IMG/VR virus record: IMGVR_UViG_3300048507_001022
Location: 1-61,690 of that record
Length of the DNA stretch: 61,690 nt
Reading direction: 5' to 3' (one strand)
Source: a virus
Taxonomy: Duplodnaviria; Caudoviricetes
The notes below the pieces were generated by a model. The model was not told the DNA's origin, did not search any database, and saw only the letters and a program-made list of their open reading frames with translations. Made by a program: the position numbers and the translations under genes. Positions 1 to 61,690 of the stretch are shown here, piece by piece (the stretch's first letter is position 1; each line of letters opens with the position of its first letter).

Positions 1-266
1 CCTGTAACAGGTATAACATCTCCATTTTCATCGTACTCGAAAGCTTCGGATAATTCATATCTATTTGTGATGAAAGAAGTCTTTAATTCTTTAAGTTCAG
101 ACGAAATATCTATACCGTCAATAAAAACCCCGCTTGTGATATTAAACGTTGGGGCATTAATTTCATTCTCATTAATAGTAACTAGCGGATTATTTATATC
201 ATCGCCAATTATATATGTGTTTGTACCTATCCTGCGGATTGGCCTTTTAATTTCAAAAAATTCCAT
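1..266 (-). CDS. hypothetical protein, probably virion-associated (partial, runs off window)
   Basis: Not in ORF track. ATG at 266, 2 nt after the stop of 269..1270; open to the edge (MEFFEIKRPIRRIGTNTYIIGDDINNPLV...). Confidence 0.7.
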   Translation of the reverse strand, partial: MEFFEIKRPIRRIGTNTYIIGDDINNPLVTINENEINAPTFNITSGVFIDGIDISSELKELKTSFITNRYELSEAFEYDENGDVIPVT

Positions 267-268
267 AA

Positions 269-1270
269 CTAATAAGTGTTAACGTCGCTTAATCCTGTTA
301 CTTTATATGTTAGTGAGTATTTTGCGGTATATCCTGATATTGTGTGTGGCCTTTTTATAAAAATTCGCTTTGCTTCATCACTATTAATTCTAACAGCTGT
401 ATCTGGGAATAAATATAATAAATTATTATTTTCTTGATTATATGTTTGATCTTCGTCAAAAGTTTTATCTATAGTGTGAAATTGTAATGCATATGGTGAT
501 TCATTATATATTTGCACTTCATTAACTAAGCCTAATTCATATAATTCTGTAAAATCTTTTAATTCATAAGAATTTATAGCGCTAGCTCTAGGATTCTCCT
601 GCCTTAAGGCGTACAAAGTATCTGAGTGAAAGGTAGCAAAACTTTCAACACATCTACCTGTGTCTATATATTCTGCATGCAGGAAGTAGTCTGGATGACC
701 TGTTTCTGGGGAGTGACCATTTAATCTTGCATTTTGAAAATAATTTCCATTTACTTCATCCATAATACTGATATTTTGACCATAGCATTTTTCATACGGC
801 TCTCCATATCTTATATTATCAGGTATATCTTCCATTAATATAAAATCTTCTTCTATCTTTTGGTTTACGGTTTTAGAACGCAACTTCCAAGGTTGCATAT
901 CTGCTCTGTCAACATTAACCGTATCACTTTCTTGAGATTCAAGTAATCCAGATATTCCTGATAATATCTCATGCGTTCTTACATCTTCCGTGGAAAGCCC
1001 TGATAATAAACTATTTGTTCCAGATAATAATTCATGGGTTTTTACATCTTCCGATGAAATCCCTGATAAGCCTTCGAGGGATAAACCTGAAACTCCATCT
1101 AAAGATAAGCCAGATAAGCTACTAAGATCTACTGATATTTGACCCGCAGGCTCCCACCTACCGCTCTCTTTATTCCAATTGTAAGAAAAGGTTGGTTGCG
1201 GCGATAAGTGGTCAAGCTTGGTAATATCCGTGTATAACGGATTATTCTTATAATCTCCTGGGTTAGACAT
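269..1270 (-). CDS. hypothetical protein, probably structural, with LSG-rich repeats
   Basis: 333-aa ORF; repeats LSGLSLDGVSGLSLEGLSG and two EDV(K/R)THE(L/I)LSG; preceded by GTGTAAT motif. Confidence 0.6.
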   Translation of the reverse strand: MSNPGDYKNNPLYTDITKLDHLSPQPTFSYNWNKESGRWEPAGQISVDLSSLSGLSLDGVSGLSLEGLSGISSEDVKTHELLSGTNSLLSGLSTEDVRTHEILSGISGLLESQESDTVNVDRADMQPWKLRSKTVNQKIEEDFILMEDIPDNIRYGEPYEKCYGQNISIMDEVNGNYFQNARLNGHSPETGHPDYFLHAEYIDTGRCVESFATFHSDTLYALRQENPRASAINSYELKDFTELYELGLVNEVQIYNESPYALQFHTIDKTFDEDQTYNQENNNLLYLFPDTAVRINSDEAKRIFIKRPHTISGYTAKYSLTYKVTGLSDVNTY

Positions 1271-1280
1271 GTCAGGAGAT

Positions 1281-1287
1281 ATTACAC
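1281..1287 (-). promoter_or_regulatory. GTGTAAT putative late-promoter motif
   Basis: GTGTAATATCTCCTGAC-ATG; same motif upstream of several structural genes. Confidence 0.55.
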
Positions 1288-1293
1288 TTTTTT

Positions 1294-1638
1294 TTAACCT
1301 TTATCTAAGGGATGCTTGATGCCCCTTCTTTTTTTGCTATATTCTTTGAAATATTTCTGCTGAACTGGATCGTAACCAAGTTTATCTTTTCTTTTTTGAC
1401 TTAATTCTTTACTTTGGTCAATGATGTCACCGTATGAACCTTTTTGACTTGCAGTTTTATTTATAAACGCTTTATTATCAAAAGGATCCGTACCTGAGTC
1501 TATACTTGCTTGAGGTATATCCCAAACTCTTTTCCATGTTACGCCTTTTTCATCAACATATACATGTTCATCATTCATACCTTGAATTATATCAATAGTT
1601 TCTTCTGTCTCTGGATGTTCGTATGTATATAAAGGCAT
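1294..1638 (-). CDS. FmdB-like small protein lacking the Zn-ribbon cysteines
   Basis: N-terminus MPLYTYEHPETEETIDIIQGMND resembles the MPxYxYxCxxC family start. Confidence 0.5.
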   Translation of the reverse strand: MPLYTYEHPETEETIDIIQGMNDEHVYVDEKGVTWKRVWDIPQASIDSGTDPFDNKAFINKTASQKGSYGDIIDQSKELSQKRKDKLGYDPVQQKYFKEYSKKRRGIKHPLDKG

Positions 1639-2693
1639 TATTCTAAAATGTTATTTAATGTATTTTCGTATGTAAATTTATCTTTAAGTTTTTCACCTTC
1701 ATTATTTACTGTTCTGCATTTTTGTTCTGCAGTTTCCATGGCAGAGATAAACTCTTCTTCGTCAAAAGTATATATATTTCCTTGATTAAATTCACTACCT
1801 TTATGAAAGAAGATGTTGTCGTATACAGGTTCTTTTCCGTCTGGATCTATGAGTATACAGTTATCTTTGGTTGCCCAGTCTTTATGGCTTGTACTATTTA
1901 AAACTATACTCCATTTTCCCAAACAAGATGCATTAAAAGCTGGTAGATTCCATCCTTCCGCTCCACTCATTCCTCCTAAATCAATATCTATTGAATTTAA
2001 AAAATCATTAACTTGCGCATTATGAGGTAAAAATGGTAAAAAATTAATATTTCCATATCTTTGACCTTGCAATGCTTCATTGATTAATGATTGCATTTGT
2101 TCTTTTTTAAAGAATGGATTAGAAATACAACAGGTAAGTTGATAATCAAAGTTATTTCCATATTTCTTAATCCAAGATTGGATTATTTTTTTAGTATGCT
2201 TACGCTTTTCAAATTTACCCATTAATCCAAAATGAGTCTTTCCTTGTAAATATGTCTTGTTTGTTTTGTGAAAGTCTGTATCGAATCCTAAAGGAGAAAA
2301 TCTTGAACCTTCAAATTTATCTTTTGCATAACTACTACTAAAGACAGTTTTATTTTGCAGATTACATAAATTTATTTCATTCTCTGTAGGCTCGTCTAAT
2401 TCATAAAAAGTATAAAGAGTTTGGTTTTCACTAATTCTATTTTCAGAACCATTGAGATGCCACATTTGTAATGTATGCCAATCTCTCTTAACTTTCTTGT
2501 ATCTATTTTTTATTCCGTCTTCCAGCCAAGATTTAAATTCTTTAGATTGAGGCCCGAATGAACTAACATCAACATTACCGATTGGGAAAATCGCGCAATC
2601 TATATTTTTATTAAAAATTTCTCTTAATAAATTAAATGATACATTCCCGAAGGAAAGCGGATTAATTGGTCCCTTGTATATTAAGTTTTGCAT
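1638..2693 (-). CDS. GT-B (GT4-like) glycosyltransferase
   Basis: GKFEKRKH and SGAEGWNLPAFNASCLG (EGxxLP motif; second Glu not conserved). Confidence 0.75.
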   Translation of the reverse strand: MQNLIYKGPINPLSFGNVSFNLLREIFNKNIDCAIFPIGNVDVSSFGPQSKEFKSWLEDGIKNRYKKVKRDWHTLQMWHLNGSENRISENQTLYTFYELDEPTENEINLCNLQNKTVFSSSYAKDKFEGSRFSPLGFDTDFHKTNKTYLQGKTHFGLMGKFEKRKHTKKIIQSWIKKYGNNFDYQLTCCISNPFFKKEQMQSLINEALQGQRYGNINFLPFLPHNAQVNDFLNSIDIDLGGMSGAEGWNLPAFNASCLGKWSIVLNSTSHKDWATKDNCILIDPDGKEPVYDNIFFHKGSEFNQGNIYTFDEEEFISAMETAEQKCRTVNNEGEKLKDKFTYENTLNNILE

Positions 2694-3079
2694 TAAAATG
2701 GTATATCTGCGAATTCGTCATCTATAATATCTTCGCTATTATCTTTTTCAAAATTATCCTCTTGATTGTTTTGTTTGTCGTCTGATTTTTGTAAAAAAGT
2801 AACTCTATCTGCGATACAGTATAATTTACTTCTGTTTTCCCCTGATTGAGATTTCCAAGTGTTTAATTGCAGCCTACCTTCAATTAATGTTTGACGACCT
2901 TTCTTTAAAAATCTTTGACAGTTTTGAGCAACCTTTTCCCAAGATTCGACATCAAGGTATGTTACTGTATTATTTTGATTATTGATCGCAAGAGAAAAGC
3001 TACAAACAGTCTTTCCGCTTTTGGTTTCTCTTGTGACTGGATCTTTGGTTAAATTTCCTAAACCTATAAATTTATTCAT
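2693..3079 (-). CDS. ssb: single-stranded DNA-binding protein
   Basis: MNKFIGLGNLTKDP, LKKGRQTLIEGRLQ, acidic tail DDEFADIPF. Confidence 0.95.
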   Translation of the reverse strand: MNKFIGLGNLTKDPVTRETKSGKTVCSFSLAINNQNNTVTYLDVESWEKVAQNCQRFLKKGRQTLIEGRLQLNTWKSQSGENRSKLYCIADRVTFLQKSDDKQNNQEDNFEKDNSEDIIDDEFADIPF

Positions 3080-3677
3080 TATTAATTTCCTCCTTTAGTT
3101 CTTTTCTTATATCTTTTAATGCTGAGTTGTGAATGTTAATGCAACCTTGTATACTTAAATTTAATTTGTTACCTATATTTTTCCATGGAGTAACTTTATT
3201 AAAAGAACATGTTATGTATCTCATTTTGAAAATCTCTTCAACTCGATTATCGGGATGAGTTTCAATGATAGATAATACTTTATTGAATAGATCTTCTTTA
3301 ATACTTTCGGATATAAAATCTATGGATTGATGTTCTTCTTCTGGCATATTTTCTAGATAATCGTTATGAAATACAGGTCTACGTTTATTCTTGTTGTATA
3401 AGTTTAAGCACATCCACTTTGTTTCATTACCAAGATAAGTACTAAATTTCGCACCTTTGGTTTCGTCATACTTTAGTATTGCTTGATAGATTTTGTAATC
3501 TTTATCGCTTATCAATTCATCTTGATTTATATAAGGGTTATCTTTACTTGAAAATGCATTTACCATATCAAGGTAAATTCCACTGTGGCGGTTAATGATT
3601 TCTTGAAGATTACAATCTACATTGATACCTTCTTGTATTTCATTAATTAAGGTTTTATCTTCAATATTTTCTATCAT
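3072..3677 (-). CDS. sigma70-family RNA polymerase sigma factor
   Basis: Region 2 (AILKYDETKGAKFSTYL) and region 4 HTH (IFKMRY...WKNIGNKLNLS...IHNSALKDIR). Confidence 0.85.
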   Translation of the reverse strand: MIENIEDKTLINEIQEGINVDCNLQEIINRHSGIYLDMVNAFSSKDNPYINQDELISDKDYKIYQAILKYDETKGAKFSTYLGNETKWMCLNLYNKNKRRPVFHNDYLENMPEEEHQSIDFISESIKEDLFNKVLSIIETHPDNRVEEIFKMRYITCSFNKVTPWKNIGNKLNLSIQGCINIHNSALKDIRKELKEEINNE

Positions 3678-4219
3678 AGTATTTGCTCTAGGATATTATT
3701 GGCTATTTTCTTAATTTCAACATTATTCAAATTACTGAAATCTCCCCATGATAGTTCATGCTTACATTCTTTTCTTGTAATCGGATCATTTTTTAATTCT
3801 TCTTCATTAGGTGCTTCGTTTCCTATTCTATTAATATAAACAGAGGATCCTCCTTGGTTATGTATCCATTGAACTTCATTTAGGTATCTTGCGTCGGTTA
3901 TAAAAACATACTCCGATTCTGTATCTCGAGATATTAATTGCCCTATTTTCTTTACCCAACAATCAGGATCAAGCTTTCTCCTTACTTCAGATCCGTATGT
4001 GACAAGAAATGGTCTGATTATTTTTTTCTCAGAATCATTTTCGGTAAAAGATGAAATACCTATATTTGTTTTTAAGAAATCATCGCACTCTTGTTTTAGT
4101 GCGTCCGCGAATGCATATCTTTTACATTTTATTTTTCTTAACCCCAATTCTTCTTTACATAGTTCAAAAAAAGAATCCTTACCTGCTCGTGCTAATCCTG
4201 ATATTCCTATTACTTTCAT
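3674..4219 (-). CDS. deoxynucleoside monophosphate kinase
   Basis: IGISGLARAGKDS P-loop, AFADALK, ITDARYLNE. Confidence 0.88.
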   Translation of the reverse strand: MKVIGISGLARAGKDSFFELCKEELGLRKIKCKRYAFADALKQECDDFLKTNIGISSFTENDSEKKIIRPFLVTYGSEVRRKLDPDCWVKKIGQLISRDTESEYVFITDARYLNEVQWIHNQGGSSVYINRIGNEAPNEEELKNDPITRKECKHELSWGDFSNLNNVEIKKIANNILEQIL

Positions 4220-4221
4220 AA

Positions 4222-4524
4222 TTAAGCGCCAAATAATTGTTTTACATTAGCTGATAATTCATGCTCTCCTGCATTTGCTAACATTCTTGATACAGAATGA
4301 TAGGAAACAATTTCATCCTCACTATAATCCTCTGAATAAACATCAGGTTTTAATTCTTCGGAAATTATTACAGAAGAAAGCTTTAAACTTTTTCCTTGGC
4401 TTGACAACATTTTTGATAGAGAAATTGTGCATGCTTCCTCGGGCCCTACTGCCTCTACTACAGTAGACCAATCAGAACACTTTACTAGAAAACATTTCTT
4501 TTCAGTTAGATCTATAAATTCCAT
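4222..4524 (-). CDS. hypothetical protein (start revised from 4560)
   Basis: The track's TTG start is the -35 box; ATG at 4524 lies 7 nt after the -10. Confidence 0.6.
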   Translation of the reverse strand: MEFIDLTEKKCFLVKCSDWSTVVEAVGPEEACTISLSKMLSSQGKSLKLSSVIISEELKPDVYSEDYSEDEIVSYHSVSRMLANAGEHELSANVKQLFGA

Positions 4525-4531
4525 ACTCACA

Positions 4532-4560
4532 ATCCTATCATTATTTTCACCAATTGTCAA
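4532..4560 (-). promoter_or_regulatory. sigma70-type promoter, leaderless
   Basis: TTGACA-17 nt-TAGGAT with extended TG, then 7 nt, then ATG. Confidence 0.8.
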
Positions 4561-4663
4561 ATCTTATTTATTATTTATATAAAATAAAAATATATTATTA
4601 AACCTTATCTATTAACATTGTACAATTTTTCGTACGTACCACGTTTAAAAAATTAAATGATGC

Positions 4664-4691
4664 TTGACATTTCTCTTGTTTATGATAATAT
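4664..4691 (+). promoter_or_regulatory. sigma70-type promoter, leaderless
   Basis: TTGACA-16 nt-TAATAT with extended TG, then 7 nt, then ATG 4699. Confidence 0.7.
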
Positions 4692-4698
4692 TTATCGA

Positions 4699-5010
4699 AT
4701 GAAGAAGTTTATTCAAATTCCCACTGCTGTTCAAGATGATGTTATTAATGGAAAATTAATTGGCAATGATCTTGTAGTTTACAATTATCTCGTATCCAAA
4801 GCTGGACACGGCAAGCCTATCTTTTTTTCAAACGAGAGGATAGGCCTAGATCTCGGAGGCATGTCGTATGGTAAGATCTCTGCGAGCTTAAACAGATTAG
4901 CTAAAGCAAGACATTTAAAGAGAAGAAAAACCTGCAATAAGACATCAACACAATTAACAACTCTAGTGGTAGATAGGAGTAATATTATGATTCGAGGAGA
5001 AAAGGAATGA
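4699..5010 (+). CDS. winged helix-turn-helix DNA-binding protein (start revised from 4657)
   Basis: LVVYNYL...FFSNERIGLDLGGMSYGKISASLNRLAKARHLKR, typical of phage wHTH domains. Confidence 0.65.
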   Translation: MKKFIQIPTAVQDDVINGKLIGNDLVVYNYLVSKAGHGKPIFFSNERIGLDLGGMSYGKISASLNRLAKARHLKRRKTCNKTSTQLTTLVVDRSNIMIRGEKE

Positions 5011-5960
5011 AGATATCGGTTAGAATGGAGGGCGGCCTAGGGGATCATTTTGCCGCCAATAGATTTATTCCAGCAATCAAGGAACTGCATCCTAATTGTG
5101 AAATAGATTTATATTCGGATACAGAAGGAAAACAAGAACAATCCAATATCCTCAAGAAATTCTGGCCGTCTTATTTTAACGATATTCATGTTATAGATAG
5201 TAAAAAGTTTAAGCAATTTAAAATAAAAAGCACTAATTTTGGCGAAGAAAATTACATAGGATCAATAAAAAATATACCAGATGAAATATATCATAAAATG
5301 ACCAAGGATTATGATAAGTTTTACGATTTACACATTGATTCTTTAGATTGGTTGAATCATGATTATGCATGGTTGAAGTATTTCAATTTCTTTTCAGCTC
5401 CAGAAAGATCGCCCGAACAAGAACAAGCAGTGCCCTTTGATAATTTTATTTTGGCGCACCTATACGCTAGAGATGACGCAGATTCCAACATGGAATCCTG
5501 GTATATCAATAAATTGCTAAAAAATATTTCCAAAGATTTTAATGTTATTGTTCTATACGACGATAATTCAAAAAAAGAGTATGAAGAATTAATCTCTCAA
5601 AGCATACCTAATCTACGTTTCACACACGCCTCATTGTCGCAAATTTTTTATTTATCAAGCAAATGTACAGCTATGTTTGGAATTGATTCAGGAATAAGAT
5701 ATATACCATATCATTTTGGAAAACCTGTCTTCACTTTTTCTAAATACTGCAAGGTTTATGGCAAAACTCAATATTCATATCTTATTAGATGGTTATTTAA
5801 TGAAAAATTTGTATTTCCATTACATTTTGAAGTTAGTTCTGCGGGAGAAATAATAAAAAACACATTAAGAAATCCTGCATATAAATTATACCCCTTCTTG
5901 CTTAATGATATAGAAAAACTTGTTGCTCAAAGAAATATAACGGAATATATATCTCAATGA
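5007..5960 (+). CDS. GT9-like (heptosyltransferase-fold) glycosyltransferase
   Basis: GGLGDHF N-terminal motif; FGIDSGIRYI C-terminal motif. Confidence 0.7.
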   Translation: MKISVRMEGGLGDHFAANRFIPAIKELHPNCEIDLYSDTEGKQEQSNILKKFWPSYFNDIHVIDSKKFKQFKIKSTNFGEENYIGSIKNIPDEIYHKMTKDYDKFYDLHIDSLDWLNHDYAWLKYFNFFSAPERSPEQEQAVPFDNFILAHLYARDDADSNMESWYINKLLKNISKDFNVIVLYDDNSKKEYEELISQSIPNLRFTHASLSQIFYLSSKCTAMFGIDSGIRYIPYHFGKPVFTFSKYCKVYGKTQYSYLIRWLFNEKFVFPLHFEVSSAGEIIKNTLRNPAYKLYPFLLNDIEKLVAQRNITEYISQ

Positions 5961-6688
5961 AAGTAGCTTTGTGCTTTAGTGGTAAACTAGGTAACTGGCA
6001 AGGTTGTTGCGACTCAATACTACAGAACATCATCGCCCCACTTAAGCCTGATATTTATTTTGCGACATGGAACACTGAAGATTATCAAAACTTCTTCAAG
6101 CAATATCGCCCCACCAAATTCATGGTTCATGATGAGAGTTGTATAAAAACATTTGATATTTTCAAACACGAAGTTGAACCAAACCCTGCATTGCTTCCTA
6201 TGTTAATAAACATGAAAGCTGTATATAAGGTGATTGAAAATCAAAAAACTAAATATGATTTAGTTATTAGATTAAGACCTGATATTCAAGTACTAGAACA
6301 AATAAAAATACATGAAATACAAGATTGTATAAAATCAAAAAGCATAAGACTACCATTCTTCGAAAGCTCAAATATATATAACCATGAAGAAGAATTAAAA
6401 AAAGAGTTTGCATTCAGCTTTGTTTACGATCAAGCCTCCCTACCCAACCAAGTTAATGATCAAATCGCTATTGGCCATCCAAGTGAAATGAAAAAATATA
6501 TGTCTTGCTTGGATAATTATGTACATGCAATCAATTTATTATGGAACGAAGGATATCCTGAATATATGATTAAAGTAAATGAATCAGTATTAACAATTGC
6601 ACTTCAATTAAAAAACTGTAAATACAAACAATTAACAGGAACTAATTCATTTAATAATATAAAAACAAAATTAATTAGACAAATTTGA
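5957..6688 (+). CDS. putative glycosyltransferase (GT-A-like)
   Basis: MKVALCFSG, DIYFATW, YDLVIRLRPD, VNDQIAIG motifs typical of glycan-locus proteins. Confidence 0.6.
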   Translation: MKVALCFSGKLGNWQGCCDSILQNIIAPLKPDIYFATWNTEDYQNFFKQYRPTKFMVHDESCIKTFDIFKHEVEPNPALLPMLINMKAVYKVIENQKTKYDLVIRLRPDIQVLEQIKIHEIQDCIKSKSIRLPFFESSNIYNHEEELKKEFAFSFVYDQASLPNQVNDQIAIGHPSEMKKYMSCLDNYVHAINLLWNEGYPEYMIKVNESVLTIALQLKNCKYKQLTGTNSFNNIKTKLIRQI

Positions 6689-6709
6689 TTTTAATTACAT
6701 TATCATATA

Positions 6710-7612
6710 ATGAAAACACCAATTGTACTTACTGCATACAATAGACCCGATTACTTCAAACAGGTATTAGATTCTGTATCAAGTCAGTGTTGGGATAGAA
6801 AAGTATATTGTGTAATAGACGGACCTAGATTTAAAGAAGATGTAGATTTAGTAAAAAAATCCTTTGAATTATCAAAACAAATCATACCTCATTGCGAAAC
6901 TGTTGTGGCCAACTCCAATCAGGGAGTAGCTAAAATAATGAAGTATGCCAGAGAATTAGTTTTTAAGGATCACGAGTTTCTAATATTAATTGAAGATGAC
7001 TCGGTACTACAACCGCATTATATTCAACAGCTAGATCTATTAATTGATAAATTTAGAGATGACGAAAGAATTGCAATGATAAATTGTTTTGGCGAACATC
7101 ATAGATCAAAAAAAACACATAAATATTCATACATCGATTATACTGGAGAACAAAATAATAGAGTCTCATTTCAAGAACAAGAAAATAACAAAGATAAATT
7201 AATTCTCATGGACCATCTGTGGGCATATGCTATGAGAAGAAGCTCTTATGAGAAAATCTTAGATATCATGGAGGGTTTCTGGGCTTTATTACCTCAGGAA
7301 TATAGAGCTCGCCCTCATTTAAAAATACTTGAATATATGTCTCAATTTGGAGTAGATCCAAATAAAATTGTATCAAGTCAAGACTCCTGCACTTCATCAG
7401 CTTTAGTCTCAAGAGGTATGATTAAAGTCTCAACATTTACAAACAATTTTGAATATATAGGAGAAATAGGAGAACATAGCAGACCTAATAATTTTAGGGA
7501 AGCTGGTTGGTGCGACCAAGATGTTTACGGTTCATATCAAGACGATTTCGCTTGGAATGAAGATGTCTTTAATGAAATTAAAACTCATGCCGAAAATAAG
7601 TATTTAAAATGA
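6710..7612 (+). CDS. GT-A glycosyltransferase (GT2/GT13-like)
   Basis: PIVLTAYNRPDY, IDGPR, ILIEDD, late YIGEIGEH motif. Confidence 0.8.
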   Translation: MKTPIVLTAYNRPDYFKQVLDSVSSQCWDRKVYCVIDGPRFKEDVDLVKKSFELSKQIIPHCETVVANSNQGVAKIMKYARELVFKDHEFLILIEDDSVLQPHYIQQLDLLIDKFRDDERIAMINCFGEHHRSKKTHKYSYIDYTGEQNNRVSFQEQENNKDKLILMDHLWAYAMRRSSYEKILDIMEGFWALLPQEYRARPHLKILEYMSQFGVDPNKIVSSQDSCTSSALVSRGMIKVSTFTNNFEYIGEIGEHSRPNNFREAGWCDQDVYGSYQDDFAWNEDVFNEIKTHAENKYLK

Positions 7613-8145
7613 ACGTACCAAATCAACCATGGATGTCTCAAGAGGAGATCAATCTCGTATTAAGTTTTTTAAAAAAAGATGATATAATGCTCGAATATGG
7701 TTGTGGAGGTAGTACCATGTTTTTTCCTAAATATGTAAAAGAATATTACAGTATTGAATCAGATAAATCTTGGGCAAATTCAGTTGAAAAAATTATGCCA
7801 AAAAACGTAAAAATGCATTGTATTCCAACCATAAGGCCCGAAGACCCAAATCAAAAACATGCAGTAAAATGGAACCAACTCTATACAACTAAAATGTATG
7901 AAGCTTACAAAGAGTACATAGAAACAGGTTCAAAAATTAATAAAAAATTTACAAAAATATTAATAGACGGAAGAGCTAGACCTCAATGCGCAAGATATAT
8001 GTATGACTTCATAGATAAAGACTGCATTATATTTATGCATGACTGGCACCCAGGGCGCACACACTACAGATCCATTCTTGAAAAATATAGAGTAATAAAA
8101 GAAACTCGCAGAGGGCAAATGATAGCAGCCTTAACTAAAATTTAA
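7609..8145 (+). CDS. class I SAM-dependent methyltransferase
   Basis: MLEYGCGGST, SIESD, ILIDGRAR, FMHD. Confidence 0.8.
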   Translation: MNVPNQPWMSQEEINLVLSFLKKDDIMLEYGCGGSTMFFPKYVKEYYSIESDKSWANSVEKIMPKNVKMHCIPTIRPEDPNQKHAVKWNQLYTTKMYEAYKEYIETGSKINKKFTKILIDGRARPQCARYMYDFIDKDCIIFMHDWHPGRTHYRSILEKYRVIKETRRGQMIAALTKI

Positions 8146-8161
8146 AACCAAACAACAATAC

Positions 8162-8755
8162 ATGAATCAAAAAAAATATACAGCCCTAGGGCCAGGACCA
8201 ACCATAGCAAAAGCCTTACGAAGGAAAAGTTTAGATCTATGCATGGAAATAGGGGTATTCGAAGGGGCTACCTCAAACCTAATAGCTAGACACCTATCAA
8301 AGGAAGGGAAATTGATTTGCATAGACCCACTAGAGGATAAATATATAACCACAGACATAAGCGAAAAAACAAAAGAATTAAACGAAACTAAATGGAAATA
8401 TTTCAGCGGCCAATATGAAAGATTTATACATAACACTAAAGACCTCATATCTTCAGGTAAAATAGAATTAATAAGGGAAACTAGCGATAACGCATTTAAA
8501 AAATTGGGTAATATAAAAAACCTAGTCGATTTCTGCTATATCGATGGAGACCATAGAACTAAAGCCGTACTCAAGGATGGAATTAATTGTCTCGCAGCCT
8601 GCAAGGTTGGCGGCATGATACTCTTCGATGATTACAAATGGGGAAAAGGAGACTTCGATTGCGGAAAAGGTATCGATATCTTTCTTAATGAGAATGAAGA
8701 TAATTTGAAAATTTTAGAAAAAAACCAACAAGTCTTGGTTCAAAAAATAAAATAA
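8162..8755 (+). CDS. class I SAM-dependent methyltransferase (Methyltransf_24-like)
   Basis: EIGVFEG, CIDP, YIDGDH, GGMILFDDY. Confidence 0.85.
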   Translation: MNQKKYTALGPGPTIAKALRRKSLDLCMEIGVFEGATSNLIARHLSKEGKLICIDPLEDKYITTDISEKTKELNETKWKYFSGQYERFIHNTKDLISSGKIELIRETSDNAFKKLGNIKNLVDFCYIDGDHRTKAVLKDGINCLAACKVGGMILFDDYKWGKGDFDCGKGIDIFLNENEDNLKILEKNQQVLVQKIK

Positions 8756-8762
8756 TATACAT

Positions 8763-9578
8763 ATGAAAATTGTAGCAGGAATACAATGTTACAACGAAGA
8801 AGACTTTATAAGGGAAACTTTATTAAGTTTATACGATTTCTGCAGTAAAATAGTTATTACAGAAGGATGCTGGTCTAGCGGAATAAAAAGCGGTAAGCCA
8901 GCAAGAAGCTTTGATAAAACAATGGATTACATAAAATCAATCCCCGATCCACTAAATAAAATTAAAGTATTCCACTATAACGGCGAATCTCAAGCTGACC
9001 ACAGAAACTTTACTCTAGAAAAATGCAAACAGTATAAGCCAGACTGGTATTTGAATGGTGATGGAGATGAAATTTTTCATGAAAACGAGTTGGACAACCT
9101 AATTGATATTTTTAATTCAAAAATAAGATCGGTCAACCCGACCCACAAGTTATTCTGGAACGGTTTAGAATTTTACGAAAAATGGAAACCTATGGGTAGA
9201 TTCTTTAACTTTACCAAGCTAGATTTAAATAAAGTAAAAGCATCAAAAATTCACTGCAACCACATAGAGTACACTAGCAACATATTCCGTAACCCAGTCA
9301 CCCCAAAAGATATCTACATTTACCACCCATCGTACAGCAAATGTATTGATAGGCAAAAATTTAAAATAGACCACAGAACAATAGATAATAAAAAAAAATT
9401 CCCCCACTACATAAAAGATAACTTAATCATAAGAGGCAATCAGGACTTAAAAACATGGCTGAGTTCACTAAAGAGACAAGAACTAGCAAAACTACCAAAG
9501 TATCTACAGAACCATTATTTATGCAAAAAAAACACACAGTTCCATAATTTAATTAACGCAACAATAACACACAATTGA
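8763..9578 (+). CDS. GT2-family glycosyltransferase
   Basis: CYNEEDFI, WYLNGDGDE (DxD), IYH. Confidence 0.75.
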   Translation: MKIVAGIQCYNEEDFIRETLLSLYDFCSKIVITEGCWSSGIKSGKPARSFDKTMDYIKSIPDPLNKIKVFHYNGESQADHRNFTLEKCKQYKPDWYLNGDGDEIFHENELDNLIDIFNSKIRSVNPTHKLFWNGLEFYEKWKPMGRFFNFTKLDLNKVKASKIHCNHIEYTSNIFRNPVTPKDIYIYHPSYSKCIDRQKFKIDHRTIDNKKKFPHYIKDNLIIRGNQDLKTWLSSLKRQELAKLPKYLQNHYLCKKNTQFHNLINATITHN

Positions 9579-10270
9579 TGATTCCGAAAAAATTATTCAC
9601 ATCTTATAAGCCTGATTTAGAAAAATGTAAAGAATGTCAATCCATCGTAGAAAAATGGAGAACCCTAAATGAAGGGTTTGAGGTTCATTACTTTTCAGAT
9701 GAAGACGTAAGGATTTTTTTTGAAAATTTTAAAGTCGCGAAAGAAACCTATGAGACTCTTAATAATGGCACTGCCATAGCTGATTTTTTTAGAATATCAC
9801 ACATTTATAAAAACGGAGGAATATGGTTTGATTTCGATATGGAACCATTTCAGCTATCTAGCAAATTCGATCTAAAAGAATTAGATTGTAACGAAAATCT
9901 TTTCTTTGACCTTGGACATAAAAATATAAGTTATATGCTTATTTCCGGCAAAGAAAATAGCAATCTTTTCCTTAACGCAATTAATTTTATCTCAAAAAGA
10001 GTCTTGTCTTCCGCTCACTTAATTAAAGGGAAAAATATATACCCAGGCCTACAAGTAGTAGGTCCACATGCATTTCAAAATTACATATCAAAGGAATTTG
10101 AAGTTACAGCAATAGATGGGCTTTTTCCCGCTGATAATAAAACGCATCAATCAAGAAACTCCCTAGCATTTAAGTATCTAACTTGCTATAACCTAAATAA
10201 AAAAACCGAAAAATACTTAACCATATCAAACACTCATAAAACAAAACACTGGAGAGAATATCATATATGA
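9575..10270 (+). CDS. GT32-like DXD glycosyltransferase
   Basis: MIPKKLF, ADFFR...GGIWFDFD, GP motif. Confidence 0.8.
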   Translation: MMIPKKLFTSYKPDLEKCKECQSIVEKWRTLNEGFEVHYFSDEDVRIFFENFKVAKETYETLNNGTAIADFFRISHIYKNGGIWFDFDMEPFQLSSKFDLKELDCNENLFFDLGHKNISYMLISGKENSNLFLNAINFISKRVLSSAHLIKGKNIYPGLQVVGPHAFQNYISKEFEVTAIDGLFPADNKTHQSRNSLAFKYLTCYNLNKKTEKYLTISNTHKTKHWREYHI

Positions 10271-11643
10271 TTAAATTAATTATATTTGATCTAGATGGAG
10301 TGTTAGTTGACTCTCGCGAATTACATTACATCGCACTCAATAAAGCTCTATCTGAAATAGGTGATCAATATACAATTAGTAAAGAAGAACACCTTTGTAA
10401 ATACGATGCATTAACAACAACTCAAAAATTAAAAAAGTTAAGCGCCGAAAAAAATCTTCCAGAAAAATATCACAACAGAATCTGGAAACTTAAGCAGCAA
10501 AAAACATTACAAGAAATAGATAACTATCAGCGCGACTACAGAATAATAGATATTTTTAAAAAATTAAAATCGCAAAACTACAAAATTGCATGTGCAACAA
10601 ACTCTATAAGAGAGACTTCAAAATTAATGCTAATAAGAAAAGGTTTTTTTGATTATATAGATTTTTTATATTCAAATGAAGACGTCAATCACCCTAAGCC
10701 CAACTCCGAGATTTATATGAGGTGCATGTTAAGATGTGGAGCCAATCCAGATGAGACAGTTATCATAGAAGATTCTCATATAGGTAGAAAAGCGGCTAGT
10801 AGAAGCGGTGCGCATTTATGCGCTGTAAAAGATTCAAATGACTTGACATTTACTAAGGTAAATAATATTATACTTAACGCAGAGAAGCAATCTAAAATTT
10901 CACCAAAATGGCAAGGAGATAAAATGAATGTATTAATACCTATGGCAGGAGCAGGTTCTAGGTTTGAGCAAGCTGGATATACTTTTCCAAAACCTCTTAT
11001 TGATGTAAACGGAAAGCCTATGATTCAGCGAGTCGTAGAAAACCTTAATGTAGATGCAAAGCATATATTTATTGTTCAAAAATCTCATTACGAAAAGTAT
11101 TCATTAAAGCACACCTTAAATCTTATATCACCAAATTGTGAAATCGTGCAAGTAGAAGGCATGACTGAAGGGGCTGCCTGCACAACTCTTTTAGCTAAAG
11201 AATTAATCAATAACAACGAACCTTTAGTTCTTGCAAATTCTGATCAATATGTCGATTGGGATAGTAATCAATTTATGTACGCATCAATGGCGGATGATAT
11301 AGACGCATCAATTCTAACGTTTCATTCCACTCATCCAAAATGGAGTTATGCTAAATTAAATGAAAACGGATTTGTGGTAGAGGTTGCAGAAAAAAAACCT
11401 ATCAGTGAACACGCTACAGTTGGAATTTACTTTTGGAAGAAAGGTTCTGATTACGTTAGATGCGCGGAATCAATGATACAAAAAAACATTCGAGTAAACA
11501 ATGAATTTTATGTTTGTCCAGTTTACAACGAAGCATTATTAGAAGGCGCCAGAGTAAAAACTTTTCATATCGATAAAATGTGGGGATTGGGCACACCTGA
11601 AGATTTAGATACCTTTTTAAAACATGATATTAGTATCTCATAG
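10267..11643 (+). CDS. HAD phosphatase fused to sugar-phosphate nucleotidyltransferase
   Basis: N-terminal FDLDGVLVDS, KP, IEDS; C-terminal LIPMAGAGSRF...PKPLI, ANSD, WGLGTPEDL. Confidence 0.9.
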   Translation: MIKLIIFDLDGVLVDSRELHYIALNKALSEIGDQYTISKEEHLCKYDALTTTQKLKKLSAEKNLPEKYHNRIWKLKQQKTLQEIDNYQRDYRIIDIFKKLKSQNYKIACATNSIRETSKLMLIRKGFFDYIDFLYSNEDVNHPKPNSEIYMRCMLRCGANPDETVIIEDSHIGRKAASRSGAHLCAVKDSNDLTFTKVNNIILNAEKQSKISPKWQGDKMNVLIPMAGAGSRFEQAGYTFPKPLIDVNGKPMIQRVVENLNVDAKHIFIVQKSHYEKYSLKHTLNLISPNCEIVQVEGMTEGAACTTLLAKELINNNEPLVLANSDQYVDWDSNQFMYASMADDIDASILTFHSTHPKWSYAKLNENGFVVEVAEKKPISEHATVGIYFWKKGSDYVRCAESMIQKNIRVNNEFYVCPVYNEALLEGARVKTFHIDKMWGLGTPEDLDTFLKHDISIS

Positions 11644-12046
11644 AGGAAATTTGACTGGACCTAATCCAGAAAAAGAAAATCACCCAGATTACATTAAAGA
11701 AGCTTTATCTAAAGGCTTTGATGTTGAAGTAGATATTTGGGGAGATAAAGAATTATGGTTTGGTCACGATAAACCTCAATACAAATGCTCTCTCAGCCTT
11801 CTTATAAATAATTATCAAAAACTATGGATTCACTGCAAAAACTTAGTTGCTATAGATATATTATCAGAGTTCAAAGTTTTAAATTACTTCTGGCATCAAA
11901 ACGACGACTATACATTAACATCAAAAAATTTCATTTGGACTTATCCAGGAAAATATGTTTGTAATAAAAGCGTTCTTGTTGTAGATGACGCAAGAGAATA
12001 TGCTGGACCTATTTGCTTTGGTTTGTGTTCAGACTATATTCTGTGA
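11624..12046 (+). CDS. small GDPD/PLC-like phosphodiesterase-fold protein
   Basis: SHRGN, ENHP, DVEVDIW, GHD, WIHCKN, CSD. Confidence 0.7.
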   Translation: MILVSHRGNLTGPNPEKENHPDYIKEALSKGFDVEVDIWGDKELWFGHDKPQYKCSLSLLINNYQKLWIHCKNLVAIDILSEFKVLNYFWHQNDDYTLTSKNFIWTYPGKYVCNKSVLVVDDAREYAGPICFGLCSDYIL

Positions 12047-12915
12047 ATGATACTGATAAGCTTTTCTCAAACTATTTTGGCCACAATGAACACTTAAGTT
12101 CTAGTCAAAGATTTTACTATAAATTCCTCAAGAATCATCTCTCTACAATGGAGAGATATTCTAACACTGTATCAATAATCATACAAGGTCCATTAAACAA
12201 TAGATCTATAAACACAATAGATAATTATCTTAAATACGGCGAAGTTATAGTTAGCTGCTGGAATAACAACGATATATCAAAACTAGATAAATATAAAGAC
12301 AAAATAAAAATCGTAGTTAATAATTATTATGATGTTAAAGATTTGCAAATTAAAACAAATTTAAAAAACCCAAATATTTTTCAAAACCATACAACATTAA
12401 ATGGACTAAAAGAAGCTAGCGGATTTTTTTCAATAAAATTAAGATCTGACGAATCCTACCCTAACCTTAACAACTTGATATCTCGACTGAAATCAATCAG
12501 AGATTCTAAAGATGATCGCGGCGTTTATAATGATCATAAAATAATTACTTCTAATATTTATTTCAGATTCGACAAACAGGCAAAATTTCATCCCTCGGAC
12601 CATATCATTGCAGGCCAAACAAAACGCATGATCGATATATTCAAGAAATCTACTTTTTTATCTCACCAAAAAAACATAAAATTATCCCCCGAACAAATTA
12701 TATGTAAAGCCGCGATCGAAACATATTATGATCCAATAAATAAAAAACATGACTACTTAGATAATGCAAGATCAATAGAGTTAATGAAAAAGCATTTTGA
12801 TATCATAAGAATAAATAGTTTACCCAATTGTATATGGACATCTAGCTATAGAAAATATGATCCATTAAGAGCAGAAGAAGTATGGTGTCATGATATAAAT
12901 CAACTAGATAAATAA
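12043..12915 (+). CDS. WavE-like glycan synthesis protein
   Basis: SIIIQGP, IVSCW, N..FQ..TTLNGL, KLRSDE, FHPSDHIIAG, PEQ; GTG start overlapping upstream TGA assumed. Confidence 0.65.
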   Translation: MNDTDKLFSNYFGHNEHLSSSQRFYYKFLKNHLSTMERYSNTVSIIIQGPLNNRSINTIDNYLKYGEVIVSCWNNNDISKLDKYKDKIKIVVNNYYDVKDLQIKTNLKNPNIFQNHTTLNGLKEASGFFSIKLRSDESYPNLNNLISRLKSIRDSKDDRGVYNDHKIITSNIYFRFDKQAKFHPSDHIIAGQTKRMIDIFKKSTFLSHQKNIKLSPEQIICKAAIETYYDPINKKHDYLDNARSIELMKKHFDIIRINSLPNCIWTSSYRKYDPLRAEEVWCHDINQLDK

Positions 12916-12918
12916 AAG

Positions 12919-12946
12919 TTGATAAAACTAATATTGTTTATATAAT
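12919..12946 (+). promoter_or_regulatory. sigma70-type promoter, near-leaderless
   Basis: TTGATA-16 nt-TATAAT, then 5 nt, then ATG 12952. Confidence 0.65.
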
Positions 12947-12951
12947 CATGC

Positions 12952-13509
12952 ATGAGTATTTCATTATATAAACCAAATAGTAAAAACACAGGTTGCGCAT
13001 TTAATTTTAAAATGGGAGTCAACAAAAAAAAGGAACCAGTAATTTATGTTAGCGCTATTCAACAATATAGTTGGGACGAAAAACGAAAAACTGGTAACTT
13101 TTCTGGAAATCGAGATGACGCAGAAAAAAAGATAAACGTTAAATTTTCAGAGTTTGAAATCGGGGGATTTATTAGCGCTTTTTCTAATCGTCATGAATAC
13201 TCTACATTTCATAGCTACGAAGACAACAAGACTAGCATAAAATGTGTTCCATGGGACAAACAAGTTAAAAGCGGATCTGAATCTATTGTGGTTCCTGCAT
13301 TTGGAATTACTTTAACCAGAAATGGAAACCAAACATTTCGCGTACCACTTGAACCAGGAGAAGTAGAGGGATTAAAATCTTTTTTTGACTTTTACCTCAA
13401 AGAACTTTACAGACATCGCAGGAAAGTTGAAATTGCTCAATATCAAAAATCTTTAGAAAAAGATGAGTCCCCAGCAGAAGCTCAAGAGACTTCTGAGGCT
13501 CCCTTTTAA
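12952..13509 (+). CDS. Whirly/PC4-like ssDNA-binding protein
   Basis: Collinear motif matches to plant Whirly (see findings); acidic tail ending SEAPF. Confidence 0.6.
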   Translation: MSISLYKPNSKNTGCAFNFKMGVNKKKEPVIYVSAIQQYSWDEKRKTGNFSGNRDDAEKKINVKFSEFEIGGFISAFSNRHEYSTFHSYEDNKTSIKCVPWDKQVKSGSESIVVPAFGITLTRNGNQTFRVPLEPGEVEGLKSFFDFYLKELYRHRRKVEIAQYQKSLEKDESPAEAQETSEAPF

Positions 13510-15416
13510 TGAAGAAGAAAAAAATATTAATACATAGCAATCATTGCAAAGCGTTTACTGGTTTCGGTAAACACACTAAAAATATACTTATTCACTTATA
13601 CAAAACGGGTAAGTATGATATTGTTGAGTTTTCAAATGGGGTAAGGTGGGGAGATGAATCATTAAAAACTTTACCATGGAAATGTGAAGGATCTCTACCT
13701 AACGATCCCGCAATACTTAGTCAACTTAATAAAGATCCTAATTTAGGTAGAGCTGCCACATACGGCTCCCACACAATCGACAAATTCATAGAACAAGAGA
13801 AACCCGACGTTTATATCGGTATAGAGGATATATGGGCTTTCTCAGGCTTTACGGATAGGCAGTGGTGGAATAAGATAAACTGCATGATTTGGACTACTCT
13901 CGATAGCCTTCCTATCTTACCTGATGCAGTAAAAAATGCGCCTAAAATAGAAAACTATTATGTTTGGGCTTCTTTCGCTGAAAAAGCCATGAAAGAATTA
14001 GGTCACGATCATGTAAAAACATTACATGGAGCATTAGACACTCAAAACTTCTTTCGATTAAAAGATGAACAAAGATTACAATTAAGAAAAAATAATAATA
14101 TATCAGAGAATGATTTTATTATTGGATTTGTATTCAGAAACCAATTAAGAAAAAGTGTTTCTAATTTATTAGAAGGATTTAAAATATTTTGCCAACAAAA
14201 TCCAGAATCAAATGCAAAACTACTTTTACATACTCACTGGAAAGAAGGTTGGGATATACCTAGATTATTAAAAGAAAAAAATATTGATCCTAAAAGAGTA
14301 TTAACAACATATGTTTGTAAACAATGCAGACAGTATGAAGTAAAACCTTATACAGAAGAAGGTGTTGATTGTAAATATTGTGGTTCAAAGAAATCTCAGG
14401 TAACTACTAGCACTAAGGCTGGAGTTACTGAACCTCAATTAAATGAAATTTATAATTTAATGGATGTTTATTGTCACCCATTTACTAGTGGTGGCCAAGA
14501 AATACCTATTCAAGAAGCTAAATTAACAGAGTTAGTAACATTGGCAACAAACTATAGTTGTGGAGAAGATTGCTGCACACCAGAAAGTGCAGGGCTTCCA
14601 TTATCGTGGACTGAATACCGTGAACCTGGTACTCAATTTATTAAAGCTAGTACAGATCCCAATAGTATCGCCAGTCAATTAAGGAAAGTTTTCAATATGA
14701 ATAAAAAGAAACTCTCAGAGCTTGGAAAGAAAGCTCGAGATTTCGTTATTGAAAACTATAGTATTGAATCTATTTGTGAAAAACTTGAGAAAATTATTGA
14801 TAACATGCCCGAAAAATCTTGGGATTTTAATTTCAAGAAGGAAGAAAAAGATGCAAGTTATAATCCTCCAGAAATAGAAAGTGACTCGGATTGGATTAAA
14901 GATATATATAAAAATATATTAAAACTAGATATTACAGAAAGTGATGAAGGTTACAAACATTGGATGTCTAGATTAAATTCAGAGCTCAAACGAGAAGACA
15001 TATTAAAACATTTTCATAAAGTTGCTGAAATTGAAAACCAAAAAAATGCAAAAATAGAATTCGAAGAATTACTAGACAAGGATGATGAAGGAAATAGATT
15101 ATTAATTTCCATGCCAGAGAGTATTGGCGACGTATATATGTGCACATCTTTACTTAAAAATATAAAAACAACATATCCAGAATATAATATTTATTTCGCA
15201 ACAAAACCAGAATACTTTGAAATATTAGATGGAAATAAATATATACATAAATGCATTCCGTATAATAAAGCTCTTGATCGCCTAACAGCAATGGAAGGTC
15301 AAGGTAATCATAAAGGATTTTTTGAAATAGCATTCTTACCATTTATTGGGACTCAACGAATGCTCAATTATATTCATAACGGCAAAGATAAAATACAATT
15401 TGATTTATGCACTTAG
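13509..15416 (+). CDS. multidomain glycosyltransferase: GT4, Zn ribbon, DUF4214-like helical domain, GT9 N-terminal half
   Basis: TGFG, RNQLRKS, SGGQEIPIQEA; CKQC..CKYC; WIKDIYKNIL..DEGYKHW; ISMPESIGDVY. Confidence 0.75.
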   Translation: MKKKKILIHSNHCKAFTGFGKHTKNILIHLYKTGKYDIVEFSNGVRWGDESLKTLPWKCEGSLPNDPAILSQLNKDPNLGRAATYGSHTIDKFIEQEKPDVYIGIEDIWAFSGFTDRQWWNKINCMIWTTLDSLPILPDAVKNAPKIENYYVWASFAEKAMKELGHDHVKTLHGALDTQNFFRLKDEQRLQLRKNNNISENDFIIGFVFRNQLRKSVSNLLEGFKIFCQQNPESNAKLLLHTHWKEGWDIPRLLKEKNIDPKRVLTTYVCKQCRQYEVKPYTEEGVDCKYCGSKKSQVTTSTKAGVTEPQLNEIYNLMDVYCHPFTSGGQEIPIQEAKLTELVTLATNYSCGEDCCTPESAGLPLSWTEYREPGTQFIKASTDPNSIASQLRKVFNMNKKKLSELGKKARDFVIENYSIESICEKLEKIIDNMPEKSWDFNFKKEEKDASYNPPEIESDSDWIKDIYKNILKLDITESDEGYKHWMSRLNSELKREDILKHFHKVAEIENQKNAKIEFEELLDKDDEGNRLLISMPESIGDVYMCTSLLKNIKTTYPEYNIYFATKPEYFEILDGNKYIHKCIPYNKALDRLTAMEGQGNHKGFFEIAFLPFIGTQRMLNYIHNGKDKIQFDLCT

Positions 15417-16582
15417 TAGAACAATATGCGTTAAGTTGTGGGGTTAAAATTGATCAGCCTCATATAGAGCAATCTTATTATCCAATTATACATGATAAGT
15501 TTATAACTCTTCATGCTAGTAGCGGTATGGGTTCCAAAAATTATGATTACTATAAAGATGTAATTGAAATGATCATGCCTTATCTACAAGAGCAAGACAT
15601 ACAAATTATTCAAATCGGAGATAAAAAAGATCAAAAAATTAATGGATGCATAGATTATTGCGGAGCAACAAATTTAAAACAAAGCGCGTATTTAATTAAT
15701 AAAGCTCTTCTTCATTTCGGAAATGATTCGTTTAGTGCTCATGTAGCTTCGGGTTTTGATACTAAATTAGTTTGCTTGTATAGTATCTTATATAAAGAAT
15801 GCTGCGGACCATATTGGGGAAATAAAGAAAATCAGACTTTAATAGAGTCAGACAGAATGGGCCTCAAGCCATCCTTCTCCAATAAAGAAGCTATTAAAAT
15901 GGTTAACCGAATCAAACCTGAACAGGTAGCCTCAGCAGTATTAGATCTTCTTGATATATCTCATACGATAAACAAGATAGAAACAATTCATATTGGTAAA
16001 GAATATCATCTTCCAACAATTTCTGTAATACCGAATCATGTTATGCCTAAAAGTTTTGCGGCTGGTCAAGCAGTCAATATTCTTGGAGATGAATGTTTCG
16101 AACCTCAAAATATTGCCCACTGGGCAAACAATAGAATCGCGAATATCTTTATAGATCAGCCAATTAAAATAAACTATCTTAAACTTATACAAAAATTCAT
16201 ACATCAGATAAACTACTATGTATCAATGGATACCGATATATCTTATATAAATAGCGTTAAAAATATAGGAATAAAAATCAATCTATTATGCAAAGATGAA
16301 AATATATTAAATGATTTAAAAATTAAATTTTTTGATGATGGAGTAAAACTTGTAAAGAAAAAAACAAAAAAAGATCTTGACAACATAGATTTAATATGCG
16401 ATAATAGTCGTTATAAAAATTCAAAGAAAATTATTTCTAACGGGAAAATCTATTCCAGTAAAGCCGCATATTCCCAAGGCTTAGAAGGAGATCATGACAA
16501 AATCATTGATTGTGATGAATTCTGGGAAGAACTGGATACAATAAAAATTTATAATGACACCAACACAAACAGCGACAGATAA
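15407..16582 (+). CDS. GT9 C-terminal half plus unknown domain
   Basis: HLVEQYA, ITLHASSG, IIQIG, GATNLKQSAYLI, GNDSFSAHVA. Confidence 0.7.
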   Translation: MHLVEQYALSCGVKIDQPHIEQSYYPIIHDKFITLHASSGMGSKNYDYYKDVIEMIMPYLQEQDIQIIQIGDKKDQKINGCIDYCGATNLKQSAYLINKALLHFGNDSFSAHVASGFDTKLVCLYSILYKECCGPYWGNKENQTLIESDRMGLKPSFSNKEAIKMVNRIKPEQVASAVLDLLDISHTINKIETIHIGKEYHLPTISVIPNHVMPKSFAAGQAVNILGDECFEPQNIAHWANNRIANIFIDQPIKINYLKLIQKFIHQINYYVSMDTDISYINSVKNIGIKINLLCKDENILNDLKIKFFDDGVKLVKKKTKKDLDNIDLICDNSRYKNSKKIISNGKIYSSKAAYSQGLEGDHDKIIDCDEFWEELDTIKIYNDTNTNSDR

Positions 16583-17378
16583 CTCAGTAACATTCGAATC
16601 AGAAATTAAAACAAAACCACGCAAAACAAAACTGCCTAAAAATTACGCAGAAGGACCTGGTAAATTCAAGAGAAACGAATTTGGGTTATTAGATTATGTT
16701 GATTATTCTTTTGCGGAAGATGGATCAGTAAATTGGAGATCAATGATTAAAGATGAGCATTTATTTCCGAATCGTTCATGGTTTGATTTAAGAAAGAAAG
16801 ATATGCCGCGAACAATTGACGGACTAGGTGATCATCAACTTTTGATCAAACTTAGCGGTATCAAAGAACTTGCAAAGCTTAGGGGTTTTTCTGATGTATC
16901 ATATGAGACTGTAAAGTGTGAAGCAGATCATGTAGCAGTTATATGTAAAGTAACATTTTTACCCAACTATGAAACCGGAGGTAAGTTAGTCACTTTTCAA
17001 GATATGGCTAATGCTACATTAGATAATACAAGTAGTTTCGCGACAAAGTTTTTAGAAACTATTGCTTGTAATCGAGCATTTGTACGATGCGTAAGAAATT
17101 TTCTTAATGTTCATATCGTAGGAGACGATGAAATAGATAAATCCAATAACAAGCCAAACAACTCATCTAGTTCAGCGCCGTCATTAAATCCACATTCTAT
17201 GGTAGAAAATTTAGCAAAAGATAAATTAAACTGCTCTAGTTTTGAAGAATTTAAAGTTGTATTGCGAGACTGGTGGAGTACAGGTAAGTATAAGAATAAT
17301 GAAGTTAAAGACTGGAATGATTACTCAGATATTCCCGCAACTCACGCCAGAATACTTATGAAACTAATGAACGATTAA
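16554..17378 (+). CDS. Rad52/Sak-like single-strand annealing protein
   Basis: IKLSGIKELA, FQDMANA, ETIACNRAFVRCVR helix resembling the annealase fold. Confidence 0.5.
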   Translation: MTPTQTATDNSVTFESEIKTKPRKTKLPKNYAEGPGKFKRNEFGLLDYVDYSFAEDGSVNWRSMIKDEHLFPNRSWFDLRKKDMPRTIDGLGDHQLLIKLSGIKELAKLRGFSDVSYETVKCEADHVAVICKVTFLPNYETGGKLVTFQDMANATLDNTSSFATKFLETIACNRAFVRCVRNFLNVHIVGDDEIDKSNNKPNNSSSSAPSLNPHSMVENLAKDKLNCSSFEEFKVVLRDWWSTGKYKNNEVKDWNDYSDIPATHARILMKLMND

Positions 17379-18145
17379 CGTTCTTTTAATTCTTTTATTT
17401 CTGCGCGCATTTCTTCAATAATTTTTTGTTGGTCTTGTATTGCTCCAACCAGCAAAGGAATAACCTTTTCGTACTTCATTGCTAAATAACCATCAGGTCT
17501 TTCGCTTACAATCTCTGGAGCAATACCACTAACCTCTTGAGCTATTAAACCTATATCGTGACCATAATATCTACTTTGATTATCGGACCAATCGAACTCA
17601 ATAGGATTTAAAGATTGAATTTTATTCAAAGAGCCTGACAAATAAGTTATGTTATCCTTTAATCTTTCATCTGAAGAGGCAAATGCGATGACATCATCGG
17701 TAGCTTCTATTTTCCCATCAACAAATATGTCACCGACTATAGACATGCCATTTGAAGTTTGTATCTGTCCATTAAGAGTTAAATCTCCATACAAATCTAA
17801 GCCCATTCTGGCCTCTATAGGGCCATAAACATGAAGTCCATTATTACACCCTAAATATATCGCATCACTTAGTAAAGGTTTCGAAGGATCATTTGTTCTA
17901 AATCCATCACCAATAATATGAGTATTATAATTACCTACAATTTTATTATAAGCTCCATTTATTATTGTACATCTCCTAGAATTAATAATTTCATTATTTA
18001 CTCCCTGTATAATTGCATTGCTAGGTTCATAACCTGAAAGAGTATTAAATTCATTGCCTGGAGGAGTAAATTCAAAACTACCTGGATCATAAAATGATAA
18101 AGGTGAATCTTTAATCGTCGAGGGTATATTAACTGGATCAGACAT
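17375..18145 (-). CDS. tail fibre/spike protein with S74 intramolecular chaperone
   Basis: SSDERLKDNI, GLIAQEV, YEKVIPLLVGAIQ plus terminal coiled coil. Confidence 0.9.
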   Translation of the reverse strand: MSDPVNIPSTIKDSPLSFYDPGSFEFTPPGNEFNTLSGYEPSNAIIQGVNNEIINSRRCTIINGAYNKIVGNYNTHIIGDGFRTNDPSKPLLSDAIYLGCNNGLHVYGPIEARMGLDLYGDLTLNGQIQTSNGMSIVGDIFVDGKIEATDDVIAFASSDERLKDNITYLSGSLNKIQSLNPIEFDWSDNQSRYYGHDIGLIAQEVSGIAPEIVSERPDGYLAMKYEKVIPLLVGAIQDQQKIIEEMRAEIKELKER

Positions 18146-18167
18146 AATTATATTTTCATTAAATTTA

Positions 18168-21100
18168 TTACAAGGTTAAAATTCCTACATCTTGATAGAT
18201 TGAAGTATTTTTATTATAAAAAAGAACCTTATTATCCGCGGTTCTACAAAACCCGAATTGATCTCTTGTAAGATTATAAAACCACTGACCAACAACATCC
18301 TCATTATTGTTTTTGGCTTGCATAGTAGTAGAATTTGTCCAATTCCAACCGTTTATATTAGTAGAGCTTGTGCCCCTAGTCCAGTAAGTAGTTGTTGACG
18401 ATGCAGAGGGTTTTTGTCCCGAATGAACTACTCTACATGTATATTTATAGGGATGCCAATCAACTTCGGAAACATAAACAATATCACCAACATTGTATTT
18501 TTTATCCTGACTCCACTCTTCCCCTTGAAAGGGAGGATGAAACCACATAGAGCCTTCCTGGGCGCTTGAACTATTAAAAATTATAAATACCCAACCTGAT
18601 ACTGAAGTTTTGAGAAAATTTTGAGCAAAAGCCCAACCTACTTCATTAAAAGCAGGAAAGTCCCCGCGTGTCATCTGAGAAGTGATATTGCTAGAGGTTG
18701 AAGCGTTTGGAGATAAATAAGCTGCAGTAGAGAACCAAGTGTTTTCGATCCATATTCCACCTGAAGATCCTTCTAAGCCTATATAAGCCGCTCCCTTTAC
18801 AGTTCTATTCCAAAATTCAGAATTATCATTTTTAAAGGGTTTTTGCCCCGAATGAACTACTCTACATGTATATAAATGAGCTGCCCAATAACCATTATCA
18901 TCTTCACCCCAATCAGTTTCAGAAACATAAACAATATCATTTTCATTATATGTTTTATATTGACTCCATTCTTCTCCTTTTCCAAAAAAATAACCACTTA
19001 AAAAATAGCCGCTATCACTTACAACACTTTTTATTTCTTCTCCATATATTCTTTTTATAGTTATAGGGTTTTCATCGCTATCATGAATAATTTTATTAAA
19101 AGTTCCACCTAGTATAACTTGATTACTTCCTCCTTCAATTTTATTAACCTGGCCAGCTCCAATGAAATTAGCTCCTTCATTTTCTTTATCATTATCAGGC
19201 ATTGAATTTTTATAGCCTGCGGCAATTGCAGAAAAATTATCATCACATTCATTTTTATAACCTGCACCTATAAAAGAAAATCGTCCTTCTATTTTGTTTT
19301 CTCCTCCACCTATAATTGCAGACGCTAATCCCTTATATGTAATTGGGCTCCTAGTCCAGTAAGTAGTTGTTGACGATGCAGAGGGTTTTTGCCCCGAATG
19401 AACTACTCTACATGTATATTCATAGGGCTGCCAATCAGCTTCGGAAACATAAACAACATCATCAACATTGTATTCTTTATCCTGATTCCATTCATTATGT
19501 ATAGTATTAGCAAATCCTCCTGCAATAAATGTGGCTTTTAAATTATTATTGACTGCTAGAAATGCTGACCAATCAATAGAGACGCTTCCAACAGCCGAAC
19601 TATCGGTTAGTAGTGTTCCATTAAAATCAACTGCGTTTAATTGTAATTGCTTGGTGGAACTGTCAAATCTTAAATATGAATTTAATCCATTCGCTATTTT
19701 CGCTCCTATATCAAAATAAACACTTTCTTCCTTTGTTCTAGCTAATAAAAATCCTGCAGTAGAATAGTCCTCGTTCCCCTGAGTTATAACGGCAGGAGGT
19801 CCATCTTCTGTATTGTATAATCCACCCTTAAATTTTGCAGATACAATAATTCCATCTTTTGCAGCGGTTAATTGATTTCCTCCTTCGCCAAGAGTTAATT
19901 TTTGTTGCACAAAAGCTTCTTTTGTTAATAATAATTCAGTGGCTACGCTAGAAAATTCAGCACCAAACTCTTTCCAATAATCTGAAGTAGACGAAGGAAT
20001 TTGTGCACTTGCAATACTAGTATCAGGCCCACTATCTTGAATAGCTATATAATATTTTAAAGTACCTTCATGATAAACAATATCACCTCTCCCAGGTTGA
20101 TTATTTGCAGCAACCGGATCTACAGCATAATAATTTTCGCCTTCTGAGTATTTACCTCTAAATGTTGGAGATCTACCTTCTTCTCCTTTATCTCCTTTTT
20201 TACTAAAAACGACTCCAGGAGTTAACCAATTTATAGTTGCATCTTCTTGATTTTTGTAACCATAAGCGACTCCAACTAGAACGCTAATTTCATCCGACGA
20301 ATCCAAACCTACAGGGCTCGATGTCCAGCCGCTATTGATATCATCACCGTGTATACTTAATGGGCTAGTATTTGACCCGTGATTAGAAAAATCGTATGTC
20401 GTGTCAGTACTAGGTGTTTCTGTAACGTCAAGAGTGCCTTGTTTATAAATATAAACTTCAGCTATAGCATCAGCGTCTACTCTAAATACCTCTCCTTCTG
20501 TTTCATTTCCGTCTTTATCTGTGGTGATTTTAATAGCCCATAAAAAACCGCCTTCGCCAGGAGGATCATTTTTCCAATTATCATCATATGATGGAGCCGT
20601 ATTAGTAGGTGTTGTTGTAAATTTGAGATTAACTGAAGAACCATTATCTCCGGGCGCTCCATCGCTAATTAAAGATATTGTTGTAGATGTTTCTATACTC
20701 GCACCAACTCCTGATGCATATAATATAACTGCAGACTCTGAATATGTATCGTATATATTATCAAAACCCGGATTTATTGAACTTGGAGAACTTATCTGAC
20801 ATTCAAACTCAGCATGTGCGATTTTTATATCTTGATCAGAAAAATCCTGAAAGCCATCCGTCGGATCATATGTAAAACCTGATATAGAATTATCGACTCT
20901 ATTCTCAAATTCATCATATGTAAAAACGCTTTGACCATTTGCTGTAGTCATTCTAAATCTAACATCTTCAGCAGATATATCACTATTTTGATATCGCGCA
21001 TAAATATCAATAGCTTCCTGGCTGTCAGGATTTAAATCACCATTTACATCTTCACTATAATAAAAATAAGAAGGTTCTGCACTTAAATTAATAAAAGTAT

Positions 21101-24100
21101 ATTCGCTTCCGTCTACTTGCCTTAGCTTACCTTCCAGTACTAACTCGTCATTATCAAAATATAATCGACCATCATCTGCGGCGAACACGAAACTACCATC
21201 ACCAGAAACAACAAAACCTTTACCGGTATCAGATAAACCCTGAAAACCATTACTTCTTATATTCCCTTCATTTCCAATTTGAATATCTTCAGCTCCAATT
21301 GTTCCTGCAGTAATTTTATCAGCAGTCAAATCATTAATTTTTGCACTAATAATTGCCGCATCAGCAATGTTTGCCGTTCCGATTAATGCGTTCGCAAAAA
21401 CATGAAAAACTGGAGTTGCAATTCCGCCTCTTGATCTAGCGATTATAAAATCTCCATCATCAAAACCAGCAACGCCATCTGTTCCATCGGATCCCGCTGG
21501 ATGAATTTCGCTAAATGAATATTGACTATCTCCAGAATTCCACCAAATATATCCGCTACCAGCATTACTTCCAGAAATTTCATAATAGTTTCCATTATGA
21601 AACAAAGTATGAGTATCCCAAGATACTTGACTCTCAATAGGAGTATTGTTTTTGAAAGGGTTATTGGGTTCTAAGGCTATAGTATTAGGAAAGCTATCTG
21701 TTAATGATAACTCAAAACCATCGATATCAGTAACATCCATTTGTCCTAGTTGTAACCTTAAACCTTCAACATTATCTCCTTCAAGATCCGCTTTACCAGT
21801 AAATGGACTTTTATTTCCTGCTTTATCTACAGCTCTAACCCAAAAGTAAGCTTCTTCATTACTTATGCCTTCTCTAGAAACCTGAGTTGAGTTTCCATTG
21901 GCTGCGACATTAAATATATTCACCGCATTTGTTATACCCTCAGCAGGATCAAGTTGTTCCAATGGAATATTGCCGAGACTCTGCAAATCTCCGAATATTC
22001 TTCTGAATCCATCTTTATTTGTTTCTTGAGTTAACGCAACATTAAGAGAATCAAAATATAAGTGATCGCTTTTCCCAGACCAAACCTCATAATGACTTAA
22101 ATCATTGGGAATATTTTTTAATAAATTAGTATTTTCTGAACCAGGAATCTGCCAAGATAAAAAGAAATTCTCAAATGCAGTTCTTCCTTCAAAATTAACA
22201 ACTGGGCCAGGAATATCGTCTGAGGTAGTTCTAATGACTGGTCCGGCAGGAGCAGAAGGGTCTTGGGTATTAAAATTTTTAGGATAAACTAATACTTTAT
22301 TATTAATTGAGTATAAGTCTCCAGACCCAAAGTCATCAAAAGGTAATATCTTGTAATAATAACCTGTAATTTGTTCATCTCCATTCTCAACTGGTATAGG
22401 AGGAGTATCAACAATCTCCGTAATATTATCTCCAAATGTAGCATCTCCAGCTCCCAATAATACTTTAACAAGAGATCCGCCTTCTTCTACATTAGATAAT
22501 GCTAATCCATCAGATCCAGTGATATCGAATTGACGTTCACTTGACCTATACAAATGAACTTTTGTTGTTTTTTCGCGCAAACCAAATGCATAGTTAAAAT
22601 CAAATTTAACTTTACCAGCTTCACTCAAACTATCAACCTTAAAACCTGCATCCAATATACTAGGCTCAGGATTCCTGCCTACAATTTTTTGTACATCTAA
22701 AACTTCACCATCACTAGATATAATACCAACCTCAAGACCAACACTTCTTTTTCCGCTCTCATTAATACCTACATGACCAAAAACAAAATCATTATATTCA
22801 TCATTTAATTCCCAAAATGGCATCCATTGAGAATTAATATAATCAGAATTTATTTCTTGCGGTGAAGTTGTAGAAGCTATAATAGGAGCTCCTGTAGGAT
22901 TAAAGTCTAGACACTGATATACAGCTTCGTTATGATAGATTTTATCGCCAGGCTGATTTTCGCTGAAAAAATCTACGCCACCAATATTGTTTGCCCAATA
23001 ATTAGAAGCAAAAGCAGAAGTAGAAGGAGTTACCGCTCCTGCATCAGTATCAGGCCCACTAGCACCAACCCCACTCCATATATCATTATTATACACAACA
23101 AGACTTCCTGTATTAAATTCGTCTTGATTATTCCAATTTCGTAAATCTGGATATTGATAACCAGAAGCATACAAGTCAAAAAATGATAAATTTTCTGGAG
23201 TTTTAATCGGCCAATTTTCTACCGCAGGAATAGAATTAATAGAAGACCCAGGAGATTCATAGTAAGCGCACTCTATATCAAAAAATGGAGACAATAATTT
23301 CCATCTTCTTCTGTTAGTGCCAGGAGCAACAACATCTGCAGAACTTTGATATACTAAATTTTGATATATACCATTTGAGTATAATACAATATCACCAATA
23401 GCATAATTATTATTACTATCATATTGCCTTATCCTACTATCAGTTGGAGCTATAACAATATCGCCCAATGAATATATTGTATTATAATTAAATAAACCTC
23501 TAACAGAAGTAGAAGTCGGGCCAAAAGTTTGATTGGTTACATAAAGTTCATCATTATATTCAAAAACATCAGCCCAAGGAGCGCTTGAATTATTATAATA
23601 AGTTTCGCTCGGATTCCAAGACTCGTAAGATGGTTTAACATAAGCTGAATCACCTTGTCCTCCCCCAACATTTGTTCCATTCCATTTGGTTAATGCATGA
23701 CGTTTCCAACCATCATTAGTGTTAACGTATAAATAATTTAAATCATAATCAATTTCACCAACTACAGCTTCTTTACTTAAATCAGCATCAGCTAAAGGTA
23801 TTTTAAGCCAAGAAGTTGTTTGTTTGCATATATAAAAATAATCATCATCAAAATCAGTATCACCCAAATACGAAGATGTTCGCGTTACTGTTGCTGCTCC
23901 AATTCTACGCCAAGTATTCGCGGCAACACATAAATAATAATAATTATCATCTACCGCAAAAGATCCAGGATAACCATGATATTGATCATCAGGTGGAACA
24001 TCATTATCACCAATAACAGGTATACCATCAACAACATTATACAAAAATCCATCACCACCTATAACAAAATCACCATAAGAATATACCCCCGTGTCTTTAA

Positions 24101-25754
24101 AATATTCCCAACCCTCTGGATATCCCCTGCTTTTAAATATTTCATTATTTAGGTTTCTTGTAAATTCAAAATGATCAAATACTTTTGTCGTGGGCAAACC
24201 ATAAGCAACGAATTCGTTACCTTGCTCATCAATTGTTTTTGTTCGCGATTTATCTCCCTCGGTAATACCAGTTAAAAATAAATCTGTATCATTATTATAT
24301 AAATGACCACTAATACCCAAAACAGAAGGAATATCATTAGATGTAAATGCAACTCTATACTGTTCTAAATCAACAACATTACCATCTTGATCTAAAATAT
24401 CCCAATCAAAAACTAAATCATCTTTTCTTTCTCTATATCTTAGATTAGAAATATTGATTTCGGGACTTAATGCATATAATTCCCTAAACTCTCCTGTATC
24501 AGTAGAGTCAACAGCTCCACCTTCAGTTAGATTAAACACTTCTCCAGGACCAAAATCATCTACAGCCTGAAATGTATAATAATAAGAATACCCCCAAACC
24601 TGAGGAATTTCTATTGATTGCTCGAAAGATGTATATTCATTATATTGAAACTGGTAATATTCGCCAATTTCAGTCCAGTAAGTTGTATTTGTTGGTAATT
24701 TCTGACTTGAAGTTGTAGTATGATCTTGTATACATTTATACAAAAGGCCTTGATACTCAACTTTTTCTCCAGAAGCATATTCTATATTTGGAACATTACT
24801 CCAGTTTATTGCGTCTTCGCACTCTTGCAGATATTCTCTGCTACTTTGTAGATCTTCTGGATATTCTAAAGTTTGAGAGCTAGGAATAGCAAGAGTATTT
24901 ATATTAATAGCAACAAAATCCGCAGTATTTATATCCCACGAAAATGCAGCATTTATTCCATTAAGTGAATAAGCTACAGATTCTGGTTCTGGCGCAAAAT
25001 TAATTCCAGATAATATACCTGTTGAAGTATTACCATTTATATCATGAGCAACAATTTCAAAAGAAACTTCTCTTCCAAAATTAAGATTATCATCATTAAA
25101 TATTTGAGGAGTTAAATTAAAATTAAAATTTCTATAATTATTTAATTCGCCAGTTACATTACTGGTTCGAAGATAACCTTGTAAGGATGTCGAGTTTGAT
25201 AAATTAGTATCACTTACAACAACTCCGTTTTCACCTGTTTTAATAGAGATTGAAAAATGATCAAAGAAAGTATCATTTAATAATTCAGAAGTAACAACCT
25301 TACCTTCTAAAGCGTGACCAGGAGGTGGAGACAAAGACCATGCCAAGTTAATATTTTTTCCGGGATACTGCGAGAATACAACTAAATCATCACCAACACC
25401 AGTAGGAGCTTCAATTATTTCTGACGTTAGAGCGGGATCCTCTCTTGCATTAGTAACCTCTAAAGTCGCAAACGTAAATGTTCCATTAAACTCTGGAGGA
25501 TTAACAATTAAAGTTCCTTCGATAAAATCTGATCGAATACCAATATCACTAACAGCAAATATGCGAACATCAAATTCTCCATAATTGCCTTCTAAAGAAA
25601 TAACTCTTTGAGCGGTTTCTCCTTCAAACCCAACAAGATCACTACCTTTTCCGAGTTTATACTGAAAAGAATAATTGTCAGATGAACCCAATACCTCATA
25701 ATTAGCATCAAGATCATTGACGTCAAATTGAATACCTATTGCTGTCGACTTCAT
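18168..25754 (-). CDS. giant tail fibre / host-specificity protein (J C-terminal-like part)
   Basis: FN3-like strands (YFWVRAVDKAGNKS), IGTANIADAAIISAKINDLTADKITAGTI, many W..Y..GD.V.Y...Y.C...YW modules, collagen-like KGDKGEEG, Gly-rich beta-solenoid repeats. Confidence 0.8.
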   Translation of the reverse strand: MKSTAIGIQFDVNDLDANYEVLGSSDNYSFQYKLGKGSDLVGFEGETAQRVISLEGNYGEFDVRIFAVSDIGIRSDFIEGTLIVNPPEFNGTFTFATLEVTNAREDPALTSEIIEAPTGVGDDLVVFSQYPGKNINLAWSLSPPPGHALEGKVVTSELLNDTFFDHFSISIKTGENGVVVSDTNLSNSTSLQGYLRTSNVTGELNNYRNFNFNLTPQIFNDDNLNFGREVSFEIVAHDINGNTSTGILSGINFAPEPESVAYSLNGINAAFSWDINTADFVAININTLAIPSSQTLEYPEDLQSSREYLQECEDAINWSNVPNIEYASGEKVEYQGLLYKCIQDHTTTSSQKLPTNTTYWTEIGEYYQFQYNEYTSFEQSIEIPQVWGYSYYYTFQAVDDFGPGEVFNLTEGGAVDSTDTGEFRELYALSPEINISNLRYRERKDDLVFDWDILDQDGNVVDLEQYRVAFTSNDIPSVLGISGHLYNNDTDLFLTGITEGDKSRTKTIDEQGNEFVAYGLPTTKVFDHFEFTRNLNNEIFKSRGYPEGWEYFKDTGVYSYGDFVIGGDGFLYNVVDGIPVIGDNDVPPDDQYHGYPGSFAVDDNYYYLCVAANTWRRIGAATVTRTSSYLGDTDFDDDYFYICKQTTSWLKIPLADADLSKEAVVGEIDYDLNYLYVNTNDGWKRHALTKWNGTNVGGGQGDSAYVKPSYESWNPSETYYNNSSAPWADVFEYNDELYVTNQTFGPTSTSVRGLFNYNTIYSLGDIVIAPTDSRIRQYDSNNNYAIGDIVLYSNGIYQNLVYQSSADVVAPGTNRRRWKLLSPFFDIECAYYESPGSSINSIPAVENWPIKTPENLSFFDLYASGYQYPDLRNWNNQDEFNTGSLVVYNNDIWSGVGASGPDTDAGAVTPSTSAFASNYWANNIGGVDFFSENQPGDKIYHNEAVYQCLDFNPTGAPIIASTTSPQEINSDYINSQWMPFWELNDEYNDFVFGHVGINESGKRSVGLEVGIISSDGEVLDVQKIVGRNPEPSILDAGFKVDSLSEAGKVKFDFNYAFGLREKTTKVHLYRSSERQFDITGSDGLALSNVEEGGSLVKVLLGAGDATFGDNITEIVDTPPIPVENGDEQITGYYYKILPFDDFGSGDLYSINNKVLVYPKNFNTQDPSAPAGPVIRTTSDDIPGPVVNFEGRTAFENFFLSWQIPGSENTNLLKNIPNDLSHYEVWSGKSDHLYFDSLNVALTQETNKDGFRRIFGDLQSLGNIPLEQLDPAEGITNAVNIFNVAANGNSTQVSREGISNEEAYFWVRAVDKAGNKSPFTGKADLEGDNVEGLRLQLGQMDVTDIDGFELSLTDSFPNTIALEPNNPFKNNTPIESQVSWDTHTLFHNGNYYEISGSNAGSGYIWWNSGDSQYSFSEIHPAGSDGTDGVAGFDDGDFIIARSRGGIATPVFHVFANALIGTANIADAAIISAKINDLTADKITAGTIGAEDIQIGNEGNIRSNGFQGLSDTGKGFVVSGDGSFVFAADDGRLYFDNDELVLEGKLRQVDGSEYTFINLSAEPSYFYYSEDVNGDLNPDSQEAIDIYARYQNSDISAEDVRFRMTTANGQSVFTYDEFENRVDNSISGFTYDPTDGFQDFSDQDIKIAHAEFECQISSPSSINPGFDNIYDTYSESAVILYASGVGASIETSTTISLISDGAPGDNGSSVNLKFTTTPTNTAPSYDDNWKNDPPGEGGFLWAIKITTDKDGNETEGEVFRVDADAIAEVYIYKQGTLDVTETPSTDTTYDFSNHGSNTSPLSIHGDDINSGWTSSPVGLDSSDEISVLVGVAYGYKNQEDATINWLTPGVVFSKKGDKGEEGRSPTFRGKYSEGENYYAVDPVAANNQPGRGDIVYHEGTLKYYIAIQDSGPDTSIASAQIPSSTSDYWKEFGAEFSSVATELLLTKEAFVQQKLTLGEGGNQLTAAKDGIIVSAKFKGGLYNTEDGPPAVITQGNEDYSTAGFLLARTKEESVYFDIGAKIANGLNSYLRFDSSTKQLQLNAVDFNGTLLTDSSAVGSVSIDWSAFLAVNNNLKATFIAGGFANTIHNEWNQDKEYNVDDVVYVSEADWQPYEYTCRVVHSGQKPSASSTTTYWTRSPITYKGLASAIIGGGENKIEGRFSFIGAGYKNECDDNFSAIAAGYKNSMPDNDKENEGANFIGAGQVNKIEGGSNQVILGGTFNKIIHDSDENPITIKRIYGEEIKSVVSDSGYFLSGYFFGKGEEWSQYKTYNENDIVYVSETDWGEDDNGYWAAHLYTCRVVHSGQKPFKNDNSEFWNRTVKGAAYIGLEGSSGGIWIENTWFSTAAYLSPNASTSSNITSQMTRGDFPAFNEVGWAFAQNFLKTSVSGWVFIIFNSSSAQEGSMWFHPPFQGEEWSQDKKYNVGDIVYVSEVDWHPYKYTCRVVHSGQKPSASSTTTYWTRGTSSTNINGWNWTNSTTMQAKNNNEDVVGQWFYNLTRDQFGFCRTADNKVLFYNKNTSIYQDVGILTL
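18375..19493 (-). repeat. three dispersed copies of a 145-170 bp CBM5/12-like module (18375-18521, 18804-18974, 19350-19493)
   Basis: Shared YTCRVVHSGQKP; outer copies differ at about 8 of 141 nt. Confidence 0.9.
23690..23980 (-). repeat. three tandem G..G....D..Y.Y.C....W.R protein repeats
   Basis: GYPGSFAVDDNYYYLCVAANTWRR / LGDTDFDDDYFYICKQTTSWLK / VGEIDYDLNYLYVNTNDGWKR. Confidence 0.75.
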
Positions 25755-28700
25755 TATTTTGTCAAATCAGTTAGTATTAAATTCTCTGGAGATTCAGGAA
25801 TCGCCATATCAGCTTGAGGAGGAATAGGCAGTACAGGTTTGCGGATAACGCCTTTTTTATCGACATTACTAAATTTAGCTTGGTTATACTCGAGTCCAGT
25901 AACTTCATATTTATTTTCAGAAACTTCCTTTACACTTATAGTTCTAAATAACTGACTCTGTAAATATCTCTGAATTGCGCTTTGCGGATTTTCAAGGTAA
26001 TTAACTTTTGCTTGATTACTTATAGTTATAGTAGAACTTGATGATGCATACTGAGATTGAGAATCAATTAATTCTATCATATTATCATTTACCTTAAGTA
26101 TCTTCCATTTCCCATCTATATTAGAATTTACGTCTTTTATTTCAACAGTTATATTGTTTTTTAATACAATTTGATGACCTTCAGTTAATTCTACCCTTAT
26201 TGCATTTTCTTGTTGCAATGAATCGTCGGCATCTATTTTAAATACGCTACTGATATCAGACGTTTTATAATAGAAAAAATCTGAACTCCCAATATCAAAG
26301 CTCTGGTTGTCCTCTCCAAGAGTTAAAGACGAAGGCTCATCTATTTCTGAATTAAATTTAAAAAAGTATCCTTGAGGAGAAGAACTACTATCAACAATAT
26401 AACCTACATATTTTTCACCAATAACATACTCAGATCCATTAGCAGCTGCATTAGTAAAATTATCATATATAAATATTTTACTTATATTAGATTTTTTTGC
26501 ATCATCATAATATATATAAACCCAGCCACTAGAATTATCATTTTTTTCATCATGTTTAAAAATGTACCAATATTCATTTTTTAATGTAGTGTTTGTATAA
26601 ACCCAGCCGATCGATGTAATATAAAACCAGATATCATCACCACTTTCTCTATCAGCAATTTCTTTAACATAAACCCAACTATGTAAACCCTGAACATAAA
26701 GCCATCCATTATTATCTGCATTAAAAACCAATCCAAAAATATCAGAAAAATTCCAAGATTCAGCTGCTGCTGGACTTAAACCTAAATTAGTTCTCTGATC
26801 TAGAGTTAAAGGTAGTTTTGATTTTGTTCCAATTATGCCTTTAATAGAATAAGTTGCACCTGCTTGAATTTGATCAACAGCTTCTTTTGTTTTTGTTTTA
26901 TCTTCCGGACATACAAAATGAATACCGCCGATATTGCCCAATCTATCTTTACCAATATCTGTTATATTAACAGGGGCACCATTTGAATTTTTAGAGACTT
27001 GAAACGTGCTTTTTGTAGCGTTGATTATATAATACGCGCTTGCGCTTATTCGATCAGGATCTAAACCTCCAGGAAGCTGTCCGTCTGAAACAAATCTTAC
27101 TCGATCTCCATCAACAAACTTATGATCGTATATAGAGAATTCATTTTTAGAAACTGATAATTGAAAATCTCTTTTTAGTAATAAATTTGAAACAATTGTT
27201 TTTTGACCGCTTCTTCCCTCAACCTCCAAACTAGGGTTGACAGATATCATGCCATCAAATCTTAATATTTGAGGAGCACTTACAGAAACTATTTCCGCGT
27301 CTTGATCTTGTTCAGATTTTTCAAATTTAGATCGCAGATCTATTCTTTCATAAGAAGAATTTGTTGAACCGGCGGTTATAGATATTTCTACTCTATCAAT
27401 TACGGGAGACTCTAAGATAAGTCTATCAATTAAAATAAAAGGGTCATCGATTTCTAAAGTATCAGTAATCTTTCTTTTATCAAATATACCTAAAACCCTA
27501 CCGCTATTAGATCGACCAGCCCTCATTTCATCAGATACTTCAAATATTGACCCAGGAAATAAATAAGAAGCTTCTTGACCCGCGGTGAATGTTATTGTTT
27601 CCGTTTCTAATTGTGAAGAAAAAAGCATCCATTTAGCTAGACGTCTTGCTTGACTAGATGAAGTTATACCAAATCCTAAAGTTTCATTCTCTTGATAGCC
27701 TAATTTTTGCATAGCTTCTGCGTCTTCTTCATATACAACGTCAGGCCTAAAGCCCTTATCCTTATTATTGAATCTAATTATAGAAGCCGTAAATTTTTTA
27801 TTTTTATGCATTCCTGAATACCTAAAACCTCCACCGATTATATTAGAATTTGTAAACAATTGAGAGGGATTTTTAAAAGAATCTTGAATAGATAATATTT
27901 TTCCAGCAGAATATGCTACGATGCCTCTAAATATAGAACACATAGAGTTCATTGCCTGCAACGCATCAGATCTGTCATGCATAAGTAGATTCGCAGAAAA
28001 TCTAGGTTCAACAACAGGATGATTGATTTGTACCGCGCAAGCTCCATATGTAGATCCATTTGATTGAGTCGCAGGATTACTACTAAACGATGGACCTGAA
28101 ATAGTAACCCTTTTATTCTCAGGGTCGCTATAATGCAATATCCTTTCTTCGATTAAAATCTCTCCAATTCGGAGTGCAGATTTCTTTTTTAATTGCGAAG
28201 CAGACACAGACCCCTGATGTATAAAAAATGCAATTTTTCTACCTCTGTATTCAGCTCCGTTACCAAATTCGTTTTCAAATTCTGCAGAAGAATAAGCTTT
28301 ATATGAAGATTGTCCACTCTCTTGAGTATTCCCAGATTTACTATAGTAAGAATTTCCATCGAGAATAATATCAAAATATTCGTCTGCTTCATTCATATTG
28401 TTGTCGGTAGAAAAACCTCTTGGAGCACCTGTAGATGTTTCAATTGGATAATCTGTTTCAACAAGTTCGTCGCAGTATTTAGCTATTTTGTATAATTGCC
28501 ACTTATCAATATTTGTTTCTTCAATTCCATATTTACCTAGTCCATATCTAGCATTATACAACATATCAAAAAATATCCAAGCAGGATTATCACTCCATAC
28601 TTTAAATTCATCAGATACAGCGTGAACTGATTGATCATCACTGTCTTGACCCTTGAATAAACCATCCCAAGGTCCATCATATTTTCTTGCTACAGGATCA

Positions 28701-30217
28701 TAATTACTAGGAACTAAAATTTTCTTTAACTTCAAATGATAATTCCTTTCTGGCATTTGAGAGAAATTTTTACTATCAAAAGTTAATTTACAAATTGCAG
28801 TATGAGGATAAAGCATTGGAAGATCAATTTCTTCAACAATATGCGTCAATTGAAGGTTTTTTGATTTACCGACCCCACCCACCTCTCCAACTTTTACAGA
28901 TGGATCAAGCTCTGCAGACAGTTTAATTATATTAAATACGACACCTTGACTTAATTCCTCTGAATTTATTTTTGCATTAAAGTTAACAATAATATCAAAT
29001 TGATAAGTTCCTGTAGCAATACCAGTTAATTCAAAGTAAGCGTTTTCAAGGTCATCACTTTCTTCGGTATTATCGCTTACACCATTATCCATTGGTTCAA
29101 GCTCGCATCCAGATTTAGGATCTAAAATATTAAAAGTTCCATTATGACGTTTCATTAATATAGCAAACCTAACAGTATTTGCGACAGTTTCGCCATCATC
29201 TTTTTGAATAAAAACCTCAGAACTTAAACATATTGTAATTCTTCCGACATTAGGATTACTTATCGTGTGAGAAAATATTTTAGCGCCTTGCTCAATTGCA
29301 TCGTCGATAATATCGTAATTCGCTTTCGCGTCGCCAGATGAATATGGGCCAGCTCCATAAAGAAGTTGTTTGTATTCTATAAAGGTATTTATTCCATAAG
29401 AAAGTATTTTAGTTTCATTATCTGCGCCCGCTTTTAGTTCTGGTATGATTTCTTGCTCGGATAATATATAATTATATGTGCCCTCTTCTTCTGAGTTAAG
29501 AGGAGTATTTTTTACTTGAACATTATTTAAGAAAATGCCTTCCTCTACGTTAGAATCCGCGACTAATGCGCCATACTTATTAACAAAGCCTTCAATTGGT
29601 CCCTCGCACAAAAGATCTAAAATTTCAGTTTGCACATAAGACTGGAGTGTATCTGCATTTTTAGAGTTGCTAAATTTTATAGTTCTATTTGATGAACTAA
29701 TTTGAGACGACCCAATTTTTAATCTGCCATAGCCAACAGGTACAGGAAAACCTTGAGCCCTGCGATTTTGCACTCCACCAAGTAAAAAAGATTTTGTGGT
29801 AGTTGAGTCCTTACGGTCTATTTCGGGAGGCTTAAAAAGAGCCTGCATCACAAAGGATATCGCAAGTGAAATCACAGACATAACTAGAACAGCCCCAATT
29901 CCCTCGAACGCCACACCAAAAAGAACAATTTCTAATCCTGTAGCACCTTGAACTATTGGAACGATATGAATTTCCTTAGATCCGTTATAATGCAATTCTT
30001 TTTCAGTATAAACGTCTTTTTCCGAGAGAGTGTCTTCGGGACGCTTTTTTAATAATACATATCTTTTTTGCTCGAAAAGTTCTTTGCAAAGATATTCTAA
30101 AAAGCCTTCAGAGTTTACATCTATAGCGCTCATCGCTTCTGGAATAGTGTCCACAGCGAGCTTCCACTTTTTACCAAAGCGTTTACCTAATTTACCATGT
30201 AAATATACCGTCTTCAC
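25754..30217 (-). CDS. tail tip protein, lambda gpI-gpJ fusion
   Basis: N-terminal VYLHGKLGKRFG...PVPVGYGRL (gpI), then DLLCEGPIEG, YPHTA, WSDNPAWIFFDML..RYGLG, DKWQLY..A.YCDELV, EPRF, GITSSSQARR (gpJ). Confidence 0.9.
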   Translation of the reverse strand: MKTVYLHGKLGKRFGKKWKLAVDTIPEAMSAIDVNSEGFLEYLCKELFEQKRYVLLKKRPEDTLSEKDVYTEKELHYNGSKEIHIVPIVQGATGLEIVLFGVAFEGIGAVLVMSVISLAISFVMQALFKPPEIDRKDSTTTKSFLLGGVQNRRAQGFPVPVGYGRLKIGSSQISSSNRTIKFSNSKNADTLQSYVQTEILDLLCEGPIEGFVNKYGALVADSNVEEGIFLNNVQVKNTPLNSEEEGTYNYILSEQEIIPELKAGADNETKILSYGINTFIEYKQLLYGAGPYSSGDAKANYDIIDDAIEQGAKIFSHTISNPNVGRITICLSSEVFIQKDDGETVANTVRFAILMKRHNGTFNILDPKSGCELEPMDNGVSDNTEESDDLENAYFELTGIATGTYQFDIIVNFNAKINSEELSQGVVFNIIKLSAELDPSVKVGEVGGVGKSKNLQLTHIVEEIDLPMLYPHTAICKLTFDSKNFSQMPERNYHLKLKKILVPSNYDPVARKYDGPWDGLFKGQDSDDQSVHAVSDEFKVWSDNPAWIFFDMLYNARYGLGKYGIEETNIDKWQLYKIAKYCDELVETDYPIETSTGAPRGFSTDNNMNEADEYFDIILDGNSYYSKSGNTQESGQSSYKAYSSAEFENEFGNGAEYRGRKIAFFIHQGSVSASQLKKKSALRIGEILIEERILHYSDPENKRVTISGPSFSSNPATQSNGSTYGACAVQINHPVVEPRFSANLLMHDRSDALQAMNSMCSIFRGIVAYSAGKILSIQDSFKNPSQLFTNSNIIGGGFRYSGMHKNKKFTASIIRFNNKDKGFRPDVVYEEDAEAMQKLGYQENETLGFGITSSSQARRLAKWMLFSSQLETETITFTAGQEASYLFPGSIFEVSDEMRAGRSNSGRVLGIFDKRKITDTLEIDDPFILIDRLILESPVIDRVEISITAGSTNSSYERIDLRSKFEKSEQDQDAEIVSVSAPQILRFDGMISVNPSLEVEGRSGQKTIVSNLLLKRDFQLSVSKNEFSIYDHKFVDGDRVRFVSDGQLPGGLDPDRISASAYYIINATKSTFQVSKNSNGAPVNITDIGKDRLGNIGGIHFVCPEDKTKTKEAVDQIQAGATYSIKGIIGTKSKLPLTLDQRTNLGLSPAAAESWNFSDIFGLVFNADNNGWLYVQGLHSWVYVKEIADRESGDDIWFYITSIGWVYTNTTLKNEYWYIFKHDEKNDNSSGWVYIYYDDAKKSNISKIFIYDNFTNAAANGSEYVIGEKYVGYIVDSSSSPQGYFFKFNSEIDEPSSLTLGEDNQSFDIGSSDFFYYKTSDISSVFKIDADDSLQQENAIRVELTEGHQIVLKNNITVEIKDVNSNIDGKWKILKVNDNMIELIDSQSQYASSSSTITISNQAKVNYLENPQSAIQRYLQSQLFRTISVKEVSENKYEVTGLEYNQAKFSNVDKKGVIRKPVLPIPPQADMAIPESPENLILTDLTK

Positions 30218-30246
30218 CTTACCTTAAACCTTATATCCTTATACAC
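30214..30246 (-). promoter_or_regulatory. GTGTAT motif followed by four tandem TAAGG
   Basis: GTGTATAAGGATATAAGGTTTAAGGTAAG-GTG. Confidence 0.6.
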
Positions 30247-30604
30247 CTACAGAATCGTAAATGTAAAAATCATCATCTCTTAAACTATATATTAAATATG
30301 GAATACATAATTCATCACACATTTTCTTATCTAATTTAGAAGGTTTAGAAGAACTATTCACATGAGAATGATAAATATATAATATATTATAATCTATTAA
30401 AATTTTTGGATTTATAGCGAAATGAATATTTTTTTTAGGACTAACATTTTCACACGGTTTAAAATATAAACCAGAATCATTATTAAAAATTATACCACAA
30501 GATTCTTGATCGGGAAATTTATGGGCATAAGTTTTTATTTCATCAAGAATTATATCAGGTATATTACTCAACAGGATATCTTTCTGTTCCAGGAAAACCT
30601 CCAA
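30239..30604 (-). CDS. gpK-like JAB/MPN domain protein (true start possibly TTG 30571)
   Basis: ESCG and YHSH....PS..D JAMM motif; position between L and I/J. Confidence 0.85.
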   Translation of the reverse strand: MEVFLEQKDILLSNIPDIILDEIKTYAHKFPDQESCGIIFNNDSGLYFKPCENVSPKKNIHFAINPKILIDYNILYIYHSHVNSSSKPSKLDKKMCDELCIPYLIYSLRDDDFYIYDSVGV

Positions 30605-31847
30605 ATCGAATACCGCGATGAGTTCGCTCGATTTTACTATGTTTTAAAAATGGATTGATGTTTTTAATAATACGACTCGGTTCATTTTGTCCATAAGCGA
30701 GCCAATGATCCCTACCCCAATCTTCTTTTGTTCGAGTATCACCATCGGCAACTTGATTATTATATGCGTTAATTAAATCTGTGTGATCATCAACATATTG
30801 CGCATAATCATGCCCGTCACCTGGATCAAATCTTTTTTTACAAGCTTCAATACTTTTTTGACATTCATCTTTTAACCAATATTCTTTATCAAAAAATGGG
30901 TGATGCTGACTAGCCAATGAATGTGTTTGAATACAAACAAACACGTGAGGCGTTGATTTGTATGGATTATTAGAATTTCTAGGAGTTATTTTTACCGTCT
31001 CTCCTAAATTATAACCGCTAGGATTAATATCTGGATCATTAGCATTTTTTGATCTTCCATTTCGGTTCCACTCCGGGATATCTAATAAGCCTCTAGAGTA
31101 AACATCAGGATCAACATAACCTAGATCGTAAACCCCTTGTGTGTCAGTAATTTCTGCATTTTTAGCGAATCCTTTAGTTAGATCTTTACCGTCAATAGTT
31201 TCAATAGCTAAACCTTTATATCCGCAACCAACAGAACATCTATATGTCCAATTACAATAATTTGACAATACAACCCTAGCAGGCACTCTAGATTCTTCTA
31301 ATTCTAAAGCGGAGACTAATTCAAACTGAATATGATCCTTAGTTTCTTCTGTTTTTTTATTTATGAAATATACATCATCAGGCAAATGAGAATCTGGATC
31401 TGATTTGCCAAACGGATTTTTACCTTTTTCATTCAGGTTTCTGTTTTGAAAATTATCATCATCTAAAAATCTAGCATAAGTTCTTTTTCTTGTAACCTTA
31501 CAGTTCGCGAAATCATCATTGGAATGAACTATATTTGATAATAAACCTTCTGGATTAGCAATTGTAAGCTTGGGCCTTGGCAACCTCCCATCTGCTCGAG
31601 CTTCAAACTCTTCTGCTTTAATAGGAAGTGGTTGATAGGCATAACCTTGCCAATAAATAGGATTTGTTCCATTTATCATTCCGCAAAATCTGTAAATAGG
31701 TTCAGAACCAATATTTATACCTTCTAAATCCTTTAGCATTTCAAAAGAGTGTTGTATATTACTAAAGTCTATTTCATAAAGATCGATTACGACATCTGGA
31801 TTGAGAGATGCGAGTTGTTTATTTAAATTTGAAATTGCTTTACTCAT
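30564..31847 (-). CDS. minor tail protein L-like
   Basis: IYWQG..YQPLPI, GRLPRPKLTIAN, RKRTYARFLD, CNWTYR...C, CQKSIEACKKRF, FGGFPG. Confidence 0.92.
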   Translation of the reverse strand: MSKAISNLNKQLASLNPDVVIDLYEIDFSNIQHSFEMLKDLEGINIGSEPIYRFCGMINGTNPIYWQGYAYQPLPIKAEEFEARADGRLPRPKLTIANPEGLLSNIVHSNDDFANCKVTRKRTYARFLDDDNFQNRNLNEKGKNPFGKSDPDSHLPDDVYFINKKTEETKDHIQFELVSALELEESRVPARVVLSNYCNWTYRCSVGCGYKGLAIETIDGKDLTKGFAKNAEITDTQGVYDLGYVDPDVYSRGLLDIPEWNRNGRSKNANDPDINPSGYNLGETVKITPRNSNNPYKSTPHVFVCIQTHSLASQHHPFFDKEYWLKDECQKSIEACKKRFDPGDGHDYAQYVDDHTDLINAYNNQVADGDTRTKEDWGRDHWLAYGQNEPSRIIKNINPFLKHSKIERTHRGIRFGGFPGTERYPVE

Positions 31848-34207
31848 TATAATGGAGATGAAATATATATTTTAAGTTCACCAGTTTGGGGGCTGTAAGC
31901 TGTAGAGCTATTAATTTCTATATCGCAATAGTAATATCGTTCATTATTTGAAACTACCAAATCATGCTCATCGGATGTGACAAAATTCGGATCTGTGCCA
32001 CTTACCCAATTTATTTGAGGCTCTTCACCAAAAAGATTGTGAGTAGGCTCAGTAATTTCTCCAGCAAGTATATTTTTATCTTGCTCGCTTACGCCATTAA
32101 ATTTTATATCAATATAAGCTTCTTCGCCGCCATCAATTTGTGTTGTCGTATTTTCTTTTAAAAATTCAGATATCGTAAAATATTCACAATCATAAAACTC
32201 AGTTGGGGAATTTGTTGAAACACCGGATTTTATTTGTCCTCTATTGTTTTGAAAAAATGTATTCTTCGCACCTTCAATCACCTCGGGATAGTAAGGATTT
32301 GACCCAGTCATAATATCAAACATATGTCCATTCTCAAGCCCATTACTATAAGATTTAGAAAATCTTACAACCTTATTTCTTAAATCGAATTGAGAAAAAT
32401 TTAAAGCACCACTGTTCGGTAAAGTAACTATATAATCATTTCTATTTAATAGATTTGGTTGCACTGCAGGAACATTGTTTCCCACTTGCCCTAATATAGA
32501 AAATGTATTTGGAAGTTGAGGATTAAGACTGGCACTAGTTAATGTAATAGGTTTATCTCCAATATTTTTTAAGAACATTCTTTTTTTTGCAACTTGATCT
32601 GTTGTTACTATGCCTCCTTGACCCTTAATTGCCAACGCAAGAGGAGAAGAGAAAACTAATTCTCCATCAGCTAATATCGGAGGAGATTGAGCCGAGTCTA
32701 ATTTTTCAGGATCTATATTAATAGGAAATTCTTCAAATTTCGCAGATATACTATGATTATTTTTATAATTGTATGTATGAGTCCATTCTTGACACACAAA
32801 ATTTCTTTTAGTATCGTACGGAGATGGAGGAGTAAAAGCAAAAGGTAAATACGCAAGATGTTGCTCTAAAAAATGCAGTATCGCATACGCTTCGTCATCA
32901 TCTCTATTGTTAAATTGAAGATTTAAATTGAGCAAGCTTTCATTCATGCCATCTTTATAAATTTGCGTATAACTTGTTCCCATAGCAATTTCTTGCATTC
33001 TTGGTTTTTGAGAAACACTTAATCCAATAGAAGGCTTCCAAAAGAAATCGCGCGTCCAATAGTCTTTATTTAAATCTTGATAATATCCGCTTTCGCGCGT
33101 CCAATTTAATTCGTCTGATACCGGAGGAACGTTTGAAACACCAACATCATAAGCATCACCACTATGAAAATAATAGTATCTATGATTTCCAGAAGCAAAT
33201 ACAACATCATTTTTTGAATAAAAAGCTGTGCCAGTATAATCATCTGCAGACTTGACATACAATTCTTGAGATTTTCTCAATATCGATGTATTTAAGTTTC
33301 TTAATCTTAAAGTAACATCATTACTATTTTCAAAATTTAAAGAATGATTAAATTCAGAACAATAAAATGTTTTTGACTGCATTTCATTTGAATCATATGG
33401 ATGAAAAGTTGCGTTACCATCCCATCTAAAACCCGAAATTCCTTGCGTATATGCCAAATTAGTAGATGCAGAATCTTTTTCCATTTGCCCAAAATGATTT
33501 TCAACAAAATGAATAATCGCATTCGCTTCTCGGCTTGTTCTATTCTTAAAATTTAAATCTACTTCAAAAGATAATGAATTTATATTTTTTGGCTGTAAAA
33601 CATAATATCCATTACCAAATTCTTGCTTAAAATTATTACCCTTAAAAGATGCAGAAGATCCATAATCAGCATCAAAAAAGAATAAATCAGTTGTCCATAC
33701 ATCAGGATCATTTGCGGGGCTTAAATTGATCCCAGATAAAGATATATTATTTGTAGACTCGGGTTCATAATTATTAACTTTAACATTTTCATTTATTCCC
33801 TGAATTTGAATTCGAATAGTTTCAGAGGAAGGATCTTGAAAATCCTCTTCTATTTTTAATATATTATAAAATCCATCAGAATTGCCAGTAGTTCCATTAA
33901 GGTAAACCCGTTGACCTTCGTGCAGTTCATTACCTACTGGGTTAGTTTGATATGCACTATCATAAATAAAATAAGAAGGTAATCCATTGATATGAGGCCC
34001 CTGAGTATCATCTATCGTAAATCTACCTGATCCAGAAATATATAAAGAACCACCATCAGCAACATCTTGTCTTGCATAATAAAATAATCCATCGCCAGTA
34101 TTAAAAACAAAATCAAATTTTTTATAATTAACTCCAGTCGTAAATATTCCAGAATAATTAGAGACATTTGTTTTCGGCATTAAACCGTCTATTTGCGGCC
34201 CACTCAT
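31847..34207 (-). CDS. minor tail protein with two gpM-like domains and C-terminal Ig-like region
   Basis: FGNGYY....NINSL..F.NR...EA.AI..F occurs twice; position between TMP and L. Confidence 0.75.
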   Translation of the reverse strand: MSGPQIDGLMPKTNVSNYSGIFTTGVNYKKFDFVFNTGDGLFYYARQDVADGGSLYISGSGRFTIDDTQGPHINGLPSYFIYDSAYQTNPVGNELHEGQRVYLNGTTGNSDGFYNILKIEEDFQDPSSETIRIQIQGINENVKVNNYEPESTNNISLSGINLSPANDPDVWTTDLFFFDADYGSSASFKGNNFKQEFGNGYYVLQPKNINSLSFEVDLNFKNRTSREANAIIHFVENHFGQMEKDSASTNLAYTQGISGFRWDGNATFHPYDSNEMQSKTFYCSEFNHSLNFENSNDVTLRLRNLNTSILRKSQELYVKSADDYTGTAFYSKNDVVFASGNHRYYYFHSGDAYDVGVSNVPPVSDELNWTRESGYYQDLNKDYWTRDFFWKPSIGLSVSQKPRMQEIAMGTSYTQIYKDGMNESLLNLNLQFNNRDDDEAYAILHFLEQHLAYLPFAFTPPSPYDTKRNFVCQEWTHTYNYKNNHSISAKFEEFPINIDPEKLDSAQSPPILADGELVFSSPLALAIKGQGGIVTTDQVAKKRMFLKNIGDKPITLTSASLNPQLPNTFSILGQVGNNVPAVQPNLLNRNDYIVTLPNSGALNFSQFDLRNKVVRFSKSYSNGLENGHMFDIMTGSNPYYPEVIEGAKNTFFQNNRGQIKSGVSTNSPTEFYDCEYFTISEFLKENTTTQIDGGEEAYIDIKFNGVSEQDKNILAGEITEPTHNLFGEEPQINWVSGTDPNFVTSDEHDLVVSNNERYYYCDIEINSSTAYSPQTGELKIYISSPL

Positions 34208-35106
34208 TTAATGATTTGCTTGATTGTAACAGATCCAGCGGAGTATTGGCCTTCGGCAATTGATAGAGATTGATTTTGTATTTTTCCAACGCAAGAAAAT
34301 TTAGCAATTTTACTACCATCAATAGAATATAAAAACGCAGAAATAGAAGAATCAGTTTGAGTATTTAATCCTTGTCCATATGTTTGCGATATTCCATATG
34401 GATTTAAATTAGAAACAATGTCATTCGCCTCAACACTCATTTCAGCTTCTATACTCTCAACAGAAACTCGCGTAGGAACAACGCCATCTGGAGAAGTATT
34501 TACAGATGTATGTTCGCCGTCTCTGATATGATTATATTCTTTTCTATTCACTACTATATTATAACCTAATTTTTTAATTTCAAAATCAGAACCTCCAGTC
34601 GATGCGTTCAAATTCCCAAAAGATTTTAAAGCATGAACAAAATCATTTTCTGTTTTACTTGTTTCCATTGCCGAACTTTTTCTTACTGATCCATATATAT
34701 TATAAGATGCAGTAGCTTCAATTATCTGAAACGGAGTCAAACTAAATCCAAAAGACTTTAAATACATATTATCAAATCTATATCTACCAACTAAATTATT
34801 ATGTATAGGATATTCATCCATACCATCTTTAATCTCAAACATGCGTTGAATATTATTAGTAATATTATCTTTTTTAAAATCTTCTGCAGTAATTAAAAAT
34901 GTTATATCTAAAGTGCCGCGAATACCACCGACTGGAGCAAAATTTACAAAATCAACTTTTGCACCTCCTGTTTCTGGATCGTAATCTCCGTATACTCTTT
35001 CTGCTTGCAGCGAGGGAGCTATAGATAGATTTGCGGATTTAACAAACAGGTCTTTTCCGCCGACCATAATCTTGCCTCGTTCAAATCTTAAAAAAGGATC
35101 ACTCAT
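34204..35106 (-). CDS. tail tube-like paralogue
   Basis: VKSANLS.....ERVYG, YLKSFGFSL; position in the tail operon. Confidence 0.5.
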   Translation of the reverse strand: MSDPFLRFERGKIMVGGKDLFVKSANLSIAPSLQAERVYGDYDPETGGAKVDFVNFAPVGGIRGTLDITFLITAEDFKKDNITNNIQRMFEIKDGMDEYPIHNNLVGRYRFDNMYLKSFGFSLTPFQIIEATASYNIYGSVRKSSAMETSKTENDFVHALKSFGNLNASTGGSDFEIKKLGYNIVVNRKEYNHIRDGEHTSVNTSPDGVVPTRVSVESIEAEMSVEANDIVSNLNPYGISQTYGQGLNTQTDSSISAFLYSIDGSKIAKFSCVGKIQNQSLSIAEGQYSAGSVTIKQIIK

Positions 35107-35990
35107 GAGACTGGATTGTGCAAGGTTTCGTAACCTTTATATGTTAAAGAAATTGATATTTCTCCTTCCACGCTGGAAGATATTGATTCGCTGATTAATC
35201 TTACATTACTACCCGTAAAAGAATTGATCATTTCGTCTGTCTGTCCATCTTTCAATTCTATTCTTACATTACTTTTCGGCGCAGAAATAATTCTATCTTT
35301 TATTTCTCTTATTTGATATTCATCTGCAATCATCGTAAAATTTATATCTGTTTCAATCGGATATTGAGTATCAACTTGAACTGGCTCTAAGTTCGCGTAT
35401 GCTGGCCCGCTATCTTCTTCCTTATCCCAATCATTTTTATTTCCTCTAGGAATAGCATATACAGGCAAAAGATTTAATGTTCTACTATAACTAAAATCAG
35501 TAATTGCATCTATACTAAAATCATCTACATTAATTAATATACTAGATTGATCTGGAAATTGAATAGGAGGATGAGTATTAGTTTCTGATTGAATGCTTAC
35601 TCCACTACCAAGCTGACCGTATACTCGAATATCTGTTTGAACATCAGGAATATCGCCAACAGTACAGCTGACAGTATATCTCGATATACGACCTTTATTA
35701 AACCCAAATCCTTTAGTATCGTTATCGTATAATATCGCGCCACTAATTTCTTGATTATCGTAAGTATATTTACCAAGGGAGTCGATTTCAATTAAAGGAT
35801 CGCGGCTCACCATTTTTCTAGATATTGAAAAGTCGCCTTCAAGTGGAGCATCTATCATCGCATCAACAAAACCAACACCAGCGACTTTTATTGGCTTTTC
35901 TGCTATACCATAACTTCCATTTACATCAACAACACCAGATAAAGCATAACCATTAACAATTACTTTTTGTTCGTAATTTGAATAACTCAT
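35103..35990 (-). CDS. tail tube-like paralogue
   Basis: ISRYTVSCTVGDIP matches VTNYSIEAAVGSMP of 47155..48441; LISESISSSV matches LEGESFSSSI. Confidence 0.6.
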   Translation of the reverse strand: MSYSNYEQKVIVNGYALSGVVDVNGSYGIAEKPIKVAGVGFVDAMIDAPLEGDFSISRKMVSRDPLIEIDSLGKYTYDNQEISGAILYDNDTKGFGFNKGRISRYTVSCTVGDIPDVQTDIRVYGQLGSGVSIQSETNTHPPIQFPDQSSILINVDDFSIDAITDFSYSRTLNLLPVYAIPRGNKNDWDKEEDSGPAYANLEPVQVDTQYPIETDINFTMIADEYQIREIKDRIISAPKSNVRIELKDGQTDEMINSFTGSNVRLISESISSSVEGEISISLTYKGYETLHNPVS

Positions 35991-38900
35991 GATTTTCCAC
36001 TCAACAAGCCTCCAGGTCTTTGCTCTTCAACAATCACACTTACTACTTGAGCTTTAATTCTTTCTGCTAGTTGAGATGAGTTTTGTTGCTCTTCAGATTT
36101 TTCTGCAGGATTTGTTCCAACATCAGAATCAGAGCTTTTTTCTTCAGAAGATTTACCGCGTTCCATATTAATTGATATATTAATATTATTAGTATTTCCT
36201 CCAGATATTCCAGAATCAGAAGATTCTTGCATTGGAGTTACAGGTCCACCTTCATTAAATTTGCCTGCATTAATCATGTCAAGCATGGGCTTTCCAAGTT
36301 GTCTTGCAGAACTCGCGCGAATAACATATTCTCCTTCGCTAAGCATTGCTGGAATTTGATCTATTCCAGATTTACCAGAAATATGACCGCCGCTGGCGTA
36401 TTTATTTATTTTTCCTCCGAGATAATTATTATTAACCCCAAAACGTCGCGGACCTTTAAGTCTTCCAGATAATCCACTCATGTTAAATCTAGCTAAAGTC
36501 GCATCGTCTAAATCAAGAGCGTGACGCATAACTCCTGAACCCCCTTCAGACACAGGGGTTATAGTGGCTCCGCCACCCTGATCTCCAGATAGAGGAGTTG
36601 AGTCTGCTCCCCCTAAATTTATACCTTGCATAGCGTAATTAATACCCACATTTGCAACTGTGCCAATAACTTGTTGTAACAAAGCTCTTCTTTTTGCTTT
36701 TTTTGCAAGAGCTTCCTGACGCTTCTTTTCTTCGGCAGCAAGCACTCCCATAAGAGCGCTTTCATCTTCTTGAAGAGCTACGCTACCAGCTTGACCACTA
36801 TAAAAATACCCGCTCATAGGTTTTGACTGATAAGCTCTTCCTGAAACAACATGTTTTCCTCCGCCAAATCCTGCTGAAACTGCAGATCCAGGAACTGCAC
36901 CTCCATCAGCAAAACCCCTAATTGAACCGCCGTAATATTTACCCATCCCAAGCATAGATCCAATTGCCTTAAACGGCGCAAAAATCATTTTAAATAATCC
37001 GCCGAACAAGTTATCGATAAAACCGCTTTGTCCTAAAGCTGCTTTAGATCCAGTTTCGCTTAAGGGATTAGGCTTGGACATAGGTGATTGAGGAGAACCT
37101 TCAAAAAATGCAGCTAAACCTGAACTTGGAGTTTTTTTGAAGCTAGCAGCGGCTTGAGCTTTTTTAAATTCTTGCTGATATAAACGCATATTATTTTCGT
37201 CGTCCAAAAAAGAAGTCATTCTTTGCCCCATGGTTCGTTGAGGCATCATACTGTATTCAGGTCTTGGAGCAAAAGCTTCAGCTAAGCTTGTTTGTTTGAT
37301 ACCCCTTGGAGCTGGATTTATTGGTTGACCAAATGCTTGTGCAAGACCCATGGTTGAACCTCCGTTAGAGAATCCAGGTAGTTTTCCTCCTGCATTTAAA
37401 CTATGCATAAAGGCTCCGCCATATTTATTTACGGCATTGCGATTCATGACATATTCGCCATTAGTAACCATAGCAGGAACTCCTCCTCCTCGAGAGTAAT
37501 TTCTGATATTACCCCCTCTGCTTCTAGGATTCATGTTAAATCCTAGACCACCTACAATAGAATATGCAGCTTGCTGCATGAGCGCTTGTTGTATTGCTCC
37601 TAAAAAGTTAATCGCGGCATCTGTTAGAGCATCATCAAGATCTTTAGCTCCATTAAGAGCATCAGTCATTGCTGAAGCTAAACCATCGGCGAAATTACGA
37701 GGAATATTTTGACCAAGCTCGTAGTTCATCATTTTAACTTGTTTTCCCATTTCAATTCGCGCATCTTTCATTCCTTCACCAAATGCCCCTGGACCAGTTT
37801 TTCGCGCATATTCTTTTTCTCTGATTCGTTGTAGTTTTTCTTCTTTTGAGATTTGAGCGTCTTTTAATCCAACTTGTCGCTCTAGTTCTTCTGTTATTTT
37901 CTTGGATTCCTTAGTTTGTTCAGCTTTAGCGTCATTGATTGACTGTTGGAGCGTTTTTAATAACTGCAATTCCTCAAGTTCTTTTTTCTGAGTTTTTTGC
38001 GCTTCTTCGTATTGTTTCTTATCAGTTTTTTGGTCTGCCTCGGGTCTTGTCGAAAATTCTGTGAGCTGTTCTTGTCTTTTTGTGGTGTCTTCGGTTAATT
38101 TTTTAATATATAAAGACGGATCATAGCCTGCTTTAGATTTTAAAACTTCTTCTTGCGCCGATATTGCGGTTGCAGATATTTCTGATAACTTAGATGGGTC
38201 TTGTATAATTTGCATTCTTTGCTCTTCGCTTAACCCTACTTTATCTGCAAAAGATTTTGTTGTAGAAAGTGCGCTCTTAATATATTCTGATTGAATATTC
38301 TGTTGCCGTTCTCCGACAAGCCTTTGTTGTTCTGCAAAAATTTCTTGTTGAGTTCGTGCTGGTCCAGCCCCAAATCTAGCAGCTTGCAATTCACTTGAAA
38401 TACCTCGCAACTTAGACGCGTAATCTAGATTACTAACATACGAGTCCATTTCACGATTAATATTTTCCATTAATGTTTTTCGCTCTGTAAGCTTCATATT
38501 TAAGTCGCGCTCTAATTGACTTTGCTTGTTTGTCAATTGTTCTTGCTTTTTTAGAGTATCAATAGCATTTTCGTACAATAAATTTCTATTCGAAACAATT
38601 TCATTTGCTTCTTGCTGTGTCTTGCCAATTTTTAATAGAATAGCCTCAAGTTCTTTTGCGTTCATTTTTGCAAGCTTGCCAGTTACATCAACCATGGTTT
38701 TATCTCCTGCCTCACCGCCAAACAATTCTTTTTTCAATTCTTGCTGCACGGCAGGTTTGCTGGTTATGTCTTGAATGAGCCCGGTTTTATAAGTTTTAGC
38801 AGCTTCTTCAGCTCCTGCTTCATATGCCTCAGAAGCTTTTAGCAGGCTTTTATTGTACTTAATTCTAACTTTTTGTTCCTCACTGATTAATCCACCAAGC

Positions 38901-41900
38901 AGTTTTTCTTGAGAATCAAGCAAATTCACTTGATCCAAGAATTTGCTTTTTATTTCCAGCTGCGCATTAGCACTTGCTTTTTGAGCAGTAATCATAGCTC
39001 GCTGCAAATTTAATTGAATGATTATACTTTTTTTGCGCTCTTCTGCAACTTTTGTACTATCCTCTACAGTGTCAACAAAATTTTTATAATATTTTGCGGC
39101 CTCCTCATCACCCAAATCTTGTATTTCTTTTTTGTATTCTTCGGGAGTAAATTTTCTTGTTTTTGGTTTGTAATCTTTTCCTAATAACGTACGCTCTTTT
39201 TCGCTTAATATTTCTTCTGCTTCAAATACCATACCTTTAGGTAAAGCATCCAATATTTCAGACATTGAGGATCTAGCTTTTCCTGCAAGCTTACCTTGAG
39301 CTGCGTCAACTAATTCACTCTTAAGCTTTGCAAATCTTTTAGCTGTTTTTCCTTTTTTTGCGGTCGCTAAATTTGATTCAAAAGTTTCGATGCCTGGGGT
39401 GTTTCTGGAAAGTATACCTTGAACAGCAGGCGTTTGACCAAATGCAGCAGCGGCTTGAGATCCCAGTCCCCCCGCATATTCAATTCTGGCTTTTGATTCT
39501 TTTCTTGCAGCTTCTTCTGCTTCGTTTAAACCGCTAACGAGTCCACCGAGGGCTCCAACTGCACCGCCTATTGCCATACCAAGAGGACCAAACATCATAC
39601 CCATGGCGGCTCCGGAACCTGCGCCAGTTAACATTCCCCCTATTGCTGAGCCAGCCCTACCACCAACATTTTCTTCTATAAATCCACCGGCCATAGGTAG
39701 CCCCATCATTAAGCCCATTTGACCTCCTGTGCTACCAAGCATTTTACCTGGTTTTGATTTGCCAAATTTTTTATTCATTGAAGAGAACCCGTGCTTCATC
39801 TTATCCATGGGACGCTTCATGTCATTAAGTCTATTGCTCATATCCAAATGAGCAGAAGCGCTCAAGCTATATTTTTGATTTAAATTATTAGAACCTTTTA
39901 TTAATTGCTCGTGAGATATTTTGCCTTTTTTATATGTGTCTATTAAAGCCGATAAATGCTTATTAGCTTTACCCACAAGCTTTGCGGTTGACCTAAACTG
40001 TCCTGTAGTATCTCTGGGATTAAAATCGCTTTGTTGAAACGCATAATTCGGCACAAACCCATTCGCACCAAACACATCACGCAAACCATTTGGTTCATCT
40101 TTTGTATTGGTTACGCCGAGACCAAGGGGGTTACCTTTACTCATGAGCGCATTGTGTGAACCAACTCTAATTTGTGAAACAGGAACACCTGCAGCTTTCT
40201 CTCGACCTATTGCATCTGATAATGGATCGGCAAAGTTAGGAATAAAACCGTAAGCTTTAGTTTTACCTTTTGTTTTTAAGTGGGAACCAGTGTGTAAACT
40301 GTAAATTTTTCTGGCTAAACTTTTAACATTTTTTGCTGCTGTGTTTATCTTTACTTCTGCGCCATCTTTCCCCTTTACTTCTCCCTTCTCTATGCCGAAT
40401 AATTCGTAAAGTTCTTGGTTGGGGCCTAGATCTATAAGTTCATTTGATTTATCTGAAATTGCTCCCTCTGCACCAAGTTGCCTCAACACAGTTTTTGTTA
40501 CCGCCTCAAAGATATGCCCAGAAACCACAGCCATTTTGCTGTGAGGCAAGTCGGTGTTCAAGTCGTCCTTTTTAATTGGGGGTCTCCCAAGTCTACCCAA
40601 TATTTTATCCGCAACAACTTTACTCTCAGCTTGCAGACTGGAATTCATTTTGTCATCCAGTCTTCCATAAGCCTTTTGTTTATCTGAACTATCTAAAGCT
40701 TTAAATTCTACATCAATTTTTGCTCCATATTTTCCATTTTTCCTTGCATTTTGAAATCCTGCTGCAGTAGCGCTCGCATATATTCCACTGTCTGTACCTG
40801 CGCCTCCTGCGACATAATAGGTTTGCTTGGGAGAGTCAGGACCAAGAGATGCAGATAAACCTATATAGTTCAACGAATTTGGATTAAGGTAGCCATCAGT
40901 CGCTACGTCGCTTGAATTACTGACTTTAGTTTTCCCCTTGTTATTTTTTGCTTTTAATGCGTTTGCTCGCGCTTTCTCCATAATCTCATCCTCAAGATCT
41001 GTTCTGGCATTCCATCCTTGAGGATTTTTTCCTTCCTTAATCATTTTTGTGGCCTCAGTCGCACTTAACTTGGCGTAATTTGGTATATAACCTTTCGCAG
41101 CATAAGGATCGAATCCATGTATACTACCAAATGCTTGTTGATAATTTTTTCCAGCTTTGCTAGACTGAGGAGGCATAATCGCGGGTTGCGTCATACCCTT
41201 GAAATTTTTAACTGTTTCTGCGCTATTATAGATGATTGGCCCTTCACCAGGCATATTCATACTACGAATATTGCCAGCGGCATACCCACCTCTTGCAGCT
41301 TGTTCTCGCTCTGGATGAGCAAAGTTAGGAATATGCCCATAAGCACGACGTCTTTTTGGAGTTAAGTTTGGGCCATAACCTTTTGTATATAATGTAGCGG
41401 CAGCTTGTTTGCTGATTGCATTTAAAGCATTAGCTTCTGCGACTTGAGCCTTAAGTAGCCCTAAAATCATTTTTTCTTTTTCCGTTCTGCTTATATCTGT
41501 TCGAAGCATCTCTTTGCTTAATGCAGCGTTTTGACCAAACAAGGAAACTAAAGACGCTTGAATAGCTTTTTGCTTTTGAGCTTCAGTTGTAATACCTATT
41601 AGAGAAGACAAACTATCTCTTGTAAACTTAAAAGCTTGACCAAAAAGTTTAAAGAATACGGTTGTCAATACAACCAAACCTGGGCCTGTAATAATATTAC
41701 CTATACCCTTGAGTAATCCTGTAGCAAATTTATTTCCTGTACTCTCACCGTCTCCGAGCATAGTGTTAATACCCTCTGCCATACTCTTAACAGCATTTAG
41801 TATTTTTTCCATTCCAGGGCCAAGCGTTATTTCTCCAAGCTTGGAGCTCATTTCTATGATAGAAGTTCCTGTTTGACTAACTAATGCAGATATAGTTTTA

Positions 41901-42961
41901 TTTAATTCTTTATTTTTGTCAATAGCTTCATCTGTAGCGCTTGCAGAAATCTGAGTTGCATTTGCAAGAATACCGTTTTGTTTTGCAGCGTCTCCCAAGA
42001 TAGCTTTTAAAACGTTTATTTGAAAAACGCCACCAACAGTTTGAGCGATTTGCGCTTTTTGGGCTTCGCTTAATGAATCAAAAGTGTTTGCGAGATCAGT
42101 TAATATTCTTTTAGCGCCAAGAGTTTTACCTTCAACATCTCTTACGGCTATACCTAAATTTTCTAATTGATTTAAAGTATCTGTTCTGCCAACACGAGTA
42201 AAAATTGTTTTCAAGGAGTTACCAATAACTTTACCACCTCGGGCAGTTTGTTGTTGTGCAGCAGTTACAATACCAATAAGTTCATCAATATCTACTCCAG
42301 CTCCTTTAGCTGCAGCACCAGTTCTAGAAATAGCGTCAGCGAAATCTTCTGCGCTAACCGCGAATTGAACATCTACAGCTGCAAATTTACTTACCAATTG
42401 AGTAGTATCTTTAATCTGATGACCATAAGTATTCATTGCGGCAGTTAAAGATTTTACTGCTTCAGCAGAATCCATTCCTGTCAATCGAGTAAGAATAAGA
42501 GCGTCTTTTGTACGCTTTAAAGATTCTTCAACACTTAAACCTTGACGAGCGTATTCTGTTGCTGCGTCAGCGGCAATTTTAAAAGAAGACGCGGTATCTT
42601 TTGCAACTTTAAATAAGCCATCACTAAATGCATCTAGATTTTTTGCGCTTAAACCCATGACAACATTTATATCTGCCAATGATTTTTCAACTTCAACCAT
42701 GTTGCGAACCATACCTTTAAATGCATCGGACACACCATTAATAATAGCCATACTCGCACCGAACGCCAAAATACGAGCATTAGCAGCCTCCATGGATTTA
42801 GTAAACTCGTCCGCACCACGTTTCATGTTGCCCAAGGGTTGAGTTGCACCCTTGTCATCGATAGTGATTCTTATTGGGGTTTTGCGGATTCTATTTACCG
42901 CAGCTTGAACCTGCGCCTCAAGAGGCGATGTATTACCATGTACATCAAGATTTATAGCCAT
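35987..42961 (-). CDS. tape measure protein (TP901-like core)
   Basis: 2324 aa, helical and Ala-rich; AATEYARQG, IGNSLKTIFTR; two PAM(V/L)..GEYV motifs. Confidence 0.93.
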   Translation of the reverse strand: MAINLDVHGNTSPLEAQVQAAVNRIRKTPIRITIDDKGATQPLGNMKRGADEFTKSMEAANARILAFGASMAIINGVSDAFKGMVRNMVEVEKSLADINVVMGLSAKNLDAFSDGLFKVAKDTASSFKIAADAATEYARQGLSVEESLKRTKDALILTRLTGMDSAEAVKSLTAAMNTYGHQIKDTTQLVSKFAAVDVQFAVSAEDFADAISRTGAAAKGAGVDIDELIGIVTAAQQQTARGGKVIGNSLKTIFTRVGRTDTLNQLENLGIAVRDVEGKTLGAKRILTDLANTFDSLSEAQKAQIAQTVGGVFQINVLKAILGDAAKQNGILANATQISASATDEAIDKNKELNKTISALVSQTGTSIIEMSSKLGEITLGPGMEKILNAVKSMAEGINTMLGDGESTGNKFATGLLKGIGNIITGPGLVVLTTVFFKLFGQAFKFTRDSLSSLIGITTEAQKQKAIQASLVSLFGQNAALSKEMLRTDISRTEKEKMILGLLKAQVAEANALNAISKQAAATLYTKGYGPNLTPKRRRAYGHIPNFAHPEREQAARGGYAAGNIRSMNMPGEGPIIYNSAETVKNFKGMTQPAIMPPQSSKAGKNYQQAFGSIHGFDPYAAKGYIPNYAKLSATEATKMIKEGKNPQGWNARTDLEDEIMEKARANALKAKNNKGKTKVSNSSDVATDGYLNPNSLNYIGLSASLGPDSPKQTYYVAGGAGTDSGIYASATAAGFQNARKNGKYGAKIDVEFKALDSSDKQKAYGRLDDKMNSSLQAESKVVADKILGRLGRPPIKKDDLNTDLPHSKMAVVSGHIFEAVTKTVLRQLGAEGAISDKSNELIDLGPNQELYELFGIEKGEVKGKDGAEVKINTAAKNVKSLARKIYSLHTGSHLKTKGKTKAYGFIPNFADPLSDAIGREKAAGVPVSQIRVGSHNALMSKGNPLGLGVTNTKDEPNGLRDVFGANGFVPNYAFQQSDFNPRDTTGQFRSTAKLVGKANKHLSALIDTYKKGKISHEQLIKGSNNLNQKYSLSASAHLDMSNRLNDMKRPMDKMKHGFSSMNKKFGKSKPGKMLGSTGGQMGLMMGLPMAGGFIEENVGGRAGSAIGGMLTGAGSGAAMGMMFGPLGMAIGGAVGALGGLVSGLNEAEEAARKESKARIEYAGGLGSQAAAAFGQTPAVQGILSRNTPGIETFESNLATAKKGKTAKRFAKLKSELVDAAQGKLAGKARSSMSEILDALPKGMVFEAEEILSEKERTLLGKDYKPKTRKFTPEEYKKEIQDLGDEEAAKYYKNFVDTVEDSTKVAEERKKSIIIQLNLQRAMITAQKASANAQLEIKSKFLDQVNLLDSQEKLLGGLISEEQKVRIKYNKSLLKASEAYEAGAEEAAKTYKTGLIQDITSKPAVQQELKKELFGGEAGDKTMVDVTGKLAKMNAKELEAILLKIGKTQQEANEIVSNRNLLYENAIDTLKKQEQLTNKQSQLERDLNMKLTERKTLMENINREMDSYVSNLDYASKLRGISSELQAARFGAGPARTQQEIFAEQQRLVGERQQNIQSEYIKSALSTTKSFADKVGLSEEQRMQIIQDPSKLSEISATAISAQEEVLKSKAGYDPSLYIKKLTEDTTKRQEQLTEFSTRPEADQKTDKKQYEEAQKTQKKELEELQLLKTLQQSINDAKAEQTKESKKITEELERQVGLKDAQISKEEKLQRIREKEYARKTGPGAFGEGMKDARIEMGKQVKMMNYELGQNIPRNFADGLASAMTDALNGAKDLDDALTDAAINFLGAIQQALMQQAAYSIVGGLGFNMNPRSRGGNIRNYSRGGGVPAMVTNGEYVMNRNAVNKYGGAFMHSLNAGGKLPGFSNGGSTMGLAQAFGQPINPAPRGIKQTSLAEAFAPRPEYSMMPQRTMGQRMTSFLDDENNMRLYQQEFKKAQAAASFKKTPSSGLAAFFEGSPQSPMSKPNPLSETGSKAALGQSGFIDNLFGGLFKMIFAPFKAIGSMLGMGKYYGGSIRGFADGGAVPGSAVSAGFGGGKHVVSGRAYQSKPMSGYFYSGQAGSVALQEDESALMGVLAAEEKKRQEALAKKAKRRALLQQVIGTVANVGINYAMQGINLGGADSTPLSGDQGGGATITPVSEGGSGVMRHALDLDDATLARFNMSGLSGRLKGPRRFGVNNNYLGGKINKYASGGHISGKSGIDQIPAMLSEGEYVIRASSARQLGKPMLDMINAGKFNEGGPVTPMQESSDSGISGGNTNNINISINMERGKSSEEKSSDSDVGTNPAEKSEEQQNSSQLAERIKAQVVSVIVEEQRPGGLLSGKS
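40040..41344 (-). repeat. four AxG(F/Y/H)(I/V)PN(F/Y)A peptide motifs in the TMP
   Basis: 41318-41344 AYGHIPNFA; 41072-41098 AKGYIPNYA; 40229-40255 AYGFIPNFA; 40040-40066 ANGFVPNYA. Confidence 0.9.
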
Positions 42962-42996
42962 ATTACCTTATTCCTTAATTCAGGTAATTTATACAC
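42962..42996 (-). promoter_or_regulatory. GTGTAT motif plus hairpin covering the SD of the TMP gene
   Basis: GTGTATAA-ATTACCT-GAATTAAGGAATA-AGGTAAT-ATG. Confidence 0.55.
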
Positions 42997-43001
42997 TAAA
43001 A

Positions 43002-43988
43002 TTATGTCACACCATGTAATTTCATTAAATCTTGCATATTTAGCTTGCCACCTTTTTTCTTTGCTTCGTCATGCAAGCTCTTCCCACCAGTGGGTTTTTT
43101 GATCCCAAGATACTCATAATCTTCATCTTTTGCGCCAACAAGAGTTCCTGCGTCTCCTTTTGATAATTTATCTTTTACTTTTTCTCTTTCTTCTTTTGAA
43201 CTGCTACCAAATTCTAATAATTTTGCTGGATCTTGTTTAATATTTTCTGGTATATTTTCATTTGTATCAAATATATTTTTAAATACTCTAGTAAATACTA
43301 TCAATCTTATTTGGTTGTATGTTAAATCACAAAATGCTTTTCCATAAAATTGCATACTATCTTCAGCAAAACTTAAATATGGACTATAAAAATCTTCTAA
43401 TATTGTATATTGTATATTTTCTTCATCAAAAGCGGTAAAAATATGATTATAATTTAAAATATATTTTTTGATATCATGATCTTCCAATTCATCATAAGAT
43501 TCTTCATTAAATAAAACCTGACTTAAATCTTTATCTTTATAAAAACTTTTAATCATATAAAAATCATTCATACGATCTTTTGCATATTTTTCGCAAGTAT
43601 TACCAAGAAGATTAGCTTTTTGCGCGCTTTTCTCAATCAGCTCTTTTTCTTCTTTTTCAATAAGTGCGGCCTGTTTATCGATGGCGCTTTTAAGAACCAT
43701 TTTATTTTTAGCCGTTCTTAATCTTTCTAAAAAGCCTTGCTTTTCTTGAATGATCGCATCATCCTTGTCGCTCCACTGACCTTCCTTTTTAAGAAATTCC
43801 ATCATTTCAACTTCAGATGGAACACCTCGCTTTTGCGCGACTTTGTAATATTTTTCTTCTATTTCCTCGAGTTCAACCTGATCGTGAGGAGTCAGGTGTT
43901 TAATATATACAAAATCTTCGTCTATGATCGCAGTAGAATAGCCGCGAACAACGTCTCTAAATATTTTTCTGCGCTTGACAGTTTCCAC
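43002..43988 (-). CDS. putative tail assembly chaperone
   Basis: Charged helical protein directly upstream of the TMP; call is positional. Confidence 0.45.
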   Translation of the reverse strand: METVKRRKIFRDVVRGYSTAIIDEDFVYIKHLTPHDQVELEEIEEKYYKVAQKRGVPSEVEMMEFLKKEGQWSDKDDAIIQEKQGFLERLRTAKNKMVLKSAIDKQAALIEKEEKELIEKSAQKANLLGNTCEKYAKDRMNDFYMIKSFYKDKDLSQVLFNEESYDELEDHDIKKYILNYNHIFTAFDEENIQYTILEDFYSPYLSFAEDSMQFYGKAFCDLTYNQIRLIVFTRVFKNIFDTNENIPENIKQDPAKLLEFGSSSKEEREKVKDKLSKGDAGTLVGAKDEDYEYLGIKKPTGGKSLHDEAKKKGGKLNMQDLMKLHGVT

Positions 43989-43993
43989 GCATA

Positions 43994-44812
43994 TTAAATT
44001 TTACCTTCTTCGATATCTTGATCTAGTTTTTCAAAGTCTTTATGAGATACTGCTCCAGAGCTATAGTACCAAAAACTAAATAGTGCGGCAACTTTACTTC
44101 CAATCAAATTGTAAATTTCTCCGCCTTCTTCTTCGAGCTCATAATATCTTTCTAATTTTTGTTCAAAATCAAGACCCTCAAATAAAGGACTCATTTCATC
44201 TTCATCATTTTTCTGCACATGAGTCAAATGTAAAATATACCATTGAATCACTTTATTTTCTGCGCGAACATCTGCAGTATGATTAAATAAATTAGAATAT
44301 GAAGTTTCAACATTAATAATGTCTTTTCTTAAATTTGTAATTTGTTCAGAGATTTCTTCCAATCTCTTTTCATTGTCTTCAGTTAAATTTGTCTTCAATC
44401 GAATTCTTTCGCTTTCTTGAGACAGCTCACCATAAGTAATATACATTTTGGTCAAAGCTTTTGCGTCGTCTTCGGGTAGAAGTCCACCTGTATCACTGTA
44501 TTTCTTAGCGAGCATGGCTTTCGTGAGTATTCCTTTTTTCACGCATTTACTCATCTCTACGCTAAACTCAAGCTCGGCTTCTTCAATCTGCCTACGAGTT
44601 GGTTGCTTCATGACCAATCTGTAAGGAACATTATCCTCAACTTCTTTAGTAATAGAAACCTCTTCTTCTTCTCCAGTCTCTTCGTTCTTGACTACCTTGG
44701 TTTCAGTTTGCTTTGTTTTTTCTTTCTTTTCAAACGTGAAGCTATAAATCTCGCGTAATTTCTTGCGAGTATCATCCATTGTAGGAGTTTTTTCTAATGT
44801 TGTATCTGCCAT
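43994..44812 (-). CDS. putative tail assembly chaperone
   Basis: Acidic coiled-coil protein upstream of the TMP; call is positional. Confidence 0.45.
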   Translation of the reverse strand: MADTTLEKTPTMDDTRKKLREIYSFTFEKKEKTKQTETKVVKNEETGEEEEVSITKEVEDNVPYRLVMKQPTRRQIEEAELEFSVEMSKCVKKGILTKAMLAKKYSDTGGLLPEDDAKALTKMYITYGELSQESERIRLKTNLTEDNEKRLEEISEQITNLRKDIINVETSYSNLFNHTADVRAENKVIQWYILHLTHVQKNDEDEMSPLFEGLDFEQKLERYYELEEEGGEIYNLIGSKVAALFSFWYYSSGAVSHKDFEKLDQDIEEGKI

Positions 44813-44815
44813 GAT

Positions 44816-45103
44816 TTATTTAAATGTGAATTCTATAGTATAATTATCAAATTCTCCTTCGATATTTCTAATACTTTCGTTACCAATATCTAAAGTTCTT
44901 TTGCGAAGATATTGTAATTTGTCTTCATCGAAGTAATCTGCTTGTTCGATAATAGGTCTACAGCCTTCGGGCAGATTATCCCTAAGCTTATCAAATTGTA
45001 TTTGATGCTCTTGATGTAAATCCTCCAGAATAACGAGGAAACCCTTAAATAGGGAAACCGTATTCCTTTGGCAATATTTTTTAAAAATGCCTTCTGCGTC
45101 CAT
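44816..45103 (-). CDS. hypothetical protein (start revised from 45133)
   Basis: ATG 45103 follows AAGGTATAAGGT; the track's GTG is part of the GTGTA motif. Confidence 0.6.
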   Translation of the reverse strand: MDAEGIFKKYCQRNTVSLFKGFLVILEDLHQEHQIQFDKLRDNLPEGCRPIIEQADYFDEDKLQYLRKRTLDIGNESIRNIEGEFDNYTIEFTFK

Positions 45104-45162
45104 ATAAACCTTATACCTTGGAATTAGATACACAAAAAAATAGCTTTAGTGTAAATGTATTC
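45104..45162. promoter_or_regulatory. divergent pair of GTGTA motifs
   Basis: GTGTA on minus strand at 45129-45133 and on plus strand at 45149-45153, each facing a gene. Confidence 0.6.
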
Positions 45163-45621
45163 ATGGCAGAATTTTTAACAGCTTCAGAAAGAGCAGCAAT
45201 GGCGGCAAATTTACTTGATCTTCATGATACATTCGGCAGAGACATAGTCGTATACAAAGAAGCTAAAAAGGTTATTATAAGTACTGATCCTAATTACAAT
45301 TATTTATATGGATCAGGTGGAGCCTCTACGCAGAGCGTTCAAAATGTTCCTGTTAAGAAAGTATTTAAAGCAAGAATCAGATACGACACAGATCGTAGTT
45401 TGGAATTTTACGGCGAAACAGATACTCAAGTAAAAGTAAACAGAATAGATCCTAATTCTACAGTCAGAATAAAATTAAAAGTTGAAGATTACGAATACAT
45501 AAAAGAAGCAAAAAGAATTGAGCTTGACGGCAGAATGTTTCATGTTGAATCTGATCCAAGATCTCACGGATTGTTTGATGTTGTACAATTTATAACATTA
45601 TTTTTAAGACCAATAGAATAA
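45163..45621 (+). CDS. head closure / head-tail joining protein (start revised from 45118)
   Basis: Beta-rich, RIELDGRMFHV; first gene of the neck-to-tube cluster. Confidence 0.55.
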   Translation: MAEFLTASERAAMAANLLDLHDTFGRDIVVYKEAKKVIISTDPNYNYLYGSGGASTQSVQNVPVKKVFKARIRYDTDRSLEFYGETDTQVKVNRIDPNSTVRIKLKVEDYEYIKEAKRIELDGRMFHVESDPRSHGLFDVVQFITLFLRPIE

Positions 45622-46247
45622 TGCGTACTCCATTAAATAAATCTCTACAAAAAACAATAAGAAGTCAAGTAAAAAATGATAAAAGGCTTTTTATACAAAT
45701 AAATAATATGATTAATGGTCAATTTAGATCAGCTAAAGAAAAATTAATCAAAGAATTTGAAGAACATGCAATAACAAAAGAATTAAAAGCTGGCCCATCC
45801 GCATCAAATATTAGCGGAATTGTACCAAAAGGTAATCTTTTTAGTTTTATTGGTTTTGAAAGTGGAGAAGATCCAACAAAAGGAATAGAAAATTTACTAA
45901 ATCAAACTAACATATTAATTAAACAAAGACCAATGGGAAATTTAGGACTAATATGGACATATGCAATTAATATTGCTCCAATCGCCGAATTTTACAGTGC
46001 AACTCCATTGCCTTGGGCTAGTGGAGCGAGTTGGTTGCGCCAGCTTGAAGGAGGAGGAATACCAAATTTAGGACAATATCTTTTTAAAAGAGCTCCGTCA
46101 AGCAGGTCGGGCACAGGAGTGCAGTCGAAACTCAGAGAAGGTGGAGGCAGAGCCAAAGCTAAATATCTCAAACCTTTACTAGAAAAATTTGAAAGAGAGA
46201 TTAATTCAATTTCTGGAGCAACAAGAATTTCAAAACGCTATTTCTAA
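45621..46247 (+). CDS. putative neck / tail completion protein
   Basis: Basic protein between head closure and terminator-like genes. Confidence 0.4.
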   Translation: MRTPLNKSLQKTIRSQVKNDKRLFIQINNMINGQFRSAKEKLIKEFEEHAITKELKAGPSASNISGIVPKGNLFSFIGFESGEDPTKGIENLLNQTNILIKQRPMGNLGLIWTYAINIAPIAEFYSATPLPWASGASWLRQLEGGGIPNLGQYLFKRAPSSRSGTGVQSKLREGGGRAKAKYLKPLLEKFEREINSISGATRISKRYF

Positions 46248-47092
46248 TGAAGCCGCAATTCCAACATCAATTAACAACCAGCTTCATGTTATGGGCTGAT
46301 AATTTTATAACAAGAAAAGGCGAAGCTTACAAAAACTATACTTCTACTTTTTATCCCACACAAGATGCAAGATTTGGTGATGGATATGCAATATATAGTA
46401 GCCCACACAAGCAATGGGTATTTGATAGCAGCATTGGTGGCGCAGAAGTTCCAACGGGAATATATGATAACGGAACACTCATAGGAAGAGGAGAGCATGA
46501 TTTAGCACTTGATTTTGATAATGGCAGAATAATCGCCGATTCATCATTAGGTTTAAATAAAAGCACAATAAGCGGAACATATGCAGTAAAAGATTTTAAT
46601 TTTTATATCACAAATCAAACAGAAGAACAATTAATTATTGAAAGCAAATTTGATTCAAACAGTCGATTCAAACAAGAATTATCAGGAATCGCTCCTTATA
46701 AACAAGTTGTGCCAGCTATTTTCGTTAACCCTGAGACGGCAGAGAATGAACCTTATTCTTTTGGAGGAGAAGATAAAACTAGAACAAATATAAGATGCGT
46801 TGTTTTTGCGGAAAATACATATCAGCTTGACGGCGCACTATCTATTTTTAATGATTCCAAAAATGAAGTTTTTCATAAAATGGAGTTCGAAGATTATCCG
46901 TTAAACGAATTTGGTGACGCAGTAAATTATAATTATGAACAAGCAGTTTCCGAAAAAGGCAGAAACTTTTTTCATATAGAAGATGTTAATGTTTCAAAAT
47001 TAAGTGATAGAGTATCTAAAAATGTAGATCCAACATTATTTGTAGGTTTTATTGACTTTGATATTACAAACACTAGATTTCCAAGAAGTTAA
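46247..47092 (+). CDS. putative tail terminator / neck protein
   Basis: VPAIFV...EPYSFGG....IRCVVFAE; directly precedes the major tail gene. Confidence 0.5.
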   Translation: MKPQFQHQLTTSFMLWADNFITRKGEAYKNYTSTFYPTQDARFGDGYAIYSSPHKQWVFDSSIGGAEVPTGIYDNGTLIGRGEHDLALDFDNGRIIADSSLGLNKSTISGTYAVKDFNFYITNQTEEQLIIESKFDSNSRFKQELSGIAPYKQVVPAIFVNPETAENEPYSFGGEDKTRTNIRCVVFAENTYQLDGALSIFNDSKNEVFHKMEFEDYPLNEFGDAVNYNYEQAVSEKGRNFFHIEDVNVSKLSDRVSKNVDPTLFVGFIDFDITNTRFPRS

Positions 47093-47154
47093 TTTCCCTT
47101 TTTTCAACAAAAAATGTAACATAGATAAGTATAACAATTTTAACCTAAAATATT

Positions 47155-48441
47155 ATGGCAAATTCAAGAGCACGAGTAATTTATCAAAGTGAAGCATTAT
47201 ATGCTGGAACAGTTGATGCCACAGGGCAACACTTTACTGTTTCAGGGCTTAATTCTGCAGGGTTCGTAGGCGCGAACAAACTTTCAGATGCAGAGACAGT
47301 AACAGGAAACGCGGGTGGCGGAGAAATTCGCAACGGAATTCAGCAGCTTCGTAGAGTACAAAGCGCAAATTACAGCTTTACAATCAATAGGCAAGATGTA
47401 AACCAATTTGGACAACTCGCAAGAATTGACTCGGTACCAATTGACCCACCAACAGTTAACTTAGATTTCTCATACTATTTAACCAACGGAGTTAACGAAA
47501 AGATTTTAGGCTTTAATATTGATGGACAAACTAGCGCCCTACCAGCTGAAGTGCTCTTAGGTGGAAGTAGCGATAGCGCAAATCCAGATGGACACAACTT
47601 TTTTATCTTGACCGTACCACAAGGTCAAGACGCGGTAAATAACTCTTCAGTGGCCAGCGATCATAATGTTATAGCTTTAGGAAATGGCTTTGTTACAAAT
47701 TATTCGATTGAAGCTGCTGTAGGAAGTATGCCAACAGCTAGCGTAAGTATTGAAGGTTTAAATTTACAAAGTTACATTGGCAGCGAAAACCTTGACACTC
47801 CCGCAATTAACACTCAATTCGGAACACCAATTGACGGAATTGAATTCTCTATTCCTGATGCGATCAGTGGAGTAACAGATGAACCAACTACAGATACAGA
47901 CGAAGGTATTTCTTGCTTGCGACCAGGTGACATCAGTATGTCTCTCGGTCATGGCAGAGCAGGAGGTTTTGAACTACTTCCTTCTAAAGAGCCTTGGCAA
48001 GATTACGAAGGTTCTGGATCGGCTCATATTCAAAGCTTCAGCATTGATGTGCCGATCAGCAGAACTACATTGCAGCGCTTAGGTAACTCTTTTGGATATA
48101 GTAAAGTTGTAGATTTTCCTGTTAATATTTCTGTTTCTGTTAGCGCAATTTTATCTGAGCTTAAAGCAGGGAATGTTACAGATATTCTTTTTGATAAAGA
48201 AGAGCATGATTTAATTTTCACAATGCGTGAACCAGATCAATATGGTACTGGCGATATCGCAATGCAATTTAGAGTTGGCGCAGCTCAACTTGAAGGTGAA
48301 TCATTTAGTTCCTCTATCGGAGATAATAAAACAGTTGATCTTACATTTACAGCTCAGCTTGGCGGACCTGAAGATACTGCAAGAGGAATTTTCGTTTCTG
48401 GATCAAGAAACGCTCTGAATATAGATCAAAGCTTCGCTTAA
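47155..48441 (+). CDS. major tail tube protein
   Basis: RVQSANYSFTINRQDVNQFG and a second related half IQSFSIDVPISRTTLQRLG. Confidence 0.75.
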   Translation: MANSRARVIYQSEALYAGTVDATGQHFTVSGLNSAGFVGANKLSDAETVTGNAGGGEIRNGIQQLRRVQSANYSFTINRQDVNQFGQLARIDSVPIDPPTVNLDFSYYLTNGVNEKILGFNIDGQTSALPAEVLLGGSSDSANPDGHNFFILTVPQGQDAVNNSSVASDHNVIALGNGFVTNYSIEAAVGSMPTASVSIEGLNLQSYIGSENLDTPAINTQFGTPIDGIEFSIPDAISGVTDEPTTDTDEGISCLRPGDISMSLGHGRAGGFELLPSKEPWQDYEGSGSAHIQSFSIDVPISRTTLQRLGNSFGYSKVVDFPVNISVSVSAILSELKAGNVTDILFDKEEHDLIFTMREPDQYGTGDIAMQFRVGAAQLEGESFSSSIGDNKTVDLTFTAQLGGPEDTARGIFVSGSRNALNIDQSFA

Positions 48442-48444
48442 TAT

Positions 48445-49572
48445 TTAAGCTTGATAAAGCTTTAAACCTTTATCTTTAGTAACCTCAAAAATTAAACTTG
48501 AGGTTACTATCAAGCTATCTCCTATTCCAACAGAAAAGTTCTGAGATCTTAATTGCGCATCTTGAATTGAAAATACAGTTGTATTATCTTTTGTAGTAAA
48601 AGATCCACCTGTATATACTTTATCCAAATGAGATATTGTTAAATCATATGTTGCTGCACGATCAAAAAATTCTTCTACTTGTCCTTCGGAATATTCTCTC
48701 AAGATCATATTTATAGATACGTTACCAATAATAGGTAATTTTAATTTTCTATCAAATACATAATTACTACCAAATCCATAAATACTTTGCCTTTCGATAG
48801 GTAGATCTATGGATATGCTTTGAATCGCGGCATGAATTGATTCAATCGGAGAACCTCCATGCGACCCAAAATTTTTAGTTATATCGATCTCTATATTTCC
48901 AGGTGCTATAGCGCTAGATTGTAAGTCAGATAAACTTTCATTGAAAGAATTTTCGTCTAATGCTATTTGTTCGTTTGAAAATTGATTATCAACACCTAAT
49001 TTAATCGCAGGCATGGTTGGCAAGTCATTTGGATTATATGTATCAAATTTCATATTGCTAGCTTCATAAGCAAAAGAGGTTTCTGGTAAAGCTCCAACTT
49101 GAGCATTATAACCGTAACTACTTAAAAATGCATTTCCAATTCCAACTACATTATATCCTGAAAATTGATTCTCGTCATCAATATGATTCAGATCAGTAAC
49201 CTGAGATTCGTTCGAGGCAATGATAATTATATTAGTATCATCAGTTGACGAAGCATCAAAAAAGTTTTTTAAAACACTATAGTCTTGACCTGTATATAAT
49301 CCAATTAGACTTTCGTTTTCTGCTTGAGAAAATAAGCAACTCACACTACATCCAATATCAGGCTGCCTAATAACAGGAGATTCACCACTCTTTGTCATTA
49401 ATCTGTCAGATCCAACGACCTTAATATCTTGAACAACATTACTAAATTGATAGTCTATACCTTGAACTCGAATTAAACTATTTACAGCACTATTTTCTTT
49501 GTACGCTGGAAAATCAGTAAGTAATACTCCGAGTCTTTCGTAGGATAAGCGGCTGATAGTATTTTGTGCCAT
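48445..49572 (-). CDS. major tail tube paralogue
   Basis: Collinear with 47155..48441 (RVQG, NVVGIGNAFL, VGALP, PGNI, IQSISIDLPI). Confidence 0.75.
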   Translation of the reverse strand: MAQNTISRLSYERLGVLLTDFPAYKENSAVNSLIRVQGIDYQFSNVVQDIKVVGSDRLMTKSGESPVIRQPDIGCSVSCLFSQAENESLIGLYTGQDYSVLKNFFDASSTDDTNIIIIASNESQVTDLNHIDDENQFSGYNVVGIGNAFLSSYGYNAQVGALPETSFAYEASNMKFDTYNPNDLPTMPAIKLGVDNQFSNEQIALDENSFNESLSDLQSSAIAPGNIEIDITKNFGSHGGSPIESIHAAIQSISIDLPIERQSIYGFGSNYVFDRKLKLPIIGNVSINMILREYSEGQVEEFFDRAATYDLTISHLDKVYTGGSFTTKDNTTVFSIQDAQLRSQNFSVGIGDSLIVTSSLIFEVTKDKGLKLYQA

Positions 49573-49623
49573 TAAAGCAATTACACAATTTCTCGTCTTT
49601 ATGTGTAATAAACATTACTCATT
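49573..49623. promoter_or_regulatory. divergent pair of GTGTAAT motifs
   Basis: Minus strand at 49580-49586, plus strand at 49603-49609. Confidence 0.65.
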
Positions 49624-51045
49624 ATGCCAAATAGTAGAATTTCAGATTTAACAGAGAGTGATCTTCTGTATACACAAAATTTTTCATACAATTACTCTTA
49701 CCAAGAACCAGCAATTCCAGAATCTCAAGAAGCAGACTCTTTTCTTCTGATTGCTAGAGAGAAGTCGCATAATGAGAAAATTTCTTTAGATAATTTCAGC
49801 CATTCAATAATTGATAATGCACTGTATCTTACTGGAAATCAACTAGTTAGCGGACATAAAGTATTTAAAGATAAATGCACATTTGAAAAGCAAACAAGAA
49901 TACATAAATTTATTGATGTTACAGAAACAGGAGATATTAGTGGATATATTTTTGGCGGAGCGAGTGGTTTATTTGATAATTTAAACATTGGAGATAAAGA
50001 CTTTCAAAGATCCGTCGCCGGAGATGCTGTATTAAACTTATCTGGCACAGCTCTATTTGATGGATCCTTTACTTTAAGTGGAGATCTATTATTTGGCGGT
50101 ACTTTAAATTTAAATAATAATATTATTTCTGCTGAATTAATTGCAACAGGAACAGCTTCTTTTAATGAAGATGTTTATACAATTGGAAATGTCTTGAGAA
50201 GCGGCAATCTATATCAAACTGGCGATCAAAGCATAGAAGGAGATATGCATATATTTGATGATTTTAGCGGAGTAAATAATATCTACCACTTAGATGACGC
50301 TGATACATTTATAAAATACAATGAAGATAACATTGAAATCACCGCAAGTACAGGCTCAAAGATAAAGTTAGACAACACAATTGAATTGCATACAAATAAT
50401 CAAACCAATTTAAATATAACAGGAGAACATGTTGTTATCGGAGATTCTCAAATAACAGGCAATCTTTCAGCAGGAACTTCATATATAGAAAATTTATATT
50501 CAAAAAATATCAATACATTTGAAAAATTTAATGCGGTATTCGATGAGTCTATGTGTTTTAGAACAAGAATTCCAGCGGAGAGCGACAGATATATCATTCA
50601 ATTCCCAAAAATATTTGAAGCGAAACCTTTAGTTATAGTCTCTTTAGAAAATTCTAACGGCGAAAACATTATGCCTATCTCTATTAGCGATGTAACAGAA
50701 GAGCAATTTATTTTAAATTTAGGAGCAGAAACAGAAACAAATAATTATATCGCTCACACGATCGCTTCGCCGCAATCTAACTCGGTATATTCAACAAATC
50801 CAAATATACAGAAATTTATAACGCCTGTTATAAACACTTCAAATATACAAACTATTTCTTTCCCAAATCCACATTCTTTCATTCCTACATTATCTACTTC
50901 AATAGAAGGCCCAAACAACATAATCCCTTATGTAATATCTGGTGTAAATAATACGAACTACACAATAATTTTTGGATCAGATATAAATTCGCAATATAAT
51001 ATACATACAATATCAACAACAGAAAATAATCAATTTATAGATTAA
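49624..51045 (+). CDS. tail fibre-like protein with duplicated C-terminal beta domain
   Basis: RISDL start, LTGNQLVSGHKVF, Gly-periodic beta repeats, two I.FP..F...P domains. Confidence 0.65.
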   Translation: MPNSRISDLTESDLLYTQNFSYNYSYQEPAIPESQEADSFLLIAREKSHNEKISLDNFSHSIIDNALYLTGNQLVSGHKVFKDKCTFEKQTRIHKFIDVTETGDISGYIFGGASGLFDNLNIGDKDFQRSVAGDAVLNLSGTALFDGSFTLSGDLLFGGTLNLNNNIISAELIATGTASFNEDVYTIGNVLRSGNLYQTGDQSIEGDMHIFDDFSGVNNIYHLDDADTFIKYNEDNIEITASTGSKIKLDNTIELHTNNQTNLNITGEHVVIGDSQITGNLSAGTSYIENLYSKNINTFEKFNAVFDESMCFRTRIPAESDRYIIQFPKIFEAKPLVIVSLENSNGENIMPISISDVTEEQFILNLGAETETNNYIAHTIASPQSNSVYSTNPNIQKFITPVINTSNIQTISFPNPHSFIPTLSTSIEGPNNIIPYVISGVNNTNYTIIFGSDINSQYNIHTISTTENNQFID

Positions 51046-51046
51046 T

Positions 51047-52465
51047 ATGAAAGACAATAGAATATCAAGTTTACCAGAAGTTAGAGCATTATATGCAAAC
51101 ATACCTTCTTTTAGTCTTTCGCCTACCACTCCAATACAATTCGATGATGACGCATTATTTTTGGTTACAAAATCAGGCATAGGCAATGAAAAAATTACAT
51201 ATAAAAATTTAAAATCATCTATTGTTGGCAATACTGTTTCACTGACTGGAGCGCAAATTATAAGTGGAGAAAAAACTTTTGCAGATCCATGCACATTTGA
51301 AGACACAATCTTCATGCATGAAGTAATAGATGTCACAAAAACAGGCGATATTAGCGGAAATATTTTCGTAGCAAACACTGGTTTATTCGAAAACATTGGA
51401 GTTGGCTCGGGATTTGTTGATAAAACAGTGTCTCCAGAATATAATTTGCATGTTATTGGAGATTCTTTTTTTCAAGGAGATATTGTATCTACAGGAAACA
51501 TCTCTTTTCTTGGGGATGTTGCGATTCAAGGAGCATCAATAGAAGGTGGAGACCTTTCTATCACAGGAAATTCATTTTTTAAAGCTGGAACAGTAACTAT
51601 TGGAGACGCTTATCTCTCTGGAAATATGCAACAAACAGGAGATTCTTATATCGATGGAAATGTTAGCATTACAGAAGATCTTTTTGTTGGAGAGAAAATA
51701 GTGCACGAAGGAGATGAAGATACTTTTATTCACTTTACAGATGATAGAATCGCACTGCAAGCAGGTAATGAATCTAAAATCATACTTGAAGAAGCGATAG
51801 AAGATTTCATATCTTTCGAAACGCAAGGAGTTGAAAGAATGAGGTTAAATAATGACGGATTTTTGAGTATAAATTCTCAAGAAGCGCTTGGCGAATTATC
51901 TGTTACTGGATCTGCTTATCTAGAAGATTTATATATTACTGGTCAAAATGGACAATGGGTAAGAGTTGCTCCAGTACCGAAAGATGAATCTGTTAGTTTT
52001 TCTACGAGCTTAGCACAAGGTCAATCTCAACACAAAATAGATTTCCCAAAAACATTTGGAGAAATTCCAGCAATTTCTACTTCAATAATCAACTCTGCAG
52101 GAGGGGCAATTATACCTCATATCGTATCTGGAGTATCCGAAGATTCATATTACATAAATTTTGGCTCAGCATTAAATAGCAATGATTATAGCGTTCATAC
52201 TTTTGCGCGACCAACAGGCTTCTCCTCGGATACAAAAACTAAAATACTTTCTTTTAGAAAGTTCTTGCTTCCACTAGGCGATAGAGTATTTAATATATCA
52301 TTTGATCCGCCTTTCACATCTACTCCTTCTGTATCAGTAACTATTCAAACTGATTCAGAAATTATACCGTATATGCTATCAGGAGTCACAAAAGATTCAT
52401 ACAATATAGTATTTGGCTCAGATATTTCAGAAAATTATACTGTTCATACCCACGCCACAAGATAA
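51047..52465 (+). CDS. tail fibre-like protein, paralogue of 49624..51045
   Basis: RISSL, LTGAQIISGEKTF, IDVTKTGDISG, HEGDEDTFI, ERMRL. Confidence 0.65.
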   Translation: MKDNRISSLPEVRALYANIPSFSLSPTTPIQFDDDALFLVTKSGIGNEKITYKNLKSSIVGNTVSLTGAQIISGEKTFADPCTFEDTIFMHEVIDVTKTGDISGNIFVANTGLFENIGVGSGFVDKTVSPEYNLHVIGDSFFQGDIVSTGNISFLGDVAIQGASIEGGDLSITGNSFFKAGTVTIGDAYLSGNMQQTGDSYIDGNVSITEDLFVGEKIVHEGDEDTFIHFTDDRIALQAGNESKIILEEAIEDFISFETQGVERMRLNNDGFLSINSQEALGELSVTGSAYLEDLYITGQNGQWVRVAPVPKDESVSFSTSLAQGQSQHKIDFPKTFGEIPAISTSIINSAGGAIIPHIVSGVSEDSYYINFGSALNSNDYSVHTFARPTGFSSDTKTKILSFRKFLLPLGDRVFNISFDPPFTSTPSVSVTIQTDSEIIPYMLSGVTKDSYNIVFGSDISENYTVHTHATR

Positions 52466-52468
52466 TTC

Positions 52469-52497
52469 TTGACAAGCTTTGCTTTTCATGCTAGAAT
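52469..52497 (+). promoter_or_regulatory. sigma70-type promoter, leaderless
   Basis: TTGACA-17 nt-TAGAAT with extended TG, then 7 nt, then ATG 52505. Confidence 0.8.
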
Positions 52498-52504
52498 ATT
52501 TAGT

Positions 52505-53044
52505 ATGAAGAATCTACTATATAAAACTAAATGTTATCTCGTTGGGCATATGCAATATGTCAGCGGAAGAAATTGGCGTGAAGAAGTTGCAGAAAAACTC
52601 GCGCCATTAAGCATTACTTGTTTTGATCCCTACAAAAAACCTTTTATAAAGGATGTAGAAGAAGATGAAGCTAATCGCCAAGAAATGGAAACTTGGATGA
52701 GAACAAAGCAATACGACAGAGTCACAGATAGAATGAAAACAGTGAGAGCCTATGATTTAAATCTAGTAGACAGAAGCGATTTTATTATTGCTCATCTTGT
52801 GCCCGAAGTGGCGAGTTGGGGAAGCGCTGAAGAAATAGTCACAGCGGTTAGAGAAAAAAAACCCGTATTTGTGAGTATGGAGGGTGGAAAAGCTAAGACT
52901 CCACTATGGATGCTTGGCATGTTTCCGCATAAATATATTTATAACAGTGTTGAAGAAATTATAGAAATGCTTTTTGCAATCGACGACGGAAATAAACCTA
53001 TCGACTCAGACAGATGGAGATTATTAAGGAAGGAGTTTAGATGA
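52505..53044 (+). CDS. nucleoside 2-deoxyribosyltransferase-like protein (start revised from 52469)
   Basis: YLVGHM....WR, FDP, DL..VDRSDFII, SWGSAEE. Confidence 0.75.
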   Translation: MKNLLYKTKCYLVGHMQYVSGRNWREEVAEKLAPLSITCFDPYKKPFIKDVEEDEANRQEMETWMRTKQYDRVTDRMKTVRAYDLNLVDRSDFIIAHLVPEVASWGSAEEIVTAVREKKPVFVSMEGGKAKTPLWMLGMFPHKYIYNSVEEIIEMLFAIDDGNKPIDSDRWRLLRKEFR

Positions 53045-53163
53045 TAGAAGCTCTAGCATCATCATATTTTGAATTTTTCACTGGAGACTTTTTAGTTTTT
53101 GGTTTCGTTGGATACATCGTTTGGCATTTTAGAAAGAAAGAAGACGAAGATTTTTATGAGTAA
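53041..53163 (+). CDS. 40-aa single-pass membrane peptide (not in ORF track)
   Basis: MIEALASSYFEFFTGDFLVFGFVGYIVWHFRKKEDEDFYE; overlaps both neighbouring genes. Confidence 0.6.
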   Translation: MIEALASSYFEFFTGDFLVFGFVGYIVWHFRKKEDEDFYE

Positions 53164-54130
53164 ACAACTAAAATACTCTGATGTTGTATTAATACCTAAT
53201 TATAGTGAGTGCAATAGTCGCGCAGAGTGCGATACAAGTGTTGATGTTTTAGGCAAAAAATACAAGTTACCAATCATTCCTGCAAACATGAAATCCGTTA
53301 TCGACATGAATTTATCTAAATGGATGAGTGATAATGATTATTTTTATATCATGCATAGGTTTGATAACGATTTAGCAGAAGAAGTCGCTATTGCAAATTC
53401 AGAAAACTGGAAAACAATTTCATTTAGTATAGGCATTCAAGACTCAGATAAAGATAAGATTTTAAAAATTAAAAAACGCGGACACAGAATAGATTATCTC
53501 ACAATAGATATTGCTCACGGTCATTCAAAAAACATGATTGATATGATTAAATTTATTAAAGATACATTACCTGATACAAAAATTATTGCAGGTAATGTAG
53601 CGACAAAGCAAGCAGTCATAGATTTAGCTGGGGCGGGAGCAGATATTGTAAAGGTTGGAATCGGCCAAGGCTCTCCTTGCACAACAAAAGACAAAACTGG
53701 GTTCACGCTACCAATGTTTAGTTGTTCAGAAGCTTGTAGCAATATTTATATCGGAGAGAATGAAGACGATTTACAAAAAGTTCCAATTATTGCGGATGGA
53801 GGAATTGGATGTAATGGAGATATCGCGAAAGCGATTGTAGCGGGAGCAAACATGGTAATGGCAGGAGGTTTATTTGCGAGTTGCTCAGATAGTCCTGCAA
53901 CACTTGTGCAAATTAACGGGGAGTACCACAAAGCTTATTTTGGATCAGCGAGTTATGAAAGCAAAAAACATCGAAACCATATAGAAGGCAAATTAAATAA
54001 GTTAAAGAATAACGGAATGACGTATTCTCATAAATTAAAAGAGATCGAACAAGACCTGCAAAGCGCAATTTCATATGCTGGAGGTTTAGATTTAAAGGTG
54101 TTAAATAATGTTTCATATCTTAAAGTATGA
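53156..54130 (+). CDS. guaC: GMP reductase (start revised from 53099)
   Basis: PANM, YIMHRF, IDIAHGHS, KVGIGQGSPCTT, IIADGGI, YFGSAS, LQSAISYAG; no CBS domains. Confidence 0.88.
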   Translation: MSKQLKYSDVVLIPNYSECNSRAECDTSVDVLGKKYKLPIIPANMKSVIDMNLSKWMSDNDYFYIMHRFDNDLAEEVAIANSENWKTISFSIGIQDSDKDKILKIKKRGHRIDYLTIDIAHGHSKNMIDMIKFIKDTLPDTKIIAGNVATKQAVIDLAGAGADIVKVGIGQGSPCTTKDKTGFTLPMFSCSEACSNIYIGENEDDLQKVPIIADGGIGCNGDIAKAIVAGANMVMAGGLFASCSDSPATLVQINGEYHKAYFGSASYESKKHRNHIEGKLNKLKNNGMTYSHKLKEIEQDLQSAISYAGGLDLKVLNNVSYLKV

Positions 54131-54660
54131 TTAAAGAAATAACCGACATAGATTCTTTTGATAAAGCTGTAGAAGAATGGAATAACGATACAAATCTTTC
54201 TTTTTGGCAAGAGCTAGGGGTCGAACAAAAACATAATTTTAATGCAGACTCTATAGAAACGAGATTCAGGCTTATGTTCTTGCAAAGTCTAACGAACCCA
54301 AAACAAGAAGAAAAAATTAAACTATGGTCTTACGAAGAAGATGGAAAAAGCATAGCTGGATGCGCTTTCTCGGAGAACTATAACTTTCTTATGGGAGAAA
54401 ATGTTCTACAAGAAATGTTATGGCAATTCAATGGTAAATTCGCAAAGACTTACAAAGAAGTAAAAATATTAAATCTTTTATTAAAACATGCTGAAGAATA
54501 TGCTCGATCTAAAAAATTAGATTCAATTATTATTGGCAGAGACCCAAGATTGCACAAACCATTTATGAATAACAAGATAGAAATCAAAAATTACTATACA
54601 AACCAAGACTATACAGCATTTAGTGTGTTTTATATTAAATCTTTGAAAAATAAATCTTGA
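54127..54660 (+). CDS. GNAT-fold-like protein
   Basis: LLLKHAEEYAR...IKNYYTNQDY pattern. Confidence 0.45.
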   Translation: MIKEITDIDSFDKAVEEWNNDTNLSFWQELGVEQKHNFNADSIETRFRLMFLQSLTNPKQEEKIKLWSYEEDGKSIAGCAFSENYNFLMGENVLQEMLWQFNGKFAKTYKEVKILNLLLKHAEEYARSKKLDSIIIGRDPRLHKPFMNNKIEIKNYYTNQDYTAFSVFYIKSLKNKS

Positions 54661-54685
54661 CATTATTGACTTTATATACTATAAT
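54657..54685 (+). promoter_or_regulatory. sigma70-type promoter, leaderless
   Basis: TTGACA-17 nt-TATAAT (perfect consensus), then 7 nt, then ATG 54693. Confidence 0.88.
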
Positions 54686-54692
54686 CAATCAC

Positions 54693-54869
54693 ATGAACGG
54701 TAAAACATCTAAACAAATTAGAAAAATTTTAAACTTTGACCCGAACAGTTCGGAATCAACACAAAAGCGAGTTTATTCTCGCGCTAAAAAACAATATAAT
54801 AAACTTAGTAAAGCAGCTAGACCTGTATTTTTACAAGAGCTACAAAACCTATACAATCAATCAAATTAA
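54693..54869 (+). CDS. small basic hypothetical protein (start revised from 54657)
   Basis: MNGKTSKQIRK...; ATG at the predicted +1. Confidence 0.65.
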   Translation: MNGKTSKQIRKILNFDPNSSESTQKRVYSRAKKQYNKLSKAARPVFLQELQNLYNQSN

Positions 54870-54871
54870 TT

Positions 54872-55237
54872 ATGAGTAATCAAACAAACGATAACCAAGA
54901 ATCAAAGTGGCGCAGTAGAGAGCTTGGAGCTCTTTGGGTGCGAAGCGGTAAAAATCAAAAGTACCTATCAGGTACAGTAAACATCGAAACGATGCCAGGC
55001 GTAACAGAAGCTCTAAAAGTTGTTGTTTTCACCAACAAGGGTCGAGACAAAAATGAAAGAGCTCCTGATTATGTTATTTACCGATCAGAAGATCAACAGC
55101 AAGACGTTGGAGCGGTCGCTCAACAAGCAGCGCAAGAAGTTCAATCTTCTCAATCTACAGAGGTTACTGCGCAAGCAGAAGCTTCCGCCCAAGCAAAAGT
55201 ATCAAAGGATGAAGACATTCCTGAGGAGCTTTTCTAA
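54872..55237 (+). CDS. DUF736-like putative ssDNA-binding protein
   Basis: LGALW......YLSG, N.RAPDY; acidic tail DEDIPEELF. Confidence 0.6.
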   Translation: MSNQTNDNQESKWRSRELGALWVRSGKNQKYLSGTVNIETMPGVTEALKVVVFTNKGRDKNERAPDYVIYRSEDQQQDVGAVAQQAAQEVQSSQSTEVTAQAEASAQAKVSKDEDIPEELF

Positions 55238-55249
55238 TAAAAGTTAAAA

Positions 55250-55435
55250 ATGGAGAAACAATTCTGGCATAGCAAAAAGTTCTGGGCAGCGTTAATTGCT
55301 GCGGGTGTACCTGCTCTAAATCACTTTTTAGACTTAGGAATGACTCAAGATATTGTCACACAAATTGTAGGGCCAATCGTGGCTTATATTTTAGGGCAAG
55401 GTCTTGCGGATCTAGGCAAGAATAAAAACAATTGA
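55250..55435 (+). CDS. holin-like small membrane protein
   Basis: SKKFW, two hydrophobic segments, YILGQGLAD. Confidence 0.55.
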   Translation: MEKQFWHSKKFWAALIAAGVPALNHFLDLGMTQDIVTQIVGPIVAYILGQGLADLGKNKNN

Positions 55436-55450
55436 TCTTTAACAGTTTAT

Positions 55451-55817
55451 GGGCGTGTACTGGATTCGATTTAAATTGAATTTGTATACTGCAAGTAGGA
55501 GTGTGTCTGGCTCCTAAAAAAGGCACAAAAAATTACATGGCAAAAATCTTAGTCGTGTCGAAAGCTTCGCTCCAAAAAGCGAAGTTTTCGCTTTGGCAGC
55601 ATAACGTCTGTCACCTCGCACCTCTTGACGCAGATAGAGAGATTGCGGGGTCATCAATCTGCAAAACAGAAAAAGTTTTCTTGAATCACAAACTGTAAAT
55701 AATTGAAACAAGAAGTTGGATGTTAATATCATAACTATAAAAAAAATTAACTAAACTTGTAGATGTATATTATTGAAGATTTAAAGACGCGAGAATCGAA
55801 GCTCGCCGCGTCCACCA
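55451..55817 (+). ncRNA. ssrA: tmRNA
   Basis: Acceptor stem GGGCGTG/CGCGTCC with G3-U70 and ACCA end; GGATTCGA; pk1 (TAGGAG/CTCCTA, GTGTCT/AGGCAC); tag frame 55539-55604 GKNLSRVESFAPKSEVFALAA*. Confidence 0.95.
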
Positions 55818-55830
55818 TTTTTTAATAAAA

Positions 55831-55980
55831 ATGAAAAACTTAAAAACTCTAAAGAAAAAAATATATAAACTCAATGTTCTTAGAAAAAGCTCTGAGCGCT
55901 CGCTAAAACTAGCGAAGGCTCATCTCGCAAAATATAAAAGAAAAAATAAAATTGAGCGCAACCAAAAAAATAATTTTTAG
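55831..55980 (+). CDS. 49-aa very basic peptide (not in ORF track)
   Basis: MKNLKTLKKKIYKLNVLRKSSERSLKLAKAHLAKYKRKNKIERNQKNNF. Confidence 0.45.
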   Translation: MKNLKTLKKKIYKLNVLRKSSERSLKLAKAHLAKYKRKNKIERNQKNNF

Positions 55981-56398
55981 AAAATCCGCAAGAATACCTT
56001 TTTATGAAATTTTAGATAAGTTTCATGAAAATTTTGTAGATTGCTTTCTATTAACAGGCGTAACAAAAAATAACGCTGATCTAGAAGAAATACCATTTAC
56101 AAAACATCCAGACTATTCATTAGATTTCTATAAAATTTTAGTAGGTGGACTTAAAAAGTTTAAGCCATCGCTTGTATGTAGATTGCAAGAAGAAAAATAT
56201 TTAGAGCTTGAATGTTTATATTATAATTTTGGAGAATACGAAGGAGAAAATCAAGTGTACATGATACAAAATGTTATGAATTGGACTAATAAAAATGATT
56301 TTTGTTGCCAAGTATGCAATCTTTCATTGCGAGATATTGATCTAATAGAAACATTCTGGACTTCTTCGAAGCTTCATGGCTTTACAAAATACGAATGA
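55952..56398 (+). CDS. hypothetical protein
   Basis: 148-aa ORF coupled to the next gene by ATGA. Confidence 0.55.
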   Translation: MSATKKIIFRKSARIPFYEILDKFHENFVDCFLLTGVTKNNADLEEIPFTKHPDYSLDFYKILVGGLKKFKPSLVCRLQEEKYLELECLYYNFGEYEGENQVYMIQNVMNWTNKNDFCCQVCNLSLRDIDLIETFWTSSKLHGFTKYE

Positions 56399-56589
56399 GT
56401 TCAAGACAAGAAAGAAGAGAACCGTGGAAACTTTCTTATCAAAAACGGAAGAGTGTTTCTAAAAAATTCAAAGACACAGAAATTGAAATACAAAAAGCAA
56501 AACAATCTCAAGATTGGACAAAAGTTAAAAGATTAAAATATATATTAAGAAAAGTATGGTGGGGAATAAAAAGATATAAAAATAAATGA
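56395..56589 (+). CDS. small basic hypothetical protein
   Basis: ATGA overlaps at both ends. Confidence 0.6.
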   Translation: MSSRQERREPWKLSYQKRKSVSKKFKDTEIEIQKAKQSQDWTKVKRLKYILRKVWWGIKRYKNK

Positions 56590-56888
56590 AATTATTAAAA
56601 ATAATAAAAGATTTTTTCTTTAAAACAAAACAAAAGAAAGCAAACTTTTCAGTTTTATTTTTGACCGCGCTCAAAGATCAAATTCATTTTAAAAAAATTG
56701 ACAACAAGAGCGTCCCCGAAGAACTCTCAGCGCAAGAATGGAATAAAATTTTAGACAAGATCTGGTATGCGTTTGCGGCATTAGATAGAGGTTCAATTTT
56801 AAAATCGCCTCGAAAACGAAAGCTTAGAGAAGCGAATATCAACGAGGGTATGGAACTATTTAAAAAATATTACAAACAATTAAAATAA
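56586..56888 (+). CDS. hypothetical protein
   Basis: EWNKILDKI..AF...EGMELFKKYY, a pattern seen in phage proteins. Confidence 0.6.
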   Translation: MKLLKIIKDFFFKTKQKKANFSVLFLTALKDQIHFKKIDNKSVPEELSAQEWNKILDKIWYAFAALDRGSILKSPRKRKLREANINEGMELFKKYYKQLK

Positions 56889-56890
56889 TT

Positions 56891-57085
56891 ATGACCGACG
56901 AAGAACACGAAGAAATCGAAGACGATGACGATGAATATGAAATGACTTTTGATCCAGACGAAGCATTGATCTTGGCTGTTAATGAAGTGAATGAACTTAA
57001 AGATTTAGTTGAAGATCAAAAGAGTGAAATAGAAAAGCTCAAAGGGGACGTATCTTTTCTTCTTAAAAATTATAAAAAGCCTTGA
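56891..57085 (+). CDS. small acidic coiled-coil protein
   Basis: D/E-rich N-terminus, heptad-patterned C-terminus. Confidence 0.6.
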   Translation: MTDEEHEEIEDDDDEYEMTFDPDEALILAVNEVNELKDLVEDQKSEIEKLKGDVSFLLKNYKKP

Positions 57086-57110
57086 CATTATATATTTTCT
57101 ATGGCATAAT
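57082..57110 (+). promoter_or_regulatory. sigma70-type promoter, near-leaderless
   Basis: TTGACA-17 nt-CATAAT with extended TG, then 8 nt, then ATG 57119. Confidence 0.8.
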
Positions 57111-57118
57111 AGTGTCAT

Positions 57119-57391
57119 ATGAAAAAAGTATCATTAAACAAAGATGGAACTCCCCGCAAACGCCGTAATTCAGGCAAAAAAGGCGGTTCAACTATTGTTT
57201 CCTTGTCGATTGACGAGATCTTAGAGCTCGCATCACAAGAAGTATCTTGTATCCCCGTAAGTCAAGATTGGGTCAAAGGAAGGCTTTATGCAAACTACCT
57301 TGCAAACAAAAAAGTTTCCCATGATTTTTCTGAATTACAATCAGCAGAAGACAAGATTGAATATGCAATAACATCTTTTGATAATGAATAA
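57119..57391 (+). CDS. hypothetical protein with basic N-terminus
   Basis: KDGTPRKRR motif; first gene after promoter. Confidence 0.6.
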   Translation: MKKVSLNKDGTPRKRRNSGKKGGSTIVSLSIDEILELASQEVSCIPVSQDWVKGRLYANYLANKKVSHDFSELQSAEDKIEYAITSFDNE

Positions 57392-58310
57392 TTATTTTTC
57401 TCATTTAATAGGTCAAGATAACGTCAAGAAAAAGTTAAACTTTTATCTTAAAGCTTATCACGCAACAAGTGTTTGTCCGTTCCTCAACTTAGTAGGAGCA
57501 AAAGGTCTCGGCAAAACTTTGTTTGCAAAAGAATTCGCGAAGAATCTTAACAATAAAGACGGCAGCAAGCGACCATTTTTAGAATTAAATTGCTCTACGA
57601 TCAAAAACAACGAGCAATTTTTTGAACAAATTTTTATTCCATTGATCATGAATAATGAGATTACTATTCTGTTTGATGAAGCGCATGCTTTGCCTAAAGA
57701 TTTAACGATGGCTTTTCTGACTATTTTTAATACAGAAAAAACCAACACAAAAGAATTTGTTTATGACGATCAGACATTTACTTTTGATTTCACGAAGCAA
57801 ACTTTTATTTTTGCTACGACAGAAAGTGATAAATTGTTTCCTCCATTAAAAGATAGGCTTAGTACAGTTGATTTTGAACAATACTCTTCTAATGATCTTT
57901 CAGATATTATTAAGCTTAACTGCGAAGGAATTAACTTTAGCGAAGACGCTCTAAATGCACTATCCCTAACTGTTCGCGGTAATGCTAGAAATGCAGTTAT
58001 GCGTTCAAAAGAAATTGTTTTGTATTGCGAGTCAGAAAATCAAAATACGTTTACTATGGCAGATTATAATAAACTTACTGACTTGTTGGGCATTCTTCCT
58101 CACGGAATTACATGTACAGAAAAACAAATTCTACAGATTTTAGATGACAGAGGTAGCTGCAAACTACAAACTCTTTCTGCTGTGACAGGCTTAAGTCCTA
58201 CTTCTCTCAGAAGAGATCACGAAGTGTATCTTTTGAGAAAGAATTTTATTCAAATAGATGGAGAAAGAAAAATTACAAATTTTGGTAAAACACTCATTCA
58301 ATCAATATAA
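57378..58310 (+). CDS. ruvB: RuvB-like Holliday junction branch migration ATPase
   Basis: IGQ..VK, GAKGLGKT, LFDEAH, ATT, PLKDR, RGNAR, C-terminal wHTH E.YLL...FI....R. Confidence 0.85.
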   Translation: MIMNNYFSHLIGQDNVKKKLNFYLKAYHATSVCPFLNLVGAKGLGKTLFAKEFAKNLNNKDGSKRPFLELNCSTIKNNEQFFEQIFIPLIMNNEITILFDEAHALPKDLTMAFLTIFNTEKTNTKEFVYDDQTFTFDFTKQTFIFATTESDKLFPPLKDRLSTVDFEQYSSNDLSDIIKLNCEGINFSEDALNALSLTVRGNARNAVMRSKEIVLYCESENQNTFTMADYNKLTDLLGILPHGITCTEKQILQILDDRGSCKLQTLSAVTGLSPTSLRRDHEVYLLRKNFIQIDGERKITNFGKTLIQSI

Positions 58311-58316
58311 TATAAT

Positions 58317-58511
58317 ATGACAGAACAAACAAAAAAAACAGTATATGTGGTCACACGAAATTCCAGAAGAATTGAAGAACGCAATTATGCCTCCAAAGAA
58401 GATGCTGAATCTCGAGCGCAGCAATTAGTTACAGTGCTGAAAACATGGAAAGACCCAGATCAGAATAAAGTTCGCGTAGTTAAAACAGATCGTCCTACAA
58501 AAATCAGATAA
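58317..58511 (+). CDS. hypothetical protein
   Basis: 64-aa ORF within the operon. Confidence 0.6.
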   Translation: MTEQTKKTVYVVTRNSRRIEERNYASKEDAESRAQQLVTVLKTWKDPDQNKVRVVKTDRPTKIR

Positions 58512-59023
58512 TGGATTCTCTTCCTACCCAAGAACAGTTTCTTTCTTTTGAAGAAATGGCCAAGAAAAAAGGTTATTCGCCTGAATATGTTGGTAGAAAA
58601 AATGAATACAAAAGTGTTTCTCACATCTTCAAGGCAAAAGGAAAAGATGGAAAACCTATCTTCTTGAGATTTGATTTGAAGAAAGCTAAAAATCTAAAGC
58701 AAAATCAAGACTGGATTTGGATTGAGTTTAAAAACTCTGAAGGAGAAAATGGGTGGATTCACGGCGATTCTCATTTTGTAGCTTTCGAAAGACAAAAAGA
58801 TTTTGTTATAGTTAATCGATCTGAGCTTCTATCATGGTTAAGTTCTGGAGAAAAAATTCGGTATGATTTACCTTTTGTGTCTCTAGCTAAAAAAGCTAAA
58901 TACAGAATATATAAACGCGCAGGAAAAAAAGATGAAATTACTCAAATTCATTTTAAAGATTTGAAAAAATTAGAATCTTTTCAAGTGTGGAATAAAGAAT
59001 ATGCCGAACCAGATCAAATTTGA
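58511..59023 (+). CDS. PD-(D/E)xK-fold-like protein, possibly degenerate
   Basis: FDLKK...WIEF.N..G..GWI.G....AFE. Confidence 0.5.
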   Translation: MDSLPTQEQFLSFEEMAKKKGYSPEYVGRKNEYKSVSHIFKAKGKDGKPIFLRFDLKKAKNLKQNQDWIWIEFKNSEGENGWIHGDSHFVAFERQKDFVIVNRSELLSWLSSGEKIRYDLPFVSLAKKAKYRIYKRAGKKDEITQIHFKDLKKLESFQVWNKEYAEPDQI

Positions 59024-59468
59024 TCTAACTTATCTTAAAATGGCTCGAACTTGGGCATCTCTATCTCAAGCCAATAGAAAAAAAGTTGGATGCTTGATAG
59101 TGAAAGATGGAATGATTATTTCGGATGGTTATAACGGAACACCAAAAGGTTTTGATAATTCTTGCGAAACAAGTATCATGCCAGAATCTATAGCTCCAAA
59201 TGATTTAAATATGCATCCACCAAATGCGTTGATAACCAAACCCGAGGTTTTACATGCAGAAAGTAATGCTATCACAAAGCTCGCCAAATCAACTCAATCT
59301 AGCGTTGGTGCTACATTATATACCACAGCTTCGCCATGTATTGACTGCGCTAAATTGATTATACAATCTGATATACATAGAGTTGTTTATGATGAGCTAT
59401 ACAGGGATTCCAAAGGAATTGATTTGCTTAAACAGGCAAATGTTATAGTTGAAGCTTGTAATATTTAA
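59001..59468 (+). CDS. dCMP deaminase
   Basis: GYNGTP, HAESNA, PCIDC. Confidence 0.93.
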   Translation: MPNQIKFDLTYLKMARTWASLSQANRKKVGCLIVKDGMIISDGYNGTPKGFDNSCETSIMPESIAPNDLNMHPPNALITKPEVLHAESNAITKLAKSTQSSVGATLYTTASPCIDCAKLIIQSDIHRVVYDELYRDSKGIDLLKQANVIVEACNI

Positions 59469-59483
59469 TTTACTATTATCGAC

Positions 59484-60050
59484 ATGATCGAAAGTATACT
59501 AATTATAATTATATTAGCTTTATGCTACAAACTTTATGGGCGCGAGGCAGAAGATGACAATTTTGAATTAGATGATTTGCGAAATGAAAATGAGTTTTTA
59601 AAATTAAAAATCAATGAACACACAGTAGAATCAAAAGGTAGAGAAGATAATTTAACGAAGATTATTAATGAACTACAAACATCTATTCCAAAAGATAGAG
59701 AAGATTTCGAGAAAAGAAACGGCCTTCAAGCACAACAGATAAAAGAGCTTGAGGAAAAGCTCGATAGTGAGACTGAGGCTCGCAAGAAAGTCCTTTCTCA
59801 AAAGAAGAGCGGGGAAGTTAGACTTGGGCATATAGCGGAGACCCTAGCCCCCTTCTTGGATCAATTTGAATTTGATCCAGAGAGATGTTCCTTTATGGGT
59901 AAACCAATTGATTATATATCATTCGGAGATGATGAGATAACTTTTATAGAAGTAAAAAGCGGTAACGCACAATTAAATCAAAGACAAAGACAAATTAAAA
60001 AATTAGTAGAACAAAAAGCAATATCATGGAAAGAAGTAAGGATAAAATAA
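59484..60050 (+). CDS. membrane-anchored Holliday junction resolvase-like endonuclease
   Basis: N-terminal TM, coiled coil, G..AE.LAP, GKPIDYI, FIEVKSG...L...Q. Confidence 0.75.
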   Translation: MIESILIIIILALCYKLYGREAEDDNFELDDLRNENEFLKLKINEHTVESKGREDNLTKIINELQTSIPKDREDFEKRNGLQAQQIKELEEKLDSETEARKKVLSQKKSGEVRLGHIAETLAPFLDQFEFDPERCSFMGKPIDYISFGDDEITFIEVKSGNAQLNQRQRQIKKLVEQKAISWKEVRIK

Positions 60051-60466
60051 AAGTAAAGTTTAAAAAATTAAACAAACGCGCAGAAATCCCTTTTTACTCA
60101 AAAGATGGAGATGCGGGAATGGATTTAATCGCTACAACACTAGTTCGTACAGGCAAGTTTTCTGAATACGGTACAGATTTGGCCGTAGAGATACCTAGAG
60201 GGTATGCAGGATTGCTTTTTCCTAGATCCAGCATATCAAACACAGATCATTTTTTAAGAAACTCTGTAGGCGTTATTGATTCAGGTTATAGAGGAGAAAT
60301 TAAACTAAGAATGAGCATTCCGGCTTTAGGAGAAAAAGAATATCTCATGGGAGACAAAGTGGGTCAATTGGTTATCATTAAACTTCCTTGGGTGGAAGTC
60401 GAGGAAGCTGATGAACTTTCAGATACTGATCGTGGAGAAGGTGGATTTGGAAGTACAGGAAATTAA
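60026..60466 (+). CDS. dut: trimeric dUTPase
   Basis: AGMDL, PRSS, GVIDSGYRGE, RGEGGFGSTG. Confidence 0.97.
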   Translation: MERSKDKIKVKFKKLNKRAEIPFYSKDGDAGMDLIATTLVRTGKFSEYGTDLAVEIPRGYAGLLFPRSSISNTDHFLRNSVGVIDSGYRGEIKLRMSIPALGEKEYLMGDKVGQLVIIKLPWVEVEEADELSDTDRGEGGFGSTGN

Positions 60467-60476
60467 ATTTTAAGTC

Positions 60477-60505
60477 TTGACATTAAGCCTAATTTATGAG
60501 ATAAT
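60477..60505 (+). promoter_or_regulatory. sigma70-type promoter, leaderless
   Basis: TTGACA-17 nt-GATAAT with extended TG, then 6 nt, then ATG 60512. Confidence 0.75.
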
Positions 60506-60511
60506 ACTAGC

Positions 60512-60760
60512 ATGTTCAATATTAAATCAAAGTTAAAAAACAAAGTTATGAAAAATCAAGATCAACGTTATTTCGTAGTATATAAGAATGCAGAAGACGA
60601 GGTTAAGACTTATGAAATTGGTCGCCCTCAATTAGCAGATTCTTTTGGAAACAAGGAAGAAGAAAGAAACAATATTGGATTCAAGGCTTTTTGCTTTGGT
60701 CGCCAAGAATTTCGCTCTTTTCGTCACGACAGAATTGTTTCTCTAACACGAGCATCGTGA
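60512..60760 (+). CDS. stand-alone WYL-like domain protein
   Basis: AFC..RQEFRSFRHDRI signature. Confidence 0.65.
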   Translation: MFNIKSKLKNKVMKNQDQRYFVVYKNAEDEVKTYEIGRPQLADSFGNKEEERNNIGFKAFCFGRQEFRSFRHDRIVSLTRAS

Positions 60761-60963
60761 ATGGAGCGATCATCAATTATTCTCTAAACAAATTTTGTCC
60801 TTTATTGATCATAGGGTTCCTCTTGTTATATAATTACGGTTACGCAACATGGGAGCCCTATATCATTATGGGGCTTATTTTTTTTATAGAGAAATTTAAT
60901 TTTAATGTGGGATATTCGGTTGCATTCTGTGAATTGAATAATATAAACATTAATCATGATTAA
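60757..60963 (+). CDS. small membrane protein (start revised from 60691)
   Basis: GTGA overlap with upstream stop; two hydrophobic segments. Confidence 0.5.
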   Translation: MNGAIINYSLNKFCPLLIIGFLLLYNYGYATWEPYIIMGLIFFIEKFNFNVGYSVAFCELNNININHD

Positions 60964-61151
60964 TGAAACTCTCCGAAGAGCAAGAAAGATTCTTTTTAAA
61001 ATTAATTGAAGAAATGCAAGAATTATCACTAGAGTTAATACATGCAGTGAATAAACCCAAAAAAAACAATCAATCTAAAATTCTTTCTGAGATACAGGAC
61101 GTAGAAACATATATTGAAAAAGTAAAAAATACTGTAAATACCTCCCTGTAA
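60963..61151 (+). CDS. minimal MazG-like NTP pyrophosphatase-fold protein
   Basis: EEMQEL....SEIQDV (EExxE / ExxD). Confidence 0.55.
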   Translation: MKLSEEQERFFLKLIEEMQELSLELIHAVNKPKKNNQSKILSEIQDVETYIEKVKNTVNTSL

Positions 61152-61158
61152 GTGTATT

Positions 61159-61680
61159 ATGAATAAAATTTTTATGTCTTCCAATCTATTCCACACGCCT
61201 CAACCAGATAATTTCCCAGAAGTTATTAATGCAGTTGTAGAGATACCAAAAGGTACAAATGTAAAGTATGAATACGACCACATCGAAGGTCATTTTGTAT
61301 ACGATCGAAGCTTACTTAGCCCAATGGTTTACCCTTCAAGCTATGGATTCATACCTCAAACAATAGGGCCTGATCACGATCCCCTAGATGTGCTTATTTA
61401 TAATAATACTCCCATAGATAGAGGCACCGTGGTGGAATCAAAAGTTCTTGGAGTTTTAGACATGGAGGATCAGGGAGAAAAAGATTATAAAGTATTAGTT
61501 ATTCCTACTTCTCACATTAGAGACCATTCATCAATTGAAGATATAGACCCATTATTCTTAAAATTATGCAAAAACTTTTTTGCGCATTACAAAGATTTAT
61601 CCCAAAAAAGAGTAGTTGTTCATGATTGGCACAGCAAAGAAGAAGCGTATAAAATTATCAATCAATCAAAATTAACTTAA
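61159..61680 (+). CDS. ppa: family I inorganic pyrophosphatase
   Basis: VEIPKG..VKYE, YP..YGFIPQT, DHDPLDV, MEDQGEKDYK, FF.HYK. Confidence 0.95.
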   Translation: MNKIFMSSNLFHTPQPDNFPEVINAVVEIPKGTNVKYEYDHIEGHFVYDRSLLSPMVYPSSYGFIPQTIGPDHDPLDVLIYNNTPIDRGTVVESKVLGVLDMEDQGEKDYKVLVIPTSHIRDHSSIEDIDPLFLKLCKNFFAHYKDLSQKRVVVHDWHSKEEAYKIINQSKLT

Positions 61681-61690
61681 AAATTATAAT

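Follow-up and report, generated by a model that had tools for sequence, protein, structure and literature searches.

An uncultured marine phage encodes a true but distant member of the Whirly family that ends in an SSB-type C-terminal tip. We consider it fairly likely that this protein is a homotetrameric, SSB-like ssDNA binder that serves phage replication or recombination. The DNA analyzed (the window) is a 61,690-bp IMG/VR virus record, estimated to be 42% complete, from a phage found in seawater metagenomes. The window holds lambda-type tail-tip genes (Phage_tail_L, 152 bits; Phage_min_tail, 84 bits), a tail-fiber chaperone domain, and very long ORFs in the tail region, and it therefore comes from a large tailed phage, probably a siphovirus. 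A sigma-factor-like gene is also present in the window, and a dNMP kinase gene lies near the Whirly-like gene.

The ORF from which the analysis started, with its ...SEAPF end, is real. The encoded protein has the N terminus MSISLYKPNSKNTGC and the C terminus ...AQETSEAPF. A 36-nt gap separates the gene from the preceding one, and the next gene begins at 13509 with an ATG that overlaps the stop codon. The parts of the gene are as follows.

12952-13509, plus strand: Whirly-like gene (ATG at 12952, stop codon at 13507-13509; 185 aa)
12952-13350, plus strand: Whirly domain, residues 1 to 133, two beta-sheet/helix repeats (AlphaFold2)
13354-13467, plus strand: long C-terminal helix, residues 135 to 172 (AlphaFold2 secondary structure)
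13468-13509, plus strand: tail ESPAEAQETSEAPF and stop codon; acidic stretch with terminal Pro-Phe, an SSB-Ct-like tip

Family profiles match plant Whirly proteins

The window protein lies just past the reach of single-sequence detection of Whirly. On its own it had no PF08536 match at an E value of ≤10 and did not reach the 23-bit cut-off, and a six-frame PF08536 search of the whole record gave no match at an E value of ≤1. Other rows returned for the single sequence were at chance level (tRNA_anti_2 in Pfam, E = 0.12; the best PHROGs row, E = 0.22; CD8 alpha among PDB sequences, E = 0.1). None of 246 close relatives carries a Pfam domain, and a narrow profile (A1) found no Whirly match among PDB sequences. 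A broader picture was obtained with profile A2, which comprises 92 diverse family members. Among PDB sequences, A2 gave six matches at an E value of ≤10, and all were plant Whirly proteins (StWhy2, 2e-5; AtWHY2, 1.1e-4; PBF-2, 4.5e-4; WHY1, 5.7e-3; WHY3, 7.2e-3). Nine of the 92 relatives matched Pfam Whirly (PF08536) at an E value of ≤0.01. When ten clade medoids were compared with PF08536, two exceeded the 23-bit cut-off (P0235, 26.4 bits; P0250, 25.1 bits), two fell below it, and six had no match; P0235 and P0250 were both recovered by the A1 profile at an E value of ~1e-23. Because A2 matched plant Whirly proteins exclusively, some relatives match PF08536 directly, and the fold agrees (see below), the phage family is assigned to Whirly as a true, if distant, branch.

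Homology to Whirly had been proposed in a sequence-only reading of the window, which set seven short motifs against plant motifs in the same order. The homology is borne out by the A2 profile, by the fold, and by the predicted tetramer; the motif pairs fared unevenly. In the HMMER alignment of A2 with StWhy2, the NVKFSEFEIGGFIS region of the window protein faces ALSATEVGSLIS, the STFHS region faces SEFFHD, the FGITLTRNG strand region faces YFISLSVVNN, and FRVPLEPGEVEGLKSFF faces FTVPVTTAEFAVMRTAF. Four of the seven pairs agree with this alignment, and IKCVPW falls within the aligned stretch in the correct order. The SLYK pair fits the structurally aligned ranges (the model from residue 1, StWhy2 from residue 59), which are ranges and not a residue-level superposition. 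The pairing of QYSWDEKR with QYDWSRKQ did not hold up: the alignment sets plant YDWEKRQ against window residues ~54 to 60, and this region is ambiguous.

The family is large. An exhaustive profile search gathered 664 clusters at 50% identity (E ≤ 0.001), and 420 viral contigs encode a relative; where found, the family is almost confined to viruses. In tblastn searches of 50,697 deposited phage genomes, no match was obtained with the window protein, two divergent relatives, or the 274-aa protein encoded downstream (see below). The eight loci returned by a pattern scan across the genomes of 185,579 species all come from metagenome-assembled genomes, which belong to mixed phyla, and are probably mis-binned phage contigs. 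The A2 profile found no member in 400 plus 400 further sampled genomes of two phyla.

The window protein has a Whirly fold and is predicted to form a homotetramer

An AlphaFold2 model of the window protein, built on 43 relatives, had a pLDDT of 93.5 and a pTM of 0.83. Its single chain shows Whirly topology, with two beta-beta-beta-beta-alpha repeats, in agreement with the two beta-sheet/helix repeats that had been read from the motif pattern. Repeat 1 comprises strands at residues 2 to 7, 15 to 23, 29 to 37, and 60 to 65 and a helix at 67 to 79, with an extra hairpin at residues 40 to 49. Repeat 2 comprises strands at 83 to 89, 92 to 107, 110 to 123, and 127 to 133, and the first half of the C-terminal helix belongs both to this repeat and to the predicted tetramer core. 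The best 10 Foldseek matches in the PDB were all plant Whirly proteins (E = 1.3e-5 to 8.4e-5); MRP1/2 and Pur-alpha came next. VIA-align, which is independent of Foldseek, gave three tied matches: StWhy2 (Z 15.5, rmsd 2.8, 134 aligned), PBF-2 (Z 15.4, rmsd 3.5, 138 aligned), and MRP1/2 (Z 15.4, rmsd 3.2, 131 aligned). The next row was Pur-alpha, at Z 8.2. Structure prediction followed by Foldseek had been named in the sequence-only reading as a check, and the fold that it returned is that of Whirly and not one unrelated to Whirly/PC4.

The homotetramer prediction gave an ipSAE of 0.92, with 0.02 for the best of three controls; of proteins with solved structures, 20 of 30 same-chain pairs and 1 of 23 single chains attain the ipSAE mark that was applied. 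Tetramer runs had at least 67% of contacts in common and a partner pLDDT of at least 86. The tetramer suggested for checking is thus predicted, and it would be held together by helices at residues 67 to 84 and 134 to 160. Because plant Whirly tetramers have already been solved, the prediction may not be independent evidence, and the pass may reflect the model's memory of, or likeness to, those tetramers. The residues that are invariant in family alignments (K7, P8, N9, Q38, W41, and F50) lie outside the predicted interface.

A Whirly fold is also compatible with RNA binding, and the protein could act on mRNA as a chaperone or matchmaker, in the manner of trypanosome MRP1/2 or jumbo-phage ChmC, instead of in DNA replication. 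MRP1/2 fits the model as well as plant Whirly does. ChmC (PhiPA3 gp61 and phiKZ gp67, from nucleus-forming jumbo phages) is reported to be a phage homotetramer of Whirly-type fold whose C-terminal region is disordered; it binds single-stranded nucleic acid, prefers RNA (ssRNA is bound more tightly than ssDNA), and handles mRNA (PMC11077065). The KGKAAL motif of plant Whirly proteins is missing from the window protein; this absence, the presence of RNA binders (MRP1/2) among the closest structural relatives, and the RNA preference of ChmC, the one phage Whirly-fold protein studied so far, all count against an SSB role. However, the A2 profile matches plant Whirly and not MRP1/2 among PDB sequences, and an hhalign comparison of A2 with phiKZ gp67 detected no relationship (probability 0.1%, E = 0.5). 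ChmC also differs in having beta-beta-beta-alpha repeats and, as described, in having no SSB-type tip, whereas the tail of the window protein resembles that of the phage's own SSB. Finally, the gene adjoins that for Pol III alpha, and some of the genomes lack any other recognizable SSB (see below). An RNA-binding role is therefore judged improbable, and an SSB-like ssDNA binder remains the preferred reading.

The Whirly-like gene heads a conserved four-gene block

The gene is the first of four co-directional genes that overlap or abut. The elements of this block are as follows.

12919-12946, plus strand: sigma-70-like promoter candidate TTGATA-16 nt-TATAAT, 11/12 consensus matches, in the 36-nt gap
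13509-15416, plus strand: 635-aa glycosyltransferase-like protein (phrog_2170 glycosyltransferase, 2.4e-19; Pfam DUF4214, 2.1e-6)
15407-16582, plus strand: 391-aa GT9 (heptosyltransferase-like) protein (Pfam Glyco_transf_9, 33.5 bits; cut-off, 22)
16554-17378, plus strand: 274-aa conserved protein, beta-beta-beta-alpha core at residues 112 to 184; candidate Rad52-superfamily annealase
17369-17383, plus strand: weak terminator-like hairpin (5-bp stem, 3 GC pairs), then TTTTAATT; end of the four-gene block

Eighty loci were fetched out of the 420 viral contigs with a relative. The 635-aa gene occurred within the next five ORFs on the same strand in 71 of these and was the immediate neighbor of the Whirly gene in 69. 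The 274-aa gene lay downstream on the same strand in 76 loci, and the remaining 4 end at a contig edge. Against Glycos_transf_1, the 635-aa protein scored 25.6 bits, slightly below the cut-off of 26.4; the 391-aa gene overlaps its neighbors on both sides. Neither glycosyltransferase-like protein matched PDB sequences. Upstream of the Whirly gene, the window holds sugar-nucleotide and glycosyltransferase genes, a stretch that is variable among relatives. A Pol III alpha gene lay upstream of Whirly (4 to 6 kb, within 10 kb) in 8 of the 80 closer loci and was present somewhere in 5/5 complete genomes of the window's clade.

The last gene of the block was characterized by modeling and by profile searches. 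The model of the 274-aa protein had a pLDDT of 74. RAD52, Mgm101, and Red-beta were among its weak fold matches and gave the longest alignments (Foldseek E = 0.02 to 0.12); their VIA Z scores (5.8 to 6.7) were below that of an unrelated top row (7.4). Language-model atlas leads were SSAP_Sak (0.89) and Rad52 (0.88), both under the 0.9 line. No Pfam, PHROG, or PDB sequence match was found for the protein, and Pfam searches with 32 members of its family returned chance-level rows only, in all 32. Its profile (A3) collected 3,518 relatives, and among the 120 matches listed none had a name or a Pfam domain. A Rad52-like annealase is thus a plausible candidate assignment. The sequence-only reading had placed the Whirly gene in one unit with an annealase. 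The unit stands as a conserved four-gene block (76/80 loci), but the two glycosyltransferase-like genes that lie between the Whirly and 274-aa genes had been left out of it, and the 274-aa protein is only weakly Rad52-like.

A promoter of its own had also been proposed for the Whirly gene, and it is plausible. The 11/12 score of the candidate at 12919-12946 is equaled by just one other site in 11500-18500, a region in which consensus matches are not enriched overall (25 found; mean of shuffles, 37.4). A relaxed pattern (TTGnnn-15..19-TAnnnT) occurs immediately upstream of the Whirly gene in 40 of 59 distinct related loci, compared with 7.6% of 20,000 random windows from the same loci, and the loci without it are mostly those in which the Whirly gene abuts the preceding gene. 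No Shine-Dalgarno sequence is visible, and the message would be almost leaderless because only 5 nt lie between the −10 element and the ATG. Contigs from RNA-labeled libraries include fragments of 12000-17400, among them 13385-13624 without differences (run X16); they are no evidence of transcription or of the promoter, because such libraries can hold DNA and the contigs give neither strand nor ends. The hairpin at 17369-17383 can also be read on the minus strand and is shared with the convergent tail-fiber gene.

The most constant immediate neighbors of the Whirly gene are two glycosyltransferase-like genes and not replication genes, an observation that counts against the SSB reading. The protein could instead work in a modification module together with the two glycosyltransferase-like proteins, as the subunit that binds nucleic acid and, for example, presents DNA for sugar modification; its link to replication would then be indirect. 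The gene order Whirly, 635-aa glycosyltransferase-like, GT9-like, and 274-aa (71/80 loci and most of 54 loci in a sister clade), the gene overlaps, the sugar-nucleotide genes upstream, and the dNMP kinase nearby all fit such a module. Nevertheless, in seven loci the 274-aa gene follows Whirly directly, with no glycosyltransferase gene (a 114-aa gene precedes Whirly in these, and an SSB gene lies ~2 kb upstream). Moreover, the glycosyltransferase matches resemble cell-envelope sugar enzymes, none is a known DNA glycosyltransferase, and the tail suggests SSB-type partners. We give this explanation a low probability and continue to favor an SSB-like factor.

A sister clade places Whirly beside Pol III alpha, with no recognizable SSB in three near-complete genomes

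A search with P0250 identified a more distant clade of 55 viral loci. In 54 of these 55 loci, the genes run in the order PD-(D/E)XK nuclease, PHP domain protein, RNase T-like exonuclease, DNA polymerase III alpha (858 aa; DNA_pol3_alpha, 179.9 bits), sometimes an epimerase, and Whirly. The same glycosyltransferase-like pair follows (the 635-aa gene in 52/54 loci, the 391-aa GT9 gene in 41/54), and then the 274-aa protein. The window's own lineage encodes a conventional SSB elsewhere, in the window at the following position.

2693-3079, minus strand: canonical OB-fold SSB, 128 aa (Pfam SSB, 86.4 bits; phrog_44, 3.8e-29)

One OB SSB was found in each of 5/5 complete genomes of the window's clade. 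By contrast, none of the three sister-clade genomes that are at least 91% complete (203, 178, and 158 kb) contains a recognizable SSB (Pfam SSB, phrog_44, gp32, or Enc34/gp2.5 type), although the gp32 and Enc34-type (PF10991) absences are weak, because both searches were also blank in control genomes. Whirly is therefore the sole recognizable SSB candidate in these three sister-clade genomes and a second one in the window's clade, where the canonical SSB means that the Whirly protein is not needed as the only SSB. These results divide the earlier proposal of a phage class of SSB: the sister clade, with Whirly directly after Pol III alpha and no recognizable SSB in 3/3 genomes, favors it, and the OB SSB retained in the window's own lineage does not.

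The acidic Pro-Phe tail resembles that of the phage's own SSB

In bacterial SSB, the C-terminal tip is a docking site for many proteins of replication and repair and is also able to fold back onto the OB domain. In the AlphaFold2 model of the window protein, pLDDT falls to 63 to 67 across the last two blocks, and the tail is probably flexible. The OB-fold SSB of the same phage has the C terminus ...DDEFADIPF. Of the 220 family members that are 160 aa or longer, 127 have PF as their last two residues and 160 have an aromatic residue in the last position, with a mean of ~3 acidic residues within the last 10. A PF end was seen in 1 of 1,149 other distinct ORFs in the 80 related loci. Divergent members end in EDDDIPF, DDDDLPF, and EDDGIPF, and sister-clade tails close with acidic residues followed by Trp, or with Ile/Val-Phe. 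Part of the family has no tail, which counts against the SSB reading.

The ends of the two proteins were compared in 64 distinct Whirly/SSB locus pairs. Both proteins end in PF in 19 pairs. In 6 pairs the SSB ends in EFEF and the Whirly protein has no acidic tail, and in 8 pairs the SSB ends in PF and the Whirly protein ends otherwise (6 of these 8 with an acidic stretch and CPI); the other 31 have no SSB inside the fetched flank. Tail and SSB end are associated (Fisher p = 0.003, uncorrected for shared ancestry), and few independent events lie behind this value because the six EFEF pairs are one clade. The SSB-type tail described in the sequence-only reading is thus supported, and more strongly than that reading could show: the OB SSB of the same phage also has a Pro-Phe end (DIPF), and a PF end marks these two genes specifically.

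An SSB-like tip on a Whirly fold might also serve as a decoy that captures or blocks host SSB-docking proteins, or the protein might replace the OB-fold SSB where defenses sense OB SSB. Such a role would account for the copying of the tip onto an unrelated fold and for the normal SSB that coexists in the window's lineage. It is nonetheless quite improbable. Conserved surface residues of the Whirly domain and deep conservation beside a polymerase argue for real nucleic acid work, and no defense or anti-defense gene was seen among the neighboring genes that were annotated.

Proposed function

In the SSB-like reading that we prefer, the homotetramer would bind ssDNA on its beta-sheet faces and probably acts as an SSB-like factor in the replication and recombination machinery of the phage. 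The flexible acidic Pro-Phe tail would work like the C-terminal tip of bacterial SSB and dock tip-reading partners, either the phage's Pol III-type replicase or the host's SSB clients. Alternatively or in addition, the tail may fold back onto the DNA-binding surface when no DNA is bound. The protein would be expressed from its own promoter as the first product of the four-gene block, and the last product of the block, the conserved 274-aa protein, is possibly a Rad52-like annealase that could act as its partner. A role as a transcription factor with a specific DNA sequence as its target, the function first put forward for potato PBF-2, is very improbable: the family name, the first described plant function, and the sigma-factor-like gene in the window point that way, but this analysis yielded no evidence of a DNA target, and the tail and neighborhood suggest replication.

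Relation to known proteins

The proposed SSB-like factor shares several properties with plant Whirly proteins (PBF-2 p24/StWhy1, StWhy2, and Arabidopsis WHY1-3; PF08536). These are the two-repeat fold (Z 15.4 to 15.5), profile-level homology that includes the E-x-G helix start and the F-H motif, a helix-mediated homotetramer (predicted for the phage protein), and an acidic C terminus in which one aromatic residue is central, this residue being Trp in plants and also in some sister-clade phage proteins. The phage protein differs in being viral, in lacking a transit peptide and starting at strand 1, in its extra hairpin (residues 40 to 49), and in having the aromatic residue as its very last, in the SSB-like ...PF tip. 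Where plant proteins have KGKAAL, the phage motif is YKPNSKNTG; the window protein reads SLYKPNSKNTGCAF, with Tyr-Lys alone retained. Higher-plant Whirly proteins use KGKAAL for ssDNA binding and assembly. According to a review, the motif is absent also from algal and liverwort Whirly-like proteins (PMC9070903). The same review reports a conserved C-terminal Glu-Trp in plant Whirly that makes contact with a Whirly-domain lysine and restrains ssDNA binding; mutation of this motif raises binding (PMC9070903).

Compared with bacterial-type SSB (PF00436), the phage protein has a similar acidic, flexible Pro-Phe tail, as does the phage's own SSB (...FADIPF), and it probably shares the tetrameric state and the same kind of job. 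The folds differ (OB versus Whirly), and the window protein has no PF00436 match. The T5 PC4-like protein and bacterial YdbC/SP_0782 likewise belong to the PC4-like superfamily and bind ssDNA, and the T5 protein has been implicated in recombination-dependent replication (PMC7549692). These proteins are single-repeat and complete the domain by dimerizing (type II), whereas in the window protein a single chain carries the two repeats (type I), and its match is to Whirly and not to PC4.

A very large, almost purely viral family is tied by sequence and fold to plant Whirly and lies beside a phage replicase, and the origin of Whirly therefore becomes testable by phylogeny. One scenario is that Whirly arose as a non-OB replicative SSB of marine Pol III-alpha phages, sometimes their only SSB, that plants took organellar Whirly from such a phage, and that an acidic-aromatic tail is ancestral and was kept as the plant Glu-Trp. 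We regard this scenario as unlikely. The analogy that can be invoked for it is that other organellar replication and transcription parts are held to be phage derived. The protein is small, soluble, and easily expressed and is thus suited to asking how a non-OB fold takes over SSB work; with its SSB tip on a fold unrelated to that of SSB, it is also a natural experiment for learning what this peptide recruits. For phage annotation, the assignment means that a frequent "hypothetical protein" of abundant marine phages can now be named.

Whirly is still called plant specific or plant unique in reviews (PMC9070903) and in a 2026 preprint (10.64898/2026.10.24.761589). Whirly-type folds in phages are already known from ChmC; what is new is a Whirly-family protein with an SSB tip in the replication region of a large lineage of uncultured marine phages. 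Judged by title and abstract opening, none of the papers listed in a literature search deals with a Whirly protein of phages that has an SSB-type tail or a setting in the replisome. Some phage proteins are already annotated as Whirly in databases. Among viral proteins, the top structural match to the model is one of these, UniProt A0A6J5NR37 (Foldseek E = 5.5e-6; TM 0.70 on the target), which is named automatically as "Whirly transcription factor [uncultured Caudovirales phage]"; it has 141 aa rather than 185 aa and is 18% identical, and no study of it was found in the literature searched. Several uncharacterized Bacillus phage proteins also match the model structurally, and in an atlas cluster that is 63% viral, PF08536 is present on 13% of the members.

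Matches to the Whirly-type model in other phages

The AlphaFold2 model of the window's Whirly-type protein (m56d606030a73) was matched in BFVD by several uncharacterised phage proteins, from large Bacillus phages (W.Ph. gp208, gp212 and gp230, and BPS10C) and from Acinetobacter phage ME3, with Foldseek E values of 6e-4 to 1.5e-2. These structural matches suggest that a Whirly-type fold is common yet unstudied among cultured phages. One relative, in a metagenome-assembled genome (G010:C11:27406-27948), carried a TGA within the match; possible causes are a disrupted copy, an error in sequencing or use of a different genetic code.

Genes flanking the Whirly gene

4657-12915: upstream of Whirly, a series of sugar-nucleotide and glycosyltransferase genes
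13509-16582: two glycosyltransferase-like genes, separating Whirly from the 274-aa gene

The upstream run includes a DXD glycosyltransferase, a HAD hydrolase fused to a nucleotidyl transferase and a WavE-like gene, and its content differs among related phages, resembling a variable island. The downstream pair, encoding a DUF4214-containing 635-aa protein and a GT9-like 391-aa protein, is locked in place between the Whirly and 274-aa genes in two divergent phage clades (L002-L081 and L092-L146, sets of viral loci), and in one of the two it adjoins the replicase. A role for the pair in either DNA glycosylation or virion glycosylation is possible.

In a single lineage (loci L055-L062), three features co-occur: the OB-fold SSB terminates in EFEF rather than PF, the acidic tail has been lost from the Whirly protein, and the glycosyltransferase pair is absent.

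Surroundings of the OB-fold SSB and the tail region

Several minus-strand genes lie beside the OB-fold SSB gene.

1294-1638 (-): 114-aa protein of no known family
3072-4219 (-): protein with weak PHROG matches (sigma-factor, transcription-regulator), and a dNMP kinase

In 14 related loci, the gene immediately preceding the Whirly gene encodes a homologue of the 114-aa protein (homologues in L055-L073); the window has the two genes ∼11 kb apart. A dNMP kinase is often present in phages with unusual nucleotides.

The tail region contains very long ORFs, which are adjoined by lambda-type tail-tip genes (Phage_tail_L and Phage_min_tail).

18168-42961 (-): ORFs of 2528, 1487 and 2324 aa, within the tail region
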